From the NCBI GenBank assembly GCA_963786955.1, contig CAWBAT010000006.1:1024001-1088000 (forward strand): a stretch of DNA of 64,000 nucleotides, read 5' to 3'. This document shows positions 1 through 64,000 of the stretch, piece after piece. Both the position numbers and the translations under genes were made by a program. The notes under the pieces are model-generated. The model saw only the letters and a program-made list of their open reading frames with translations, was not told the origin of the DNA and searched no databases. Every line of letters begins with the position of its first letter. Positions within the stretch are counted from its first letter, which is position 1. The stretch is from an uncultured Acidimicrobiia bacterium (GTDB taxonomy: Bacteria > Acidobacteriota > Terriglobia > Versatilivoradales > Versatilivoraceae).

Positions 1-537
1 GGGGTTGTCGAAGGCAGCACCAAAAGCATGTGAGACGCTGTAGCCGAGTTCGCCCCCTTCATGGATGGAGCCCGGTGTCTCGGGCGTGCAGTGGCTGCCG
101 ATGCCCCCTGGAAAAGAGAATTCCTTGAAGAACTCAAGCATCCCCTGCTCGTCCTCACCCTTGTTTGGGTAGATCTCGGAATACGCACCCTCCAGATAGA
201 CCGGCGCCAGCACACCTGGTGCTCCGTGGCCAGGGCCGGCCAGAAAGATGGCGTCGAGATCGTACTTATTGATCAGACGATTCAGGTGAATGTAAGTAAA
301 GCTCAAGCCGGGGCTTGCGCCCCAGTGACCCAACAGGCGCTGCTTGATGTGCTCCGGTTTCAAGGGCTCGCGGAGCAGAGGATTGGCGCGCAGATAGATC
401 ATGCCGGCCGCCAGGAAATTGCAAGCCCGCCAGTAAGCATCAATCTTGCGGAGCTCTTCAGAGGACAGCCGGCCTTCGGGGCTTCTGCTAATACCTTTGG
501 CCGTCTTCGCCTTCACATCGGCAGGTACACGTGTCAT
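1..537 (-). CDS. xfp: Xylulose-5-P/fructose-6-P phosphoketolase, N-terminal part (runs off the left edge)
   Basis: Manual translation: MTRVPADV...[46 protein letters not shown]...[40 protein letters not shown]; GGAGG RBS upstream. Not in the ORF track because it is truncated. Confidence 0.95.
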
Positions 538-1023
538 GAGTCATCCTCCATTTCCAAGTAATTCTTAATTGTTGAGCATTCAGTCAGCGGCAGGTCAGTC
601 CTATCTGTTGACTTCATCGGCTTCAGGGGGCGTGGTTCGTCTCTTCCACGAAGAGAGAGTCAAAATGCATGATTATGCTAGAGATTGTGATTTTTCTTCT
701 CGTCCTGCGCTACATCAATTTTCTCACACCAAGATTAACCAGATATTTCAGTGAAGTGAAAATTCAGTAAACTTTCCGTTAACATACCCACCGGATCTCA
801 ATGGACTCAAATTGCGGCCGACACTCCAGCCGAGACTACATGTCCTTCGCACCCTGTAGGAGCTCGAAATGTAAACATTCCAGTCTGGAGATTGAGGTTC
901 AAATGTGGGAGCCGAACAGCGACCGGCACTTCCGTCCAGTCACGGTCACGGTCTGGGGGTTACCTATTCCGCCAGTGTCACGTTAAAACACAGGGCTGGG
1001 AGCGATTCCTTCATCGCCTACAT

Positions 1024-2109
1024 CTAAACCTTCTTCCACAGAACATTGCTCTTGGAGGTGATCACCGCCATGAGTTTATTCCAGGACTTCAGGAATAATT
1101 TCATTCCTTCGTCCTGGAGTTGAGCACCCAAAACATCAACGTTGATGCCGCGTTTAGCGAACTGGGCAAAAACCTCTTCGCAATCGCCGCCGTCCGCCGG
1201 CATGATTTCGACCGGTTCATTGGAATCAGCAAGAGCCTTTAAAGTGGTCTCTGTCACTGTGTTCACCGTGACGGGTGCGGCAAGAGCCTTGATGTAGAAG
1301 AGATTGGATGCTTGCGAATCCCTGGTTCCCGAGTTGTCCCACAAGAGGCGCTGGGGACGGCCGCCGACGTTGTAAATGCGCTGCCAGCGCGGTGAAGTCA
1401 GCAAGGCACGGCAGGCCTTGTAGGTACGCCGGGCCATGGCAATGCCGAGTTGATTTCCAAGTGCGCTGGGTACCCTGTCTGCGACCGTGGCGTCCCAGCG
1501 GCTGACGAACACCGAAGCCACAGACCCAACATCGGGTTTCAGCCCGGCAGCGATGCGCCGCTCGATGCCGCGCAAGTAGGCGTCGGCAGCCGCCAGATAG
1601 TGCTCGCGTGAGAACAAGAGGGTCACGTTCACAGGGACTCCGGCAAAAATCGCCTCCTCAACAGCCGGCAAGCCTTCTGAGGTTCCTGGGATTTGAATTA
1701 AGATGTTGGGACGTTTTCCCCGGGCATACAAATTCTTGGCCGCGGCCAGGATGCCTGCTGTGTTTTGGGCGAGCAGAGGCGACAGCTTCAACGACACCCA
1801 ACCATCCACACCATTCGTTCGGTCGTAAATGGGCCTGAACAGGTCCGCGGCCTGGATCAGGTACTCTAGTGCCAGCTCAAAGAACAATTCCTCTGCCACT
1901 CTTCCTTTTTTGAGCTTCTTTACGATGGCCTCATCGTAGGTGCCATCATTCTTGATGACAGGAATGAAGTTCGTCGGGTCTGAAGTGAGGCCCGTTAAGA
2001 ACAATTTACTAATGTAACTCTTTAGCGCACCACTCTTCATCAAGTCTGGCGTGGCGTTGTGAAGCCACAGACTCTGCCCTAAATTGTGGAGCGTTTCAGT
2101 TGTTTTCAT
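1024..2109 (-). CDS. tal: Transaldolase-family protein with substituted catalytic residues
   Basis: LGQSLWL, DGWVSL, VNVTLLFS, VASVFVSRWD and QRLLW motifs; the Schiff-base motif reads LIQIPGT instead of xIKIPGT. Confidence 0.85.
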   Translation of the reverse strand: MKTTETLHNLGQSLWLHNATPDLMKSGALKSYISKLFLTGLTSDPTNFIPVIKNDGTYDEAIVKKLKKGRVAEELFFELALEYLIQAADLFRPIYDRTNGVDGWVSLKLSPLLAQNTAGILAAAKNLYARGKRPNILIQIPGTSEGLPAVEEAIFAGVPVNVTLLFSREHYLAAADAYLRGIERRIAAGLKPDVGSVASVFVSRWDATVADRVPSALGNQLGIAMARRTYKACRALLTSPRWQRIYNVGGRPQRLLWDNSGTRDSQASNLFYIKALAAPVTVNTVTETTLKALADSNEPVEIMPADGGDCEEVFAQFAKRGINVDVLGAQLQDEGMKLFLKSWNKLMAVITSKSNVLWKKV

Positions 2110-2233
2110 AGAGTCATCTCAGTTCAAAGGTGCTTTTTCCAGCGGGACGAGGGCATCCCGGCTCCAGTTGGAGACGCCGCGCCCTCGCGGCGTATTCTTG
2201 CGGGAAGAGGTTTCCCCTTCTCCAGGCGATAGC

Positions 2234-3265
2234 TTAGTTCTTGTTAGACGAGACATCTGAAGACCATTGGTCGTCGGTGCGAATCCAGGTCTTGTCCGGG
2301 TTGTAAAGCTCCATGCTCTTGACGATGTTGAGCGAGTCAGGTCCCAAGTCTTTCTGATAAACGATGCCGTCATTGCTCACCAAAAAGGTCTTGACCCCTG
2401 TCACACGGTATTCAGCCGGAACGGCAACCAGAGCAAATCCGCCGATCATGATTCCTTTGATCACATAATCGAGCTGGCCGAGTGGCGCCGCCGGACCTTG
2501 CCCTTTCAATACCTTAAAATAGTAACCGTGGTAGCCAGACCGTACGCTTGTGGAATAGCCCTCCTCGATTGCCTTCGCAACCAGCTCGCTGATGGGCCCA
2601 CCGGCTGTGCCGTCTGCGTTTTGCCAGTACAAACCGTCCCGTTTTCCGGGAGTGCTGATGACCTTTTGGGCGTATTGGTGGACCCCCGAATTGTCATGTA
2701 TTTCCGAGGCATAATCTTGTTGTGCCTCCACGAAGCCATGACAGATTTGGATTGCATCCAGCTCGTTAGTTCCGATTCGCCTGAAGAGGATTTCGTCGCG
2801 GCCTTCCTTTGAATTGAAATACCACTTGCCCCCTTTTTTAACGATTGGAACCGGAAAAGGCCAATCCTCCTTGCCTATCACAAGGATAGCTCGGGCTGGG
2901 TTCTTCGGGTCTACGCTGACCGTATTCTTTTCGTGCGCCTTGGCAGCAAATGCTTCGGCATAGTTTTTATCCTGGACCGGGTCGGCAGAGGACACAAAAT
3001 CTTCTCCCTCTGGACCGAATATTGCCAATAAGACCGGTTTATTATAAGGATCTGCTGCCTGAATCAACGCCTCCACCGCTTGTTGCGGCGTATCGAAAGC
3101 TTTTTGTGCGGGTTGTGATGGCACAGGGGCATTCTCTTTCGACTGCGCCCATGCGTGAGAAACGCTGGCCAAAGCGCAGGAAAGGACCGCAATTCCAATG
3201 GAGGGGAGAGCACGCTGCGCAATAATCTTCCATGTCTTTAATCTCATGTCATTATCCTCAGTCAT
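2234..3265 (-). CDS. DUF2950 family exported protein
   Basis: Signal peptide; WPFPVPIVK, RRIGTNELDAI, YHGYYFKVL, YQKDLG; directly follows DUF3300. Confidence 0.85.
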   Translation of the reverse strand: MTEDNDMRLKTWKIIAQRALPSIGIAVLSCALASVSHAWAQSKENAPVPSQPAQKAFDTPQQAVEALIQAADPYNKPVLLAIFGPEGEDFVSSADPVQDKNYAEAFAAKAHEKNTVSVDPKNPARAILVIGKEDWPFPVPIVKKGGKWYFNSKEGRDEILFRRIGTNELDAIQICHGFVEAQQDYASEIHDNSGVHQYAQKVISTPGKRDGLYWQNADGTAGGPISELVAKAIEEGYSTSVRSGYHGYYFKVLKGQGPAAPLGQLDYVIKGIMIGGFALVAVPAEYRVTGVKTFLVSNDGIVYQKDLGPDSLNIVKSMELYNPDKTWIRTDDQWSSDVSSNKN

Positions 3266-3273
3266 GGTTTGGT

Positions 3274-4686
3274 TTACCTCCTTCTCCCGCCGCCGCCACC
3301 TCTCCCGCCGCCACCCCCGCCGCCTCGGGAGCCTCCCATACTGGAAGAACCTCGCTGGCTGCTGCTGCGAGCGGCACTTCCGCTCACACCACTCGAAGCG
3401 CCACTGAAGGCGCTACGATTTGTGGAGCTTGGTGATCTTGGAACATCTCGATTGCCGACGCGGTCTCCGCCTCCGCCAGAAGCAGTTCTGCCGCCACCGC
3501 GGTCCATCGAACCAGCCTGCTGCCTGCCGCCTCCACCGCCGCGATCCATGGTACCAGCCTGAGCCCCACCACCCGCTCTTGCCTGTTGCTGGCGCGCACT
3601 GGCCTGTCGGTTGGCCATGGAGTCTCCTCGCGTCGTTCCCCCAAATTTATTGGCCGTCGCTCTGTCTCCGTACGGAGCGCCACCGCGGTGCTGCGGGTTA
3701 TGTTGCCATTGGTTACCACCGCCGCGGTTGCCCTGGGGATTGACTCGGTTGCCGCCATTGATGTTGGTGTTACGGTTGAAATTGTTGTTCCTGTTGACGG
3801 TGATGTCATTGTGCCCCCAACCGCAGCCCCAGCCGCCGCCCCAGGCGGCCCCTATCGCCAATCCAACTCCGAAAGAGATCGCCATGCCTGCGGCGTAATA
3901 CCCGTAAGGCGGATAATAAATTGGAGGATAAGGATAGATGGCCGCGCCATAGACTACTGTGGGGTTGTAACTGGGAACATAAATGACTTCCGGATTGGCC
4001 TGCTCGATGACGATCACCTGCTTATTTTCGACGACCTTGGTCTCCACCTTTTGTTGCTCGGTGGATTTCAGGTTCCCCGTGCCCTCGGCCTTCTTGCGCA
4101 TGCGTTGCACAGCCTCCATCACATCACTCTGTTGCGCCAGAACTGCATTTCCCAGGTCGGCGGTCCATTGAATGTCATCCGCAAGTCGTTTCACCACGTC
4201 TGGCAGCGCCGCCATGGCTTGGACGCTCGGGTCCCAATTCTGCTTCTGCACTGCATCCACCAGCGCCTTGTCTTTCAGGTTCTTGTTCTTTGCCAGCCAC
4301 TGTTGAAGCTGGACGATTTCCAGAGGATAAGTGGACGCCGCAAGTACCTGGGCCAACAGCGGATCTGGATAGAGCGCGATGGGCGCAACCAGGGAATCCA
4401 ATTGATCGTTGGAGAGCTTCGCGGCTCCTTCGGTTGCAGCCGGTTGTTGTTGGACCTGCTGTGCCAAAATGATCAACTCGCCAGGCACTAGCAGCACAGC
4501 ACAGAGCAAGGCAACCAGGACACGAAAAGTCCCAGTCGGAATTCGAAATGGGGACCCTTCAGCATACCTGGCTTTTGCCCCCGTTCGTCCGCCAGTTGGG
4601 CATTTCAGAATGAACATCTCGCACCGGCCTCTCGATGAGCGGTTCATTGGCATGGAATAGACGGCAGGCTCTACGCTTGTTGCCAC
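3274..4686 (-). CDS. DUF3300 domain protein with Gly/Arg/Asn-rich C-terminal tail
   Basis: QLDSLVAPIALYPDPLLAQVLAASTYP, WDPSV, IYVPSYNPTVVYG; AAAGGAG RBS before GTG. Confidence 0.85.
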   Translation of the reverse strand: MATSVEPAVYSMPMNRSSRGRCEMFILKCPTGGRTGAKARYAEGSPFRIPTGTFRVLVALLCAVLLVPGELIILAQQVQQQPAATEGAAKLSNDQLDSLVAPIALYPDPLLAQVLAASTYPLEIVQLQQWLAKNKNLKDKALVDAVQKQNWDPSVQAMAALPDVVKRLADDIQWTADLGNAVLAQQSDVMEAVQRMRKKAEGTGNLKSTEQQKVETKVVENKQVIVIEQANPEVIYVPSYNPTVVYGAAIYPYPPIYYPPYGYYAAGMAISFGVGLAIGAAWGGGWGCGWGHNDITVNRNNNFNRNTNINGGNRVNPQGNRGGGNQWQHNPQHRGGAPYGDRATANKFGGTTRGDSMANRQASARQQQARAGGGAQAGTMDRGGGGGRQQAGSMDRGGGRTASGGGGDRVGNRDVPRSPSSTNRSAFSGASSGVSGSAARSSSQRGSSSMGGSRGGGGGGGRGGGGGRRR

Positions 4687-4913
4687 GTCTTTGCTCCTTT
4701 CATTTCCTCAACTTCGTAGTCAGTCCATCCAATTTGAAAGGCCTCATAGAGAACAAGTAACCTAATAAGGCAGTTTCAAGTGGTGGCCGAGTGGAAAACC
4801 ATCATCACAGAATCATTGAGGAAGATTCTTAAGTCAGCCATTGTCAATGAATCCGCGAGGCCCTCTCTTCCAATAGGAAAAAACCACGCCAGGTTCAAAG
4901 GACATTGTGCTTA

Positions 4914-5280
4914 TCAGTGGCGATGGCGGCGTTTGACCTTCAACTGTGCCAGCGAACGAGTTAAACTGGCATTGATGGAAGCCACTTCTTCGGCAGAAAT
5001 CTTTTCGCGCAGTCGGGCTTCGGCACGTCGACGCGCTTCTTCGACCTTTGCTTCGTCGATCCTTTCGGCGCAATCGCCATATCCGTAAGGATAGCTACCC
5101 GGTCTCCTGTGATTTCGACAAGCTCCTCGCCCACAGCGAAAAAATCATCGTGACCGTTTTTGCGAATAATGATCTCGCCTGGCACCATCGGTGTCATCAA
5201 CCGGATGTACTCTGGCAGAATCCCCCATCTGGCCCTCCAGGGCACGGCAGATGAAATGATACTTCAGTTCCAATTGAACT
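4914..5280 (-). pseudogene. atpC: Degenerate second copy of ATP synthase epsilon subunit
   Basis: Fragments GILPEYIRLMTPMVPGEIIIRKNGHDDFFAVG...ILTDMAIA and IDEAKVEEARRRAEARLREKISAEEVASINASLTRSLAQLKVKRR; no intact N-terminus; frameshifted; 5' boundary approximate. Confidence 0.85.
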
Positions 5281-5369
5281 GAGAACCAAAATATCAGTCG
5301 AGCTTGCTCGCTTGACAAAAGCCCCCGAGATTGCTTGCGGGTCAGAAATCTCAATCCCCGAACAAAACA

Positions 5370-5500
5370 CTAAGGGGGGAGAGGGAGCTATCCACTCCCC
5401 TGTGGCCCCCCCTTGTGCAAGGGGAGCAAATCCTACCTTGTCCCCCATTGCACACAGGGGGGGGACTTTAGGGGGGTCCACCTTCGGGAGGAGGGTCCCA
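5370..5500. repeat. REP-like palindromic cluster (CCCCCTT..AAGGGGG family)
   Basis: ccccccttgtgcaagggg / cccccattgcacacagggggggg hairpins; related motifs near 54180, 58700 and 63500. Confidence 0.55.
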
Positions 5501-5630
5501 GCAGGCGCTGGTTGTGGTGAACGCCACCGCCGCGAGGAGCGCGGTGACAAAGAGGTTTTGGCAGCGGTTGTTCTTCGTTGTCTTCTCCTATCAGTGAGTG
5601 TTGGGAAAAAATGATTCTCTTGACGACGCT

Positions 5631-6095
5631 TTATTTATTCATTGGCGCCGCAGAGCGCGGTTCTAACCCGGTTTTTCTTTGTATTTCTTTGCTGATCCAT
5701 CGGCTGACGAACGCGAAGAAAAGACCGGTCGAGAGCCCGCACATGAGAATACCGGTCAGTGCCTCAATCGGCGCGAACATCCGCCACGGCTTGGGCAACA
5801 CGAGATCGCCGTAGCCAACGGTCGTGTAGGTGACTCCGGAAAAATAGAATGCGGTCTCGGCATCGGGCAGACAGCCCTGCCAGAAATAAAATAGCCCCCA
5901 GATAGAAATCTCGACCAAGTGGATCAGAATCAGCCAGCTCGTCAAGCCGATCACCCACCGGGTGACGGGGCGGAAGCCCGACGTGGCCAGGGTGTGCGAC
6001 CGCATCATAGCCCGGAGCAGCCTGGCAAATCCGACGGCATGTATGACCACCGTGATAGCCACCAGCAAACAGGCGCTGAGAATTTTTATGAGCAT
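5631..6095 (-). CDS. Small potassium channel (Ion_trans_2) protein
   Basis: YFSGVTYTTVGYGD selectivity filter flanked by TM helices. Confidence 0.9.
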   Translation of the reverse strand: MLIKILSACLLVAITVVIHAVGFARLLRAMMRSHTLATSGFRPVTRWVIGLTSWLILIHLVEISIWGLFYFWQGCLPDAETAFYFSGVTYTTVGYGDLVLPKPWRMFAPIEALTGILMCGLSTGLFFAFVSRWISKEIQRKTGLEPRSAAPMNK

Positions 6096-6368
6096 TGTCG
6101 GTGATCTTGCATTCGTTATTTGCTCCGCCCCGGACCGGCGGAATTTCCTTCAGGCTCTCCAGGTATCCGGGAACGAACGCCGGAGATCTCGGTTTAACCC
6201 AACACCCCCGGGATGCCGAAGGCGACCAGCGTGATAACAGCAGTGATTTCAGCTGGGATCTAAGCGGCCGTGATCGGCAGCACCCCCTGCCGGATGGGCA
6301 AGCGAAAGGGCGCGGGGCAATCGTGTGTTCATTTCAAAGTTGTACCATTCTTAAGTTGATAGGTTTGT

Positions 6369-7754
6369 TCACTCCATGACGGCTTCCACGCGTCCTGAAC
6401 GCACCGCCTCCTTGAAAATTGCATGGTCGCGTTCGGTTTGATCGGCGTAGGCCTTGGCGAACGCCGCGATGGCGGTGTCGAAGGCGTCGCTTTTGCCAAG
6501 GTATCCGCTAATGGGTGCTGCCCCGCCGGAGCGCGCATGCGCCCGCGCCAGCGTCCATCCGCAAAAATCGGCATACCTGATCATCTCGCCTGAACTAAAC
6601 TGCTCGACCGGAGCCCCCATCTTCATGTCCCGGAGCTGGCGAACGTAGAAATGCCGGTCGAGCCTGGTCTTCCCCCAGCCAAGTAAGATGTCACTCGCCG
6701 ATTGCATCAGGCGGCATCCGTTCACGACCCGCTGCCCATGATTCGGGTAGATGCTCCTACCGGCATACGCCTCCAGCACCGACGGACGCGCCTCTTTAAT
6801 CTGGAGAAACAGGTGATCCTTTTTGCCAGCCATCATGAGCGCCACCGAGCACCAGGTGCCGACGCTACCGACCCCGACCACCTTGCACGCGATATCCGTG
6901 AGCTCAAACCGATCGATGAGCGCACGCCGGTCTTCCGGCAGTGATTTCCGATAGCCGGCGAAAGCCTCGCGGCTGACCTCGAGCGAGTCTTCACCTTCTT
7001 CCTGCACGTGGTAGATCAGCGGCGGGTTGTCCTTGATGGTTGGCGATTGACCGGAGCGGGCCACGATTTCGGGAAAATGGTGTTCCGACATGCTCTTGGC
7101 ACGGTCAGTGGCAAACCGTTTCAGTTTCCGCCGGCGAGTCTCCGCATCATTGATCCCTAAGAGCAACCTTTCGACGTCGATGCTGGCATACCAGATTTCC
7201 AGCACCGTCATTTGGCTGTATTCCTCCAGGTGTTCCCGATAGGCCCGCATACAGGACAGCACAGCATCCTGGGCATCACTGCGGCGGAGACCGTTCTCGC
7301 GACACGCCAGAACAAAGCTGGCCGCGAGCCGCTTGACATCCCATTCCCAAGGGGCGGGAAGCGTTTCATCCAGATCATTGATGTCGAAAACGATTCTTCG
7401 TTCCGGTGTGGCATAGGCCCCGAAGTTGTGCAGATGGCAGTCGCCGCACGCCTGCACACGCAGGCCCGTTGCCGGCGACCCCGCCAGGTCCACCGCCATG
7501 TGGAGTGCCGCTCCCCGGTAGAAGGTGAACGGCGTCCGGACCATGCGTCCACTGCGAATGGGAATCAGTCTAGCGATGCGTCCCTGGTTTGATCCCTCCA
7601 GCAACTGCAACGGATCCGGGCGGTTGTCAGCCGCTTTCCAGAACGCATGGGAACTGCGCGGGCACTTTTCTCGGAGACTCCTGCCCATGGCACGGAGTTC
7701 AGCCAACGAAGGCCGCGACTCGGAGCCAAGATGTTGTCTGCGGAAGGTCTTCAT
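6369..7754 (-). CDS. DUF2252 family protein (kinase-like)
   Basis: PFTFYRGAA, CGDCHLHNFG, FDINDLDET, PWEWDVKRL, KVVGVGSVGT, YVRQLRDMK. Confidence 0.88.
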   Translation of the reverse strand: MKTFRRQHLGSESRPSLAELRAMGRSLREKCPRSSHAFWKAADNRPDPLQLLEGSNQGRIARLIPIRSGRMVRTPFTFYRGAALHMAVDLAGSPATGLRVQACGDCHLHNFGAYATPERRIVFDINDLDETLPAPWEWDVKRLAASFVLACRENGLRRSDAQDAVLSCMRAYREHLEEYSQMTVLEIWYASIDVERLLLGINDAETRRRKLKRFATDRAKSMSEHHFPEIVARSGQSPTIKDNPPLIYHVQEEGEDSLEVSREAFAGYRKSLPEDRRALIDRFELTDIACKVVGVGSVGTWCSVALMMAGKKDHLFLQIKEARPSVLEAYAGRSIYPNHGQRVVNGCRLMQSASDILLGWGKTRLDRHFYVRQLRDMKMGAPVEQFSSGEMIRYADFCGWTLARAHARSGGAAPISGYLGKSDAFDTAIAAFAKAYADQTERDHAIFKEAVRSGRVEAVME

Positions 7755-7779
7755 GGTTTTATCCTTTCGGCGGCTGTGG

Positions 7780-8687
7780 CTATTCCTTTTTTAGCAGCTC
7801 CTGCTTGGCCGCGGCGAGTTCCTTGAGCTTGTCCGGGCCAACTTCTGGATAGGCGAGATTCAACGAGGCCAGAGTGTCGATCACCGCGGCAGCAACGACA
7901 ACGCGCGTGAACCACTTGTTGTCCGCAGGCACGACGTACCACGGCGCGTTCTTGGTGGCAGTCTGGCGGATCATGTCCTCGTAGGCCTCCTGGTATTCGT
8001 CCCAGAACCCGCGCTCCTTCATGTCGGCGGAGGAGAACTTCCAGTTCTTCTCCGGGGTCTCCAGCCGTTCGAGGAACCGCCGCTTTTGCTCCTTCTTCGA
8101 GACGTGCAGGAAGAACTTGCAGATGACGACACCGTTGTTGGTGAGGTAACGCTCGAAGCTGCGGATGTCATGGAAGCGCTCTTGCCAGATGTTCTTGCCG
8201 ACCAGTTCGGGCGGGAGCTTCTGTTTCGCCAGATACTCCGGATGCACGCGGACCACCAGCGTCTCCTCGTAGTAGCTGCGGTTGAAGATGCCGATGTGGC
8301 CGCGGTTGGGCAGGCACCTTCATGCAGCGCCAGAGATAATCGTGGTCGAGATCCTCGGCCGAGGGCGATTTGAAGGAGGTGACCTGGCAGCCCTGCGGGT
8401 TGACGCCGGACATGACATGCTTGATGGCGCCATCCTTGCCCGCGGCGTCCATCGCCTGGAAAATCAGGAGCACCGCCCATTTGTCCTGCGCGTAGAGCTT
8501 GTCCTGCAGTTCGCAGAGCACTTCGACTGCCCATGGCCAGCGCTTCCTTGGCGCGCGGCTTGTCCTCGGCCTTGAGGTCGAGCGTCTCCCCGGGATCAAT
8601 GTCTTTGAGCCGAAATTTGTCGCCATTGGTAATGCGGAACGGTTCGACGAGTTCGCTGGCCTTCTTGATGAGTTCTTTGGTTTTCAT
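7780..8687 (-). CDS. ppk2: Polyphosphate kinase 2 family (class III-like), 2 apparent frameshifts
   Basis: Three overlapping frames: MKTKELIKK.., [33 protein letters not shown], ..[24 protein letters not shown]. Confidence 0.88.
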
Positions 8688-9112
8688 GGTTTGCCTTTCT
8701 ATGTTGAATTCCTGTTTTAGTTTTTTCCTTATTGCTTGGTATGGTCTTCCGCTAACCGCCTTGAGTTATGGACATGGAGCGGTTTAATTCAGTCACCTAA
8801 GGGCATTTGTTTTTAATGACCCTGCAGATTCGCGGTTCAGTTGCTTGCTCTAGCGTTTCAGATCCCATTCCTTGAGTTTCTTCGCCGCCGTGCCAACGGA
8901 CCGAGCTGATAGACAGCTGCGGCAGCGGGCGAAAAGGTGAACGACGCAAATGGCTCGGCGAGCATCTGGTCGGGGTACTCTTTCGGGGCGGTGCCCGTTT
9001 TGACGTGCCGAGATTGTCCGGAGTGTTTGGCATAGTTTTTTTGTCGCTTTTATTCAATTGACTCCGTTGACGGTCCCGCCCAGTGGCACGACGGTCATGC
9101 GTCGTGATCAAC

Positions 9113-10837
9113 TCACCCCGGCGTCGGATCTGACCACTTAGACGGAGCTGCGATTTTGAACTGCTGACGATACTGCTTCACGACATCTTCCAAATGGTCG
9201 TAGAAGGCATCCTCGCCGAGCAGCTCCCGGAACCGATAATGTGCCTTGCCCTTGAGGTCCTCCATGACCTCCGCAACGACCAGCCGTATGCCTTTCGCCT
9301 TCAACTTCGCGTGAACCGACCGGAGGGTTTCCGCCGCCGAGTAGTCCACATCGTCCACTGCGGACGCCTCAAAGCAGAGCCAGCGCACCGGGGGCTCCGC
9401 GGTGTTCGCAAGAAACGAGATCTCATCTGAGAGTTGCTGGCAATTTGCGTAGTACAAGCTGTGCGTGAACCGGTAGATGACCAGGCCGGGCACGGCTTGC
9501 GCGGCCGTGGCCACCGGCTCTGGTTGTCGGCCGCCGGACTTGTTCGGCACGAGCACTGCATTCCTCGGACGATACCCGTAGCGGGTGTGTTCGATGAGCG
9601 ACAACGCGATGGCGAGCAAGATTCCCTGTTCGACGCCAACGATCACAACCATCAACGCGGTGATGAATGCCACCCAGAATTCCGATCGCCGTTGCGCGAA
9701 GACCTTCCGCATCCCAGCAATATCGATCAGGCCGACGCCGATGAGAAACACGATGGCCGACAAGGCCGCTTCGGGCATGAACGCCAGCGGTGCGGTCAGG
9801 AAGAGCAAGACCAACAAAACGATCGCCGCCATCGCCAGCAGCGACAGTTGGCTCCGGCCGCCCGCGCTGTCGACGATTTGCGTCTTGGTTGGGCTGCCGT
9901 TGACGACGAAGGTGCCGGACAGGCCGGCGCCAATATTGGCCAGGGCCAGACCGACCAGGTCGCTGTTCTCGCTGAAACTCTCGTCGTAGCGCGTGGCATA
10001 GGCGCGGGAGGTCGCCGCACTCTGAGCAAGGATGACTACGAACATCGCAAAGGCTGTCGGAATCAATGTCGTGATGACTTGCCAGTTCCAGTCCACCGCG
10101 GGCAGACCCAGGTGTGGCAAGCCACTCGGAACGGTCCCAAGCACGTGCACCTTTGTGTTAAGTCCGAACGCCCCGCTTGCCACCAGAGCTCCGATCACCG
10201 CAATCAATTCCGCCGGGATTTTCTTCGAGAGCTTCTTGAGGCCGAGGATGACCACCAACACGCCGAGCGTGGTCATCAATTCGTAGCGGTTGACCTGTCC
10301 GAGTTGCTGCAAGTTGTTCCAAAGCTTCCCCAGCGTGCCGTGGCCGCTCCCCTTCAGGCCGAGCATGCCGGCGATCTGCCCCAGCGCGACCTGAACGCCG
10401 ACCCCGGTCAGGAACCCGATCAACACGGTGCGCGAGAGAAAGTCGGCCAGGAATCCCAGGCGCATGACCCGCGCCAGAATCAGGAAAACCGCGGCCATCA
10501 GCGCCAGCACGCCGGCCAACCCCAGATATTGCTCCGACCCGATGGATGCGATCCCCACGAGACCGGCGGCGAGTATGGCCGCCGTCGCCGAATCGGCGCC
10601 CACCACCAGGTGCCGAGAGGAGCCAAACAAGGCGAACAGAGCTGTGGGGATGAGCATGGTGTAGAGACCTGTAATCACCGGCGTGCCGGAGATCTTGGTG
10701 TAGCCCATCACCTCCGGGATGGCGATGGCGGCCAGCGTGATACCGGCCAGGATTTCAGCCGGAATCCGGTCGGCCGTGATCGGCAGCACCCCCTGCAGGA
10801 TGGGCAGATGCCGGGAAATTGTTGGCTTTTCTGACAT
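9113..10837 (-). CDS. SulP family anion transporter with STAS domain
   Basis: AGITLAAIAIPEVMGY, GSSRHLVVGADS, C-terminal STAS (YRFTHSLYYAN, DDVDYSAA); AGGAG RBS at MSEKP. Confidence 0.92.
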   Translation of the reverse strand: MSEKPTISRHLPILQGVLPITADRIPAEILAGITLAAIAIPEVMGYTKISGTPVITGLYTMLIPTALFALFGSSRHLVVGADSATAAILAAGLVGIASIGSEQYLGLAGVLALMAAVFLILARVMRLGFLADFLSRTVLIGFLTGVGVQVALGQIAGMLGLKGSGHGTLGKLWNNLQQLGQVNRYELMTTLGVLVVILGLKKLSKKIPAELIAVIGALVASGAFGLNTKVHVLGTVPSGLPHLGLPAVDWNWQVITTLIPTAFAMFVVILAQSAATSRAYATRYDESFSENSDLVGLALANIGAGLSGTFVVNGSPTKTQIVDSAGGRSQLSLLAMAAIVLLVLLFLTAPLAFMPEAALSAIVFLIGVGLIDIAGMRKVFAQRRSEFWVAFITALMVVIVGVEQGILLAIALSLIEHTRYGYRPRNAVLVPNKSGGRQPEPVATAAQAVPGLVIYRFTHSLYYANCQQLSDEISFLANTAEPPVRWLCFEASAVDDVDYSAAETLRSVHAKLKAKGIRLVVAEVMEDLKGKAHYRFRELLGEDAFYDHLEDVVKQYRQQFKIAAPSKWSDPTPG

Positions 10838-11438
10838 AATCTCTCCTAGAAAACCATTCAGTTCTGCTGCAATAAGTCGTCCGGGTTCTTCCACTGCGCT
10901 TCATAGCAAAACCCGTCAAGCTCGCCCCAGTAAATCGTTGACAGTGAGGCGGAGGTCTGCGAGCACAGCTGCGACGCTATGCGGACTGCTCTCAGACGGT
11001 ATCTGTGCGGCGGAGTAATCTTGTGCTGACGCCTTTCGCGGCCTACTTCGCATACTCCCACGCGACCCGGGTTTGAGGATTGTTACTCTCTCCCAATATC
11101 GATAGGCTGAGGAAACAAATACACGCCAGAGCTGCAGGGAGCGGGGGGCAACTGCCCAAGTTGAGTTTCCGGCAGTGGAGCTTTTGTCTGTGCTAAGCAG
11201 CAAGCGCAAATTAAACCGATCACGATGAGAGCCCCCATCGCCCGCCGCGCGCTGCCACGGGTTGGACTCATGAACGCTGTCCTGTTCATGGCACTTTCCT
11301 CTTGTTCTATCGACGCGGCGCGTCCCGCCGCTGAACCGTGCACATCGAATGACGGGAGAAAGATCTTTGTCAGCTGCCGCAGCGCGCCAAGCGCGCCGGG
11401 CAGATCAGACTGGGCGCGTTGAGATCTGTTTGGGCACT

Positions 11439-11850
11439 TCATTTGCGTTGCCGGCGCTTGACGCGCAACTGGGCCAGGGAGCGAGCCAGCGAGGCGTTGA
11501 TGGTGGCGACTTCTTCGTCGGAGAGTTTTTCCTTCAGCCGAGCCTCGGCGCGCTGCCGGGCTTCTTCGGCCTTGGCTTCGTCAATCTTGTCGGCTTGCAC
11601 TGCCAGATCGGTGAGGATCGAGACGCGGGTGGCCGTGACTTCGATCAGCCCGCCGCCACACGCGAAGAACGTGTCGCGGCCGTCTTTGCGCACGATGATT
11701 TCGCCCGGCTCCATCTGCGTCATCAGCGGGACGTGCTGTGGGTACACGCCGAACTGGCCGGCCACGCCCGGCAACGTGACCATCTCCACATCTTCGGAGT
11801 ACGACCGGGCCTTCCGCGGTGACGATTTCAAGTTTGAGCGTGTTGGCCAT
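11439..11850 (-). CDS. atpC: F1 ATP synthase epsilon subunit (frameshift near N-terminus)
   Basis: MANTLKLEIVT + YSEDVEMVTLPGVAGQFGVYPQHVPLMT...ARSLAQLRVKRR. Confidence 0.9.
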
Positions 11851-11879
11851 GGTTAGCTCCTTACAGCTGGCGACCTCTT

Positions 11880-11916
11880 ATTCCCCTGACCCTCTCCCCG
11901 TCGGGGCGAGGGGAAA
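11880..11916. repeat. Palindromic hairpin between atpD and atpC
   Basis: ttcccctgaccctctccccgtcggggcgaggggaa; same family as 46838-46900. Confidence 0.5.
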
Positions 11917-11918
11917 GC

Positions 11919-13324
<1,406 letters not shown>

Positions 13325-13338
13325 GGTGCACTCTTTCG

Positions 13339-14213
13339 TTAATCGTTGCCGAGCTGGCCGCCGGCAATTTCGAGCAGTTCCTTCGTGATATTGCCCTGCC
13401 GCAGCTTGTTGTATTCGAGCGTCAGGTCATTGATCAGGCCGCTGGCGTTGTCCGTGGCGTTCTTCATGGCCACCATGCGGGCGCTTTGTTCGCTGGCTTT
13501 GGCTTCCAGCAAGACCCGGTAGATGAAAATGTTGAGGTAATGCCCCAGGAGATACGAGAGCACCGCCTCCGGACTGGGCTCAAAGAGGATACTCGGTTGT
13601 GTCGGCGGCCAGGTCCGCTTCGGACTCCGCGCCAGGAATCTTCAGTCCCTTGATTTCGCCAATCGGCAGAAACTCAACGACACCGGCCTTCTGGGTCAGC
13701 GTGTTGATGAACCGCGTCGCGACGACCTTCACTTCATCCACTTCGCCCTTCAAAAACAGGTCGCGGGCAAAGTTGGCAATCGGCCGGGCTTCGGCGAATC
13801 GCGGCGAGTCCGTGAAGGTGAACTCCGCCGCCAACTGCCGGCGGGTGCGCGCGACGAACTGCGACGCCCGCTTGCCGGCCGTGATGAACACGGTCGTCGC
13901 CGGATCAAACTGCGCAGCCACGCGGAACAGGTTGGTGTTGAGCGCGCCCGCACAGCCCTTTGTCCGTGCCGACGAGGATCACTGCGCGCTTGCGAACTTC
14001 GCGCACCTCCAGCAGCGGATGGGTGAAATCGCGGACGCGAGTCGTGGCGCGCCGCTGGATGCGATACAGCAGTTGCGCGAACGGCCGCGTCATCAGCGTG
14101 GCCTGTTGCGCCTTGCGCATCTTCGACGCCGCCACCATCTGCATCGCGCGAGTGATCTGCGCGGTGCTGGTGATCGACTTGATGCGCCGGCGAAGTTCAC
14201 GAGGGCTGGGCAT
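13339..14213 (-). CDS. atpG: F1 ATP synthase gamma subunit (frameshifted)
   Basis: [23 protein letters not shown]; TDKGLCG; [17 protein letters not shown]; [16 protein letters not shown]. Confidence 0.93.
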
Positions 14214-14239
14214 AACTCACCGTCAGCGCATTCCAGCTT

Positions 14240-15801
14240 TCACTTGGCTTTCGGCGAGGCTCTCGACTTCCAGGTCTGCTTGAATTCGTCGGCGGCCGCC
14301 TTCAACTCGGCCTTCAACGCGTCGCTGAGCGCCTTTTCCTTCCCGATCTTGGCGAGCAACTCGGCCTTTGCGCGTGGTGAAATATTCCGTCAGCTTGTTC
14401 TGGAACTCCTTGACCCGCTCGACAGGCACTTGATCCACGTAACCGTTTTGCGCGGCCCAGATCACGACCACCTGGATCTCCACCGGAATCGGGTTGTACT
14501 GCGCCTGCTTGAAAATCTCCATGATGCGCTTGCCGCGGTCGATCTGCGCCTGCGTCTTGGCGTCGAGGTCCGAGCCGAACTGCGCGAACGCCGCCAGTTC
14601 CCGGAACTGGGCCAGCTCGCCCTTGAGCTGTCCGGCCACTTGCTTCATGGCCTTGAGCTTGCGCCGCCGAGCCGACGCGCGAGACCGAAATGCCGACGTT
14701 GATCGCCGGCCGCACGCCTTGATAGAACAAATCGGTTTCCAGAAAGATCTGTCCGTCGGTGATCGAGATGACGTTGGTCGGGATGTAGGCCGAAACGTCG
14801 CCGGCCTGCGTTTCGATGATGGGCAGCGCCGTGAGCGAGCCGTTGCCATACTTCTCGCCGACCCGCGCCGCGCGTTCGAGCAGCCGGCTGTGCAGGTAAA
14901 ACACATCGCCGGGAAACGCCTCGCGACCCGAAGGCCGCTTCAACAGGAGCGACACCTGCCGGTAGGCCACCGCCTGCTTGGACAGGTCGTCGTAAACAAT
15001 CAACGCGTCCATGCCGTTATCCATGAACCACTCGCCCATCGCCGCGCCGGCAAACGGCACGAGATACTGGTTGGCGGCGGAATCCGAGGCCGGGGAGGCC
15101 ACGACGATCGTGTACGGCATCGCGCCGGCTTCTTCGAGAACCGCAGATGACCCGCGCGATGGTGGACTGCTTCTGGCCGATCGCGACGTAGATGCAGTAG
15201 AGCGGCCGGTAGTCCTTGTCGCCGGCCGCTTCGGCGGCTTTGTTGAGCCGGGCCTGGCTGATGATCGTGTCGATGCAGATCGTTGTCTTGCCGGTCGCGC
15301 GGTCGCCGATGATCAATTCGCGTTGGCCGCGGCCAATCGGAATCATCGCATCAATCGGCATGATGCCGGTCTGCACCGGCTGGCTGACCGAGCGGCGGCG
15401 GATGATGCCGGGCGCGATTTTTTCCACCGGATAGCGTCGTGTCGCTCTTGATCGGCCCTTTGCCATCGATCGGGTTCGCCCAGCACGTTCACGACGCGGC
15501 CCAGCAGGCCCTTGCCCACGGGCACTTGCAAAAGTTTGCCGGTGGTGCGGGCTTCGCCGCCTTCTTTGAGTTGCGTGTAATCGCCGAGGACGACGACGCC
15601 GACTTCGGTCTCGTCGAGATTCAATGCCAGGCCGGTGATGCCGTTGCCGAGGTCGATCATCTCGTTGAGCATGGCGTCGGTCAGGCCTTCGATCTTGGCG
15701 ACGCCGTCGCCAATCTCGCGGATGACGCCCACGTTTTGCTTCGCGGCCGTCGTCTTCGCGCCCGCGATTTGCGCTTCAATTTCTTGCAGTAGGTCAGCCA
15801 T
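14240..15801 (-). CDS. atpA: F1 ATP synthase alpha subunit (frameshifted)
   Basis: [11 protein letters not shown]; [19 protein letters not shown]; YDDLSKQA; [21 protein letters not shown]; FAQFGSDLD; at least 4 frame changes. Confidence 0.93.
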
Positions 15802-15898
15802 CTCTCGTTACCCTCAATTGTTCGCGTTATCCACCCCCTGTGATCCCCTCTTTTCCAAGTGGGACTTGAGGTGGTATTCCTTCCCTTTGCGCTCTGAT

Positions 15899-16292
15899 TC
15901 AAAAGCCTTTCTCCAGCGCCGCCAGCCTGGCCTGCACGCTGCCGTCATACACATCGCATCCCACCTGAATCCGCATCCCGCCAATCAACTCCGGGCGCTG
16001 GGTGAACGCGGTGGTCAACCCCGGCCCGTACCGGTGCGTCAACCCGGCTTGGACGCATCGCCTGCAAATCGGCTGGCAACGGGGTGGCGCTCTCGATGGT
16101 GGCCGTGTGCTGGGCGCGGTCGAGTTTCACCAGCCGCAGAAAATGCGCGAGGATGGCCGGGCCGTGCCGATCACCGGTCGCGAGGACGCGTTGCACGACT
16201 CGCCGGACACGGTTCTCGTCGAGCAGGCCGTTCACCAGACAAAGGCGGAACAGTTGCTTGGCTTCGCGTTTCGCTTGTTTGGTGATCTTCAT
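15899..16292 (-). CDS. atpH: ATP synthase delta subunit, short form (frameshifted)
   Basis: MKITKQAKREAKQLFRLC...ATIESATPL then GGMRIQVGCDVYDGSVQARLAALEKGF*; lies between atpF and atpA. Confidence 0.85.
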
Positions 16293-16294
16293 CG

Positions 16295-16840
16295 TTACGC
16301 CGTGATCTGTTTGGCGGTTTCCTCGGCCAGGCGCCGCTGGTCTTCCGCGGTCAGAATCTTGCCGGTGACCGTGGTGGTGGCCTGCACCACCAGCTTGCCG
16401 ACCTCGCGTTTGAGTTCGGCGAGCATGCGGTCGTGGTCCTGCGCGGCGGCTTCGCGCGCCTTGGCCATGATCTGTTCGGCGGCGGCGATGGCCTTCTTGG
16501 TTTCCTGCTGCTGCACGCGGGCCGCCGCAGCCCGGGCTTCCTCGATGAATTTGGTCGCCTGAGCGTGGGCCTGCGCCATCACTTCCTGGCGCTGGGCTTC
16601 GGTTTTGTCCAACTCCGCTTTGATTTTCTCGGCGTTGGCGATGCCTTGCGCGATTTGTTCGCGCCGCTGTTCCAGCATCGCGAGGATGGGCCGGTAGGCG
16701 AACTTGTAGAGGACGGCGCACACGATGCAGAAGCTGATGATCTGGGCAACCAGATGCGGCCAGTCCACGCCGAAGGTCCGGGCGATCTGCTCGACCTGCC
16801 CGCCACTGTCTGCTTCAGCCAGCAAGACCAGAGCATTCAT
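16295..16840 (-). CDS. atpF: Fo subunit b
   Basis: FGVDWPHLVAQIISFCIV..LYKFAYRPILAMLEQRR followed by coiled coil; intact. Confidence 0.93.
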   Translation of the reverse strand: MNALVLLAEADSGGQVEQIARTFGVDWPHLVAQIISFCIVCAVLYKFAYRPILAMLEQRREQIAQGIANAEKIKAELDKTEAQRQEVMAQAHAQATKFIEEARAAAARVQQQETKKAIAAAEQIMAKAREAAAQDHDRMLAELKREVGKLVVQATTTVTGKILTAEDQRRLAEETAKQITA

Positions 16841-16901
16841 AATTGCACACTCGTAGAGTTGGGGCGACCGCCAGCGTTGGCTCTGCGCCCCACGGTTTAT
16901 C

Positions 16902-17108
16902 CTATTTCACCAGGAACAGGGCGTAGAACACGATCGCTTCAGCGAAGGCAATGGCCAGAATCGACTGGACCATAATCTTCGTGGACGCGCCGGGATTCCG
17001 TCCCACCGCGGTCTGAAGCTCCCATGCCGATCAAGCCCACGCCGATGGCCGCGCCCAGCGCCGCCAGACCAACGTGGATGTTTCCGCTCAACTCCATCCA
17101 AGGGTCAT
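16902..17108 (-). CDS. atpE: Fo subunit c (frameshifted)
   Basis: Reconstructed SGNIHVGLAALGAAIGVGLIG..AVGRNPGASTKIMVQSILAIAFAEAIVFYALFLVK*. Confidence 0.88.
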
Positions 17109-17177
17109 CTCTACCTTTCTTTGCTTTCTCGCCGGCTCCCGCGATTGAACACGGTCAAGCCGCCGAAAGTTCATCAT

Positions 17178-18167
17178 TCAATTGTGTTCCGCCGCCGGTG
17201 CTGCTTCCTCGTGCTGACACATCAGCAGCGTGAAGACAGCGCACAACAACATGAACACCAGCGCCTGCACCAAGCCCACCAGCAGCTCCATGAAATAAAA
17301 CGGAATCGGCAACAACCAGCCGAGGCCCGGGCACCATCCGGGACATGGTTTCCAGCATGGTCTCCCCGGCAAAGATGTTGCCGTAGAGTCGAAAACTCAG
17401 GGAGACCGGCCGAAACAGAATCGAGACGATTTCCAGGCAGCCGGCCGCGAAGAACACGACGATCATCAGCACTTTCATAACCCCGGCCGTCTCGCCCTTG
17501 GGCGCGAACAGCTCTTTGAGAAATCCGACCGGGCCGACTTCCCGCAAGCGCCCAGACGATCCAGCAGGCGAAGAAAGACGAGGCCATGGCGAACGTCAGG
17601 TTCAGATCGGCATTCGCCCCGCGAAACAGCGGTTGATCGATCACGAAACCGTGCGAGGTCTGATGTCCCCACCCGATCGTGCCGACCCCGGGAATCAGGC
17701 CGAACCAATTTGCCGCTCAGAATGAAAATGAAAATGGTGGCAAAGAACCAGAACGTCCGCTTGACCAGATGCGGGCCGATGATGCTTTCCAGAAAGCCGT
17801 AAAGACCCTCGACGAGCCATTCCAGGAGGTTCTGCGCCCCGCCGGGAACATGCTTCATGTCCCGCGTCGCAACTCTGGCGAAGAGGATCAAGCCGATCGC
17901 CACAATCCAACTGACCACCATCGAATTGGTGATCGGTAGATTGAAGACGTGAGCGACTTCCTCAGCTTTTTGCGAAAGGTGGTGTTCCTCCTCTTCAGCT
18001 GTTGCCAAAGGCGCGCCGCCCTGTTCAGTGATGAGCTTGCCGGCCGCAGCATTGGCGGTCTTCGCTGAGGCGACCTGCGATTCGGCCGCGTACATCAAGC
18101 CGGCGCTCAGACACATGAAGATGGCGGCAAAAATAAGCAGGGCTAATTTAGTTTTGGGGGCGAGCAT
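17178..18167 (-). CDS. atpB: Fo subunit a (frameshifted) with N-terminal signal-like extension
   Basis: PITNSMVVSW, PGGAQNLLEW, RGANADLNLT, RPVSLSFRLYGNIFAGE, ELLVGLVQALVF across 4 frames. Confidence 0.9.
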
Positions 18168-18469
18168 AATCTCTGCACATTGTGCCACCGGTGCCTCGCA
18201 TTGAAAAGGTCAACAAGCCAAATGGTTCTGTATATACCATCGCTTGTCAACAATAATTCCCCTTGGGTAAACCCACCGCTCAACCGAGGGACTCCGGAAG
18301 TTTGGCAACTCCGGGGGGAAGAAAGCAAGTCTCTCAACCGTGAACCGCACAAAGTTACACGGATCGGCAGAGAATTGCAGCTTGTCATGGCCGCTACGGA
18401 AAAGAAACGGCAAATATAGGTAGGTTCCCCATGCGGAAAGCGCGCTAACGGAACGCTTGAAAACTTTCT

Positions 18470-19090
18470 CTATTCCAAAAGCCTGACGCGTCCAGTCGCG
18501 ATTTCGTAGATGGCGCCCACAAGTTTCACTTGCCCGCTTGGCAGGCGTTCACGGGCCTCAGGGGTCTCCCGGAGTTGCCGAAGTGTCCAGCGAACATTGG
18601 CTTCAACGGCCTGGGCCAGGCATACTTCCGGCGAAAGGTGCGGCTCAAAGTTCGGCATGCCCGGCATAATACTGTCCACCAGGATTTGAATGCGGGAGCG
18701 ATGTTGGACACCTCGGAATTTCGTTTCCAAAGCCGCACTGACCGCGCCACATCTCTCATGCCCCAAAACCACGAAAAGCGGCGTGCACAGGTGGGCTCCT
18801 GCATATTGAAGGCTTCCCATAACTTCCGCGGAGGCAGTGTTGCCGGCGACGCGCACAACAAAAAGTCCGCCGAAGCCAGCGTCGAATATCAACTCCGGAG
18901 GAACTCGTGAGTCACTGCAGCCAAGAATCGTTGCATACGGCTTCTGTCCCTTGGCAAGGTGAATAAGAATATCCTTCTGAAACCTAGGAAAGCGCGTCTC
19001 TCCTCTCAGGAATCGTTCGTTCCCGTCGATGAGGCGCTGCAACGCCTCATCCGCAGAAATACCAGGACCATGGGGTTCAGTGTCAACCAT
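18470..19090 (-). CDS. Beta-class carbonic anhydrase
   Basis: ALQRLIDGNERF, GCSDSRVPPE, RVAGN, LGHERCGAV zinc ligands. Confidence 0.93.
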   Translation of the reverse strand: MVDTEPHGPGISADEALQRLIDGNERFLRGETRFPRFQKDILIHLAKGQKPYATILGCSDSRVPPELIFDAGFGGLFVVRVAGNTASAEVMGSLQYAGAHLCTPLFVVLGHERCGAVSAALETKFRGVQHRSRIQILVDSIMPGMPNFEPHLSPEVCLAQAVEANVRWTLRQLRETPEARERLPSGQVKLVGAIYEIATGRVRLLE

Positions 19091-19154
19091 GAGTGTTGAG
19101 TCTCCTCCTTCTCTCTTAGTACTTATATTCGTAATTTCTGTGACGTATCTGATG

Positions 19155-19360
19155 TTAGGCGCCGCGTGGGGTTGAGGCTTTGAGAAAGCCTCAACGGCCT
19201 ACAAAGTTGTAGGCCGGGGTGGAGCGGGCGCGTTCCCTGAAGTTTGGACATTTGTGCAGGCTAGAGGCCCGCACCACAACCTTGTGGTGCAGGCGTCCTC
19301 GCCTGCCCCCAAGCGGCCTGTAAGGCCGCCACTGCGGGCGGGACGCCCGCGTTCCCAAGC
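19155..19360. repeat. GTAG-type REP cluster
   Basis: cggcctacaaagttgtaggccg palindrome plus blocks shared with 23170-23236 and 41390-41580. Confidence 0.7.
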
Positions 19361-19432
19361 CAATCCCTTCTACTCTTCCAAGTCTGATTCAACCTTATAA
19401 AACGCAGTACTTAGTAGACCACATGCCATGTC

Positions 19433-20953
19433 CTACAGCCCGGTACTATGCGGACTACGAAGGTCTATGGCGATCCCACGAGCAGCAGTCCTATCGGGAA
19501 ACCTCTCTGTGGGAATAGCCAATCCGCTTGCATCTCGATGGGCAAGCACGCTCGGAGTCATGATCTCAACACCAGCGGCATTGAAGGCATCCAGCACATT
19601 TCGCCTGAGCTCTGAGCTGGTTCTTATCAGCCGATCCGGCCGGTCCAACAGCTTTGTCCATGCAAAGAGTTCGTAGTTCACGGCATAGTTCCCGAGATCG
19701 GTTTTAAGTACGAAAGGTACTGGATTCTCCAGAATGTTCTCAGTCCGCTTCGCGGCATCGACCATCAGGGCCTCAACCACGCGCCAATCCACGTCATAAC
19801 CGATGCCAGCTGTCACAGTCAGCGCCAGACCTTCAGAAGCCGCCAAGGCAGTGAAATTGACCACAGTGCTCGACAGAACATTGCCATTGGGGATGGTGAC
19901 TTCTTCATTCTTCACGGTGCGGAGTTTGGTGGTGAGTGTCGCCTTTTCAAGTATCATTCCAACGTTATCCCCAATTTTGACCATATCCCCTACGTGAAAG
20001 GCGCGGGTGTAGGTCAAGACCAACCCTGAAACGATATTGCCGATTGCGCCTGACGAGCCGAAAGTTACGAGTGCGCCCACAAATACTGAGAATCCCCTGA
20101 AGAACTCCGAGTTGGCACCCGGAAGGTAGGGGAGGCTCACCATCAACACGAAGAGGAACAGAATGGTGCGGCACAGTCTGTATGTGGGTTCTGCCCACTC
20201 TGGGAGGAATCCGCCAATGGTTAGAGAGCCGTCCGCCAGGGAGTGAAAGAAGTACTTAAGGAGTTTGTGCAGCAGCCACCCCAACCCTGCGATCACGGCT
20301 AAGTAACCGAGGTTGGGGAGATAGTTGAAAATTGCCTGACCAATGTCCCTGGCAGGTTTCCCCAGGTAGCCCTCCATAGCCTCAACGACCTCGTTGGTGC
20401 GCGGAAAGTGTCGCATGACCAACGGAATAAACACCAAAACTAGGAATATGAGCGAAGCCACCCGAAAGGCGTGGTTCAACGAGGAAAAACCCTTCCGCAT
20501 GTGCCTGCGAAGGCTCGTCGGTGGAGATTCGGCTTGTCGATGAGCCCATCTATCCAATCTTCCCTCGATGGTCCAAAACACAACTCCGATCACCTGAATC
20601 ATTAGGATCAGAATCAAAGTGGATAGAAGCGTGTAGTACAAACCGGCCAAAACAGCTTCAGGATAGCCTGGCTCGAGAATTGGCACCACGGCTTCCAGTG
20701 ACTTGCCTACAGCATGCAATGTGGCTTCCACCGGGGAACGAATCAGGAACAAGATCAGGATGGCCAGCAGATTGATGCTAACCAACCAGTACCTCTTGCG
20801 GCCAAGCTGAAGGCTTTTCACACCGGTGAACAAACCGATGGCCCGGCGAATGATGAAGAACAGCACGGTGAGCAATACTATGGCCACCAGGGTACGTATC
20901 AGCAAAGACGCCGAGGTGGAGACGCTGCTCGAAATGCTAATAGACTGAGTCAT
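19433..20953 (-). CDS. MscS family mechanosensitive channel
   Basis: FGSSGAIGNIVSG, FHVGDMVKIG, VTIPN, IGYDV, AGVEIMTP. Confidence 0.92.
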   Translation of the reverse strand: MTQSISISSSVSTSASLLIRTLVAIVLLTVLFFIIRRAIGLFTGVKSLQLGRKRYWLVSINLLAILILFLIRSPVEATLHAVGKSLEAVVPILEPGYPEAVLAGLYYTLLSTLILILMIQVIGVVFWTIEGRLDRWAHRQAESPPTSLRRHMRKGFSSLNHAFRVASLIFLVLVFIPLVMRHFPRTNEVVEAMEGYLGKPARDIGQAIFNYLPNLGYLAVIAGLGWLLHKLLKYFFHSLADGSLTIGGFLPEWAEPTYRLCRTILFLFVLMVSLPYLPGANSEFFRGFSVFVGALVTFGSSGAIGNIVSGLVLTYTRAFHVGDMVKIGDNVGMILEKATLTTKLRTVKNEEVTIPNGNVLSSTVVNFTALAASEGLALTVTAGIGYDVDWRVVEALMVDAAKRTENILENPVPFVLKTDLGNYAVNYELFAWTKLLDRPDRLIRTSSELRRNVLDAFNAAGVEIMTPSVLAHRDASGLAIPTERFPDRTAARGIAIDLRSPHSTGL

Positions 20954-21244
20954 GGATTCATTTCCTCCTGTTGCAGGCCTTTACACTAAGAATGATCTCT
21001 GGATGACCGGATGAAATATTATTTGTTTGAACGGATGAGGCCGCCGTTTGTGTTAGGACTAAATTGATCAGGAGGCATGGAAAGTAAGCCCCCACTGGCG
21101 TTCTACCCAAAAAGATTTCCTGCCGTCAAATGTCGAAGGACTTTTTGGAGAGTAACCAACGGACTCTGTCTACCAAATAATCACAGGAGTCTACCCAATT
21201 GTTTTCGATTTATTTTCGAGCAGGCAGAAAACATACACGAGGCT

Positions 21245-21354
21245 AATACTAAGTTGCATAAGTTCGTGCTGTAGCCGGCCTCGGCGAGGCCAGCCGCCGG
21301 GGTCACCGTCCCCGGCTACAACAATTACCGCGAATTTGTGCAACTTAGCACTAG
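21245..21354. repeat. MITE-like element with terminal inverted repeats enclosing a REP hairpin
   Basis: ctaagttgcataagttcg ... cgaatttgtgcaacttag; the right end recurs at ~41880-41923. Confidence 0.6.
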
Positions 21355-21382
21355 CTTTTTAAGTCCAATTCTGCGGTCGGGA

Positions 21383-23077
21383 TCATCTACCGTCAGGCGG
21401 CGCCTTTATCGCCCGGAAACGCTCGACAGCGATCTCCAGATTAAAAAGCATCCGTTCACGGCCCAGCGTATTGGCCAGAGTCGAGCGTTGAACCATCTGT
21501 AAGACCTCCGGGTTAAGTCCTGCCAGCCAGAGGAGGATGCCGCGTTGGCGCACTCTCTCTTCTCCCTCGATCAACATCTTGAGGGCCGAGTATTCAAGAT
21601 CAAAGACACGACTGAAGTCGAGCACGACGACCTGCGGCTTGGCTTGGTCGAGCAACAGTAACAGCTTTTCTCCGATGTGCTGCGCATTCACGAAGAAGAT
21701 CCGGCCTTCCATCCGGATCATCAGCAGGCCGGGAAAGGTCTCGTCTTCAGGGTGTACCTTGGTTAAGGCACGAAAAACATTGGTGCCCGGTTTCCGTCCC
21801 AGGGCATAAACCAGCGGGTTTGCGGCCTGATAAAAGAGAGCGAATAGAGACACGATGATGGCAATCACGATGCCCTGCAAGGTTCCCAGGAGCACCACCC
21901 CGGCACAGGCGATCACCGCCCAGACGAACTCCATGCGACGAATTTGCAGGATGGCGCGGAACTCGGCAGGTTTGATCAGACCCATCGAGTAAATAATGAC
22001 GACTGCAGCCAACGTGGCCTCCGGCATCAATCCCATCAGCGGCGCCAGGACGAGCATGGTCGCCACAGAGATCCCGCAGGTAACCAAAGCCGCCAGTTGA
22101 GTGCGGGCACCGGCATTACAATTCACTGCTGTCTGGGAAGTCCCTCCCCCCGCAGGCATCCCGCCGAATAAACCGCCGCCAACATTCGCCAATCCCGTCG
22201 CCAATAACTCTTGATTCGGTTTGGGACGCGGATCGGTGCTCCGGGCAAAGGCACGTCCGGCTGCGATGGTTTCCGTGAAACTCATCAGTGCGATACCCAG
22301 GGCGCCGGGCCAGAGTTGTTCTACCAACCCGAGATTGGGCATCGTAAAGGCCGGCAATCCTCGAGGAATATGGCCGACGATGGCCACGCCGTGGGCGGCA
22401 AGGCCGAAGCCTCCGGACGCGGCTATCCCAACTGCGACGGCAACCAGCGGCGCTGGAGCCTTGGGCAGAAATCGTTCCACTCCAAGCAGAATTGCCAACA
22501 TGACAACCCCGACGAGAAGTGTCAGCAGAGATGTTTGTGGAAGGTGGCCGATGATCGCGAAAAGGTTATGGACGAAGCGGCCCTTGTCGAAATGGATACC
22601 CAACAACTTGGGCACTTGGTCCAGGATGATGACAAGACCTACCCCCGCTTTGAAGCCGGTCAGCACCGGTTCTGAGATGAAATTGGCCACAAAGCCCAGC
22701 CTGAGGAGGGAGGCCAACAACAGTATGACCCCCACCAATACAGCCAGTGTCGCGGTGGCGCTCAACAGCTCAGCCGGATTGCCATTGGGCACCACCAGGC
22801 CGAGTTCGGCTCCGGTCAGGATGCCAAGGGTCGTGGTAGTACTCACACTAAGAGATCGCGAACTACCCAAGATCGCGTATACCAAAACGGGCACAAAGGC
22901 TGTGTACAGCCCTACCTCAACGGGCAACCCGGCGACAGTGGCGTATGCCATGGCCTTGGGAATGATCACAGCAGCAGTGACCAACCCGGCGATGAGGTCG
23001 AACTGGAGCCAATCGGCCTGGTAGCCAGCAAGCCACTCGCTTATCGGTATCAGTGACGACAGTTTTCCCATCCTCAT
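21383..23077 (-). CDS. SulP family anion transporter with STAS domain
   Basis: DLIAGLVTAAVIIPKAMAYA, GSSRSLSV, NQELLATG, STAS domain. Confidence 0.93.
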   Translation of the reverse strand: MRMGKLSSLIPISEWLAGYQADWLQFDLIAGLVTAAVIIPKAMAYATVAGLPVEVGLYTAFVPVLVYAILGSSRSLSVSTTTTLGILTGAELGLVVPNGNPAELLSATATLAVLVGVILLLASLLRLGFVANFISEPVLTGFKAGVGLVIILDQVPKLLGIHFDKGRFVHNLFAIIGHLPQTSLLTLLVGVVMLAILLGVERFLPKAPAPLVAVAVGIAASGGFGLAAHGVAIVGHIPRGLPAFTMPNLGLVEQLWPGALGIALMSFTETIAAGRAFARSTDPRPKPNQELLATGLANVGGGLFGGMPAGGGTSQTAVNCNAGARTQLAALVTCGISVATMLVLAPLMGLMPEATLAAVVIIYSMGLIKPAEFRAILQIRRMEFVWAVIACAGVVLLGTLQGIVIAIIVSLFALFYQAANPLVYALGRKPGTNVFRALTKVHPEDETFPGLLMIRMEGRIFFVNAQHIGEKLLLLLDQAKPQVVVLDFSRVFDLEYSALKMLIEGEERVRQRGILLWLAGLNPEVLQMVQRSTLANTLGRERMLFNLEIAVERFRAIKAPPDGR

Positions 23078-23169
23078 AACCCTGTCTCCTTATGTCATAG
23101 CACACGGTATCGCAAAGGACGATCTGCGCGTTCCTTAGAACTGCTATTCGTAATTACGGCGACGTTTCT

Positions 23170-23236
23170 GAGGTTAGGCGCCGCGTGGGGTCACGCGGCC
23201 TACAAAGTTGTAGGCCGGGTCACCGACCCGGCGTTA
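23170..23236. repeat. GTAG-type REP element
   Basis: gcggcctacaaagttgtaggccgggtcaccgacccggcgtt; its exact reverse complement lies at ~41390-41430. Confidence 0.75.
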
Positions 23237-23271
23237 ACGTGACCGCATTTATGAACCATGATTCTTAGGCC

Positions 23272-24120
23272 TCAGTATTTTTCCTGGATCCAGCGACGGT
23301 TCTTCATTGGCGTTTCGTCATCGTAGCTATGCTCCTTGGAACGCTTGGGCAGCTTGACCTTTGGCTGAGGAACCGGCTCATAGGGGAAGAGGCTTAGGAA
23401 ATGGGACAGGCAATTGAGACGCGCGCGCTCCTTATCGTCGGAGCGGATGATGTTCCAGGGTGCCCATTCCGTGTCCGTGGCTTCCAGCATCATGTCCCGG
23501 GCCTTGGAATACTCATACCATCGCTCCCGAGATGGTAAATCCATAGCCGAGAGCTTCCATTGGCGGAGCGGATCCTCCATTCTCGCCTCAAAACGCTGTT
23601 TCTGCTCATCGTTATTGACTTCCAGCCAGTATTTGACCAGCTTGATGCCACCCGCAACAATGTAACTTTCAAATGTGGGACAGTTTTTCAGGAAAATACT
23701 GTGCTGTTCCTTTGAGCAGAAACCCATGACGTATTCCACCCCGGCCCGGTTATACCAGCTGCGATCGAAAATGACGACCTCGCCGGCCGCTGGAAAATGG
23801 GCTAGATACCGCTGCATGTAAATCTGTGTTTTCTCCCGATCCGTAGGCGCCGGAAGGGCCACCAGCCGGAATACCCGAGGGCTCACCCTCTCGGTGAGGG
23901 CCCGAATCGTTCCCCCCTTTCCAGCCGCATCGCGCCCCTCAAACACCACAATGACCCTCTGTCCGGTATGTTTCACCCAGTCCTGTAAGACACAAAGCTC
24001 CCTTTGAAGTTTGCGTAGTTCACGCATGTACTCCTTCCCTTTTAGCTTTGGCGTTTGCTCCCCAGTTTTTTCGTCGACAGCACTTTCTTCCTGCTCATTA
24101 TTCGTGTCATGCTTGGACAT
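23272..24120 (-). CDS. ppk2: Polyphosphate kinase 2 (class I-like)
   Basis: FEGRDAAGKGG Walker A, FDRSWYNRAGVE, WKLSAMD, APW, DDKERARLN. Confidence 0.95.
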   Translation of the reverse strand: MSKHDTNNEQEESAVDEKTGEQTPKLKGKEYMRELRKLQRELCVLQDWVKHTGQRVIVVFEGRDAAGKGGTIRALTERVSPRVFRLVALPAPTDREKTQIYMQRYLAHFPAAGEVVIFDRSWYNRAGVEYVMGFCSKEQHSIFLKNCPTFESYIVAGGIKLVKYWLEVNNDEQKQRFEARMEDPLRQWKLSAMDLPSRERWYEYSKARDMMLEATDTEWAPWNIIRSDDKERARLNCLSHFLSLFPYEPVPQPKVKLPKRSKEHSYDDETPMKNRRWIQEKY

Positions 24121-24863
24121 GGACTCCTCCTGAAAGATTCGTAATTGTAAACTAAAGGCTCATGATCACTTTTTCCTGCCGGGTAATTATCAGATTCCGT
24201 TTAAGCAGAAGGCCTTTAGCATGCAACCCGCCCCCAAGTAGATCAGGCCCGGTTCATAGTCCAGATGATACTACCGGCTTTCCATGTCGATCAGCAATGA
24301 GCAATGAATGATCCTGGTACTAACAAGGAACAGACCACACACCCTTAAGGCTTCCTTCCAGCAGTTGCTATACCTGAATGTCGCATACAATGGAGGAAAT
24401 CTGCAACGATCAATCTTAGTGGATAATCTACCGGCGCTGGGCAGCGGAATGGCCAGACCCTCCGCCTAGATCAAGACGGTTAGAAGGGCGTTCTCAAAAT
24501 CCCGGCCACCTGAACGACCGTTGCGGGATGGCCCTGATACTGTTCCTTCTGCCTTCCCCTTCCCTTCTTTGGCGAAATCTGTCCTAGCTGACAGTTGCGG
24601 AGACATCATTATTTCTGGTACATTCCGGCCAACGCAAATCGCACACCGAAGGTGCCGGAACCGACCTCCGTGTCGGGCTTGGGCCAATGAGATGAGAGCG
24701 GGGCGTAGTGATCGCAGCATGCAGTTTGGCGTATTTTGGGGATTTCGGAAGTGATACTTGCTGGAAGTACCGTTCATCTCCTGGGGATTGTTGCGATCCT
24801 CGACCACACCTGGAACGACAATCAATTGGGTACACGATTTAACTTTCCACAAACGATCGGAGG

Positions 24864-25913
24864 ATGAAGATGAACAGATCAAAGAGTGTTTCCCGGCGTG
24901 GGACATGGCTCGTCTGCCTGTCACTTGTTACCCTGATGGTAGCTGTACCCTTTGTGCAGGCACAGACGCCGGCACAAATCGAGTCTGCTCTGAACGCAGC
25001 ATACGCGAAGTACAAGGAACTTCAGGAAGGGAAGAATGCCGACTATATCCCCGCGCTTGCCAAGGTGGATCCTAAGCTGTTTGGGATTGCTATCGTGACG
25101 GCTGACGGGAAAGTGTATACCGTCGGGGATATCACGACGGAGGTCTCGATACAGTCCATTTCGAAGGTGTTTACGATGGCCCAGGTTATCCAGGAACAGG
25201 GCCCTGAGGCCATTGCGCAGAACATCGGAGTGGATGCCACCGGACTCCGGTTCAATTCGATCGTTAGCGTCGAGATCGCGAAGAAGCTCGGGGGAGGACC
25301 GGAGATGAATCCTCTGGTCAATCCGGGGGCAATTACGGCGACAAGTATGGTCAAGGGTGCCAATGCGGAGGAAGTCTGGGCGAAGGTCATCGGGATCGAG
25401 AATGACTGCGCCGGCAGGTCCTTGAGCGTGCTACAGGATATCTACAAGTCTGAATCCGCAACGAACCAGCGAAATCAGGCTATTGGGATGTTGATGTATG
25501 CCTACGAGTACATCAAAGCGAATCCCGCGCAGGCGGTGGACCTCTATACCCGCCAGTGCTCGATCGGCGTCAACGCGAAGGACCTCGCGATGATGGCGGG
25601 AACGCTCGCCTTTGGTGGGAAGAACCCGGTGACGAGGAAACAGGTCATCGATACCCAAAAGGTTCCGTATATCCTCGCTGTCATGGCGACGGCGGGGCTG
25701 TACGATGATAGCGGCAAGTGGCTATATCGGACCGGCCTCCCCGCGAAGAGCGGCGTCGGAGGCGGTATCATTGCCGTCTCACCGGGCAAGTTCGGGATTG
25801 CTGTGGTTTCTCCGCCCCTCGACGAAGCAGGGAACAGTGTCAGGGCGCAGAAGGCGATCACTGACATCTCGAACGCCCTCGGCGGCAATCCATACGCATC
25901 GACAAGGAAGTAA
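24864..25913 (+). CDS. glsA: Glutaminase A with N-terminal signal peptide
   Basis: GKNADYIPALA, SIQSISKVF (SxxK), NPLVNPGAI, GLPAKSGVGGG; N-terminus basic + hydrophobic + VQA|Q. Confidence 0.93.
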   Translation: MKMNRSKSVSRRGTWLVCLSLVTLMVAVPFVQAQTPAQIESALNAAYAKYKELQEGKNADYIPALAKVDPKLFGIAIVTADGKVYTVGDITTEVSIQSISKVFTMAQVIQEQGPEAIAQNIGVDATGLRFNSIVSVEIAKKLGGGPEMNPLVNPGAITATSMVKGANAEEVWAKVIGIENDCAGRSLSVLQDIYKSESATNQRNQAIGMLMYAYEYIKANPAQAVDLYTRQCSIGVNAKDLAMMAGTLAFGGKNPVTRKQVIDTQKVPYILAVMATAGLYDDSGKWLYRTGLPAKSGVGGGIIAVSPGKFGIAVVSPPLDEAGNSVRAQKAITDISNALGGNPYASTRK

Positions 25914-26647
25914 CTGACAAAGCTAGGCTCATTGCGCAAAGAGGCGGTGTCTGGATCGCTGATCAGCCAGCGGTAATTTCTATCCATTGTGTTGTTCCTG
26001 ACCGACTCGAAACGAGCTACCGAGCGCTAAAATAGCTTGCGTTAAATCCACCAGCTATTGGGTAATGCACGCGGCAAATCCCCACCTGCTCGAACAGACA
26101 TCTGGTCAGATCGTAAGTTAGGTCTTGAAGTTTCACCCCACTGAGGGGAAAAGGGTCAGCTGCTTCAGGATTGGCATGAAGTTTGCTATTGAGTGGAGTG
26201 AGGTATTGTCTCCAGCCGCTCACTTCATGGACGGGATCGCACCAGACGGAATGCGAGCAACGAGATGAAGAAAGCAGGGGTGGAAGTGCCTACATCGGAG
26301 ACGAGAGTCATTGAGAAGAAAACTTAGTTGTTTCAATGGCCTTGACTTTCGGGTGGGCCGATCATTGCTCTGTGCTTTTTTTGGCGGACAGAGGGGCTCA
26401 AACGATCGCCATCAATCCAGACCGACTCATGACTTCCAGGTCAAGATGCTGCCTAGTCCACTCATTCGCTTGGATCTGAATTTGTTGCTTTATGTTACTC
26501 ACCGTGAGGAACCATTGCACCTCGGTTCCTCACTCCCAAGGGATCTAGAGTCCCCGTAAGGTCTATCTGCTAAAAGAGCATTTCAAAATACGGTTGCTAT
26601 CATGAGCGCCAAGGCAAGGTCGGTTTAGTAAGGAGAAAGGAGGATTT

Positions 26648-28129
26648 ATGCAGTTGCATGCTCCAACAAAAGAGAACCTAGGTAGAGGGGCAGTTCTTTT
26701 GTTAATTGCATTTCTGGCGATTGCGGCTCATCCACTCCGAGCGCAATCACAGGAGGCCCAAAAGGAAATACCAGATTTGCAGCAGCTGAAGATTAAGCTC
26801 CTGCAACTGGAACAGGCTATGCAAGACCTGAAAAATCAGATTGGCATCGTGGAGCAGGCACAGAAAGCTGCTGGAACCTCTGTCCCCGCACCCCCTCCAC
26901 CTGTCGAGAGTGCCCAGAAAACACCCGCACCCGCTCCTCCTGTCGAAAGCGCCCAGAAAAAATCTGAAAAACCCCCAGTGGCTGTTGCCCAAAAACCGGG
27001 CTCAGACAACACTATCCAATTGTATGGCTTCGTGATGATGGACTCAGGATACGATTTCAAGACAAATAATCCGGACTGGTTCGACGTAGTCCGTCCAACG
27101 AAGTTGCCAGCGTTCAACGGAGAATTTGCCCCGGATGGGAAATTCTATTATGGAGTTCGGCAGACCCGGTTTGGAGTGAAGTCAACCAGGGAAACAAAAT
27201 TTGGCGATCTTAAGACCATTTTTGAATTTGAGTTGTTTGGAACAGGCGTCGACGCCGGTCAGACGACCTTTCGTCTTCGGCATGCTTATGGCGAGCTAGG
27301 ACATTTCGGTGCAGGCCAAACCTGGAGCCCCTTCATGGACATCGATGTCTTTCCCAATTCACTCGAGTACTGGGGACCCAACGGGATGGTCTTTTTCCGT
27401 AACGTGCAGTTTCGCTGGATTCCGATCAAAAGTGAGCGCGGTGAAGTCAACATTGCCATTGAACGCCCCGGGGCAAGCGCTGATCAGGGAGTTTATCAAG
27501 ACCGGATTGAGCTCGAAGGGGTCAGGAGCCAATTCAATATGCCTGACATATCGGGGAATGCCAGGTTGATCAGAAATTGGGGGTACGTGCAGGCGGCAGG
27601 GATTGTCAGGAAGATATCGTGGGTTGACACCAACAATGATGCCTTTAATCTCAGCGGGACCGCTTGGGGGTATGGTTTGAATCTGACCTCAAATCTCAAA
27701 TTCGGAAAGAAAGACGTTGGAAAATTTGCTTTCGTCTATGGCCAAGGTATCGAGAACTACATGAATGACGCCCCAGTCGATATTGGCATTCAAAACAACT
27801 TCAGTGATCCGGTCAAGCCGGTCAAGGGCGTGGCATTGCCGGTACTTGGCATCGTGTCATTCGTGGACCACACTTGGAACAAAAAGTTCAGCACGGCGCT
27901 CGGCTATTCCATGCTGAACATCCAGAACTCCGACGCGCAGCTTCCCTCAGCATTTCATCAGGGCCATTATGCGCTGGGGAACTTACTTTACTATCCAGTT
28001 GATAGTGTCATGCTGGGTGGTGAATTCCAGTTTGGAAGGCGGTTGAACTTTATGGACGGCTTTAATGCGAATGACTATCGCATCCAGTTCTCATTCAGGT
28101 ACAACTGGTCGAAAACTTTCGGATATTGA
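26648..28129 (+). CDS. DcaP-family outer membrane porin with N-terminal coiled coil
   Basis: Signal peptide, coiled coil, YGFVMMD, RQTRFG, FRLRHAYG, GQTWSPFMD, aromatic C-terminal strand. Confidence 0.8.
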   Translation: MQLHAPTKENLGRGAVLLLIAFLAIAAHPLRAQSQEAQKEIPDLQQLKIKLLQLEQAMQDLKNQIGIVEQAQKAAGTSVPAPPPPVESAQKTPAPAPPVESAQKKSEKPPVAVAQKPGSDNTIQLYGFVMMDSGYDFKTNNPDWFDVVRPTKLPAFNGEFAPDGKFYYGVRQTRFGVKSTRETKFGDLKTIFEFELFGTGVDAGQTTFRLRHAYGELGHFGAGQTWSPFMDIDVFPNSLEYWGPNGMVFFRNVQFRWIPIKSERGEVNIAIERPGASADQGVYQDRIELEGVRSQFNMPDISGNARLIRNWGYVQAAGIVRKISWVDTNNDAFNLSGTAWGYGLNLTSNLKFGKKDVGKFAFVYGQGIENYMNDAPVDIGIQNNFSDPVKPVKGVALPVLGIVSFVDHTWNKKFSTALGYSMLNIQNSDAQLPSAFHQGHYALGNLLYYPVDSVMLGGEFQFGRRLNFMDGFNANDYRIQFSFRYNWSKTFGY

Positions 28130-28304
28130 GGGAATGAGAATGGCAATCCAAAGAGCAGTTCAGCCCTTGAGGTCTGCATTTCAAGGTCTAAAACCTGCTA
28201 TCTATTACAGTGCACTCTCATTCAATCTCTCTTCATACTTAAGAGGGTATCGGTTCAGGGGAATTGTGTGCGGCGCCAGATGTCCCTTGACAAAGGGAAG
28301 CTGG

Positions 28305-28470
28305 GAAAAATTCCCCTCCTATTTTAGGAGGGGCTGAAGCCCGCCAGGGCTTCGGGGTGGTAAGGGTCGCCTGCAAGCCGCGATGGGAGCGAATCGGCAC
28401 GATCCACCACCCCCTGAAGGACTGAGGCCCTTCAGTTCCCCTCCTGACCCAGGAGGGGAGTTCTTTCACA
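28305..28470. repeat. Palindromic REP-like cluster (TTCCCCTCC..GGAGGGG family)
   Basis: ttcccctcctattttaggagggg and ttcccctcctgacccaggagggg; similar at 63390. Confidence 0.55.
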
Positions 28471-28599
28471 GCTTCAGACTCGGGCTCGTCGGCGTTTGGC
28501 AGCTGGCGCGTGGCGTGAAGCGAGTAAGAATTATCTGGCGGGCAATAGTCTAGCCAGCAGAATTCTTGTCGACTTCAAGCAAAGACCAGTGGTGACACA

Positions 28600-29938
28600 A
28601 TGCTTCTATGGGTAGAGCTTGCGGTGCTCTTGGCCTCGATTGTCGTGGGGGCTCGGCTGGGCGGGATAGGGCTTGGGCCGATGGGTGGCCTAGGGCTCTT
28701 GGTGTTTGTCTTTTTGTTCCGTCTTCCTCCGGGGAGCCCTCCAGGCACCGTCCTGGGTATGATCCTGGCGGTAATCACGGCGCTCTCGCTCATGCAGGCC
28801 GCAGGGGGTCTTGACTTTGTCATCCAGCTCGCAGAGAAAGTCCTGCGCCGAAACCCTGGCCGCGTGACCATCCTCGCCCCACTCGTCACCTACGTTCTGA
28901 TCCTGGCCTCCGGCACGCAGCACGTCATCTATGCCTTGCTGCCGGTGATCGCCGAGGTTGCGCGCAAGGCCGGGATTCGGCCTGAGCGGCCGCTCTCGAT
29001 CAGCGTGATCGCTTCGCAGCACGGGCTCGTGGCGTCACCAGTTTCCGCAGCGACAGTCGCCCTCATCGGGGGTCTAGCCGCTACGGGAATAGGGCTGCCC
29101 CAAATCTTAATGATCACGATTCCGGCAACATTCCTCGGCGTTGTGGCCGGCACGTTCTCAGTGGCTTTCCGGGGCAAGGAATTAGCCGATGATCCCGAGT
29201 ATCAAAGGCGGCTCGCAGAAGGGAAAGTAACCCCTCCAGCGGCGCGGAGCGAACTGACCGGCCCCGATCGGAGGAAAGCCATCGGGTCTTGTATGGTCTT
29301 CCTGGCCGCGATTATTGCCGTTGTCTTGATTGGGTTGTTTCCGGGCCTCCGGCCGATCTATGAGAAGGTCGCGGAGGGTGTGACGGAAACCGGCCAAGTC
29401 GAGATGGGCCGAGCAGTCATGATCATCATGATGGCAGCGGCCGGTCTGTTACTGGTGGTCTTCCGCGCCGACCCTGAAAAGGCAGTGAAGGGTAGCATCA
29501 TGAAAGGTGGCCTTACCGCTATCATCTGCATCCTAGGGGTCTCTTGGATGGGGTCGTCCTTCTTTGAAGGCAACCAGACACAAATCGTGAACGTCATCTC
29601 CTCAGTTGTGAAGGCCCAACCGTGGGTCTACGCTGCGGGCCTCTTCGCTCTTTCAATTTTGCTTTTTAGCCAAGCCGCGACGATTGTCACCCTGGTCCCT
29701 GTGGCGCTGGCTCTTGGTTTACCGGTACCGCTCATCGTAGGCGCATACCCGGCTGTGAACGGTAATTTCTTCCTTCCCACCTACGGCACGGTGCTGGCCG
29801 CCGTCTCCTTTGACCAGACCGGGACAACCCGGATCGGGAGAGTACTTGCTCAATCATAGTTTTATGCTCCCGGGGCTGGTAACAACTGTGACTGCCACAG
29901 TCGTGGCTTCTGTCATGGCCCAATGGCTCTTAAAGTAA
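28600..29938 (+). CDS. Anaerobic C4-dicarboxylate transporter, DcuA/DcuB family (frameshift near C-terminus)
   Basis: GARLGGIGLG, AAGGLD, IRPERPLS, ASPVSAA, FDQTGTTRIG then YLLNHSFMLPGL..WLLK* in the next frame. Confidence 0.9.
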
Positions 29939-29949
29939 TCTGGAGGTTC

Positions 29950-31443
29950 ATGACGCGTCATCTTTTTTCCTTGCTGGCCGGCGTTATCGGCCTGCTCATG
30001 ATCCCAAGCGTTATTGCCCAACAAACATTCCGGGTGGAAAAGGACCTGCTGGGAGAGAAGCAGATTCCAGCGGATGCCTACTACGGCGTCCAGACCGCGC
30101 GGGCCCTCGAGAATTTTGAAATCTCCGGCGTTCTGATCAATCACTATCCCGGGTTCGTCGAAGCTTGGGCCATCGTCAAATTAGCGGCAGCAAGGGCCAA
30201 CACAGACGTCGGCGCCATGAAACCGGAAACATTAGCTGCCATTGAAAAAGCCTGCCAGGCCGTGCTTGACGGCAAATACCATGATCAGTTCCGGGTAGAT
30301 TGGTACCAGGGCGGAGCCGGAACTTCGACCAACATGAATGCCAACGAGGTGCTCGCGAATATCGCACTAGAGCTCAGCGGGCACAAGAAGGGCGAGTATC
30401 AGTTGGTTGATCCGCACGATCATCTCAATATGTCACAGTCAACCAACGACTCCTACCCCACGGCGATCAAGGTTGCATTTCTTTTGCGGAACAACAAGCT
30501 GATCGAGGAACTGCAGAAGCTGGCGGCTTCTTTTCGGAGGAAAGGGGACGCTTACCTCAAGATCGTGAAGATGGGAAGGACCGAGATGCAGGACGCCGTG
30601 CCCATGACCGTCGGTCAAGAATTTCATGCATTTGCGTCCGCTCTGGAAGGTGAAATCCAGTTGCTGCGGGATGCTGAGAAGTATTTATACTCGGTGAACA
30701 TGGGCGCCACCGCCATTGGAACCGGAATCAACGTCCCCAAAGGATACCCGGAAAAATGCGCGGCCCACCTGGCTAAGTTGACCGGCAAACCCATCGTGCC
30801 GGCCTCTGACATGATTGCTGCCACCTGGGATCAGCAGGGGTTTGTAGTCTATTCCGCGGCGCTCAAGAGCTTGGCCATAAAGCTCTCGAAGATTGCGAGT
30901 GATTTGATCCTGCTCACTTCTGGACCCCGAGCGGGACTGTTCGAGATCAACTTGCCCGCGTTGCAGCCGGGTTCCTCCATCATGCCGGGCAAAGTCAATC
31001 CGGTCCTTCCTGAGCTGATGAATATTGTTGCTTTTCGCGTCATGGGCAATGACTACAGCGTCGGGCTGGCCGCCGACCACGGACAACTCCAGCTCAATGC
31101 CTATGAGCCGCTCGAAGGGCTGGCAGTGATCGAATCACAGAGTCTGCTCTATCGCACTTCCATCGCTTTTCGGACCAAGTGCATCGATGGCATTACCGTG
31201 AACGAAAAAACATTGCAGCACTATATGGAGACCACTGTCGGCATCGTCACGGCGCTCAATCCTATCGTGGGCTATGAAAAAGCAACGGAGCTGGCCGGCG
31301 AAGCTTACAAGAGCGGAAAAGGAATTCTCGAAATCATCCGGGAAAAGAAGGTTCTGTCCGAACAACAAATCCAGGAGTTGCTCGATCCGGTTAAGCTGAC
31401 CGGGCTCGACCCTTCGATGTACGAAAAGAAACCGTCCCAGTAA
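29950..31443 (+). CDS. aspA: Aspartate ammonia-lyase with N-terminal signal peptide
   Basis: RVEKDLLG, YYGVQTARA, QGGAGTSTNMNANEV, GSSIMPGKVNP; GGAGG RBS before MTRHLFSLLAGVIGLLMIPSVIA|QQ. Confidence 0.92.
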   Translation: MTRHLFSLLAGVIGLLMIPSVIAQQTFRVEKDLLGEKQIPADAYYGVQTARALENFEISGVLINHYPGFVEAWAIVKLAAARANTDVGAMKPETLAAIEKACQAVLDGKYHDQFRVDWYQGGAGTSTNMNANEVLANIALELSGHKKGEYQLVDPHDHLNMSQSTNDSYPTAIKVAFLLRNNKLIEELQKLAASFRRKGDAYLKIVKMGRTEMQDAVPMTVGQEFHAFASALEGEIQLLRDAEKYLYSVNMGATAIGTGINVPKGYPEKCAAHLAKLTGKPIVPASDMIAATWDQQGFVVYSAALKSLAIKLSKIASDLILLTSGPRAGLFEINLPALQPGSSIMPGKVNPVLPELMNIVAFRVMGNDYSVGLAADHGQLQLNAYEPLEGLAVIESQSLLYRTSIAFRTKCIDGITVNEKTLQHYMETTVGIVTALNPIVGYEKATELAGEAYKSGKGILEIIREKKVLSEQQIQELLDPVKLTGLDPSMYEKKPSQ

Positions 31444-31459
31444 TACAGGAGGTATTATC

Positions 31460-32524
31460 ATGAAACGCAGGTTCCAACCGTTATGGGGAGTTCTCCTCAC
31501 TACTCTTCTCACCGTCTCCGCGCTCGCTGCGGACAAGCTTCCAACTGTCGTCGTTCTCGCGACTGGGGGCACCATCGCCGGAGCGGCAGCGAGCGATGTT
31601 CAGGCGTCCTACACCTCCGGCCAAGTGGGTGTCGAGCAGCTTCTCGCCGCCGTGCCTCAGACGAAGAAGCTCGCTATGCTGCGGGGAGAGCAGATCTCGA
31701 ACATCGGCTCGCAGGACATGAATGACGAAGTCTGGCTGAAGCTGGCCCGCCGCGTTAACGAGCTTACCGCCATGCCGGATGTGGATGGTGTCGTCATCAC
31801 CCACGGCACTGACACCATCGAAGAGACCGCTTATTTCTTAAATCTCGTCGTCAAGTCGAAAAAACCTGTCGTCCTGACCGCGGCCATGCGCCCATCGACA
31901 GCCCTTTCGGCTGACGGCCCGCTCAACTTCTTCAATGCTGTGGCCGTGGCAGCTAACAAGGATGCAGCAGGCCGTGGCGTGCTGGTGGTGGTCAACGACT
32001 GGATCCACGGCGCCGCCTCTCTCACCAAGACCAGCACCACAGCCGTGCAGACGTTTCTCTCCCCGGTGCGGGGCCTCATCGGCACAGTTGCTTACGGCGA
32101 GATCGAGTTCTATCGTGGTCCCGTGGGCCGAAGCACCACGGACTCAGAGTTCTCGCTGGACGGGGTAACGGCCCTGCCCCGCGTGGACATCATCATGGCC
32201 TACGAGAATATGGATGGAAAACTCATCGAGGCCGCAGTTGCGATTGGGGCGAAGGGAATCGTGATCGCTGGTGTAGGCAACGGCAATATGACGGAGGCAG
32301 CCCTCAACGCACTCGCCGCACAGTCGAAGAAAGGCATCGTCTGCGTGCGTTCTTCGCGTGTGACCACAGGCCGGGTGGGACGTAAGGTTGAAGTAGACGA
32401 CGACAAATTGGGTCTGGTTGCCTCCGAAGGCTTGAATCCCCAGAAGGCGCGGGTGCTACTCCGACTCGCTCTTCTGAAGCCGCGCAGCTTGGACGACATT
32501 CAGCGGATCTTTCAGGAGTACTAA
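31460..32524 (+). CDS. ansB: Type II (secreted) L-asparaginase/glutaminase-asparaginase
   Basis: Signal peptide ALA|AD, ATGGTIAG, HGTDTIEE, SADGP, LNPQKAR. Confidence 0.93.
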   Translation: MKRRFQPLWGVLLTTLLTVSALAADKLPTVVVLATGGTIAGAAASDVQASYTSGQVGVEQLLAAVPQTKKLAMLRGEQISNIGSQDMNDEVWLKLARRVNELTAMPDVDGVVITHGTDTIEETAYFLNLVVKSKKPVVLTAAMRPSTALSADGPLNFFNAVAVAANKDAAGRGVLVVVNDWIHGAASLTKTSTTAVQTFLSPVRGLIGTVAYGEIEFYRGPVGRSTTDSEFSLDGVTALPRVDIIMAYENMDGKLIEAAVAIGAKGIVIAGVGNGNMTEAALNALAAQSKKGIVCVRSSRVTTGRVGRKVEVDDDKLGLVASEGLNPQKARVLLRLALLKPRSLDDIQRIFQEY

Positions 32525-32756
32525 GATGACTCAGCCAAGGGAAATTGGCCAGTTGGAGCCACGCCTCGCTTCGTTCAGCGTGGCTCCCAGGCGTGTAAGA
32601 AGCAGTGAGTCGATAGTCCTGAATATCGTGTAATCTTTGGTAACCACGGTGAGTGCTTTTGCGAGCCGTGGGCTTTTCACCAGTGAGTTGAACTCGCTCG
32701 TTTTTGAAACGGCAGCAATGCAATGGAATAGATTTGGTTCGAAAGGAGAAGGCAAA

Positions 32757-34407
32757 ATGGAAAAAGGATTGAAGGTCATCAGTAGCGTTGAAAGTAGCTG
32801 TGGGAGTTGTAACACGTCGGGCTGTGCGACATGTGCGCCCGCGCCGGTCAAAACTGCGAGCAAGACTTTGTTGAGCCGGAGGGATCTTGGACTTGCCGCC
32901 TTCGCTTCGGCTGCTGCCACGGTTTTTGCCAGCTGCTCCGGTGCACAACCGCCTCAGCAAACGGCCGAAAAAAGCACCCCCCCTGCTACTCCCGCTCCAA
33001 GCGCGTCTAGCCTGTCTCCGGAACTTGACGTGGTCCAAAGGTCGAAGGGAAACATCATGACAGTGCTCGATGAATTTTACAAAATGGGGCCAGGGCCGTC
33101 GAGTTCGCATACCATGGGTCCGATGCGAATCACTTATGATTTCTTTCAGCGAGTATCCAAGCTCCCGGAAGATCAGCTCAAGCGGGCCACCGCGCTTAAG
33201 GTCCACCTCTATGGCAGCCTCAGCGCTACGGGGAAAGGCCATGGCACCGACCGGGCTTCGCTCGCCGGACTATTGGGCAAGGCGCCGGCCACGTGCCCTC
33301 CCGAGTTCCTGGACGGATTGGCCGCCAATCCCGATCAAACGTACAAGGTCATCATAGGTCCGGCGACCCTTAACCTGTCACTGAAAGACATCATCTTCGA
33401 TGCTCCCAAAGGTGAATTTCACCATCCGAACACGATGACCGCGAAGCTGCTCGCCGGCAAACGAGACACTTTACGAGCTGGAATACTACTCGGTTGGCGG
33501 AGGCTTCATCGAGTGGAAGGGCTACAAGCCGCCGGACAAAGGGCAGCCCAAGTACTCATTCTCACACGCCAAGGATTTGAAAAAGTATCTCTTCGACGAC
33601 AAGATCCTCCTTCCGACATTGCTGCTGGAAAATGAAATGGCTATCTCCGGCAAGAGCGAGAAACAGATCTGGGAATTTCTCGACCAAGTTGCCGAAGTCA
33701 TGGTCCGCGGTGTGGACACCGGGCTCAAAGTCGAAAGTGTTCTCCCCGGCCCCATCCAGTTACACAGCAAGGCCGCTTCAATTTATCGTAACTTGAAGAA
33801 CTCCAACAAAGGAGAAGCTGGCCGTGCCATCACCAAGGTAGCCGCATACGGATTTGCCATGGGCGAGGAAAACGCTCGCGGCCATATCATCGTGACCGCA
33901 CCCACCGCCGGGTCCGCGGGAATTCTGCCGGCAGTCCTCAGGTCCCTTCGGGACCTCAATGTGCCGACTCAGAAGATCCGGGAAGGTTTCCTGGCGGCAG
34001 CGGCAATCGGTTACCTTTGCAAACACAACGCCACTCTGTCCGGCGCTGAAGGCGGCTGCCAGGCGGAGGTTGGAGTCGGCTCCTCGATGGCTGCCGCGAT
34101 GATCGCCCAGGCTTTGGGCGCCAGTCCCAAGGTGGTTTCGAATGCTGCCGAATCGGCCCTTGAACACCACCTCGGCATGACATGTGATCCGGTAGCCGGC
34201 TACGTTCAGGTGCCTTGCATCGAGCGCTGCGCCTATGGGGCGGTTAAGGCATGGACCGCCTATTGCATCGCCAGCGAAGAGATTCCCGAACAACGGCGCG
34301 TGGATCTCGACACCACGATTGCGGCCATGGCCATGACTGCCAAGGACATGAATGCCAAGTACAAAGAGACGTCCGAAGCAGGCTTGGCCGCGTTAGTCCT
34401 TTGTTAG
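32757..34407 (+). CDS. sdaA: Fe-S L-serine ammonia-lyase with Tat-lipoprotein-like leader (one frameshift at ~33460)
   Basis: GPGPSSSHTMGP, LYGSLSATGKGHGTD, YYSVGGG (shifted frame), APTAGSAG, GGCQAEVG, MTCDPVAGYVQVPCIERC; leader LSRRDLGLAAFASAAATVFASC. Confidence 0.9.
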
Positions 34408-34474
34408 AATAGGATATGAGACGAACCTAAGTAGATAACACAAACTAATGCGCCAGATTCTTTAACTTCAATCT

Positions 34475-34575
34475 CATTACCCCCGTGCTTCAGCACGGGG
34501 GTAAAAGAGCCCCTCGCTCCCGCCCCCTGTCGAGCCAGCGGCGCAATGCACAGCACCGCTGGCTCGACAGGGGGA
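34475..34575. repeat. Paired hairpins (REP/terminator-like) after sdaA
   Basis: tacccccgtgcttcagcacgggggta; cccctgtcgagccagcgg...ccgctggctcgacagggg. Confidence 0.55.
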
Positions 34576-34671
34576 AGAAAAAAGCCAATCGATGTCCCCG
34601 AGCTAAAGCGCTGGGCTAATGAATTCTGAGGATTGCTTTTTGAAGGTTACTTTAGCCTGATAGTGAACAAA

Positions 34672-35904
34672 ATGAGTAACCGCACGAAAACGGCCGTTGT
34701 CGCCTGGCTTTTGGCAGCCGTGTATTACTTCTATCAATACACGCTCCGCTCTGCACCTGCCGTCATGATGCCGCAGTTGTCCGAGGCATTTGGGCTCAGT
34801 GCACTCGGTGTAGCCTCCATGGTGGGCTTGTTCTACTACGGGTATTCACCGTTTAGCTTGATCGCTGGTGCCGCTATGGATCGTCTCGGGCCGCGGAAGG
34901 TGATCCCGATTGGTGCCGCGGCGGTTGGCATCGGCGCACTCTTGTTCGGTATGGGCAACCAGGCTGCAGCGAGCACAGGAAGGTTTCTGCAAGGCGCGGG
35001 CGGTGTTTTCGCGCTGGTGGGGGCCGTTTCCATTGCCAGTAAGAATTTTCCGGCCTCCCGTGCCGCAACTTTGATTGGGGCAACGCAAATGTTCGGTATG
35101 GCCGGGGGATCGGCCGGCCAGTCAGTGGTCGGGCCAATGATCGCCGGTGGACTCGCCTGGAATCACTTTTGGGTTGGGATGGGCATCACCGGCTTGCTGA
35201 TCAGTGTTCTTCTTTTTATGTTTCTTCCGCGGCAGGAGCAAACAGTCCGAAGTGGCTGGCTGAAGAGCGCAGCTGGAGCTTTAGGCTCCGTTTTCAAAAA
35301 CCCGCAGTCGATCCTTTGCGGCCTGATCGCAGGGCTGCTCTTTATTCCGACGACGATCTTCGACATGATCTGGGGCGTCCGTTTCCTTCAGGAAGCACAC
35401 GGTTTTGACTATGCATCGGCGGTGATGCGTTCGTCAATGGTACCTCTCGGGTGGATCATCGGTTGTCCGCTGCTGGGTCTGCTCTCAGATCGGATCGGGC
35501 GTAGGAAACCGGTGATTATCGGAGGGGCGATCGTTCTTTTAGCGTGTCTCGCCTGGGCGCTCTATGGCAGCCCCAACATCTTCCCTCCTTACGTCATCGG
35601 CTTGGCAGCGGGACTCGGGTCAGGCGCGGCGATGCTGCCGTACACGGTGATTAAGGAAGCGAACCCTCCGGAGTTCAGCGGCACAGCCACCGGGGTGGTC
35701 AATTTTCTGAATTTCACCTTCAGCGCACTGCTGGGGCCGGTGTTTGGACGGATTCTCCAGAAGGTATCGGGCGGGGCCTCGCAAATGACGCTGGAGCATT
35801 ACCAGGCTGGATTTGAGCCGCTTCTGTATGGTGTGGCCATTGCTATTGTGCTCACTTTTCTTTTGAAAGAGACAGGGCCGGCATGTCAAAAAAACGTCTC
35901 ATGA
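34672..35904 (+). CDS. MFS transporter
   Basis: Hydrophobic multi-TM protein, GAAMDRLGPRK and GLLSDRIGRRK motif A copies. Confidence 0.9.
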   Translation: MSNRTKTAVVAWLLAAVYYFYQYTLRSAPAVMMPQLSEAFGLSALGVASMVGLFYYGYSPFSLIAGAAMDRLGPRKVIPIGAAAVGIGALLFGMGNQAAASTGRFLQGAGGVFALVGAVSIASKNFPASRAATLIGATQMFGMAGGSAGQSVVGPMIAGGLAWNHFWVGMGITGLLISVLLFMFLPRQEQTVRSGWLKSAAGALGSVFKNPQSILCGLIAGLLFIPTTIFDMIWGVRFLQEAHGFDYASAVMRSSMVPLGWIIGCPLLGLLSDRIGRRKPVIIGGAIVLLACLAWALYGSPNIFPPYVIGLAAGLGSGAAMLPYTVIKEANPPEFSGTATGVVNFLNFTFSALLGPVFGRILQKVSGGASQMTLEHYQAGFEPLLYGVAIAIVLTFLLKETGPACQKNVS

Positions 35905-35959
35905 CGCTGTGCGGCGCCACGTTCCATGAAAATGAGTCCCCTCCTCTAGAGGGGTGCAG

Positions 35960-36062
35960 GGGTGGGTTGCCGCGAGCCGGAAAGACCCACCCCTGAAGGC
36001 TAAAGCCTTCTTTCCCCTCCCAAGAGGGGATTCCAAGGAGAAAAGGATATGAATCGCAAGCC
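35960..36062 (+). repeat. 103-bp direct repeat, copy 1
   Basis: gggtgggttgccgcgagccgg...aaggagaaaaggatatgaatcgcaagcc identical to 36656-36758. Confidence 0.9.
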
Positions 36063-36179
36063 AGGATACCGGTCATTCTCACCAGCCGGGCGAACAGCGT
36101 CCAGGCCGGCACGGCTGGCTGCGCCGTGGGGATGCTTGCGGTTCATCCGAAACGTCAAGGAATAGTGAGGGAGAGCTGA
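36063..36179 (+). pseudogene. C-terminal remnant of phosphate acetyl/butyryltransferase
   Basis: RIPVILTSRANSVQAGTAGCAVGMLAV resembles the Pta/Ptb C-terminal consensus GARVPIILTSRADS. Confidence 0.65.
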
Positions 36180-36182
36180 AGC

Positions 36183-36260
36183 ATGTCTGACAAACGTCCT
36201 ATGACAATCGACGGTAACGAGGCCGCGGCCTCAGTGGCCTACTTCAGAACGATTCAATAG
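36183..36260 (+). pseudogene. N-terminal remnant of pyruvate:ferredoxin/flavodoxin oxidoreductase
   Basis: MSDKRPMTIDGNEAAASVAY followed by a stop 5 codons later; matches the NifJ/PFOR start motif DGNEAAA-VAY. Confidence 0.7.
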
Positions 36261-36283
36261 TTTCGCAATTGAAAGGAGAAGTT

Positions 36284-36574
36284 ATGAACGGGAACAGGCT
36301 TATCCTTGCTTGTGGGCTTCTGCTTTGCCTCGTGGGAATTTCTTGTGAGAAGAATCAGATGCCAGTGCGTCCTGAACTAAAGTTGAGTTTTGAGGCAATC
36401 AAAACCCAAAATTCTATCCCTGCGGAGTATGGAGAACTGGAAGGGGTTGTCGCAGATTCGCCAAACTTCGCAAGGATGTTTTTTGAAAAGGAAGACAAGA
36501 GTATTATTGTCGTCACCGTCAATGTGGTCGACGGATTCCTTCAAGATCGTGTCCTCGTTATTCCACGCAAGTAG
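36284..36574 (+). CDS. Small hypothetical lipoprotein
   Basis: AAAGGAG RBS; MNGNRLILACGLLLCLVGIS|C lipobox-like. Confidence 0.7.
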   Translation: MNGNRLILACGLLLCLVGISCEKNQMPVRPELKLSFEAIKTQNSIPAEYGELEGVVADSPNFARMFFEKEDKSIIVVTVNVVDGFLQDRVLVIPRK

Positions 36575-36655
36575 TAGACCAATGGGGCCGCTTCCAGACA
36601 GCTTTCACCGCGTCCGGAATGATGGATGTGTGGATAGGATCTGCCAAGAGTCCAC

Positions 36656-36758
36656 GGGTGGGTTGCCGCGAGCCGGAAAGACCCACCCCTGAAGGCTAAA
36701 GCCTTCTTTCCCCTCCCAAGAGGGGATTCCAAGGAGAAAAGGATATGAATCGCAAGCC
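36656..36758 (+). repeat. 103-bp direct repeat, copy 2
   Basis: Identical to 35960-36062. Confidence 0.9.
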
Positions 36759-36790
36759 CGGAACTGCAAAAAACGAAAGGCTGTGACTCA

Positions 36791-37975
36791 ATGGATGATT
36801 ATGCTCTGGTACTCAATGCCGGATCATCGAGCTTGAAATTCTGTGTCTATCGGCGATCAGAGGGTGAAAGTTGGCGTCTGGAAGCTCGAGGACAAATCGA
36901 AGGCATCGGAACATCGCCCCGGTTATCTGCCAAAGATGCTGCGGGCGCAAGCCTCGCTGATCAGACCTTGGATGCGACCGTACGTGATGGGCGTCGGGCG
37001 CTGGATGCTCTGGCCGGCTGGCTTCGCTCCAGGTATGGCGGCAGCCGAGTCCTGGGTGTCGGGCATCGCGTGGTTCATGGCGGAGCGCTGCACGCCCGAC
37101 CCACCGTTGTAAGCCGAGAAGTTCTGGCGGAGTTGCACCAACTGATTCCTCTGGCTCCATTACACCAGCCTCATAATCTGGCAGCCATTGAAGCGGTTTT
37201 CGAGCGACTGCCCGACGTACCGCAAGTCGCTTGTTTCGACACGAGCTTTCATCGCGGTCATTCGGCCGTTGCGGATCTGGTACCGCTACCACGCGACCTT
37301 TGTCAATCAGGACTGCAGCGCTACGGTTTCCATGGACTATCCTACGAATACATCGCTTCAGTTTTGCCACAGGTTGCGCCGGAGATCGCCCAGGGACGAG
37401 TGATCGTCGCCCATCTGGGAAGCGGCGCCAGTTTGTGCGCCCTCAAGGACGGGAAAAGCATTGATAGCACTCTTAGCTTCACAGCTCTCGATGGGCTCTG
37501 CATGGGAACCAGGCCGGGCACAGTCGATCCTGGCGTCATTCTGTATCTTTTTCAAAACCTGGGACTCTCTGCCAAGCAAGTGGAGGATATCCTCTACAAG
37601 AAATCGGGATTGCTGGGCATTTCCGGCATCAGTAACGACATGCGTGATCTGCTTTCCAGCAGTGAACCTGGAGCCCGCCTGGCCGTGGACTACTTCGTAT
37701 ACCGTGCTGCTAAAGAGATCGGCGCCCTCGCCGCTGTGTTGGGCGGCATCGATGGACTGGTGTTCACCGCGGGCATTGGAGAGAACTCAGCTGAACTCCG
37801 CCGGCGCATCTGTGAATCGTCTGCTTGGCTGGGTGTGGAGTTCGACGCAGAAGCCAACGCCCGCAAAGGTCCGCGAATCTCGCACCCGGGCAGCAAGGTC
37901 TCGGCTTGGGTGATCCCGACCAACGAAGAGTTGATGATCGCCCGGCATACCGGGCGGCTGCTGGGATTGATATAA
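36791..37975 (+). CDS. ackA: Acetate/propionate kinase
   Basis: LNAGSSSLKF, GHRVVHGG, APLHQP, RYGFHGLSY, FTAGIGEN, IPTNEE. Confidence 0.95.
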   Translation: MDDYALVLNAGSSSLKFCVYRRSEGESWRLEARGQIEGIGTSPRLSAKDAAGASLADQTLDATVRDGRRALDALAGWLRSRYGGSRVLGVGHRVVHGGALHARPTVVSREVLAELHQLIPLAPLHQPHNLAAIEAVFERLPDVPQVACFDTSFHRGHSAVADLVPLPRDLCQSGLQRYGFHGLSYEYIASVLPQVAPEIAQGRVIVAHLGSGASLCALKDGKSIDSTLSFTALDGLCMGTRPGTVDPGVILYLFQNLGLSAKQVEDILYKKSGLLGISGISNDMRDLLSSSEPGARLAVDYFVYRAAKEIGALAAVLGGIDGLVFTAGIGENSAELRRRICESSAWLGVEFDAEANARKGPRISHPGSKVSAWVIPTNEELMIARHTGRLLGLI

Positions 37976-38204
37976 GGAGCCATGCACGCCCCGGTGCGGC
38001 ACCACCAAGGATGAAAGTACGGATTCCCCCTTTGAAGGGGGTGGATCGGCGGGCGATTGTGACCGCCTGTTCTGTTTGGCGACCTCATGGACACCCTACC
38101 GCGGGCAGCCCCGAAGGATGAAAATGAGTCCCCTCCATGGAGGGGTGTAGGGGTGGGTTTCGAACGGGAACCCACCCCTCAAGGGATTTTCAGGAGGAGC
38201 TACC

Positions 38205-40464
38205 ATGAGCACTACTACAAAGATGACCTCAGAAGGAGTGATGCTGGCCTGGCGGTGCTTTCAGCCAGGCCTATGGCAGAAAGAAATCAACGTTCGCGAT
38301 TTCATCCAGCAGAACTACACGCCCTACGAGGGAGACGACTCCTTCCTTGCGCCCCCGACGGAGCGCACCACGAAGATCTGGAATCATTTGAAGGAACTGT
38401 TTGTGGAGGAGCGCAGAAAAGGGGTCCTCGACGTCTCCGTAATTCCAAGTTCCATTACCGCGCACGGACCGGGCTACATTGATCGCGAGAATGAAGTCAT
38501 CGTCGGTCTTCAGACCGAGGCGCCGCTCAAACGCGCCATTATGCCCAATGGTGGATTTCGCATGGTTGTCAACGCCCTCAAAGCGTACGGCTACAAGCCC
38601 GATCCGCACGTTGTTGAGACATTCACCAAATATCGCAAGACGCACAACGAGGCCGTGTTCGATGCCTACACGGCAGACGTCAGGCGGTGTCGCAGCTCGC
38701 ACATCCTCACTGGCCTGCCCGACGCTTACGGGCGCGGCCGCATCATTGGCGACTACCGCCGCGTGGCCCTTTACGGGGTCTCCCGGCTCATTGAACGGAA
38801 ACAGCAGGAAAAACTCAGCCTCGATGCAGCCATGTCAACGGAAGAGATTATCCGCGACCGGGAAGAACTCAGCGAGCAGACCCGGGCGCTCAAAGAACTG
38901 CAGCAGATGGCCGCCAGTTACGGATTCGATATCTCGTTGCCGGCCAGCAATGCCCGAGAAGCCGTCCAGTGGCTTTACTTTGGCTATCTGGCGGCCGTGA
39001 AAGAACAGAACGGCGCCGCCATGTCTTTAGGCCGGACGTCGAGTTTCCTCGACATCTACTTTGAACGGGACCTTGCGGCTGGCACGATCACCGAGGCCGA
39101 GGCCCAGGAGATCGTCGATGATTTCGTGATTAAACTGCGCATCGTTCGCTTTTTGCGCACACCGGAATACGATGACCTTTTCGCCGGCGATCCTACTTGG
39201 GTCACCGAGTCGATTGGCGGCATGGGAGACGACGGCCGGACGCTGGTAACGAAAACGAGCTTTCGCTTTCTCCAGACCCTCTACAACCTCGGCCCTGCCC
39301 CGGAGCCGAATCTGACCATCTGGTATTCCCCGCGTCTTCCCGATGGCTTTCGGCATTTCTCCGCCAAAGTCGCGATCGACACGAGTTCCCTTCAATTCGA
39401 AAACGACGAAATCATGCGCCGCGCTTGGGGCGACGACGGAGCGATCGCCTGCTGTGTGTCTCCGATGCTGGTCGGCAAGCAGATGCAGTTTTTCGGCGCC
39501 AGGGCCAATCTCGCCAAGTGTCTGCTTTACGCCATCAATGGCGGGCGGGACGAAATCAGTGGAAAACAGGTGGCCCCCAACTTTGGAGGAGTCCAAGGCG
39601 AAATCCTCGAATTCGATGACGTGAGGGAGAAGTTCGAGAAGATGATGGATTGGCTTGCCAAATGTGTACGTCAATGCCATGAACATCATTCACTTCATGC
39701 ATGACAAGTACGCCTATGAACGCATCGAAATGGCATTGCACGACTACGCCCCGCTGCGGACGATGGCGTTCGGCATCGCAGGCCTGTCCGTCGTGGCCGA
39801 CAGCCTGTCGGCGATCCGAGACGCAAGAGTGCGTGTGCTGCGGGACGAGACCGGGCTCGTGACCGGCTATCAGACCGAAGGTGATTTCCCCAAGTTCGGC
39901 AACAACGACAATCGCGTTGACCACCTCGCTACCTGGGCAGTGAGCACCTTCATGAGCAAGTTGAGGAAGTACCCCACTTATCGAAATGCGCTGCACACCC
40001 AATCGGTCCTGACAATCACTTCGAACGTCGTGTACGGAAAAAACACTGGCGATACTCCAGACGGGCGGCATCGCGGGGAACCCTTTGCTCCAGGTGCGAA
40101 TCCAATGCATGGTCGGGATCAACATGGCATCCACGCATCGGCGGCATCGGTTGCGAAGATCCCGTATCGTGATGCTGCTGACGGAATCTCGTATACCGTG
40201 TCGATGGTGCCGCAAGGCCTTGGAAGAGTCGCGGAGGACCGGATAACCAATCTGACAAGCATGCTCGATGCATTCTTTGGCAGCACCGGCTATCACATGA
40301 ACGTGAACGTGTTTAATCGCGAGACACTTCTGGACGCGATGGATCATCCCGAAAAGTACCCGCACCTGACGATTCGCGTGTCCGGCTATGCAGTCAATTT
40401 CGTGCGATTGACTCGAGAACAACAATTGGATGTGATCAATCGCACCTTCCACGGATCCGTGTAA
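38205..40464 (+). CDS. pflB: Pyruvate formate-lyase (one frameshift at ~39660)
   Basis: [56 protein letters not shown] glycyl radical loop. Confidence 0.95.
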
Positions 40465-40465
40465 C

Positions 40466-41311
40466 ATGAGTGATAGCCCGCAGGTACAGCCAGTTTCTTT
40501 GGAGGCGAAGAGTCCCTTCGAACTTCGCGTCAACCTGGGCCAGCATGTTCCGGAGACCGACGTCCGAACGGCACTCGCCACTGGAGATATGGGCTTCGTT
40601 CACTCGTTTACCACAGGGTCGACTTGGATGGACCCGGAGTGCGTGTGGTGGCCTGGCTCACCGGCTGCCAGTTTCGCTGCCTCTACTGCCACAATCCCGA
40701 TACCTGGAGAATGACGAACGGAGTTCCAGTCACCCTGGAAAGGGCGAAAGCCCAACTCGGCGAAGTACCGCCACGGGCTTAAGGTCATGAAGGGTGGGCT
40801 CACCGTGAGCGGTGGCGAACCCTTGATGCAAGACCGGTTTGTCGTCAAGCTATTCACTGCTGCGCAAGCCATGGGAATTCATACGGCTCTCGACAGCAAC
40901 GGATACTTGGGCAGTCGCCTTACCGATGAGGATCTGGAGAAGATTGACCTGGTACTGCTGGACATTAAGGCCTGGGACCCAGAGCGGCATCACCGGCTGA
41001 CCGGCATGGACCCGGGTCCAGTGTTTGAGTTTGCGCGCCGTCTGGCAATCCGCCAAAAACCTGTCTGGCTGCGCTACGTGCTGGTGGCTGGGTTGACGGA
41101 CGACCCGGAAGAAATCGCCCATATTGCCGACTTCACTGCCAACCTGGGTAACGTGGAACGGGTCGATGTATTACCCTTTCATCAGATGGGCGCATTCAAG
41201 TGGAAGCAGCTCGGCATCGAATATAAACTTCAGGATGCGGAACCACCATCAAAGGAAACCCTCGATAATGTATGCGCTCAGTTCCGGTCGGCAGGGCTCA
41301 AGGTCTACTGA
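40466..41311 (+). CDS. pflA: PFL-activating radical SAM enzyme (frameshifted)
   Basis: [27 protein letters not shown] (read manually), [18 protein letters not shown]. Confidence 0.92.
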
Positions 41312-41389
41312 ATTTATGGCTGCGATTCGATCAACGTCCGAACTTAACCTCCAGAAAGCGCTCACAATGTTGTCGTCTTAACAAACTCA

Positions 41390-41923
41390 AACGCCGGGTC
41401 GGTGACCCGGCCTACAACTTTGTAGGCCGCTTAGAGTTTGGACATTGGAGCAGGCCAGATGCCTGCAGCTGGAGATTGGACATTTGTGCAAGTTTGTAGT
41501 GCCGGCTTTAGCCGGTCCTGAACATCACCGCCTGAAGGCGGTACTACAAACTTGTGGTGCGGGCGTCCTCGCCTGCCGCCGACAGAACGAAACGCCAGGA
41601 GCGCCAAGCACGCCAAGAAAAGAGGATACACGTCAGTCAACCGCCCGATCTTATCCTACCCGTAGTTCTTCCGGATGCTTTCTGGCTACCCGCTGGATGC
41701 CGTCGCGCAACAATATCACGTTCCAAATCCTTAGCGACTTCGTCGGCGGTCTAGAAGGTTCGTACTCTTGGCGACCTTTGCGTTCTTGGCGTTTCCCAAT
41801 TCTGGGAGTCATCTGCTCAACGGAGGATCCCGAAATGAACCGATCATCCAAGCTTAGGTTAGCGCTTATGGGTCAACGTCCCCGGCTACAGCCATTACCG
41901 CAATTTTATGCAACTGAGCACTA
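41390..41923. repeat. Composite REP/MITE cluster between convergent operons
   Basis: GTAG-REP hairpins, an inverted pair gaaacgccaggagcgccaag / cttggcgacctttgcgttcttggcgtttc, and a MITE end as at 21310-21354. Confidence 0.65.
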
Positions 41924-43498
41924 AGGCTTTGGAGTTGAGGGAGTAGCAGGCACATTCAGTGCGGGCGGGTTGCCCATCCATTCCGCATCCTTGAGTTTCC
42001 ATCCTCCTCCTAGCGACTTGTAGAGTTGGACGATGACCACGCGACGATTGAGTTCAGTGATAGCCAGTGAGTTCTGAGCGGGGAAGAGCAGTTGTTGAGC
42101 GTCAAGTACTTCGAAGTAGCTGGCCTTGCCCGCATTGTAGCGCTGGAAGGCAACTTTGACCGATTCTTCATAGGCTTGCACTTCGCGGATCTGCTCGATG
42201 CGGATGGCGTCATATTTCTGGCGCGAGATCAGAGCGTTAGAAACATCTTGAAAAGCATTCAAGGCCGTCAGTTCATACTGTAGTTTAGCTTGTTCCCAAG
42301 CAGCAACGGCCTGCCGCTTTTGGGCCTTGAGGGCACCCCCCTGGTAAATGGGGCCGGCGAGATTTCCCGCAACGCTCCAGGCATTGCCGGCACCCGAGGA
42401 GAACTCAGACAGTGGACCACTCACGTGTCCTAAGAACGTCGTGAGACCAATCTGCGGGAAAAATGCCGCGGTCGCAACCCCAATCTGAGCGTTGGCAGAC
42501 CGCACTTGTTCTTCAACAGAAAGCACATCCGGCCTGCGCTCCAGCAAGGAGGAAGGCAAGCCGGCGGGAATTTCGGGTGGGATGATCTCTTCGAGCAATT
42601 TTGACTTCAACGCGATCGGGCCTGGGTTCTGCCCGAGAAGGACACTGATTTGGTTCTCTTTTAAAGCAATCTGCCGTTCAAACTCGGGAATCGTTGCAGC
42701 AGCCGAAGCCTGTGCAGCTGCGGCGCGAGAGGTCTGTAGTTTTGAGGCTACGCCTCCTTCAAGTCGTTGGGTGAAAAGTTTGAGGGTCTGATTGAACGAT
42801 TCCGTGTTCTCTTTGGCGATTTCGAGCTGCAGATTCAATCCGAGCAGTTCGAAGTAAGCTTGGGCTACATCACTGACGAGCGAAAGCATGACGGCACGCT
42901 TGGCATCCTCGGTCGAAAGATATTGTGCTTTAGCCGATTCGTTCAGTCGGCGAATTCGCCCCCATACGTCCGCCTCCCAGGCAGCACTGATCAGCCCCAC
43001 GAAGCCCCCCTGGGTCTCCCCCCCATTAGTAATGACATTCCCCCCCAGTTCGTTCCTGCCGCCGCTGACGGACGATGCGTAATTCACAAAAGGGAGAAAT
43101 TGCGAATGGGCCTGGGCAGCAAGCTGGCGAGATTGCTCAACGCGCGTCACTGCAATGCGCAGGTCGTAATTATTGGTGAGAGCGGTCTGGATGAGCCCTT
43201 TCAGCGTTTCATCCTTGAACACCTCCCACCAGGGTAAATCGGCAAAAGAAGCCTGTTGTGCTGCTCCTTCCTGGCCGCGAAAGTCGGTTGGAACATTGAC
43301 TACCGGTCGTTTGTAGTTGGGACCGACTGCGCAACCGGAAAGGAGGACGATCAGGGGGGAAATAGTAAGAAGAAGCAAGATGCAGGAAAGCCGGGGTGAG
43401 CCACCAGTTCGCCACAATCGCGCGCTGAAGAAACGAGCAGCCTGTAAGCCATGTATCCTAGCGCACCCAATGGTCCGGACTGTGTTTATTCTGGTCAT
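41921..43498 (-). CDS. RND efflux outer membrane factor (NodT family lipoprotein); true start probably downstream
   Basis: LLSGCAVGPNYKRP lipobox, WWEVFKD, PSSLLERRPD, LYKSLGGGW. Confidence 0.93.
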   Translation of the reverse strand: MTRINTVRTIGCARIHGLQAARFFSARLWRTGGSPRLSCILLLLTISPLIVLLSGCAVGPNYKRPVVNVPTDFRGQEGAAQQASFADLPWWEVFKDETLKGLIQTALTNNYDLRIAVTRVEQSRQLAAQAHSQFLPFVNYASSVSGGRNELGGNVITNGGETQGGFVGLISAAWEADVWGRIRRLNESAKAQYLSTEDAKRAVMLSLVSDVAQAYFELLGLNLQLEIAKENTESFNQTLKLFTQRLEGGVASKLQTSRAAAAQASAAATIPEFERQIALKENQISVLLGQNPGPIALKSKLLEEIIPPEIPAGLPSSLLERRPDVLSVEEQVRSANAQIGVATAAFFPQIGLTTFLGHVSGPLSEFSSGAGNAWSVAGNLAGPIYQGGALKAQKRQAVAAWEQAKLQYELTALNAFQDVSNALISRQKYDAIRIEQIREVQAYEESVKVAFQRYNAGKASYFEVLDAQQLLFPAQNSLAITELNRRVVIVQLYKSLGGGWKLKDAEWMGNPPALNVPATPSTPKP

Positions 43499-43536
43499 GG
43501 TGCAATTTGAGTTCCCTGTCTTTACCTTGTAAGAAT

Positions 43537-46500
43537 CTAATGACTGACTTCGGGACCCCCGGGAGTTAGACCCTCTGCGCCTGTACCTTCTGTGGATATT
43601 CCGCCCTCAGGCTTCGCGCCTTCGTGCTTTGCCCCGCCGAGTTTTTCAATGACGTAGAATAGAGCAGGGATGATGAAGATAGCGATGGCACTGGCGGCTG
43701 TCATACCGCCAATCACAGCACTGCCCATTACCTGACGGGAGATTGCCCCCGCCCCGGTAGCCCTCCAGAGCGGTACACAGCCCAAGATAAACGCGAACGA
43801 GGTCATCAGTATGGGACGGAGACGGAGTTTGGCCCCTTCCAATGCAGCATCCGCTAGTGGTCTACCCTTCTCGAATTCCGCTTTGGCAAACTCCACAATC
43901 AAGATGGCGTTTTTGGCGGCAAGTCCAATCAGCATGATGAGGCCGATTTGTGCATAGACGTTATTCTCGAAGGACAAACTTTCGAACCGGCGCCAATACA
44001 GCGTCCCCAACGCGCCAAAAACGGCAACGGGCGTGCTCAACAGCACGCTGAAGGGCAGCGTCCAGCTTTCGTACAACGCCGCCAGGATGAGAAAAACAAA
44101 CAAGACGGATAATCCGAAAATGACGGAAGGCGGCACGCCTTGTTGCGCCTTCTGTTCCTGATAGGACATGCCCATATAGTCGAAACCCATTTCTCGCGGC
44201 ATGGTCTGGGCAAATACTTCCTCAAGGACCTTCATGGCTTGAGCGGAACTATAGCCGGTGGCGGCGCTGCCATTGATCTGCGCGGCTTGATACATGTTGT
44301 AATGCATCGTGTACTCAGGACCTAGCCGCGGTTCTAGCGACACGACCGTAGAGAGCGGGACCATTTGACCGGAGGTGTTGCGCACATAAAAGCGGCCCAC
44401 ATTTTCGGCCTGCGTTCGGAAATCCCCTTCGGCCTGAACGTAAACCTGCCAGGTGCGTCCGAAACGGTTGAAGAAGTTAATAAATGCCCCGCCCATGAAG
44501 GCCTGCACCGTTTTGTAAACATCGCCGATGTCCAGGCCTTGTTTGAGCACTTTGTCACGATCCACGTTGACATAGAGCTGCGGGACAGCCGGCAAGGCCA
44601 CGGTGAAAACGCCGGAGAGCTCAGGTCGCTTGCGCAACTCAGCCAAGAACTTGGTCAGGTTTTGGGCGAGGAATTGAACACCCTGTCCGGACCGGTCCTC
44701 AAGGACGAAAGTAAAGCCTCCCGAGGTCCCCACACCGGGGATCGCGGGTGGCGGAAAGGCGACCGCATTGCCGCCTGCAATTTGCTTCAGCCCAGTGCTC
44801 ATGTGGGCTTTGATGGCTGAATACTGCTCTTCGGGGGCCTTGCGTTCGCTCCACTCCTTCAGGGTAACCCAGAAAAAGGAACTGTACGTATTCTGCACAC
44901 TGCTCAGCATGTTGTAACCGATCACGCTCGTCACGTGGGCGACACCGGGGGTGTTCCTGAGTGACTTCTTCGACTTGGCTCGCCAAGGCATCGGTGCGCT
45001 GCAAGTGAAGAGGCATCTGGAAGTTGCAAGGCAACGTAGACGTAGCCCTGGTCTTCATCGGGCAGGAAGCTAGTGGGCAGCTTCATACCAAACCAGCCAG
45101 CCAGAGCGGTGAAGCCGAGCAGCAAAATGATCATGATGCCCATTTTGTGAATCAGCGCGCCGCACCAACTCACATAGCCGTCTGTCGCCTTACCAAAGAC
45201 GCGGTTAAACCAGCGGAAGAAAGCTCCTAGCGGGCCGCGGGACTCCTTTTTGGGACGAAGCAGCAAGGCGCCAAGTGCTGGGCTGAGAGTGAGTGCATTG
45301 AAGGCCGAAATGACGACGGACACTGCAATGGTTACCGCGAACTGTTGATAGAGGCGCCCTGTGATGCCCGGGAATAAACGCGGTAGGAATGAATACTGCA
45401 GACAAGGACGATGGCGATGCCCACCACTGGCGCGGAGACCTCCTCCATGGCTTTAAAGGCCGCATCTTTCGGTGAAAGTCCGTGCTCGATGTGGTGTTCT
45501 ATCGCCTCGACCACCACAATAGCATCATCGACGACTAGCCCAATGGCCAACACCAGGCCAAACAGCGAAAGTGTGTTGATCGAGAACCCAAGGAGCGGAA
45601 AAATCATGAATGTGCCGACCAGCGACACAGGCACAGCTAACAGCGGGATCAAGGTTGCTCGCCAGCCTTGCAGGAAGATAAAGACGACGAGGATCACGAG
45701 GACCAAGCGCTTCAATAGCGTATGCTCAATTTCAACAATGCCCTCTGTGACCGGGAGGGTCGTGTCCAGAGCAATGGCGTACTCAAGGCCCGGCGGGAAG
45801 CGTTCTTTCAACTTCTCCATCAATTTCTTAGCCCCATCGGCCGCCGCGACGGCGTTGGATCCGGGAAGTTGGTAAATCGCTACGATCGCCGCTGGCTTGC
45901 TGTCCAGGCGGCCACGCAGGTTATACACTTGGGAACCGAGATTGACCCGAGCCACATCCTTGAGCCGCACCAGCGAACCATCGGGATTGGCGCGGACGAC
46001 GATGGCGCCAAACTGCTCTTCTGTAGAAAGGCGGCCCTGGGCAATGACAGCGTAAGTGTACTGCTGCCCGTCTGGCACCGGTTCACCACCGATAGTTCCC
46101 GCTGGATTCACGGTGTTCTGCATTTTAACGGCGTTGATGATCTCAGGCACAGTAATCTGCAGCTTGGCTAGCTGGTCCGGATCGACCCAAAAACGCATCG
46201 CGTATTGGCCGGCGCCGAAAACCGATACGCTCGCAATCCCATAGGAGCGGGTAAAGTTATCGACGAGATTGATGTAAGCATAATTGGCCAGGAATTGGGC
46301 GTCGTACCGACCATCTGGAGCATAGAGGTCGAACAACATCAGAGGGGCAGCTGTGGACTTCTGGACAACGACGCCTTGGGCATTCACTTCAGGCGGAAGT
46401 TGCGAGGCTGCCTGTGACTGGCGCATCTGGGCAAGAATCAGGTCGGTGTTGGGGTCGGTCTTCACATCGAAATCCACCGTCAAGTTCCCCAAGCCGCTGT

Positions 46501-46750
46501 TCTGATTGAGGGAATACATGTAGTTCATGTTGTCCACGCCGCTCATCTTCTGTTCAATCGGCGTGGCCACAGACTGGTCCACCGTTAGGGCATCGGCACC
46601 AGGGTAGGTGGCATTGATCTGGATCTGAGGGTCAGCGATGTTGGGGAATTGGGCAGTGGGTAAGCTGACGATTGCAAGGCCGCCAACGATGACCATGACG
46701 ATGGAAATCACCATGGCAACGATGGGGCGGTTGATGAAGAATTTAGACAT
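43537..46750 (-). CDS. RND efflux permease, HAE1 family (frameshifted)
   Basis: [55 protein letters not shown] over 3 or more frames. Confidence 0.92.
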
Positions 46751-46837
46751 AATCGGTATTAATACAGTCCTACACTAGAATTCCGATTCTCGATTACTAA
46801 TTGACAGCTAGTGAAACGCATTAAATATTGTGGCAGT

Positions 46838-46900
46838 TTCCCCTCACCCCCAGCCCCTCTCCCGCAAGGGGAGAGGGGTGCCGAAGGTGAGGTGAGGGGC
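46838..46900. repeat. REP-like hairpin
   Basis: cccctcacccccagcccctctcccgcaaggggagagggg...ggtgagggg. Confidence 0.55.
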
Positions 46901-47052
46901 TAAGTATAAAACAAAGCGACCTTTGAAGTTGTCACTATAAGTAGACATCGATAATACATTCTTGCACTAGATTGGCGATTGCCGATTTTCGATTGAGGAT
47001 TAGGCGCTAATTTTCAATCGGCATTCGACACTCGGCAATCGAAAATATGTAT

Positions 47053-48381
47053 TTACTGGTTCTTCCCTGCCGGGTTCTCCTGGAAAGGCTTCGGATTCAC
47101 CTGCACACCTTCTCTCACCTTTTGCATCCCTTCAGCAACGATACGCTCGCCTGGCTTAAGGCCTTCCTCGATGACCCACAATGTTCCATATCGCGAGCCT
47201 ACTTTGACAGGCCGGAGGCTGACTTTGTTGTCATTGCCCAAGACGGCCACCAGGTAACGGCCTTGTAATTCACTGACCGCTCTTTGGGGTATTAGCAACG
47301 CCCCCTTCTGAATCCTTGCAATGGTACTGATCTTGCCAAAACCACCTGGACGAAGAACATTATTAGGATTAGGGAATACCGTTTGAAACAGGATGGCGCC
47401 CGTCCTCAAGTCAACTTCGCGGTTGACGGCAAAAAAGTGGCCTGTTTGTGGGAACACAGAACCGTTGGCAAGCTGCAATTGAAACTCCAGTTTGCGTAAG
47501 GCTTCATCTTGACTGGTGTGGGCAATTTCTTGGGCGTATTTGAAAGCGTTGAGGTATTCCTGCTCACTAGCCATGAAGTTCACCTTGATGGGATCCACCG
47601 TGGAAACCGTCGTTAGGGCGCCACTTTGCGGGCCGACGAGGTCACCCACCTGGGCTGTCGAGATCGCGGCCACACCATCGACCGGCGAGAGAATAGAGGT
47701 GAAGCCGAGATTCAACTGAGCGGTATCGACCGCGGCGTTCGCTGCCATAATGTTGGCTTTGGCGGCTTCGATGGCTGCCTTGTCCGCCTCAACCTGCGCT
47801 TTGGCAGCGAGGTCGGCTTGGATGGCATCATCCAATTCTTGCTGGCTAATCGCGCTCTCCTTGGCCAACGGTGTATAGCGGGCGACATCTAATTCAGTCT
47901 TGCCTAGTCTTGCCAGTCCGACTTGGAGATTGCCATTAGCTTGATCCAGATTTCCCTTGGCCTGATTGACATTTGCCTTAGCTTGATCGAGGGCGGCCTG
48001 AAACGGTCTGGGATCGATCTGAAAAAGCGGGGCGCCTTTCCGGACAAAAGCACCATTGGTATAAATCTGTTTGAGTAGATAGCCGGAGACTTGGGCCCGA
48101 ATCTGAGCGTTGACGAAACCATCCAGGGTTGCCACCCACTCTTTCGTGATCGGCACATCCTTCTGCACGACCTCGATGACTTCGACATCCGGAGGAGGAG
48201 GGGCTACGACCTCTTTCTTCTCGCACCCTGTCGAAAGCAAGACCGTGAATGCCACGACGCCACATACAAAAAACTGCCGCTTCTCCCCACGGAGCGGGAC
48301 TGGAGCAGAGGACGAGTTCGTTTTTGATCCAAAAAGCTGCTGTGCTCGAAACATAGGCGACTCAACCTCTCTTTCGTTCAA
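47053..48381 (-). CDS. RND efflux periplasmic adaptor (MFP)
   Basis: STGC lipobox, IRAQVSGYL, LFQIDPRPFQA, LRPGGF, GLKPGERIV. Confidence 0.93.
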   Translation of the reverse strand: MNEREVESPMFRAQQLFGSKTNSSSAPVPLRGEKRQFFVCGVVAFTVLLSTGCEKKEVVAPPPPDVEVIEVVQKDVPITKEWVATLDGFVNAQIRAQVSGYLLKQIYTNGAFVRKGAPLFQIDPRPFQAALDQAKANVNQAKGNLDQANGNLQVGLARLGKTELDVARYTPLAKESAISQQELDDAIQADLAAKAQVEADKAAIEAAKANIMAANAAVDTAQLNLGFTSILSPVDGVAAISTAQVGDLVGPQSGALTTVSTVDPIKVNFMASEQEYLNAFKYAQEIAHTSQDEALRKLEFQLQLANGSVFPQTGHFFAVNREVDLRTGAILFQTVFPNPNNVLRPGGFGKISTIARIQKGALLIPQRAVSELQGRYLVAVLGNDNKVSLRPVKVGSRYGTLWVIEEGLKPGERIVAEGMQKVREGVQVNPKPFQENPAGKNQ

Positions 48382-48730
48382 GTCGATAGAACTGCGGCCC
48401 GACGCCTCAATCTAGTTGTTTGGGAAATCCCTATTCAGTTTCCCCAACGGGAGAAAATGTTTCCACGGGGAGAAACGTATGCTTCCACTGATAGTGATTT
48501 ACGGGCCTGAGGGCTCTTTTCGGCATGCTCACCCGCGCATTTCGGTGACAGTGCCTAAGCGAGACAGCCCATCACCACCAAGAGGATAATTATTTATCCT
48601 GGGGCTGGCAAGGTAAAGTTTCCTCATTTTCTGACTTGCATCTCGTAAAGCCCCTGGGTGGCGATTCGGGCGAAGCAGACCGCTAGTTGCGAGCAGCGAG
48701 CGAAATCTGCGAGGAGGATCAGTCGGTGAA

Positions 48731-49138
48731 TTATTCTTGAAGCAATGTCTCGCGAACTGCCTTGAGTTCCTTCAACTTCTCTTTGCTAACCTCGGGGTAT
48801 TTCAGTTCCAGTGAAGCCAGCGTGTCAATGATTGCCCCGGCCACCACCACGCGCGTGAACCACACATCACGTGTCGGACGGCGCCGTCCTTGCCGGCTGC
48901 ATCCATGGCTTGAAAGATGAGCAACGGCCCAGCTGTCTTGCGCATAGAGTCGTCCTTGCAGTTCTGAGAGCGCTTCCACGCCCATCGCCAGGGCTTCTTT
49001 GGCGCGAGGTTTATCCTCGGCTGTGAAATCACTGGTGTCAGCAGGATCGACATCTTTAAGACGAAACCCTTTGCCTTCATTTACCCGGTAGGGTCGTGAG
49101 AATTTACGGGCCTTTTCGAACTGTTCTTCCATTTTCAT
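48731..49138 (-). pseudogene. ppk2: PPK2 (class III-like) pseudogene with large internal deletion
   Basis: N-terminus ([30 protein letters not shown]) joined directly to C-terminus ([18 protein letters not shown]); ~408 bp versus ~908 bp for the paralog at 7780. Confidence 0.88.
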
Positions 49139-49200
49139 AAGTATTTCTACCTCTTTTTATTTTCCGATCGCTTCCTAGTTCGAAGGCGGTGCTTAAGGAT

Positions 49201-49258
49201 ACCCCGGAGGGGTAATGGAGGATAGCCTGGGGCAAAGTGTAGTGAAGCGACGCCCCAG
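49201..49258 (-). repeat. Inverted, diverged copy of the tandem-array unit downstream of tnpA
   Basis: Reverse complement reads ggggcgtcgcttcactacactttgccccaggctatcctccattacccctccggggt. Confidence 0.8.
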
Positions 49259-49310
49259 GCCTGCTTTCCTATCCCAAAATTCTCAATCGCCCCGGCAGGG
49301 GCGGAGGGCA

Positions 49311-49757
49311 TTACCATAAATAACGCGCATCATACTCAATCCCGCTTCTGTTCAAAAACTCCACGTATTCCTCCTGAAAGGTTTTCTTACGGTGATGCGC
49401 TTTCTGTTCTCGAATATATTTCCGAACTGCCTCGATCAGGGACGGACTAACGGTAAACCCACCGTACCCAGTCTGCCATGCAAACTTGCTGGAGCCGATC
49501 TCGTCATGAACCCATTTAGACGATGCGCCTTTAATATCCTCTAACACATTGGCCAAGCAATGCGTGGGCCGAAGACCGATTAGAAGGTGCACATGGTCAG
49601 CCGTGCCATTGATCTCAACTGGCACCCCTCCAGCACGACGGACCAATCCGCCCAGGTATGCGTGCAAGCGGTGTTGCCACTCTTTGGCGATCAATGGATA
49701 ACGATTCTTGGTGCTAAAAATCAAATGGAAATGCAAACTGGAATGTGTCGAGGGCAT
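49311..49757 (-). mobile_element. tnpA: IS200/IS605-family (Y1, HUH) transposase TnpA, possibly REP-associated
   Basis: HLIFSTKNR, DHVHLL (HUH), FAWQTGYGGF, YIREQ catalytic Tyr, HHRKKTFQEE; no tnpB. Confidence 0.9.
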
Positions 49758-49817
49758 GGATCGCTCCTTCACCCCTGCCGGGGCGGCACGTAAAAATACG
49801 CAACGAATAACCAACCT

Positions 49818-50323
49818 GGGGCGTCACTTCGCTTTGCCCCAGGCTACCATCCAATGCCCCCTCCGGGGTAATTCACAAAAATAACGAACAAAAGGGGCGC
49901 CGCTTCGCTTTGCCCAGGCTACCATCCAATGCCCCCTCCGGGGTAATTCACAAAAATAACGAACAAAAGGGGCGCCGCTTCGCTTTGCCCCAGGCTACCA
50001 TCCAATGCCCCCTCCGGGGTAATTCACAAAAATAACGAACAAAAGGGGCGCCGCTTCGCTTTGCCCCAGGCTACCATCCAATGCCCCCTCCGGGGTAATT
50101 CACAAAAATAACGAACAAAAGGGGCGCCGCTTCGCTTTGCCCCAGGCTACCATCCAATGCCCCCTCCGGGGTAATTCACAAAAATAACGAACAAAAGGGG
50201 CGCCGCTTCGCTTTGCCCCAGGCTACCATCCAATGCCCCCTCCGGGGTAATTCACAAAAATAACGAACAAAAGGGGCGTCGCTTCGCTTTGCCCCAGGCT
50301 AATCTCCGACGCCCCTTCAGGGC
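49818..50323 (+). repeat. Tandem array of a 76-bp unit: 6 full copies + 1 partial
   Basis: Unit ggggcgccgcttcgctttgccccaggctaccatccaatgccccctccggggtaattcacaaaaataacgaacaaaa starting at 49818, 49894, 49969, 50045, 50121, 50197, 50273. Confidence 0.95.
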
Positions 50324-50583
50324 AGATAGTGGCCACAAAACTACAGCCCATTAATTGCCAACAGACTCGGATGTTTCCCAATTGACGGAAGATCACGGTG
50401 CATAGAACAGTGCAGAGTGTAGGAATAACGAGGAGAGCCAATATTAGAAAGAAACTGACCACAGATAGTCGGGAGCCGAGGCCGATCCTGAGCTGCAATG
50501 CTTGCTCCCACGATGCCACCGGGCTGATCATGTCGGCCGCATTCGCGCCCCCCCACCTAAAATCAGAATGCGCTTCTTTGCGG

Positions 50584-51255
50584 CTAAGGCCCAGCCTTTC
50601 CAGAAACCTCTTTCTCCCAGAGGAGAATCCCTCCCAATAACGCATTGGCGTTTTCGCCTGCCCGGCAGCCAGGGGGCAGCTTTTTCAGTTTTTTAACGTT
50701 CCCCCCTCCCAGCACAACCTCATCAGGTTCAAGTGCAGCCGTCAATCGGGCCACTACATCTTCCACGTCTTTCCGCCATTTTTTCTTTCCCCTTTTCTCT
50801 AATCCGCGCAGCCCCACATAGTCCTCATAAGTCCCCTTCTTGTAAGGAAAATGTCCTAATTCCATGGGCTCCAGAATGCCATCGACAATCAGAGCGGATC
50901 CGAGGCCGGTTCCCAGCCCCAGGAAACGCATTACTCCGCTCTTATAACTCCCCAGTGCTTGCATGGAGGCATCATTGACAAGCTTGACTGGACAACCAAA
51001 TGCCTTTCCAAAATCAAAACCGACCCACCCATTTCCAAGATTGTAGGGGTCCAAAAATGGCCGCCCCCGCAGAACCGGCCCCGGGTAGCCAATCGACACG
51101 ACGTCATATTTCCACTCCTTGGCAAGCTCTTTGACTCCGGAGACCATTCCTTCGGCCGTCATCTCTGGCCCGGAGGGAAACTTTCGAATTTCGGTTTGGC
51201 CCGTGGCAAGAATCTTGACGTTGGTCCCACCCACATCTACAACCAGAATCTTCAT
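50584..51255 (-). CDS. ROK family sugar kinase, polyphosphate glucokinase-like
   Basis: VDVGGTNVK, SIGYPGPV, VNDASMQA, GLGTGLGSA, ELGH, LGGGN. Confidence 0.85.
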   Translation of the reverse strand: MKILVVDVGGTNVKILATGQTEIRKFPSGPEMTAEGMVSGVKELAKEWKYDVVSIGYPGPVLRGRPFLDPYNLGNGWVGFDFGKAFGCPVKLVNDASMQALGSYKSGVMRFLGLGTGLGSALIVDGILEPMELGHFPYKKGTYEDYVGLRGLEKRGKKKWRKDVEDVVARLTAALEPDEVVLGGGNVKKLKKLPPGCRAGENANALLGGILLWEKEVSGKAGP

Positions 51256-51307
51256 GATAAACCCCTATTGTAAGGATTGTGGTTTGCCAATTGCTATGTC
51301 TTAAGGT

Positions 51308-53986
51308 CTATTCGCCTCTTGAGGCGTTTTCGCCTGTGTTGATCAAGATCTCGGCGATCAGACCCGTCCAGCCGGTTTGATGGCTGGCGCCGCAACCACG
51401 GCCGGTATCGCCGTGAAAATACTCGTGGAAGGGGATTAAATCGCGCCAATGCGGATCCTTATTAAAAAGCTGGCAAGAACCAAAGACTGGACGATTGCCT
51501 TCCTTGTCACGCAGAAAAATGCTTGCCAGCCGCTGTGCCAGTTCGTTGGCTACCCCGTCCAGAGTTTTCATCTTACCCGAACCCGTCGGGCATTCGACCT
51601 GGAACTGTTCGCCATAATAGAGATAATCTTGTCGTAATGAGGAAAGGATAAGGTAATTGACCGGGATCCAGATTGGCCCGCGCCAATTGGAATTTCCGCC
51701 GAAGAGACTGTTCGTCGATTCACCCGGCTCATAGTCCAGTCGATACTCTTGGCCTCCCAAGTTGAAGACCAACGGATGATCCTGGTGATAACGAGAGACG
51801 GATCGGATACCATAGGGAGATAAGAACTCATTCTCATCCAGCATATATCCCAACATACGCCGCAACTGAACCGGTCGCACAAGGCCCAACAACAAGTTGT
51901 TGTTGGGCCCGGGAACAACCATCGGCCCGACGCTCTCAACCAGATCCGGACGATGTTGGATGAACCACTGCCGACGGCGCTGGAAATCGGGGTAATGATC
52001 AAAAGTATCCGCAGGCACGGTTGATGCCCCGAAGATGGGAACAAAGCCCACCATGGTGCGAGCCCGGACGGGGAATCGCTCATTTCCCTCCGAAAAAACA
52101 AAGTCGTAAAAGAAGCCGTCTTCTTCGTCCCAGAGGGACTTCCGCGAATCGTGCTGGCTGTTAACAGCGTTGGAAATGTAGATGTAATGCTCCCAGAATT
52201 TGCTGGCAAGATCCTCGTAAGCAGGATTCTGCCGGGCTAGGAGTAAGGCCGTCGACAACATGCTCTTGGCGAAGGCCGCCATCCAGCTTGTCCCATCGGC
52301 CTGCCCCAGCAAATAACCGGGCGGGAGTTTATCGCGATCGAAGGCGCCGATGTTGTCCATCCCCAGGAAGCCTCCCTGGAAGATGTTCTTTCCGAGAGGG
52401 TCTTTGCGGTTGACCCACCAGGTGAAGTTCAGGAGCATCTTCTGAAACACTCGCTCGACAAAAGCATGATCGGCCACGCCAGTCCGCAGGCGCTCCGTTT
52501 CAAACACAGACATTGCCGCCAATGAAAGAATGGGTGGATTGACCGCATTGAAGTCCCACTCGTAAGCTGGAATCTGCCCGTTGGGATGCATCGTCCATTC
52601 GCGGAGCATTAAGATGATCTGTTCTTTGGCAAATTGCGGATCGACATGCGCCAGGGCAATACAATGGAAGCCCAGGTCCCAAGACGCGAACCACGGAAAT
52701 TCCCATTTGTCCGGCATCGAGATCACATCGCGAGTAAAGAGGTGTGTCCAATCGTGATTGCGCCCTTCCCAGCGTTGGGGAGGAGGGATGGGTTCAGAAG
52801 GGTCACCCTCCAACCAGTCGGTCACGACATAGTGGTAATATTGTTTAGACCATAACAGCCCGGCGAAGGCTTGGCGCGCCACCAGTTTGGCATCCGCCGA
52901 AAGGCGTTCCGGTAATACAACATTATAGAATTCGTCTGCCTCCTCGAGGCGCACCTGCAAAATCGCGTCGAAATCGGCAAAGGGGGTCTCGCGTGGAGGC
53001 CGATCCATCAAGGAAAACAGTCGTAAGTCGTAAGTGACCGTTTCTCCGGCATTGACGGTGCGGAAGTAATGTGCGGCAGCTTTTGTGCCAATGGCAGACG
53101 GGTTGACCACATCGCGCCTTCTCTTGACAATATAGTCATGAAACGCGTCTTTGACATAGGGCGTTGGCGGGGGGACTCGATACAAACGCTCTGTATTGGT
53201 CTCGTTCTCGGTGAATAGCAATTCATCGGCGCCGTCACAATACAGAACATATTCGCCCAACCGCCAATGCTTGGCTATCAGGGCGTTTGGCCTTTTGCGT
53301 CCGATTGCCAGCGCGGTAATCGAGGGACGGCGGGGATCACGACCCCAGCTCCAAGTATTGCGAAACCAAAGGGTCGGCAGCAGATGAATCGGCGCTGCCT
53401 TCGGCCCGCGATTGATGATATGAACGCGAATCAATAGGTCTTCAGGCTCAGCCTTGGCGTATTCCACCACGACATCGAAGTAGCGACTCTGCTCGAAAAC
53501 TCCCGTGTCGACCAGCTCGTACTCCATTTGAGACTTGTTGCGGAGCTGGTTCTCTTCGAGCAGTTGAGCGTAAGGAAACTCGGCCTGAGGATATTTGTAG
53601 AGATACTCCATGTAAGAGTGCGTTGGCGTGTTATCGAGGTAAAAGTAGTACTCCTTGACGTCCTCACCGTGGTTGCCTTCATTACCCGTCAAACCAAACA
53701 ATCGCTCTTTAAGAATCGGATCGCTTCCATTCCAGAGGGCCAAAGCGAAACAAAGATACTGGTGCCGGTCACAGATGCCGCCGAGACCATCCTCATTCCA
53801 ACGATAAGCTCGCGAGCGGGCATGATCATGCGGGAGATAATTCCAGGCATCCCCGTCGGCACTGTAATCCTCGCGCACCGTACCCCACGCGCGCTCCGAA
53901 AGAAATGGCCCCCACCGATTCCAGTGACCTTTCTGCTGCCGGTTCAGCAGCAGACGAATCCCTTCACGTGTATCGTAGATGTTCAT
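51308..53986 (-). CDS. GH63 / MGH1-like glucosidase
   Basis: [60 protein letters not shown]. Confidence 0.9.
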
Positions 53987-54266
53987 TTACAGGTATCGAA
54001 TGCAAACGCGAAAAATAATGTGACAAATCCCGAACGGCCCCCCCAAAAAATTGAGAGCTCCGTAGGGATCGGACGCTGTTCCGTTCCTTGTAGAGCGGCA
54101 AACCAATTGAATTTCGCACTCCTTGGCAACGGGGAACGCTACGGCGAGCGTTCCCTACAAACAGATCGACGATTCTTTCACGCCTTCCCTTGTGAAGGGG
54201 GGACCTCAGGGGGAGAAGAATTACCGGCCTACAACATATATTTAATGCGTCTACACTTAATAAATT

Positions 54267-55748
54267 CTAATCAACTTTCAGCAACGAGAAAACTGACGCT
54301 TGCCAGGGAGTGGCGTCCAGATAGAGTCCGCCTGATTGTAAATCGCTCCCCTCCCGATCGTAAATTGCCTGGCCCATTTGATCCTGGAGCCGCCACTGAC
54401 TACCCGCAAGGTCTGTAAATGGCAGCTGAACGTAGCATTGGCTCTGGTTTGGAGCATAGTTCACAGTCACCAGCAACCGCATTCCATGGGGGTCTTGCCA
54501 TGCAAACACCAGGAAACAATCCCAAGTCGGATTCCCCTCCCAGGCAGGCCTGCACTCTAGTAATTGCCATTGGCCCTCGCGCACAATCCGTTGGCGTAGC
54601 ACGTTAAGCACCCGATCATAAAACTGTTCTAACTTCTGATCAGGAGATTCATCCGGCCCACGACCGAGATGAGGAGAGATTCTTTTCTTTCGCCCCTGGA
54701 ATTGTCCCTGATGAAAGAAACGCAGCCCCGGAGCCAGAAAGGTGATGACGGCGGCAGCCTCATGCATCCCAGGAGGAAAGGTCGCGGCAGTTCTGGGTTC
54801 GTCGTGGTTTTCCAGAAATCGGGCCAATTTGTTCTGGTATTCGAGCTCGGCCGAAAGGTGCTCGCGCACGGGACGCGCGTGTCCCTCGCGCAATCGATCG
54901 TAGAGCCGCTTATCGTAAGCGTAGTCAAAACCTTGTTGTTGCATGGTCCATTCCATATCCCAATAGACTTCGGCCATGAAGCAGAAATCCGGGAACTGCT
55001 CCCGAACGGATTGCGTCGCATTCGGCCAGAAGGGCTGAGCCCATGTGTTCCAGGTCCGTTTGAAAACGTCCGGCAACACGAGCATGGCCATGTCGCAGCG
55101 CACGCCGTCACATTGACCGGCAATCTTCATCAGTTCTCCCATCATGGCCTCTTGCGTTTTGGGGTTACCATAGTTGAGCTGAAGCGTATCGGGCCAACCG
55201 GAAAAGTAAGGATCCCGACCATAAGCCAGAATGAGGCTGCCCCGCTTTTGCTGGATCCGGATGTAGTTTTGGGGCGATCTTACCAAATCACCTTCGCTCC
55301 CGGGGATGTAGTACTCCGGGTGATCTTCCACCCAAGGGTGATCCAGGCCAGTATGGTTGGGGACAAAGTCAAGCATCAGCCGCAATCCATATTTACGAAG
55401 GCGGCCGCGGAGCCGGACCAGGGCAGGATCTCCGCCCAGGTCGGGGTGGACCGTGTAACCGGTGATCGCAAACCCGGAACCCGAGATGTCTTCTTCGCGC
55501 AAATCCGGCAGTGTCTCTTTAAATTCCTGGCGCCAATCCGCATGGGTCCGGGAAATTCGCTGCCCTGCCAAGCCGGTCTGCCAGACGCTCAGAAACCAGA
55601 CCCAGTCAAACCCCAGCTCGGCCAGGCGCTCCAGTTCAGCATCCGGAATATCATCCAGCGTTACCGGCCGGCGCAAGTTATGAGACAGCTCCGTCAGCCA
55701 GACACGCGTGTTTATTTGGTAGAGCGAAGGATAGAGTGGTTCACGCAT
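54267..55748 (-). CDS. GH13 alpha-amylase family protein
   Basis: LDFVPNH, DGVRCDMA, AEVYW, FLENHDE conserved regions I-IV. Confidence 0.92.
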   Translation of the reverse strand: MREPLYPSLYQINTRVWLTELSHNLRRPVTLDDIPDAELERLAELGFDWVWFLSVWQTGLAGQRISRTHADWRQEFKETLPDLREEDISGSGFAITGYTVHPDLGGDPALVRLRGRLRKYGLRLMLDFVPNHTGLDHPWVEDHPEYYIPGSEGDLVRSPQNYIRIQQKRGSLILAYGRDPYFSGWPDTLQLNYGNPKTQEAMMGELMKIAGQCDGVRCDMAMLVLPDVFKRTWNTWAQPFWPNATQSVREQFPDFCFMAEVYWDMEWTMQQQGFDYAYDKRLYDRLREGHARPVREHLSAELEYQNKLARFLENHDEPRTAATFPPGMHEAAAVITFLAPGLRFFHQGQFQGRKKRISPHLGRGPDESPDQKLEQFYDRVLNVLRQRIVREGQWQLLECRPAWEGNPTWDCFLVFAWQDPHGMRLLVTVNYAPNQSQCYVQLPFTDLAGSQWRLQDQMGQAIYDREGSDLQSGGLYLDATPWQASVFSLLKVD

Positions 55749-55749
55749 G

Positions 55750-58521
<2,772 letters not shown>

Positions 58522-58689
58522 AAATGTAACTTCCTCTGGTCTTGATGGATAGCCAGGCAAGATCTAAATAAGTGACTTTATGTTGCTGGTTATCATCTTC
58601 CCAACAGATTCCTCTCCAGTCAAGGCCACACGCCATAATATGAATGGATGCTTTATTCACCTACCCACTCTGGAGCATGCGCTTTCTTT

Positions 58690-58860
58690 ACTCCCCTGAA
58701 GTCCCCCCTTGTGCAAGGGAAGGTGTGAAAGAATTGCGCCGGGGCGGGGGACCCGGCCTACAAACCGGCGGCAAGCTCTTTGAAATCATTGTAGGCCGCG
58801 TGACCCCACGCGGCGTTTTCCAATTCTTTCGCAGCTTCAGGGGGACTTCAGAGGGGGGCA
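58690..58860. repeat. Nested REP cluster
   Basis: cccctgaagtccccc...ggggacttcagagggg outer pair enclosing cggcctacaa...ttgtaggccgcgtgaccccacgcgg. Confidence 0.6.
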
Positions 58861-58894
58861 TCAATTCGGCCGGTTTCCTAAGCAGTCTTCACTG

Positions 58895-60127
58895 CTACGC
58901 GGTTCTGTTTCCTTGATGCTCCGGCGCATGGGCGTCTAAAACCGCGATCTTCGCTTCGTACAGCTTGATGCCCGGAATGGCGCTCAACCCATGGGCAAAG
59001 ATGCTAAGCAAAACTGTCACCGTCACTGTGAGCTTGATGGTGGCCTCCCCGGGCAGATGTGCTTCGCTTTCCAGGTAAACCATCGTAAGAACAATCGAAG
59101 CCAGACCGCGCGGTCCGAACCATCCCATAAAGATCACACTGGCCTTGCTCAGACGGGTACCGATCAGCGCAAGCGCTACCGGCAGCATCCGCGCCACCGT
59201 TAGGCTGAAAACGGCATACACTAGCATGGCGGCGGAGAAGAGTTGCGCTGATCGTACAACTAGCAGGCCAAATAGAAAAAAAACGAACAGGTTGAGTAGT
59301 TGACCCCATTCTTCTGTGAACTCGAGGCTGTGTTTCCCAGCTTCCTTAAACCGCACCTGCACCGCCAAGCCAGCCACGAATGCCGCAATGAACATGCTTG
59401 CGCTGGCGGCCTCAGAAGCCAGCGCACAGAGCAGCGGCAACGTTACGACCCCGATTTGAAGGAAGGAGTCCGCCATGGATTTCTTGCGGTTTGCAAAGCC
59501 CAAGAGCCACCCTCCCATCAGGCCAATTCCCAATCCGATGACTGCTCCGAAACCAAGCTGCTCCAGGATGTACGGCGCCAAATGCGCGTCGCGGCCTGGT
59601 ACGCTGGTTGCGGCCAGGGCGATGAAGAACATCATAAAAGGGACTGATAGCCCGTCATTGAGCCCTGCTTCTACGTTGAGAGCCTGGCGAATCCGCATCG
59701 GCACACGCGGACTGGACACAATGATCTGTCCAAGCCCGGCATCGGTCGGGGCAAGAATGGCGGCCAGAATACCGGCTTCCCAAAGTGAAAGTTGGCGAAA
59801 GCAGACCAGCGCCCCGAGGGCCCCAAACAGGATCGTGAGCAACATCCCGATGCTCAGCAGGCGGGCGGGGAGGTTGCGAATGCTCTTTAGCACCCGGAGA
59901 TCGGTGCGGCTGGCGTCGGTGAAGAGCAGCAACACCAAGCCTGCCTCAGCGATCCGGAGAAAGACTTGGAGACTGCCTTTTTGCTCCCGGAGTTCAGGCA
60001 GCAGGAACACAACACACATCCCCGCGGCCGTGAACACGATCGGGGCCGTCAAAACTGTTCGATCCAGTCGTCCGGAAACCAGGCTGTAGATGAAGATCAG
60101 TCCGATGAAAATGGCAATGAAGGACAT
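58895..60127 (-). CDS. Cation:proton antiporter (CPA1/NhaP-like)
   Basis: LLFTDA, LAPTDAGLG, VEAGLNDG, WFGPRGLAS; GGAGG RBS before MSFI. Confidence 0.9.
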   Translation of the reverse strand: MSFIAIFIGLIFIYSLVSGRLDRTVLTAPIVFTAAGMCVVFLLPELREQKGSLQVFLRIAEAGLVLLLFTDASRTDLRVLKSIRNLPARLLSIGMLLTILFGALGALVCFRQLSLWEAGILAAILAPTDAGLGQIIVSSPRVPMRIRQALNVEAGLNDGLSVPFMMFFIALAATSVPGRDAHLAPYILEQLGFGAVIGLGIGLMGGWLLGFANRKKSMADSFLQIGVVTLPLLCALASEAASASMFIAAFVAGLAVQVRFKEAGKHSLEFTEEWGQLLNLFVFFLFGLLVVRSAQLFSAAMLVYAVFSLTVARMLPVALALIGTRLSKASVIFMGWFGPRGLASIVLTMVYLESEAHLPGEATIKLTVTVTVLLSIFAHGLSAIPGIKLYEAKIAVLDAHAPEHQGNRTA

Positions 60128-60165
60128 CGATAACACCTCCCGCCCAGGTCAAGGCCGCTCAGAAC

Positions 60166-60708
60166 CTATGATTTGGCTGCTCCTTCTAATTTCCCGGCAT
60201 GCGACATCGGCCAGATCCTGGCCATGAGTATGCTCACCAGTAGTCCCATCACACAGCCCAGGATGACTTCTGCCACTTTATGCAAGCCATGTTCGATACC
60301 AGTCAATTTCGATTGATGAACCAAGCCGGAGGCGATGACGATCGCAGCGGTGATTGGCGCTTGCCGCCACATCGCCTGAACACGGACCACATAGGATGAC
60401 AGAAGCACACTTACCGACAAAGCGAGAGGGAGAGTCCATTCGCGCGGACCGCCGACAATGATGAAAAGTAGTCCAACAGCGCAACCGACAAGGGCATTGA
60501 CGATCCGTCCGCGGAACATGACGTACGCTTGTTCGACTTTCGGATCGCTGGCAGCGATCATCGAAGCAATAGCCCAGATCGGGTTACTGTCTGAAAATGA
60601 CCGCAACAGATGCCAGAGGATCGTGCTCGCAATGAACACATTCAAGGCAAAACGAACGCCAAGTAGATCACCGCGAAAACGCTCCAGAATCTTCATAGGC
60701 CATCCCAT
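60166..60708 (-). CDS. FUSC-like membrane protein
   Basis: PIWAIASMI, RIVNALVGC, KVAEVILGC; hydrophobic. Confidence 0.75.
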   Translation of the reverse strand: MGWPMKILERFRGDLLGVRFALNVFIASTILWHLLRSFSDSNPIWAIASMIAASDPKVEQAYVMFRGRIVNALVGCAVGLLFIIVGGPREWTLPLALSVSVLLSSYVVRVQAMWRQAPITAAIVIASGLVHQSKLTGIEHGLHKVAEVILGCVMGLLVSILMARIWPMSHAGKLEGAAKS

Positions 60709-60739
60709 CAACTTGGTCTTCCTTCTCTCTGAGAAAGTC

Positions 60740-61658
60740 CTATTCGTGGCCTTGAGGGGGATTGCCTCTGAGACGGTAGACGATACCCGTCTTGGTTGCT
60801 CCGAGTGAGATCCAGTCCTGAACTGCGCGTTGCAGCGTAATGTAAAATTGTTCGCATCGATCCTTAGTCTTCTGGTGGATTTCTTCTCTTTTATCGAACT
60901 GGCACTGGTAGGCAAATTCTCCTACCAGGGGCGTGTGTTCGCCGCGGGTACGCCACAGCGCAACATTGCACTTCCCCACAATCCCTTTGCCAAAATCCAG
61001 TTCCCCGAGCTCTAGGAGAACCTCCTCAACGATAGCTTCGTTTACCAGGCTGACTTTTTCATCATCGGATTTCTTCAAATAGGCCAGCGCGGGAAAAACG
61101 TGGCCCAGCGTGGACATCGAGTCTTTATCCGCATCGTGCATCTGGCTTAAGCCAAACACGCAGTTATGCGAGTACAAGATTCGATAACCTCCGATTTCAT
61201 CTTTTAGCGGCAAGGCCTCGGCTTTATATTTGATCCGATACTTCCCGGAGATGTTCGGCCGTACGTCCAGCTCCGCAGCCTTTTTCTCATCCGGATGGCG
61301 AAACTTAAAGACAATTTCCGGGATCGCCCACGGGAAACCCATCCACATACATAATGCGCCGACGCAGGATGAAAGCATTGTTATAGAGGCGGAAGTCCGG
61401 GGTGTCCAAAAAAACGATTTCCCGGATGTCCGGCCGCAGGCCAACCCCGGGATCCGCAATAAATCCGACCTTATTGTCTTCAGCCGTGTGGCGCACGATT
61501 TTGCCGAAGTCTCGAAAGCTCTCGACCGAAGTGAAACGATCGGGTTTCAAAATGAGCTTGGCCTCAAGATAATGAATTTGATCCAGTGGATGACCGTCGC
61601 TGTAATGTGCCTGGGTGAGATCAGGAGCAGAGCTGGGTCGCGGAGCTTCATCTAACAT
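60740..61658 (-). CDS. Conserved hypothetical, CYTH/triphosphate-tunnel-like (one frameshift at ~61322)
   Basis: YLEAKLIL, FLDTPDFRLYNNAFILRRR, then PEIVFKFRHPD after removing one C from a CCC run. Confidence 0.6.
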
Positions 61659-61747
61659 TATGGTTTCTCCTTATTACTTCGCAGAAATAATGGCTGGGGA
61701 TTCTTGAAATCGATTACGGACAACTGCAACTCAGTACTTACCCGTCT

Positions 61748-62512
61748 TCATTTTCCAATAAGATGCACAGCCTTTTCGAGCGGGGCACTGGAAATCTTGA
61801 TGAAACCTTTAACCGGTTGGTTCAATTCCTGGATCAAAAAGATTGAGCCAGCTATCGATATCGCGCAAATGAACAAAGCCGTGATAGCCGTTCCATTGCG
61901 AGGAGCAAAGAGGCCAAAGCTGACATAGAGGACAGTGAGCCAGAAAATCAGGATTGCGATCAAAGCGGTTGGGAGCGTACCCTGCGTCTCCTCAATCAGT
62001 AGCCAACGTGTTTGCTGCAAATCACTACTGATCTCTAGGGCTTGTGACTGAATCGACCTCTGCAACTCGTTCTGCGGAGCGAGTTCACGGATCCTCGTAT
62101 GAACAGACTCAATTTCGGTACTGCCTACTGCGGAGCCGAAGTCATCCGTCCTTTTCTTTTCCTCGGGCCAGACGCGCTCAATTAAGTCGGAGACGTTATG
62201 ACGCAGCAGATTGCGAACCTCTTTCGTCTCGGTTCCATAGCGGGCCAAGATGCGGTCAAGCATGATGATTTTCGCTCCGACCTGGGTTATCCCAGAATTC
62301 ATTGTATCAAATGAACTCTTTGCCGAGCTAATCAGCAGGCCGAGGACAAGAGCAGCCAGCGTAGCAATCATTGCTGCTGCTGTCTTAACGACATCTTTCG
62401 AATCATCGCGCAGATGATGTTCGGGAAGAAAGGCACGAAGGATCGCGCCCAAAAGGATGCCCCCCGAGAGACACGCCAGAGAAATTAAAGTAATGGTCAA
62501 CGAACTATGCAT
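61748..62512 (-). CDS. DUF4239 / bestrophin-like membrane protein
   Basis: IATLAALVLGLLISSAKSSF, FGLFAPRN, IQELNQPVKG. Confidence 0.75.
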   Translation of the reverse strand: MHSSLTITLISLACLSGGILLGAILRAFLPEHHLRDDSKDVVKTAAAMIATLAALVLGLLISSAKSSFDTMNSGITQVGAKIIMLDRILARYGTETKEVRNLLRHNVSDLIERVWPEEKKRTDDFGSAVGSTEIESVHTRIRELAPQNELQRSIQSQALEISSDLQQTRWLLIEETQGTLPTALIAILIFWLTVLYVSFGLFAPRNGTAITALFICAISIAGSIFLIQELNQPVKGFIKISSAPLEKAVHLIGK

Positions 62513-62548
62513 TCACACCTCCAAAGACAATTAGGCTGCTGGCACAAT

Positions 62549-63238
62549 TTAAACAACAGGGGATGCCGCTCGGTCCGCAATTATGATAGCTTGGTCCTGA
62601 AGCACTCGCCCAGCTGGAATCGACTCATCGCCATCACGCAGGCGCACCAGCATTCCAGCCTTTTCACTTCCGGTCACGAGCCAAAGGATGTGCCGGGAAC
62701 GATTCAATACGGGATAGGTCAAGGTCATGCGACGCCTCCCCTGGTAGAGCGCGGTCTGCGCGACATCGACGTCAGTGATTTTAAGGACCGGATCTCCCGG
62801 TACCAGCGAAGCGGTATGGCCGTCAGGGCCAAGACCGAGGTGGCAAAGATCGAGCACCGGCGGCGAGCCCGCAACCTCCCGAAGAGTTTGAGCATAGCGC
62901 GTGGCCGCGGCCTCAAGGTCGGGCATTTCTACCGGCATGGCATAGATTTGTTCTGGACGCAAAGGGGCGTGGCCTAGCAAGCTTTCCCGCAAATGAGTCA
63001 GATTTCGGTCCGGGTCTCCGGCTGGGGCGACTCGCTCGTCTACTTGCACGACATGCACGGCTTTCCATGGGACCTCTTCGCCTGCCAAGGCACGCAGCAT
63101 CTGCCAAGGCGTTTGTCCGCCGCTGACGGCCATCACGAATCGGCCGCGCGCAGCTACAGCCGCTCGCGCCTCCTCAGCGATCAGCGAAGCAGCCCTAAGT
63201 GCAACCGAATTGGCATCAGCCAGAACTTCAATTTTCAT
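62549..63238 (-). CDS. pgl: 6-phosphogluconolactonase
   Basis: AVSGGQTP, VDERV, LGLGPDGHTASL, RMTLT, GSEKA. Confidence 0.93.
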   Translation of the reverse strand: MKIEVLADANSVALRAASLIAEEARAAVAARGRFVMAVSGGQTPWQMLRALAGEEVPWKAVHVVQVDERVAPAGDPDRNLTHLRESLLGHAPLRPEQIYAMPVEMPDLEAAATRYAQTLREVAGSPPVLDLCHLGLGPDGHTASLVPGDPVLKITDVDVAQTALYQGRRRMTLTYPVLNRSRHILWLVTGSEKAGMLVRLRDGDESIPAGRVLQDQAIIIADRAASPVV

Positions 63239-63249
63239 GAATTTGTTTC

Positions 63250-63600
63250 CAACGATTTAAATCGCCCCAAGAGGGAACTAGGCACAATTCTCTTCCGGAG
63301 GAGGGGTGGGTTCATTGCCGACAAAAAGCGGGCAGGATGCCCGCGCTCCCAGCAGGAATCTTCCCTACACTTGAGGGGATTAATTTCCATTCCCCTCCTT
63401 GATAAGGAGGGGGCAGGGGGTGGTCGTTCTGGTAGGTCACGCACGCCGTGCGCGCCGCCATGCCCAAACTGGAGTCGGCGGTCTCAGCGAGACCGCCCTA
63501 CCTTTCCCCCTGGAGTCCCCCCTAACCAAGGGGGACACTCGCGGAGAGACACTAAAACAAATTCTTTCACACCTTGAGGGGTGCAGGGGGGGATTTTAGG
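63250..63600. repeat. Composite REP-like palindrome cluster
   Basis: gcgggcaggatgcccgc, ttcccctccttgataaggagggg, ggcggtctcagcgagaccgcc, tccccctaaccaaggggga. Confidence 0.55.
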
Positions 63601-63637
63601 CTCACAGAGTATGCTCGCGACACGCCACCTCATGAGC

Positions 63638-64000
63638 TCACTTGACATTAAAAGTGATACCAATTACCAATCCGGTCTGGGCGACGTCTGCCACCGCAGT
63701 CTTGCCGGGCCGATAATCGAGATCCAGATAACGCCAGCCCGCCTGCAACATACATTTTTTCAACTTATAGCCGAGCAAACCGGCGACCTGATAATCCAAC
63801 TTCGCGCCTCCGGTACCGGCATCCCCCAAGATCGTTACCACAGCCTTCGATGAGAGCGGAAATTGTATTTGCGCTCCGGCGACACCATCGACCCAGTTCG
63901 CTGAATCGGATAGATCCCTTCCAAACGTGGAAGGAGTTAGACTCAAATTCGTTCCTATATGCCAATAGCGGATGCCGACCAACGCGTCGACCTTAAGCTT
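63638..64000 (-). CDS. Outer-membrane beta-barrel protein, C-terminal part (runs off the right edge)
   Basis: Open frame from the edge; WVDGVAG, GDAGTGG, AGWRYLDLDY, GLVIGITF amphipathic strands. Confidence 0.7.
   Translation of the reverse strand, partial: KLKVDALVGIRYWHIGTNLSLTPSTFGRDLSDSANWVDGVAGAQIQFPLSSKAVVTILGDAGTGGAKLDYQVAGLLGYKLKKCMLQAGWRYLDLDYRPGKTAVADVAQTGLVIGITFNVK

Follow-up and report, generated by a model that had tools for sequence, protein, structure and literature searches.

The window, a 64,000-nucleotide stretch of DNA from a soil acidobacterium, contains at positions 24870–35904 a run of seven genes on the + strand, encoding in order a glutaminase (glsA), a DcaP-like porin, a C4-dicarboxylate carrier (dcu), an aspartate ammonia-lyase (aspA), a type II L-asparaginase (ansB), an Fe-S L-serine dehydratase (sdaA) and an MFS carrier. 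All four enzymes carry predicted export signals, so that breakdown of their substrates probably takes place outside the cytoplasm. The cluster is best explained as a horizontally spread catabolic module, which would deaminate Asn, Asp, Gln and Ser outside the cytoplasm and import the carbon skeletons; we regard this reading as probable. The genes and their shared orientation had been proposed in the initial annotation and were confirmed, with Pfam and NCBIfam profile matches agreeing on each identity. Comparisons were made with the rest of the source genome (assembly G000, 93.3% complete) and with two congeners (G001 and G002).

The aspA gene (29950–31443) starts with MTRHL, is preceded by GGAGG and begins 11 nt after the dcu stop. 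Its product scored 654.2 bits against NF008909 (cut-off 510) and 618.7 against the stricter TIGR00839, under the cut-off of that model (681.2). Among solved structures it was closer to aspartases (6wng, 520 bits; 1jsw, 475; 1j3u, 470) than to the best fumarase (357), and it carries GSSIMPGKVNP, matching the mobile SS-loop motif GSSxMPxKxN, which we take to be the AspA signature. Residues 26–479 aligned to residues 4–458 of E. coli AspA (1jsw), and the aligned part is preceded by a 23-residue Sec-type leader (MTRHLFSLLAGVIGLLMIPSVIA ahead of QQTFRVEKD, site VIA/Q). In this respect the protein departs from the studied members of its family, which are cytoplasmic and signal-less.

The longest glsA ORF begins at 24864. 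GGAGG directly abuts the ATG at this position and lies 6 nt 5' of the ATG at 24870, so the start is probably 24870 (MNRSK) and the gene spans 24870–25913. The product (PF04960) scored above the cut-offs of two curated equivalog models (NF009020, 429.2 vs 395; TIGR03814, 345 vs 255.4). Its residues 36–342 aligned to residues 6–308 of YbaS (1u60) with 302 bits, which leaves about 30 extra N-terminal residues, and the catalytic Ser-x-x-Lys (SISK) aligned with the same motif in 1u60. The leader is of the Sec type (MNRSKSVSRRGTWLVCLSLVTLMVAVPFVQA ahead of QTPAQ, site VQA/Q). The ansB gene (31460–32524) has AGGAGG 8 nt upstream and a signal peptide ending TVSALA ahead of ADKLP (site ALA/A). AnsB scored 438.3 bits against TIGR00520 (cut-off 314.3) and 438 against the E. 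coli-specific NF008304, under its cut-off of 506, and contains TGGTIAG and HGTDT, the type II asparaginase motifs.

The transport genes lie among those of the enzymes. The dcu gene (28600–29938) encodes a DcuA/DcuB-family carrier (PF03605, 441 bits; NF006927, 476 bits). The porin (26648–28129) carries a signal peptide, and part of its N-terminal region resembles a coiled coil; residues 119–486 matched positions 63–409 of the 410 in PF19577 with 76 bits (gathering score 27), and no match was given by NCBIfam models. The MFS gene (34672–35904; start probably 34672, from comparison with G001) encodes a carrier of the anion:cation-symporter type (PF07690, 131 bits). Its best NCBIfam match was the D-galactonate-transporter subfamily, with a score under the cut-off, and it may import one of the carboxylate products, pyruvate or glutamate. 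The gap separating sdaA from the MFS gene holds a 22-bp perfect-type hairpin (inverted repeat I1, 34523–34574, with no strand assigned; RNA fold −55.7 kcal/mol, z = −7.8), which has no T tail on the + strand.

Relatives were scored for leaders with a custom heuristic that asks for a basic n-region, a hydrophobic core no shorter than 9 residues and small amino acids at −3 and −1. Leaders were detected in 114 of 120 AspA and 112 of 120 GlsA relatives, and within 80 related loci in AspA (75/79), GlsA (27/28) and AnsB (53/54). The remaining eight GlsA relatives start within the hydrophobic stretch, and one AspA relative (P0050) starts just 6 residues ahead of the mature domain. The export leaders are more than chance: 25 of 27 cytoplasmic-type AspA/FumC-family homologues from relatives failed the heuristic (2/27 passed), and the second glutaminase and second asparaginase found elsewhere in G000 have no leader. 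No second AspA, SdaA or Dcu was found elsewhere in that genome. The leaders vary freely yet keep the basic n-region, hydrophobic core and A-x-A-type site, while the mature parts are 73–94% identical. They are N-terminal extensions relative to the solved cytoplasmic homologues, and the nearest homologues do not begin downstream of them. The four signals described in the initial annotation (the three Sec-type sites above and SRRDL..FASC in SdaA) are present and, judged by sequence, conserved across hundreds of relatives.

The same extensions could instead be leaders that do not export, the enzymes acting in the cytoplasm because translation begins internally or because uncleaved leaders anchor them to the inner face, with the cluster partly decayed in this strain. 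In line with this, internal Met codons occur in the hydrophobic stretch of GlsA (M25 of the 349-residue ORF) and of AspA, and SdaA has a Met at its junction. Against it, most relatives keep leaders that are open, basic-then-hydrophobic and variable (AspA, 114/120; GlsA, 112/120; SdaA, 118/120), each of the four enzymes has a Shine-Dalgarno site ahead of its leader, and the charge distribution of the leaders puts the C-terminal enzyme outside. The AspA of G001, whose leader differs in sequence from that in the window, has no in-frame ATG, GTG or TTG between the start and the mature domain. We consider this explanation very unlikely.

The signal on SdaA is of a different kind. The gene (32757–34407; MEKGL, AGGAG before the ATG) encodes a putative single-chain enzyme with a leader of about 100 residues. 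In this leader the pattern C-x2-C-x4-C-x2-C is joined by the twin-arginine motif LSRRDLG, a hydrophobic segment, the lipobox FASC and a linker rich in Pro, Ala and Ser; the Tat-type segment reads LSRRDLGLAAFASAAATVFA. Among 120 relatives the four-cysteine motif was found in 118, a strict twin-arginine pattern (RR[DEQNKSTAG][LFIVM]) in 112 and a loosely defined lipobox in 116, and the twin-arginine motif was present in all 16 SdaA of related loci. The lipobox in the window has an atypical F at −3, and that of G001 is LAGC; G000 encodes LspA (PF01252, 137 bits). When the leader profile was compared with 1.84 billion representatives, SdaA fragments were the only matches. Of the four enzymes, only Fe-S SdaA carries a predicted twin-arginine signal, which fits the export of a folded cofactor protein. 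Four cysteines that are candidate Fe-S ligands (Cys434, Cys476, Cys487 and Cys491) do not vary among 74 relatives. Placed in the periplasm, an oxygen-labile Fe-S enzyme would function only under low oxygen. In many SdaA a Met marks the point where leader and mature part join (..KGPIMT..), so that internal initiation might also yield a cytoplasmic form of SdaA.

Two TatA genes were detected in G000, but the assembly yielded no TatC (PF00902), which counts in favour of leaders without export. Of 41 relatives, 39 encode TatC, both congeners among them, and the 3.6-kb tatC region of G002 had no DNA match in G000, which fits an assembly gap without proving one.

Two genes of the cluster are frameshifted in this assembly and could therefore be pseudogenes in this strain, which would also suit partial decay. 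In sdaA, one base in the AAA run at 33458–33460 splits the gene into two ORFs holding the SDH_beta and SDH_alpha domains (TIGR00720, 85.8 and 278.9 bits vs a whole-protein cut-off of 345.1); intact relatives of about 543 residues have both domains in one chain. In dcu, a one-base shift near 29835 makes the listed ORF end at 29859, and the C-terminus continues in another frame to the real end at 29938, matching the intact proteins of G001 and G002. Near-identical contigs of two public runs have one base fewer exactly at the sdaA frameshift, and G001 and G002 are frameshifted too, at other places, as would be expected of assembly errors. Both frameshifts are probably errors of assembly.

At least eight phyla are represented among the 80 loci in which the module genes co-occur. 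The carriers include many Acidobacteriota, as well as Bacteroidota, Ignavibacteriota, Calditrichota, Pyrinomonadaceae and others, and the cluster is common to many other soil and sediment bacteria. In the 53 AspA loci of at least 15 kb, the linked genes were AnsB (45), Dcu (33), DcaP (30, mostly adjoining glsA), GlsA (26), MFS (14) and SdaA (10). In 28 of the 80 loci an MFS homologue is found after sdaA or aspA, and fermentation genes lie near the module (ackA in 23/80, pta in 19/80, pflB in 16/80). Recurrence together with a DcaP-like porin, Dcu and an MFS carrier upholds the expectation that the cluster is conserved elsewhere. Membership of glsA was upheld in part: it adjoins the cluster in G000 and belongs to 26 of the 53 long loci, but it is absent from the cluster in both congeners, with no glsA found in G001 and nothing but a leaderless paralogue in G002. 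It is not a fixed core member in this genus.

In the proposed catabolic pathway, the DcaP-like porin would probably let amino acids across the outer membrane. Once in the periplasm, Asn would be converted to Asp by Sec-exported AnsB, and Asp to fumarate and NH4+ by Sec-exported AspA, while GlsA, where present and likewise Sec-exported, would convert Gln to Glu. A Tat-exported, lipid-anchored Fe-S SdaA would convert Ser to pyruvate and NH4+. The ammonium would remain outside, and fumarate, glutamate and pyruvate would be the products taken up. Transport is predicted to run inward, with Dcu importing fumarate (or Asp) while a second carboxylate enters by the MFS carrier. In the cytoplasm, fumarate reductase/succinate dehydrogenase and the PflB-Pta-AckA route encoded nearby would use these products; the SdhA/FrdA-type flavoprotein of G000 has no Tat signal, so that fumarate would have to be imported for use.

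The initial annotation had proposed acid buffering as a urease substitute. On this reading, the enzymes would be exported chiefly for NH3 to neutralise periplasmic protons and so confer acid tolerance, the carbon skeletons being a by-product. If export is real, all four reactions would free ammonia outside the cytoplasm, many carriers are Acidobacteriota, and a GlsA-family glutaminase participates in E. coli acid resistance. No specific support for this role was obtained, however: amino-acid antiporter, acid-resistance and acid-regulator genes were absent from the cluster, glsA is dispensable in this genus, and the module also occurs in the other groups listed above, without being tied here to acid habitats. 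Genes linked to the module encode carboxylate importers, joined in 16–23 of the 80 loci by pflB, pta and ackA. Since the recurrent neighbours are fermentation genes, catabolism fits better, and acid tolerance appears unlikely as the main role.

Nitrogen scavenging would involve the same reactions at the same predicted location, with the exported enzymes freeing NH4+ for uptake and carbon use being secondary. Periplasmic AnsB-type enzymes do supply nitrogen in other bacteria. Among the ORFs of the cluster, however, no amtB, glnK or nitrogen-regulation gene was detected, and the tight linkage to Dcu, MFS and fermentation genes speaks for the importance of the carbon skeletons; a scavenging role is quite improbable.

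In the literature searched, no report was found of an exported AspA, GlsA-family glutaminase or SdaA, in agreement with the suggestion that the system had not been described, and we know of no exported L-serine dehydratase. Tat signals combine an S/T-R-R-x-F-L-K-like motif with a weakly hydrophobic segment after it, and the Tat system exports cofactor proteins and Tat lipoproteins. The SdaA leader resembles these in its S-R-R-x-[FL] motif, moderately hydrophobic core and lipobox Cys before an Fe-S enzyme. To our knowledge, no Tat signal other than that of SdaA here has C-x2-C-x4-C-x2-C in its n-region. The porin resembles the Acinetobacter DcaP family (PF19577) by model match, though at 76 bits only.

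Helicobacter pylori and Campylobacter jejuni reportedly combine periplasmic AnsB and gamma-glutamyltranspeptidase (GGT) with the carriers DcuA and GltS, which take up Asp and Glu. The predicted module is similar in that exported periplasmic enzymes would release ammonia outside and a Dcu-type carrier would import a product. In those two species, however, only amide groups are removed outside, AspA and SdaA being cytoplasmic, whereas here the enzymes of the lyase steps also have export signals. One report gives no signal for C. jejuni AspA and terms it cytoplasmic (PMC8708908). The glutaminase also differs, the window enzyme belonging to the GlsA family and not to the GGT type.

E. coli has an aspA-dcuA operon. 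The same enzyme and carrier families are found in the window, with dcu directly upstream of aspA, and E. coli AspA has no leader, its residue 4 aligning to residue 26 of the window protein. DcuA-type L-aspartate/C4-dicarboxylate exchange has been described (PMC10634366). The carrier of the window module would, unlike E. coli DcuA, import fumarate and not aspartate. In the literature searched, the term 'periplasmic glutaminase' denotes the Pseudomonas glutaminase-asparaginase, which resembles the predicted module in hydrolysing Gln and Asn in the periplasm. That enzyme belongs to the asparaginase family, whereas the window glutaminase is a serine-dependent GlsA closest to YbaS. YbaS acts in the cytoplasm, and E. 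coli YbaS/GlsA1 has no leader, although the window GlsA scores as the same equivalog (NF009020). If export is real, the module would place ammonia-stripping steps that are normally intracellular outside the cytoplasm, with the carbon skeletons alone being taken up.

Seven genes in a single orientation occupy positions 24864-35904 of the window on the + strand, in a source assembly of 5.65 Mb (nine contigs, 93.3% complete). Source names of close protein relatives, Terriglobia and Blastocatellia among them, mark the organism as an acidobacterium. According to Pfam and NCBIfam models, these genes encode glutaminase A (glsA; NF009020, 429 bits against a cut-off of 395), a DcaP-family outer-membrane protein (PF19577, 76 bits), a C4-dicarboxylate carrier of the DcuA/DcuB family (dcu; NF006927, 476 bits), aspartate ammonia-lyase (aspA; NF008909, 654 bits, cut-off 510), type II asparaginase (ansB; TIGR00520, 438 bits, cut-off 314), a single-chain Fe-S L-serine dehydratase (sdaA), which is split over two ORFs in the window, and an MFS carrier, the last of the seven. 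Together with tests of the N-terminal leaders, these assignments confirmed and extended the cluster of genes and leaders described in the initial annotation.

One-base frameshifts interrupt three otherwise conserved genes of the source genome, namely dcu (28600-29938, break near 29835), sdaA (32757-34407) and pflB (38205-39704). In sdaA the cause is one extra A within AAA (33458-33460), and its removal restores the frame ..LLAGNETLYELEYYSVGGGF.. seen in the two congeneric genomes, G001 and G002. The congeners are broken at other sites (ansB and sdaA in G001; dcu, aspA, sdaA and the MFS gene in G002), and contigs from two public sequencing runs, X2 and X3 (about 98% and lower likeness), have one base fewer exactly at 33458/33460. 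For these reasons the breaks in dcu and sdaA are read as assembly errors, the alternative being decay of the genes in this strain. The occurrence of many one-base frameshifts in conserved genes, at sites that differ among the three genomes (loci L033 and L034 among those concerned), suggests that indel errors remain uncorrected in each of the genus's three assemblies.

The start codon of every leader is preceded by a Shine-Dalgarno site. The ATG of glsA (24870) has GGAGG 6 nt upstream, that of aspA (29950) has GGAGG upstream and lies 11 nt past the true dcu stop at 29938, ansB has AGGAGG 8 nt upstream, and the ATG of sdaA (32757) has AGGAG upstream. When aligned with solved structures, AspA residues 26-479 matched residues 4-458 of E. 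coli AspA (1jsw) and GlsA residues 36-342 matched residues 6-308 of YbaS (1u60), so that AspA and GlsA carry 23 to 30 extra N-terminal residues. The AspA leader of G001 differs in sequence (MKIHRVLLLAALIGLLLIPNASA|QQ), and no in-frame ATG, GTG or TTG lies within it ahead of the mature part, so this leader must be translated.

A simple test scored a leader where a basic residue preceded a run of 9 or more uncharged residues whose mean hydropathy was 1.6 or higher. This was the case for 114 of the 120 best AspA relatives (84-94% identical); five of the failures begin within the hydrophobic stretch, and the sixth, relative P0050, begins six residues before the mature domain. Among the 120 best GlsA relatives (73-100% identical) 112 passed, the other eight beginning within the hydrophobic stretch. 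As a control, only 2 of 27 AspA/FumC-family loci from relatives (36-45% identical) passed, both through far-upstream starts. The second glutaminase and the second asparaginase of the source genome (41% and 34% identical, respectively) are leaderless, and a search of its 93.3%-complete assembly found no second AspA, SdaA or Dcu. The leaders are thus real features of the enzymes, and their conservation makes it unlikely that they are non-functional. The proposal in the initial annotation that they act as export signals is supported by the leader tests, the structure alignments and the Shine-Dalgarno sites, from which export itself is predicted.

The leader of SdaA is of a different kind. With the intact part of the G001 gene as query, the best 120 relatives (71-100% identical, about 543 residues; P0241-P0360) showed one common architecture. 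It starts with M-x-K-x-L-x-V-I, followed by C-x2-C-x4-C-x2-C (118/120), a twin-arginine motif (112/120 by the strict pattern, the remainder having RRxW and similar), an Ala-rich hydrophobic stretch, a lipobox Cys (116/120), a Pro/Ala/Ser-rich linker of about 25 residues, a conserved segment and the mature enzyme. The four cysteines precede the twin arginines and belong to the n-region of the Tat signal (32757-32939 in the window). The conserved junction segment, LSPDLAVVQxSKGPIMT (LSP[DE]L[AN]VV[QK]xSKGP[IV]MT), lies at 33010-33060. Its Met aligns with the expected start of leaderless enzymes, and in the window AAGGG is found about 7 nt upstream. An internal start yielding a cytoplasmic SdaA isoform is conceivable; replacement of this Met by V or L in several relatives counts against it.

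No ORF of the source genome other than SdaA has a leader combining four cysteines with twin arginines. A profile built from four such SdaA leaders gave 56 matches when searched against 1.84 billion representatives; the genuine ones were N-terminal fragments or frameshifted calls of SdaA and the rest were repetitive proteins, so that no second protein family with this leader was found in that collection. An intact SdaA precursor (P0242, aligned with 73 relatives) modeled with AlphaFold2 reached a mean pLDDT of 63 and scored below 50 over residues 1-90, which makes the model uninformative on the fold or docking of the leader.

LspA (137 bits) and two TatA genes are present in the source genome. 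TatC (PF00902) was not found in this 93.3%-complete assembly despite the presence of TatA and Tat-type substrates; it was detected in 39 of the 41 relatives examined, among them the two congeners with the same sdaA, G001 and G002. The tatC region of G002 (3.6 kb) had no DNA match in the source assembly, which may reflect an unassembled stretch.

Within the family of the source genome, AspA of at least 90% identity was confined to the same genus (G001 and G002), and all other AspA matches among the 41 relatives were at most 45% identical. Among 401 evenly sampled genomes of the phylum, nine including the source genome had AspA at 74% identity or more, spread over several families, and eight further genomes, including the unpublished G189, had it at 58-61%. 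A scan of species-representative genomes returned 579 AspA relatives, the best 80 of which were 80-91% identical and all from MAGs, with several on contigs of 0.7-4.7 Mb. They come from at least eight phyla and were labeled as Terriglobia, Blastocatellia/Pyrinomonadaceae, Thermoanaerobaculia, Bacteroidota, Ignavibacteriota, Calditrichaceae, Zixiibacteriota, Eisenbacteria, Elusimicrobia and Dongiaceae. This patchy occurrence across phyla at 80-91% identity suggests that the module spread horizontally, and recently.

The gene neighborhood proved to recur elsewhere, with at least one partner near AspA in 76 of the loci of the best 80 of the 579 relatives. Among the 53 of these that were at least 15 kb long, the neighbors were AnsB (45), Dcu (33), the DcaP-like porin (30), GlsA (26), the MFS carrier (14) and SdaA (10); all 53 had at least one kind of partner and 34 had three or more. 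Gene order was variable, with porin-glsA, aspA-ansB-dcu and sdaA-MFS as recurrent sub-modules, and within the genus glsA adjoins the cluster only in the source genome, where it lies between SulP/PPK2 genes and the porin gene. One protein, P0174, is a 501-residue call with both DcaP and Glutaminase Pfam domains; it may represent a true fusion, or two neighboring genes called as one. In the best 80 loci leaders were positive for AspA in 75/79, GlsA in 27/28 and AnsB in 53/54, and all 16 SdaA had a twin-arginine motif. Three of these SdaA were of the four-cysteine type; the remainder combined a long acidic n-region with GVDRRxFLxRSAV and a site of A-x-A type. Within the module, signals of Tat type, as judged from these motifs, are thus of two designs and restricted to the Fe-S enzyme.

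Within 10 kb of AspA in the best 80 of 579 loci, ackA was found in 23, pta in 19 and pflB in 16, and in the window too the PflB, Pta and AckA genes directly follow the cluster. Exported proteins also recur in or beside the module (for instance in locus L056, 4505-9918 and 13200-14972). They are DUF3300 (30 loci), DUF2950 (34), an Amidohydro_2 protein with a signal (24) and another outer-membrane protein, the second, which lacks a Pfam match (23). In G001, DUF3300 and DUF2950 lie between the MFS gene and pflB.

Directly upstream of the cluster, in both the source genome and G002, are oppositely oriented genes for a SulP-family anion carrier and a PPK2-type polyphosphate kinase (21383-24120, minus strand; named from reading the translations by eye). 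The sdaA-MFS gap holds a 22 bp hairpin (34523-34574; RNA fold -55.7 kcal/mol, z = -7.8), without a T tail on the + strand. In the interval from the MFS gene to ackA, the two copies of a 113-nt direct repeat (35954-36066 and 36650-36762; 97% identity, 696 nt of spacing) enclose a small lipoprotein-like ORF (36269-36574); in G002 the equivalent position is taken by pta. On the minus strand, each copy resembled whalefall-1 RNA at a score below threshold (32.6 bits, gathering score 37). Rfam detected no riboswitch or known leader RNA, with sub-threshold matches only. The promoter scan was uninformative (7 sites, 5.8 expected), and terminator-like sites (23, 12.8 expected) were mostly weak. Public sequencing runs contained at most 0.11 of the sampled words in any single run, so no habitat or strain is claimed. 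The RNA library of run X19 yielded contigs that partly cover aspA, ansB and the leader of sdaA, at about 90-95% likeness; these are not counted as expression evidence, since they come from relatives and the library may contain DNA.

With gene identities, leaders and linkage demonstrated, the simplest and most likely reading is a periplasmic catabolic route, for which we infer export, carrier substrates and purpose. The porin would let amino acids in, AnsB and AspA would convert asparagine through aspartate to fumarate in the periplasm, GlsA would convert glutamine to glutamate there, and lipid-anchored SdaA would form pyruvate from serine. Ammonium would stay outside, while Dcu and the MFS carrier would import the carboxylates, and imported pyruvate could be fermented via the neighboring PflB, Pta and AckA. 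The frequency of these neighbors fits pyruvate fermentation and operation at low oxygen, which an exposed Fe-S enzyme would need. A periplasmic fumarate reductase was rejected, as the SdhA/FrdA-type flavoprotein of the source genome lacks a Tat motif; fumarate would accordingly have to enter the cell for use. Release of ammonia outside the cytoplasm had been proposed to serve acid buffering or nitrogen scavenging. Acid buffering is possible, and found no specific support; nitrogen scavenging is the second rival to a catabolic purpose.

The odd element of the module is the four-cysteine Tat leader, specific to SdaA; that it coordinates a metal or an Fe-S cluster while in the cytoplasm is conjecture. 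It is unlikely that the following holds in full: a mobile extracytoplasmic deamination module in at least eight phyla that includes exported forms, each the first of its kind, of aspartase, GlsA-type glutaminase and Fe-S serine dehydratase, the last being Tat-exported and lipid-anchored, with a family-specific n-region that might bind a metal or Fe-S cluster in the cytoplasm and serve as an inbuilt checkpoint, keeping the enzyme retained or silent until it has received its own cluster and left the cytoplasm. The leader is in any case a well-defined, testable oddity of Tat signal biology.

A large clade with conserved export signals would shift the site of amino-acid nitrogen release in many uncultured soil and sediment bacteria, with consequences for models of ammonium release, cross-feeding and amino-acid turnover. 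Pathway reconstructions assuming uptake of asparagine, aspartate, glutamine and serine would be wrong here, fumarate, glutamate and pyruvate being taken up instead.

Textbooks place aspartase, GlsA-type glutaminase and Fe-S serine dehydratase in the cytoplasm. The full-text literature searched, to which survey supplements might add predictions of this kind, held no report of an exported aspartase, GlsA-family glutaminase or serine dehydratase, and the "periplasmic glutaminase" of the literature found was an asparaginase-family enzyme of Pseudomonas. In E. coli aspA is paired with dcuA, and in Helicobacter and Campylobacter periplasmic deamidation by AnsB and GGT is followed by uptake through Dcu or GltS. 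The E. coli pair is the same as in the module, but the location of the enzyme would differ; exchange by DcuA is treated in PMC10634366. Closest among known arrangements is the periplasmic deamidation of Helicobacter and Campylobacter, in which AspA is cytoplasmic; PMC8708908 lists the AspA of C. jejuni as lacking a signal.

Follow-up and report, generated by a model that had tools for sequence, protein, structure and literature searches.

The single-chain type 2 L-serine dehydratases, represented in Escherichia coli by SdaA, SdaB and TdcG, depend on an oxygen-labile cluster, so that a periplasmic location would be a demanding one for them. Why, then, does a gene of this family in a 64,000-nucleotide stretch of bacterial DNA (the window) begin with what reads as an export signal? 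From the ATG at 32757 on the forward strand, the reading frame encodes a leader followed by a single-chain [4Fe-4S] L-serine dehydratase. The locus probably specifies one 549-residue precursor of such an enzyme that is exported by the twin-arginine (Tat) route and anchored by a lipid, with the break in its reading frame being an error of assembly; export, lipidation, substrate, the direction of the neighbouring MFS transporter and metal binding are what we infer in this reading.

The features of the gene all lie on the forward strand. A Shine-Dalgarno-like sequence read from the DNA, AAAGGAGAAGG (32742 to 32752), ends 4 nt before the ATG, and the frame opens with a 14-residue pre-leader of the M-E-K-x-L-K-V-I type (32757 to 32798; alignment A3). 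This is followed by a four-cysteine knot, C-x2-C-x4-C-x2-C, formed by Cys15, Cys18, Cys23 and Cys26 (32799 to 32834), by a Pro/Ala/Lys spacer of 14 residues (32835 to 32876) and by the twin arginine R41 R42 in the context S-R-R-D-L-G (32877 to 32882). The n-region thus extends over 40 residues before the RR pair, which at 41-42 is late for prediction rules. An Ala-rich hydrophobic h-region, visible in the sequence (32883 to 32924), leads to a lipobox-like F-A-S-C at residues 57-60 (32925 to 32936), where Cys60 is the candidate lipidated first residue, and a Pro/Ser/Ala-rich linker (32937 to 33056) ends in L-S-P-E-L-D-V-V-Q-x-S-K-G, a clade-specific motif kept in both exported subclades. Every element named in the preliminary description (ribosome-binding site, Cys-rich pre-leader, RR, hydrophobic stretch, FASC, linker and SdaA core) is present.

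The SdaA beta domain begins in frame 1 at M101, the ancestral start position (33057 to 33458; PF03315, SDH_beta, E 8e-32); an A-run with one extra base (33459 to 33461) then causes a +1 frame change, and the rest of the beta domain and the alpha domain continue in frame 2 (33460 to 34407; PF03313, SDH_alpha, E 1e-70). Both domains form one chain in all 11 of the 11 intact homologues. One of these, P0001, is 96.4% identical to the two gene pieces of the window and scores 412.4 bits on TIGR00720 (sda_mono; cut-off 345.1), a score that belongs to P0001 and not to the broken frames of the window. Alignment to the Legionella pneumophila enzyme (PDB 4RQO; E 5e-85) starts at residue 103 and places the Cys codons at 34057, 34183 and 34216 on conserved Cys of that structure; the two proteins share the fused beta-alpha architecture, the G-P-G-P-S-S-S-H-T motif and a C-terminal Cys, encoded here at 34402 just before the stop at 34405. 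In a 77-row alignment, the Cys of G-G-C-Q, M-T-C-D-P and V-P-C-I-E and the terminal Cys do not vary across the 76 rows, cytoplasmic paralogues among them, that cover these columns. Three of these Cys we take to be the cluster ligands, together with a role for the C-terminal Cys, in accordance with the work on 4RQO. The SdaA core with three Fe-S Cys regions, as first described, is thus borne out, and the product is by its sequence a type 2 single-chain [4Fe-4S] L-serine dehydratase with the corresponding predicted activity. It differs from other type 2 enzymes in its 100-residue leader, consisting of Cys knot, RR, lipobox and linker, and in two extra conserved Cys near the cluster (G-Y-L-C-K-H-N and C-I-E-R-C), where the two cytoplasmic paralogues used for comparison have Tyr and Asn. 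With cytoplasmic paralogues from related genomes it shares only 38-45% identity.

The leader is a conserved property of a large clade. All 11 intact metagenome homologues (545-550 aa) keep knot, RR and lipobox at a leader identity of 39-86%, and in a survey restricted to the best 80 loci among at least 575 exported-clade matches in species genomes, 44 loci, from several phyla, retain the four Cys, the RR and both spacings. The preliminary description had considered that homologues might be devoid of the leader, and had proposed checking the RR, lipobox and Cys motif; relatives keep all three. Within these best 80 loci the four Cys and the RR occur together in 44 of 54 members of the F-Y-K-[M/I] subclade, and the four Cys in 44 of the 47 leader-bearing loci of the window's subclade, while the next clade, F-Y-K-V, has the RR without the Cys in 26 of 26. 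The distance from the ATG to the first Cys is exactly 14 residues in 37 of 45 sequences and the spacer from the fourth Cys to the RR exactly 14 in 40 of 45, even as codons vary in these 45 sequences (TGT and TGC at each Cys site, six Arg codons at the RR). When 38 full-length proteins are compared, no leader residue is invariant apart from M1, the Cys quartet, for which the rows had been selected, and the RR, for which they had not. The RR is invariant in alignments A2 and A3, in neither of which it served to select rows. A lipobox, mostly L-x-G-C, is found in 35 of the 44 four-Cys loci and an A-x-A site instead in 8 (a loose pattern), so that one or the other is present in 43 of 44 four-Cys loci and in 25 of 26 RR-only loci. 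The window's own lipobox, with a non-canonical F at -3, is weaker than that of most relatives.

This pattern exceeds chance, since a six-frame translation of the 5.65 Mb genome contains the combination of four Cys and RR a single time, and since the combination is conserved with fixed spacing and mixed codons. Searching 5.8 billion proteins with a leader profile returned 42 matches, 39 with SDH domains and three short fragments, and no other protein family carrying the leader was found in that search. Among 401 genomes of the class, strong matches (72-76 bits) are confined to the three genomes of the window's genus, and nine further matches of 21-24 bits look like chance. On the tree, the four-Cys clade comprises 47 rows (SH-aLRT 92) and all of its basal branches bear the four Cys; six leaderless rows and three Cys-poor rows are nested within it. 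The order that the tree suggests is Tat signal first, then a single gain of the Cys knot and later losses. What is established at the level of sequence is the anatomy, its conservation, the confinement of the knot to this family and the succession of events that the tree gives. Cultured representatives exist as well: the isolate Algoriphagus sp. A40 carries the full motif and Flavihumibacter profundi a degenerate, three-Cys version. The earlier judgement that such an enzyme is unusual needs qualifying, as at least 575 exported-clade matches are hardly a rarity, yet no published description of an exported or four-Cys-leader serine dehydratase was found in the literature searched, and annotation pipelines label these proteins plain L-serine ammonia-lyase. 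The initial interpretation accordingly stands in its anatomy, which is conserved among homologues, and is tempered as to how unusual the enzyme is; export and a metal-binding or gating part for the four Cys are its putative elements.

What kind of signal is the leader? Tat signals follow the consensus S/T-R-R-x-F-L-K at the boundary of n- and h-region. The window's S-R-R-D-L-G-L leaves the L-K part unmatched, relatives mostly read S-R-R-[DEQ]-[FL]-G-[RKH] (alignment A3), and the signal of the F-Y-K-V sister clade is a textbook D-R-R-A-F-[LM]-M-R. The curated Tat-signal models PF10518 and TIGR01409, which are short and insensitive, did not match the leader (Pfam E <= 0.001), and NCBIfam at E <= 1 yielded only formate_TAT (E 0.17). 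By language-model comparison, residues 1-62 have TAT_signal clusters as their neighbours, with a score of 0.91. Tat-dependent lipoproteins, in which RR signal peptides are cleaved by signal peptidase II, are a described class (2026 review PMC13673990, citing Gimenez 2007 and Widdick 2011). They resemble the window protein in an RR at the n/h boundary, an h-region of modest hydrophobicity that ends in a lipobox or, in the window, lipobox-like Cys, and a cofactor-bearing passenger; the window protein departs from them in its n-region of 40 residues with an invariant four-Cys knot at fixed spacing. In that review the word "cysteine" appears once, for the lipobox Cys, and "dehydratase" never (PMC13673990). 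LspA (PF01252) is present in the window's genome. In an AF2 model built on the 38-row alignment (mean pLDDT 62), residues 41-57 form a low-confidence helix, and residues 1-96 are disordered (pLDDT below 50) with the leader undocked on the core, so the model lends no structural support to a knuckle at the knot.

Because the knot lies on the cytoplasmic side of the RR and would depart with the signal peptide, it must act before or during export. The preferred reading is a knuckle of small size, binding metal or Fe-S, through which export is tied to the cofactor or redox state of the cell, or else a docking site for a dedicated helper. In its most specific version, which we put forward tentatively and regard as possible but not probable, the knot would be a cofactor and redox checkpoint that binds an Fe-S cluster or metal in the cytoplasm and keeps the Tat motif hidden unless clusters are at hand and oxygen is low, having evolved once on an already exported enzyme and spread across phyla with a serine-to-acetate cassette. 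Long conserved Tat n-regions read by dedicated proofreading chaperones are familiar from TorA/TorD, NapA/NapD and hydrogenase small subunits. The window leader resembles these n-regions in being a conserved, family-specific extension on a cofactor enzyme that plausibly acts before export; to our knowledge, the chaperone-read extensions are not Cys-rich or metal-binding. Targeted neighbour searches in the best 80 loci found no conserved chaperone gene beside the dehydratase, all-against-all clustering of flanking ORFs being too noisy to use. Neither NCBIfam (E <= 0.1) nor Pfam placed a model, metal-binding and Fe-S families included, over residues 1-40. Prediction of a complex between leader residues 1-45 and the mature domain (100-549) gave a score of 0.00 (mark 0.32), which speaks neither for nor against such a contact, and no co-variation was seen between leader and mature-domain Cys, leaderless members keeping the same Cys as four-Cys members.

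Downstream of the gene lies a conserved partner, an MFS transporter (34672 to 35904, forward strand; MFS_1, E 8e-38), which follows directly in 47 of the best 80 loci at 65-85% identity. Its matches in NCBIfam are weak; the best, to a D-galactonate transporter subfamily, reaches 81 bits where the cut-off is 395. With an export signal on the dehydratase, the transporter is expected to carry the product and not serine; it likely brings in an organic anion, perhaps pyruvate. The acetate kinase AckA follows in 37 of the best 80 loci, and in one locus Pta stands between the two. In the window's genome pta is reduced to a C-terminal remnant, which leaves the downstream pathway incomplete at this locus. 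Directly upstream is a type II L-asparaginase of the AnsB type (31460-32524; TIGR00520, 438 bits, cut-off 314), a neighbouring lyase is AspA by NCBIfam, and pyruvate formate-lyase and PflA are encoded in the window. This context fits periplasmic serine deamination feeding pyruvate fermentation. AnsB-type asparaginases provide a parallel, as they too deaminate an amino acid outside the cytoplasm, its carbon skeleton then being taken up. The asparaginase is cofactor-free and its hydrophobic N-terminus is typical of an ordinary signal peptide, whereas the dehydratase needs a pre-assembled Fe-S cluster, hence the use of Tat. The tdc operon of E. coli, devoted to anaerobic threonine and serine breakdown, likewise combines a dehydratase with a transporter, a PFL-type enzyme and an acetate-type kinase; the arrangement described here differs in the export signal of its dehydratase and in being a cassette found in several phyla.

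Regulatory elements and further partners were sought at the same locus. Rfam at E <= 1 detected no riboswitch or leader RNA before sdaA in the region 30000-37000, where sub-threshold miRNA and whalefall-1 matches fall on hairpins and repeats. A sigma-54 -24/-12 pattern with at most two mismatches has no site in 32525-32756, and its 82 matches across the window against 74 expected are at chance level; sigma-70 and terminator scans gave nothing above shuffles. A link to RidA was considered and dropped as weak, since RidA-like matches, divergent ones, lie near only 3 of the best 80 loci. A RidA-like gene with a Sec signal does occur upstream in one relative genome.

Whether the gene is functional at all depends on the break at 33459-33461, which is most likely an assembly indel error and not the mark of a pseudogene. 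Intact relatives read L-A-G-N-E-T-L-Y across the A-run in one frame, so the window has one extra A. This base is the only indel that separates the window from a 92%-identical contig of 22,964 nt from sequencing run X2, and contigs of runs X3 and X20 are also without it. In the search of sequencing runs, no run contained the whole stretch (best share 0.21, small shares being uninformative on habitat), and the closest, X1, leaves 33290-33466 uncovered. Indels are assembly-wide, given that essential genes elsewhere are interrupted as well: three control regions show splits or truncations of polA (at least four pieces), dnaB, alr and rplI, and within the window at least ten other genes are split, among them PPK2, a second ATPase operon, AcrB, PFL and PflA. 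A recent, genuine pseudogene in this strain, with the serine-to-acetate cassette in decay, is unlikely, although several observations point that way. The extra base stands in the deposited assembly, both congeners have frame breaks at other positions of the same gene, and the second ATPase operon is broken, in contrast to the undamaged main ATP synthase genes on contig C5; moreover, the pta remnant follows a replacement of several hundred bases, which is not explicable as an indel error. The dehydratase itself argues otherwise: its sole lesion is a one-base extension of an A-run, its mature part is identical to P0001 at 443 of 449 positions and it keeps 206 of 206 invariant residues. Confirmation that the frameshift is real, entertained in the preliminary description, is therefore not what the contigs of three runs, the other split genes and the intact residues provide.

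If the gene is intact, its leader might still serve other ends than export. One reading makes it an uncleaved N-terminal membrane tether or regulatory domain with a cytoplasmic Cys metal site, the enzyme remaining on the cytoplasmic face. The unusually long n-region with its folded-looking knot, the lack of a match to Tat models and six leaderless Bacteroidota of the same subclade, which imply that the enzyme can work in the cytoplasm, speak for it. So does TatC (PF00902), which neither a profile nor a tblastn query from a congener recovered from the window's genome. That genome is 93% complete and the missing TatC may be an assembly gap; TatA/B was found twice, and the congener's tatC locus gave a single 76-nt blastn match, at a TatA/B gene. 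All 24 relatives searched, both congeners among them, have TatC. An N-in helix preceding the enzyme would moreover put the enzyme outside, and the invariant RR, the near-universal lipobox or A-x-A site, the textbook signal of the sister clade and the TAT_signal neighbours of the leader make a tether improbable. We give equally little credence to a dual product, in which the full precursor is exported and an internal start at M101 yields a cytoplasmic isoform. The codon for M101 (33057) occupies the place where leaderless forms begin, it is preceded in the window by an SD-like AAGGGA at 7 nt, and among 72 relatives it is ATG in 54 and GTG in 1. In the remaining 17 it is a non-start codon (CTG, CTT, CTC, ATC or ACG), so the start is not simply at MTVLDEF, the possibility raised against the leader at the outset. 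The upstream K-G codons are not SD-enriched either (AAG in 46 of 67 against 68% gene-wide; GGA and GGG in 25 of 72 against 35%), and K-G-P, also kept in leaderless forms, reflects a constraint on the protein; selection for an internal start thus finds no support in codon usage. Least probable is a knot with no metal or checkpoint role, acting as a RiPP-like modification substrate or as part of a released signal peptide with a signalling function of its own. Conserved Thr/Ser between the Cys and the departure of the knot with the signal peptide would suit this idea, but the knot was never found apart from SdaA, the three SDH-less matches being fragments of 93-104 aa; targeted tblastn revealed no conserved maturase-type gene in the best 80 loci, and the sole radical SAM gene seen is the window's PFL activase.

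Under the preferred reading of an exported lipoprotein, the enzyme would fold and receive its cluster in the cytoplasm, and the twin-arginine signal would target the folded protein to the Tat translocase. Signal peptidase II would cleave the precursor at Cys60, which would be lipidated, and the tethered enzyme would convert L-serine to pyruvate and ammonium in the periplasm. The downstream MFS carrier may then import the product for the adjoining pyruvate formate-lyase and acetate kinase route, placing serine use beside a periplasmic asparaginase/AspA/DcuA route for aspartate.

The case also cautions that indel-rich assemblies such as the window's make intact genes look like pseudogenes. The knot, conserved, family-specific and in fixed register within a signal peptide, is a concrete, mutable element for the study of Tat quality control; if it were a checkpoint, an oxygen-labile enzyme would be exported only when able to work, and a metal-binding regulatory element would for the first time be known from within the n-region of a Tat signal. 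With export, one must also ask what keeps a labile cluster with three Cys ligands intact in the periplasm, a matter to which the two additional conserved Cys close to it may be relevant. An exported enzyme would mean that serine is deaminated outside the cytoplasm by an Fe-S protein, and models of amino-acid catabolism and of the release of ammonium would change for Acidobacteriota, Bacteroidota and other bacteria of soils and sediments.

The reading frame bears out the anatomy given in the preliminary description, from ribosome-binding site to SdaA core. On the forward strand, a strong Shine-Dalgarno-like AAAGGAGAAGG (32742–32752) lies 5' of the ATG at 32757, and the frame then runs through 14 N-terminal residues, four cysteines spaced C-x2-C-x4-C-x2-C (the knot; residues 15–26, 32799–32834), a 14-residue spacer, S-R-R (RR at 32877–32882), an Ala-rich hydrophobic stretch, a lipobox-like F-A-S-C (32925–32936) and a Pro/Ser/Ala linker. 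The beta domain of iron-sulfur L-serine dehydratase begins at M101 (33057; PF03315, E 8e-32), the frame changes by +1 at an A-run (33459–33461), and the remainder of the dehydratase follows in the +1 frame to the stop at 34405–34407 (PF03313, E 1e-70). The intact homologue P0001 exceeds the TIGR00720 cut-off, which makes the core a type 2 L-serine dehydratase; the core also matches the Legionella pneumophila structure 4RQO (E 5e-85). No second SDH_alpha gene was found in the 5.65 Mb genome, and the Cys4-then-RR pattern occurs once in its six-frame translation, at this leader. Directly 3' of the stop are two strong GC-rich inverted repeats (34480–34501 and 34524–34575), probably terminator or REP-like hairpins, with sub-threshold matches to Rfam miRNA families (best 40.6 bits; gathering score 70).

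The preliminary description had allowed that the frameshift might be real, which would make this copy a pseudogene. This was not borne out: three lines of evidence favour an indel in the assembly, and the frame change is probably an artefact. The site lies outside the coverage of the closest sequencing run (X1), and the comparison rests on relatives' contigs. A contig of 22,964 nt from run X2 spans 32739–34406 with 134 substitutions and a single gap, at base 33458/9, which is likewise omitted in contigs from run X3 and from X20, an RNA library. The two frames, once joined, align with all 549 positions of P0001 at 96.4% identity (443 of 449 in the mature part), and each of the 206 invariant positions of a 38-protein alignment is kept. 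Genes split by frame changes occupy 7783–18209, 38205–41311 and 43540–46774 of the window; PPK2, AcrB (three pieces), PFL, PflA and others are affected, and a second ATPase operon has four split genes (beta, gamma, alpha and a subunits). Three control regions of 20 kb, taken from other parts of the genome (L089 and L091 among them), have polA in at least four pieces, alr in two, and truncated dnaB and rplI. The assembly appears indel-rich throughout, and apparent pseudogenes in it are therefore not trustworthy. Decay of the gene would fit the breaks in sdaA of both congeners, which lie at other sites, the intact alpha and beta genes of the genome's main ATP synthase, and the true reduction of pta at this locus to a remnant; against the relatives' contigs lacking the extra base, the retained residues and the frequency of split genes inside and outside the window, we regard it as improbable.

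Sequence comparison indicates that the leader is translated and conserved. A search with residues 1–100 among longer proteins returned 11, all intact (545–550 aa) and with both dehydratase domains; every one retains the four Cys, RR and lipobox, at leader identities from 86% down to 39%; homologues do keep the leader. When one genome per species was scanned, at least 596 stretches matched and at least 575 of these were confirmed relatives, of which the best 80 loci (L009–L088) were studied. By record title they come from Terriglobia and other Acidobacteriota, from Bacteroidota (the isolates Flavihumibacter profundi and Algoriphagus sp. A40 among them), and from Binatia, Planctomycetota and Pseudomonadota (Microvirga, Vineibacter, Steroidobacter). 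These 80 loci split into two subclades by the residue following F-Y-K, M/I (n = 54) and V (n = 26). Cys4 and RR occur together in 44 of the 54 M/I loci, with a putative cleavage site that is a lipobox (loose pattern) in 35, A-x-A in eight and other in one; three loci combine RR with a degenerate knot (three Cys in L029 and L033, none in L038), and seven lack the leader (six Bacteroidota, and L041, cut by a contig end). All 26 V loci carry a classical D-R-R-A-F-[LM]-M-R type signal without the knot, followed by a lipobox in 12, by A-x-A in 13 and by neither in one. Across 45 sequences (the 44 Cys4 and RR loci plus the window), both TGT and TGC are used at each knot position and six codons at the two Arg; the fourth Cys precedes RR by exactly 14 residues in 40, and 14 residues separate ATG from the first Cys in 37. 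Such varied codons and fixed spacings imply that constraint acts on the leader peptide and its register. M1, the four Cys and RR are the only invariant leader residues in 38 full-length proteins, rows picked for knot presence, among which the invariance of RR alone is unbiased.

When 5.8 billion proteins (92–2000 aa) were searched with a profile of the leader's first 52 residues, 42 matched at E <= 0.01, 39 with serine dehydratase domains and three as fragments of 93–104 aa; no other protein family appeared among them, and source names were only L-serine ammonia-lyase or dehydratase. None of the NCBIfam models matches the leader (best E 0.17). Language-model neighbours of residues 1–62 are clusters carrying TAT_signal (score 0.91), a lead toward a Tat signal, short of proof. 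Among 401 genomes sampled from the window's class, only the three of its genus gave strong leader matches, and the trait is therefore sparse and patchy.

A quick maximum-likelihood tree was computed from 76 mature domains, with two cytoplasmic paralogues as the root; in it, RR-only lineages are basal within the exported clade. The earliest branches of one 47-row clade (SH-aLRT 92) all bear the knot, and the six members without a leader and the three poor in Cys fall inside this clade. The simplest reading of this topology would be a cytoplasmic enzyme that acquired a Tat signal, then the knot in a single gain, followed by several losses. The tree is discordant with taxonomy, a pattern suggesting that the gene or its cassette has been transferred; some of the assembled genomes may be contaminated. 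A more distant second group (P0069, P0117, P0123 and P0129) has RR within a few residues of its start (M-D-R-R-D-F type), while the N-terminus of its core resembles that of cytoplasmic forms, and may represent an independent gain of a Tat signal.

In the window, sdaA is preceded by genes for glutaminase A, a DcaP-like porin, a DcuA/B carrier, aspartate ammonia-lyase (AspA) and type II asparaginase, and followed by those for an MFS carrier, a pta remnant, acetate kinase, pyruvate formate-lyase and its activase. The MFS gene, a weak match to organic-anion transporter subfamilies, lies directly downstream in 47 of the best 80 loci (65–85% identity, both subclades), and acetate kinase follows in 37; porin (14), AspA (8) and asparaginase (7) are less frequent neighbours. 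In L012, a 337-aa ORF between the MFS carrier and AckA encodes a putative phosphotransacetylase-type enzyme (Pta). In the window (35905–36790) the corresponding gene is cut down to a C-terminal remnant (frame 35997–36179). A small ORF with a lipoprotein-type signal (36218–36574) occupies the gap, flanked by direct repeats of ~50 nt (35984–36033 and 36680–36729) that each score 32.6 bits on Rfam whalefall-1 (gathering score 37). Some 460 nt upstream of the porin gene, which heads co-directional amino-acid catabolism genes, TGGCATGAAGTTTGC (26172–26186) has one mismatch to the sigma-54 -24/-12 pattern; such matches are at chance level window-wide. An IS200-like (Y1 transposase) ORF lies at 49314–49823 on the minus strand. 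RidA quenches the enamine produced by serine dehydratases, and in L005 (genome G036, minus strand) the gene immediately upstream of a Tat-signal SdaA codes for a RidA/YjgF-like protein that has an ordinary signal peptide, the two sharing one 759-aa open frame with no intervening stop. This arrangement is suggestive; RidA-like matches lie near only three of 80 other loci. Asparaginase and Tat-signal SdaA share a single frame of 1136 residues in L064 (2129–5536), either an assembly read-through artefact or a fusion.

Export is well supported by sequence, if unproven. The cluster-loaded dehydratase would be exported via Tat and lipid-anchored, serine would be deaminated in the periplasm, and pyruvate would be taken up by the downstream MFS carrier and fermented to acetate and formate with a gain of ATP. 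Tat lipoproteins are an accepted class (review PMC13673990). The genome encodes LspA and two TatA/B proteins; neither profile search nor tblastn found TatC in its assembly (93% complete), where the tatC locus of a congener had a single 76-nt blastn match, at a TatA/B gene. TatC is present in 24 of 24 relatives searched, and its absence here is probably an assembly gap, though for this strain it counts against the export model.

Because signal peptidase II or I would cut the knot away along with the signal peptide, the knot must act no later than export itself. It is specific to one enzyme, keeps a fixed register with RR, and arose on an already exported protein. We favour a small metal- or Fe-S-binding knuckle that would couple export to cofactor or redox state, or would dock a helper. 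AF2 leaves the knot disordered, complex prediction of leader with mature domain gave no verdict, and no co-varying Cys was found in the mature domain. Close to the cluster region, all members of the exported clade share two additional Cys, in G-Y-L-C-K-H-N and C-I-E-R-C (codons 34021–34023 and 34228–34230 by alignment position), where the two cytoplasmic paralogues compared have Tyr and Asn. They may relate to life outside the cytoplasm, and could supply an Fe-S enzyme of the periplasm with a fourth ligand or a stabilising pair.

The titles, abstracts and passages returned by full-text searching describe neither an exported serine dehydratase nor a Cys-rich Tat n-region. The Cys4-leader serine dehydratase is a real, conserved and apparently undescribed variant of a known enzyme, and its four-Cys knot is the part most deserving of experiment.
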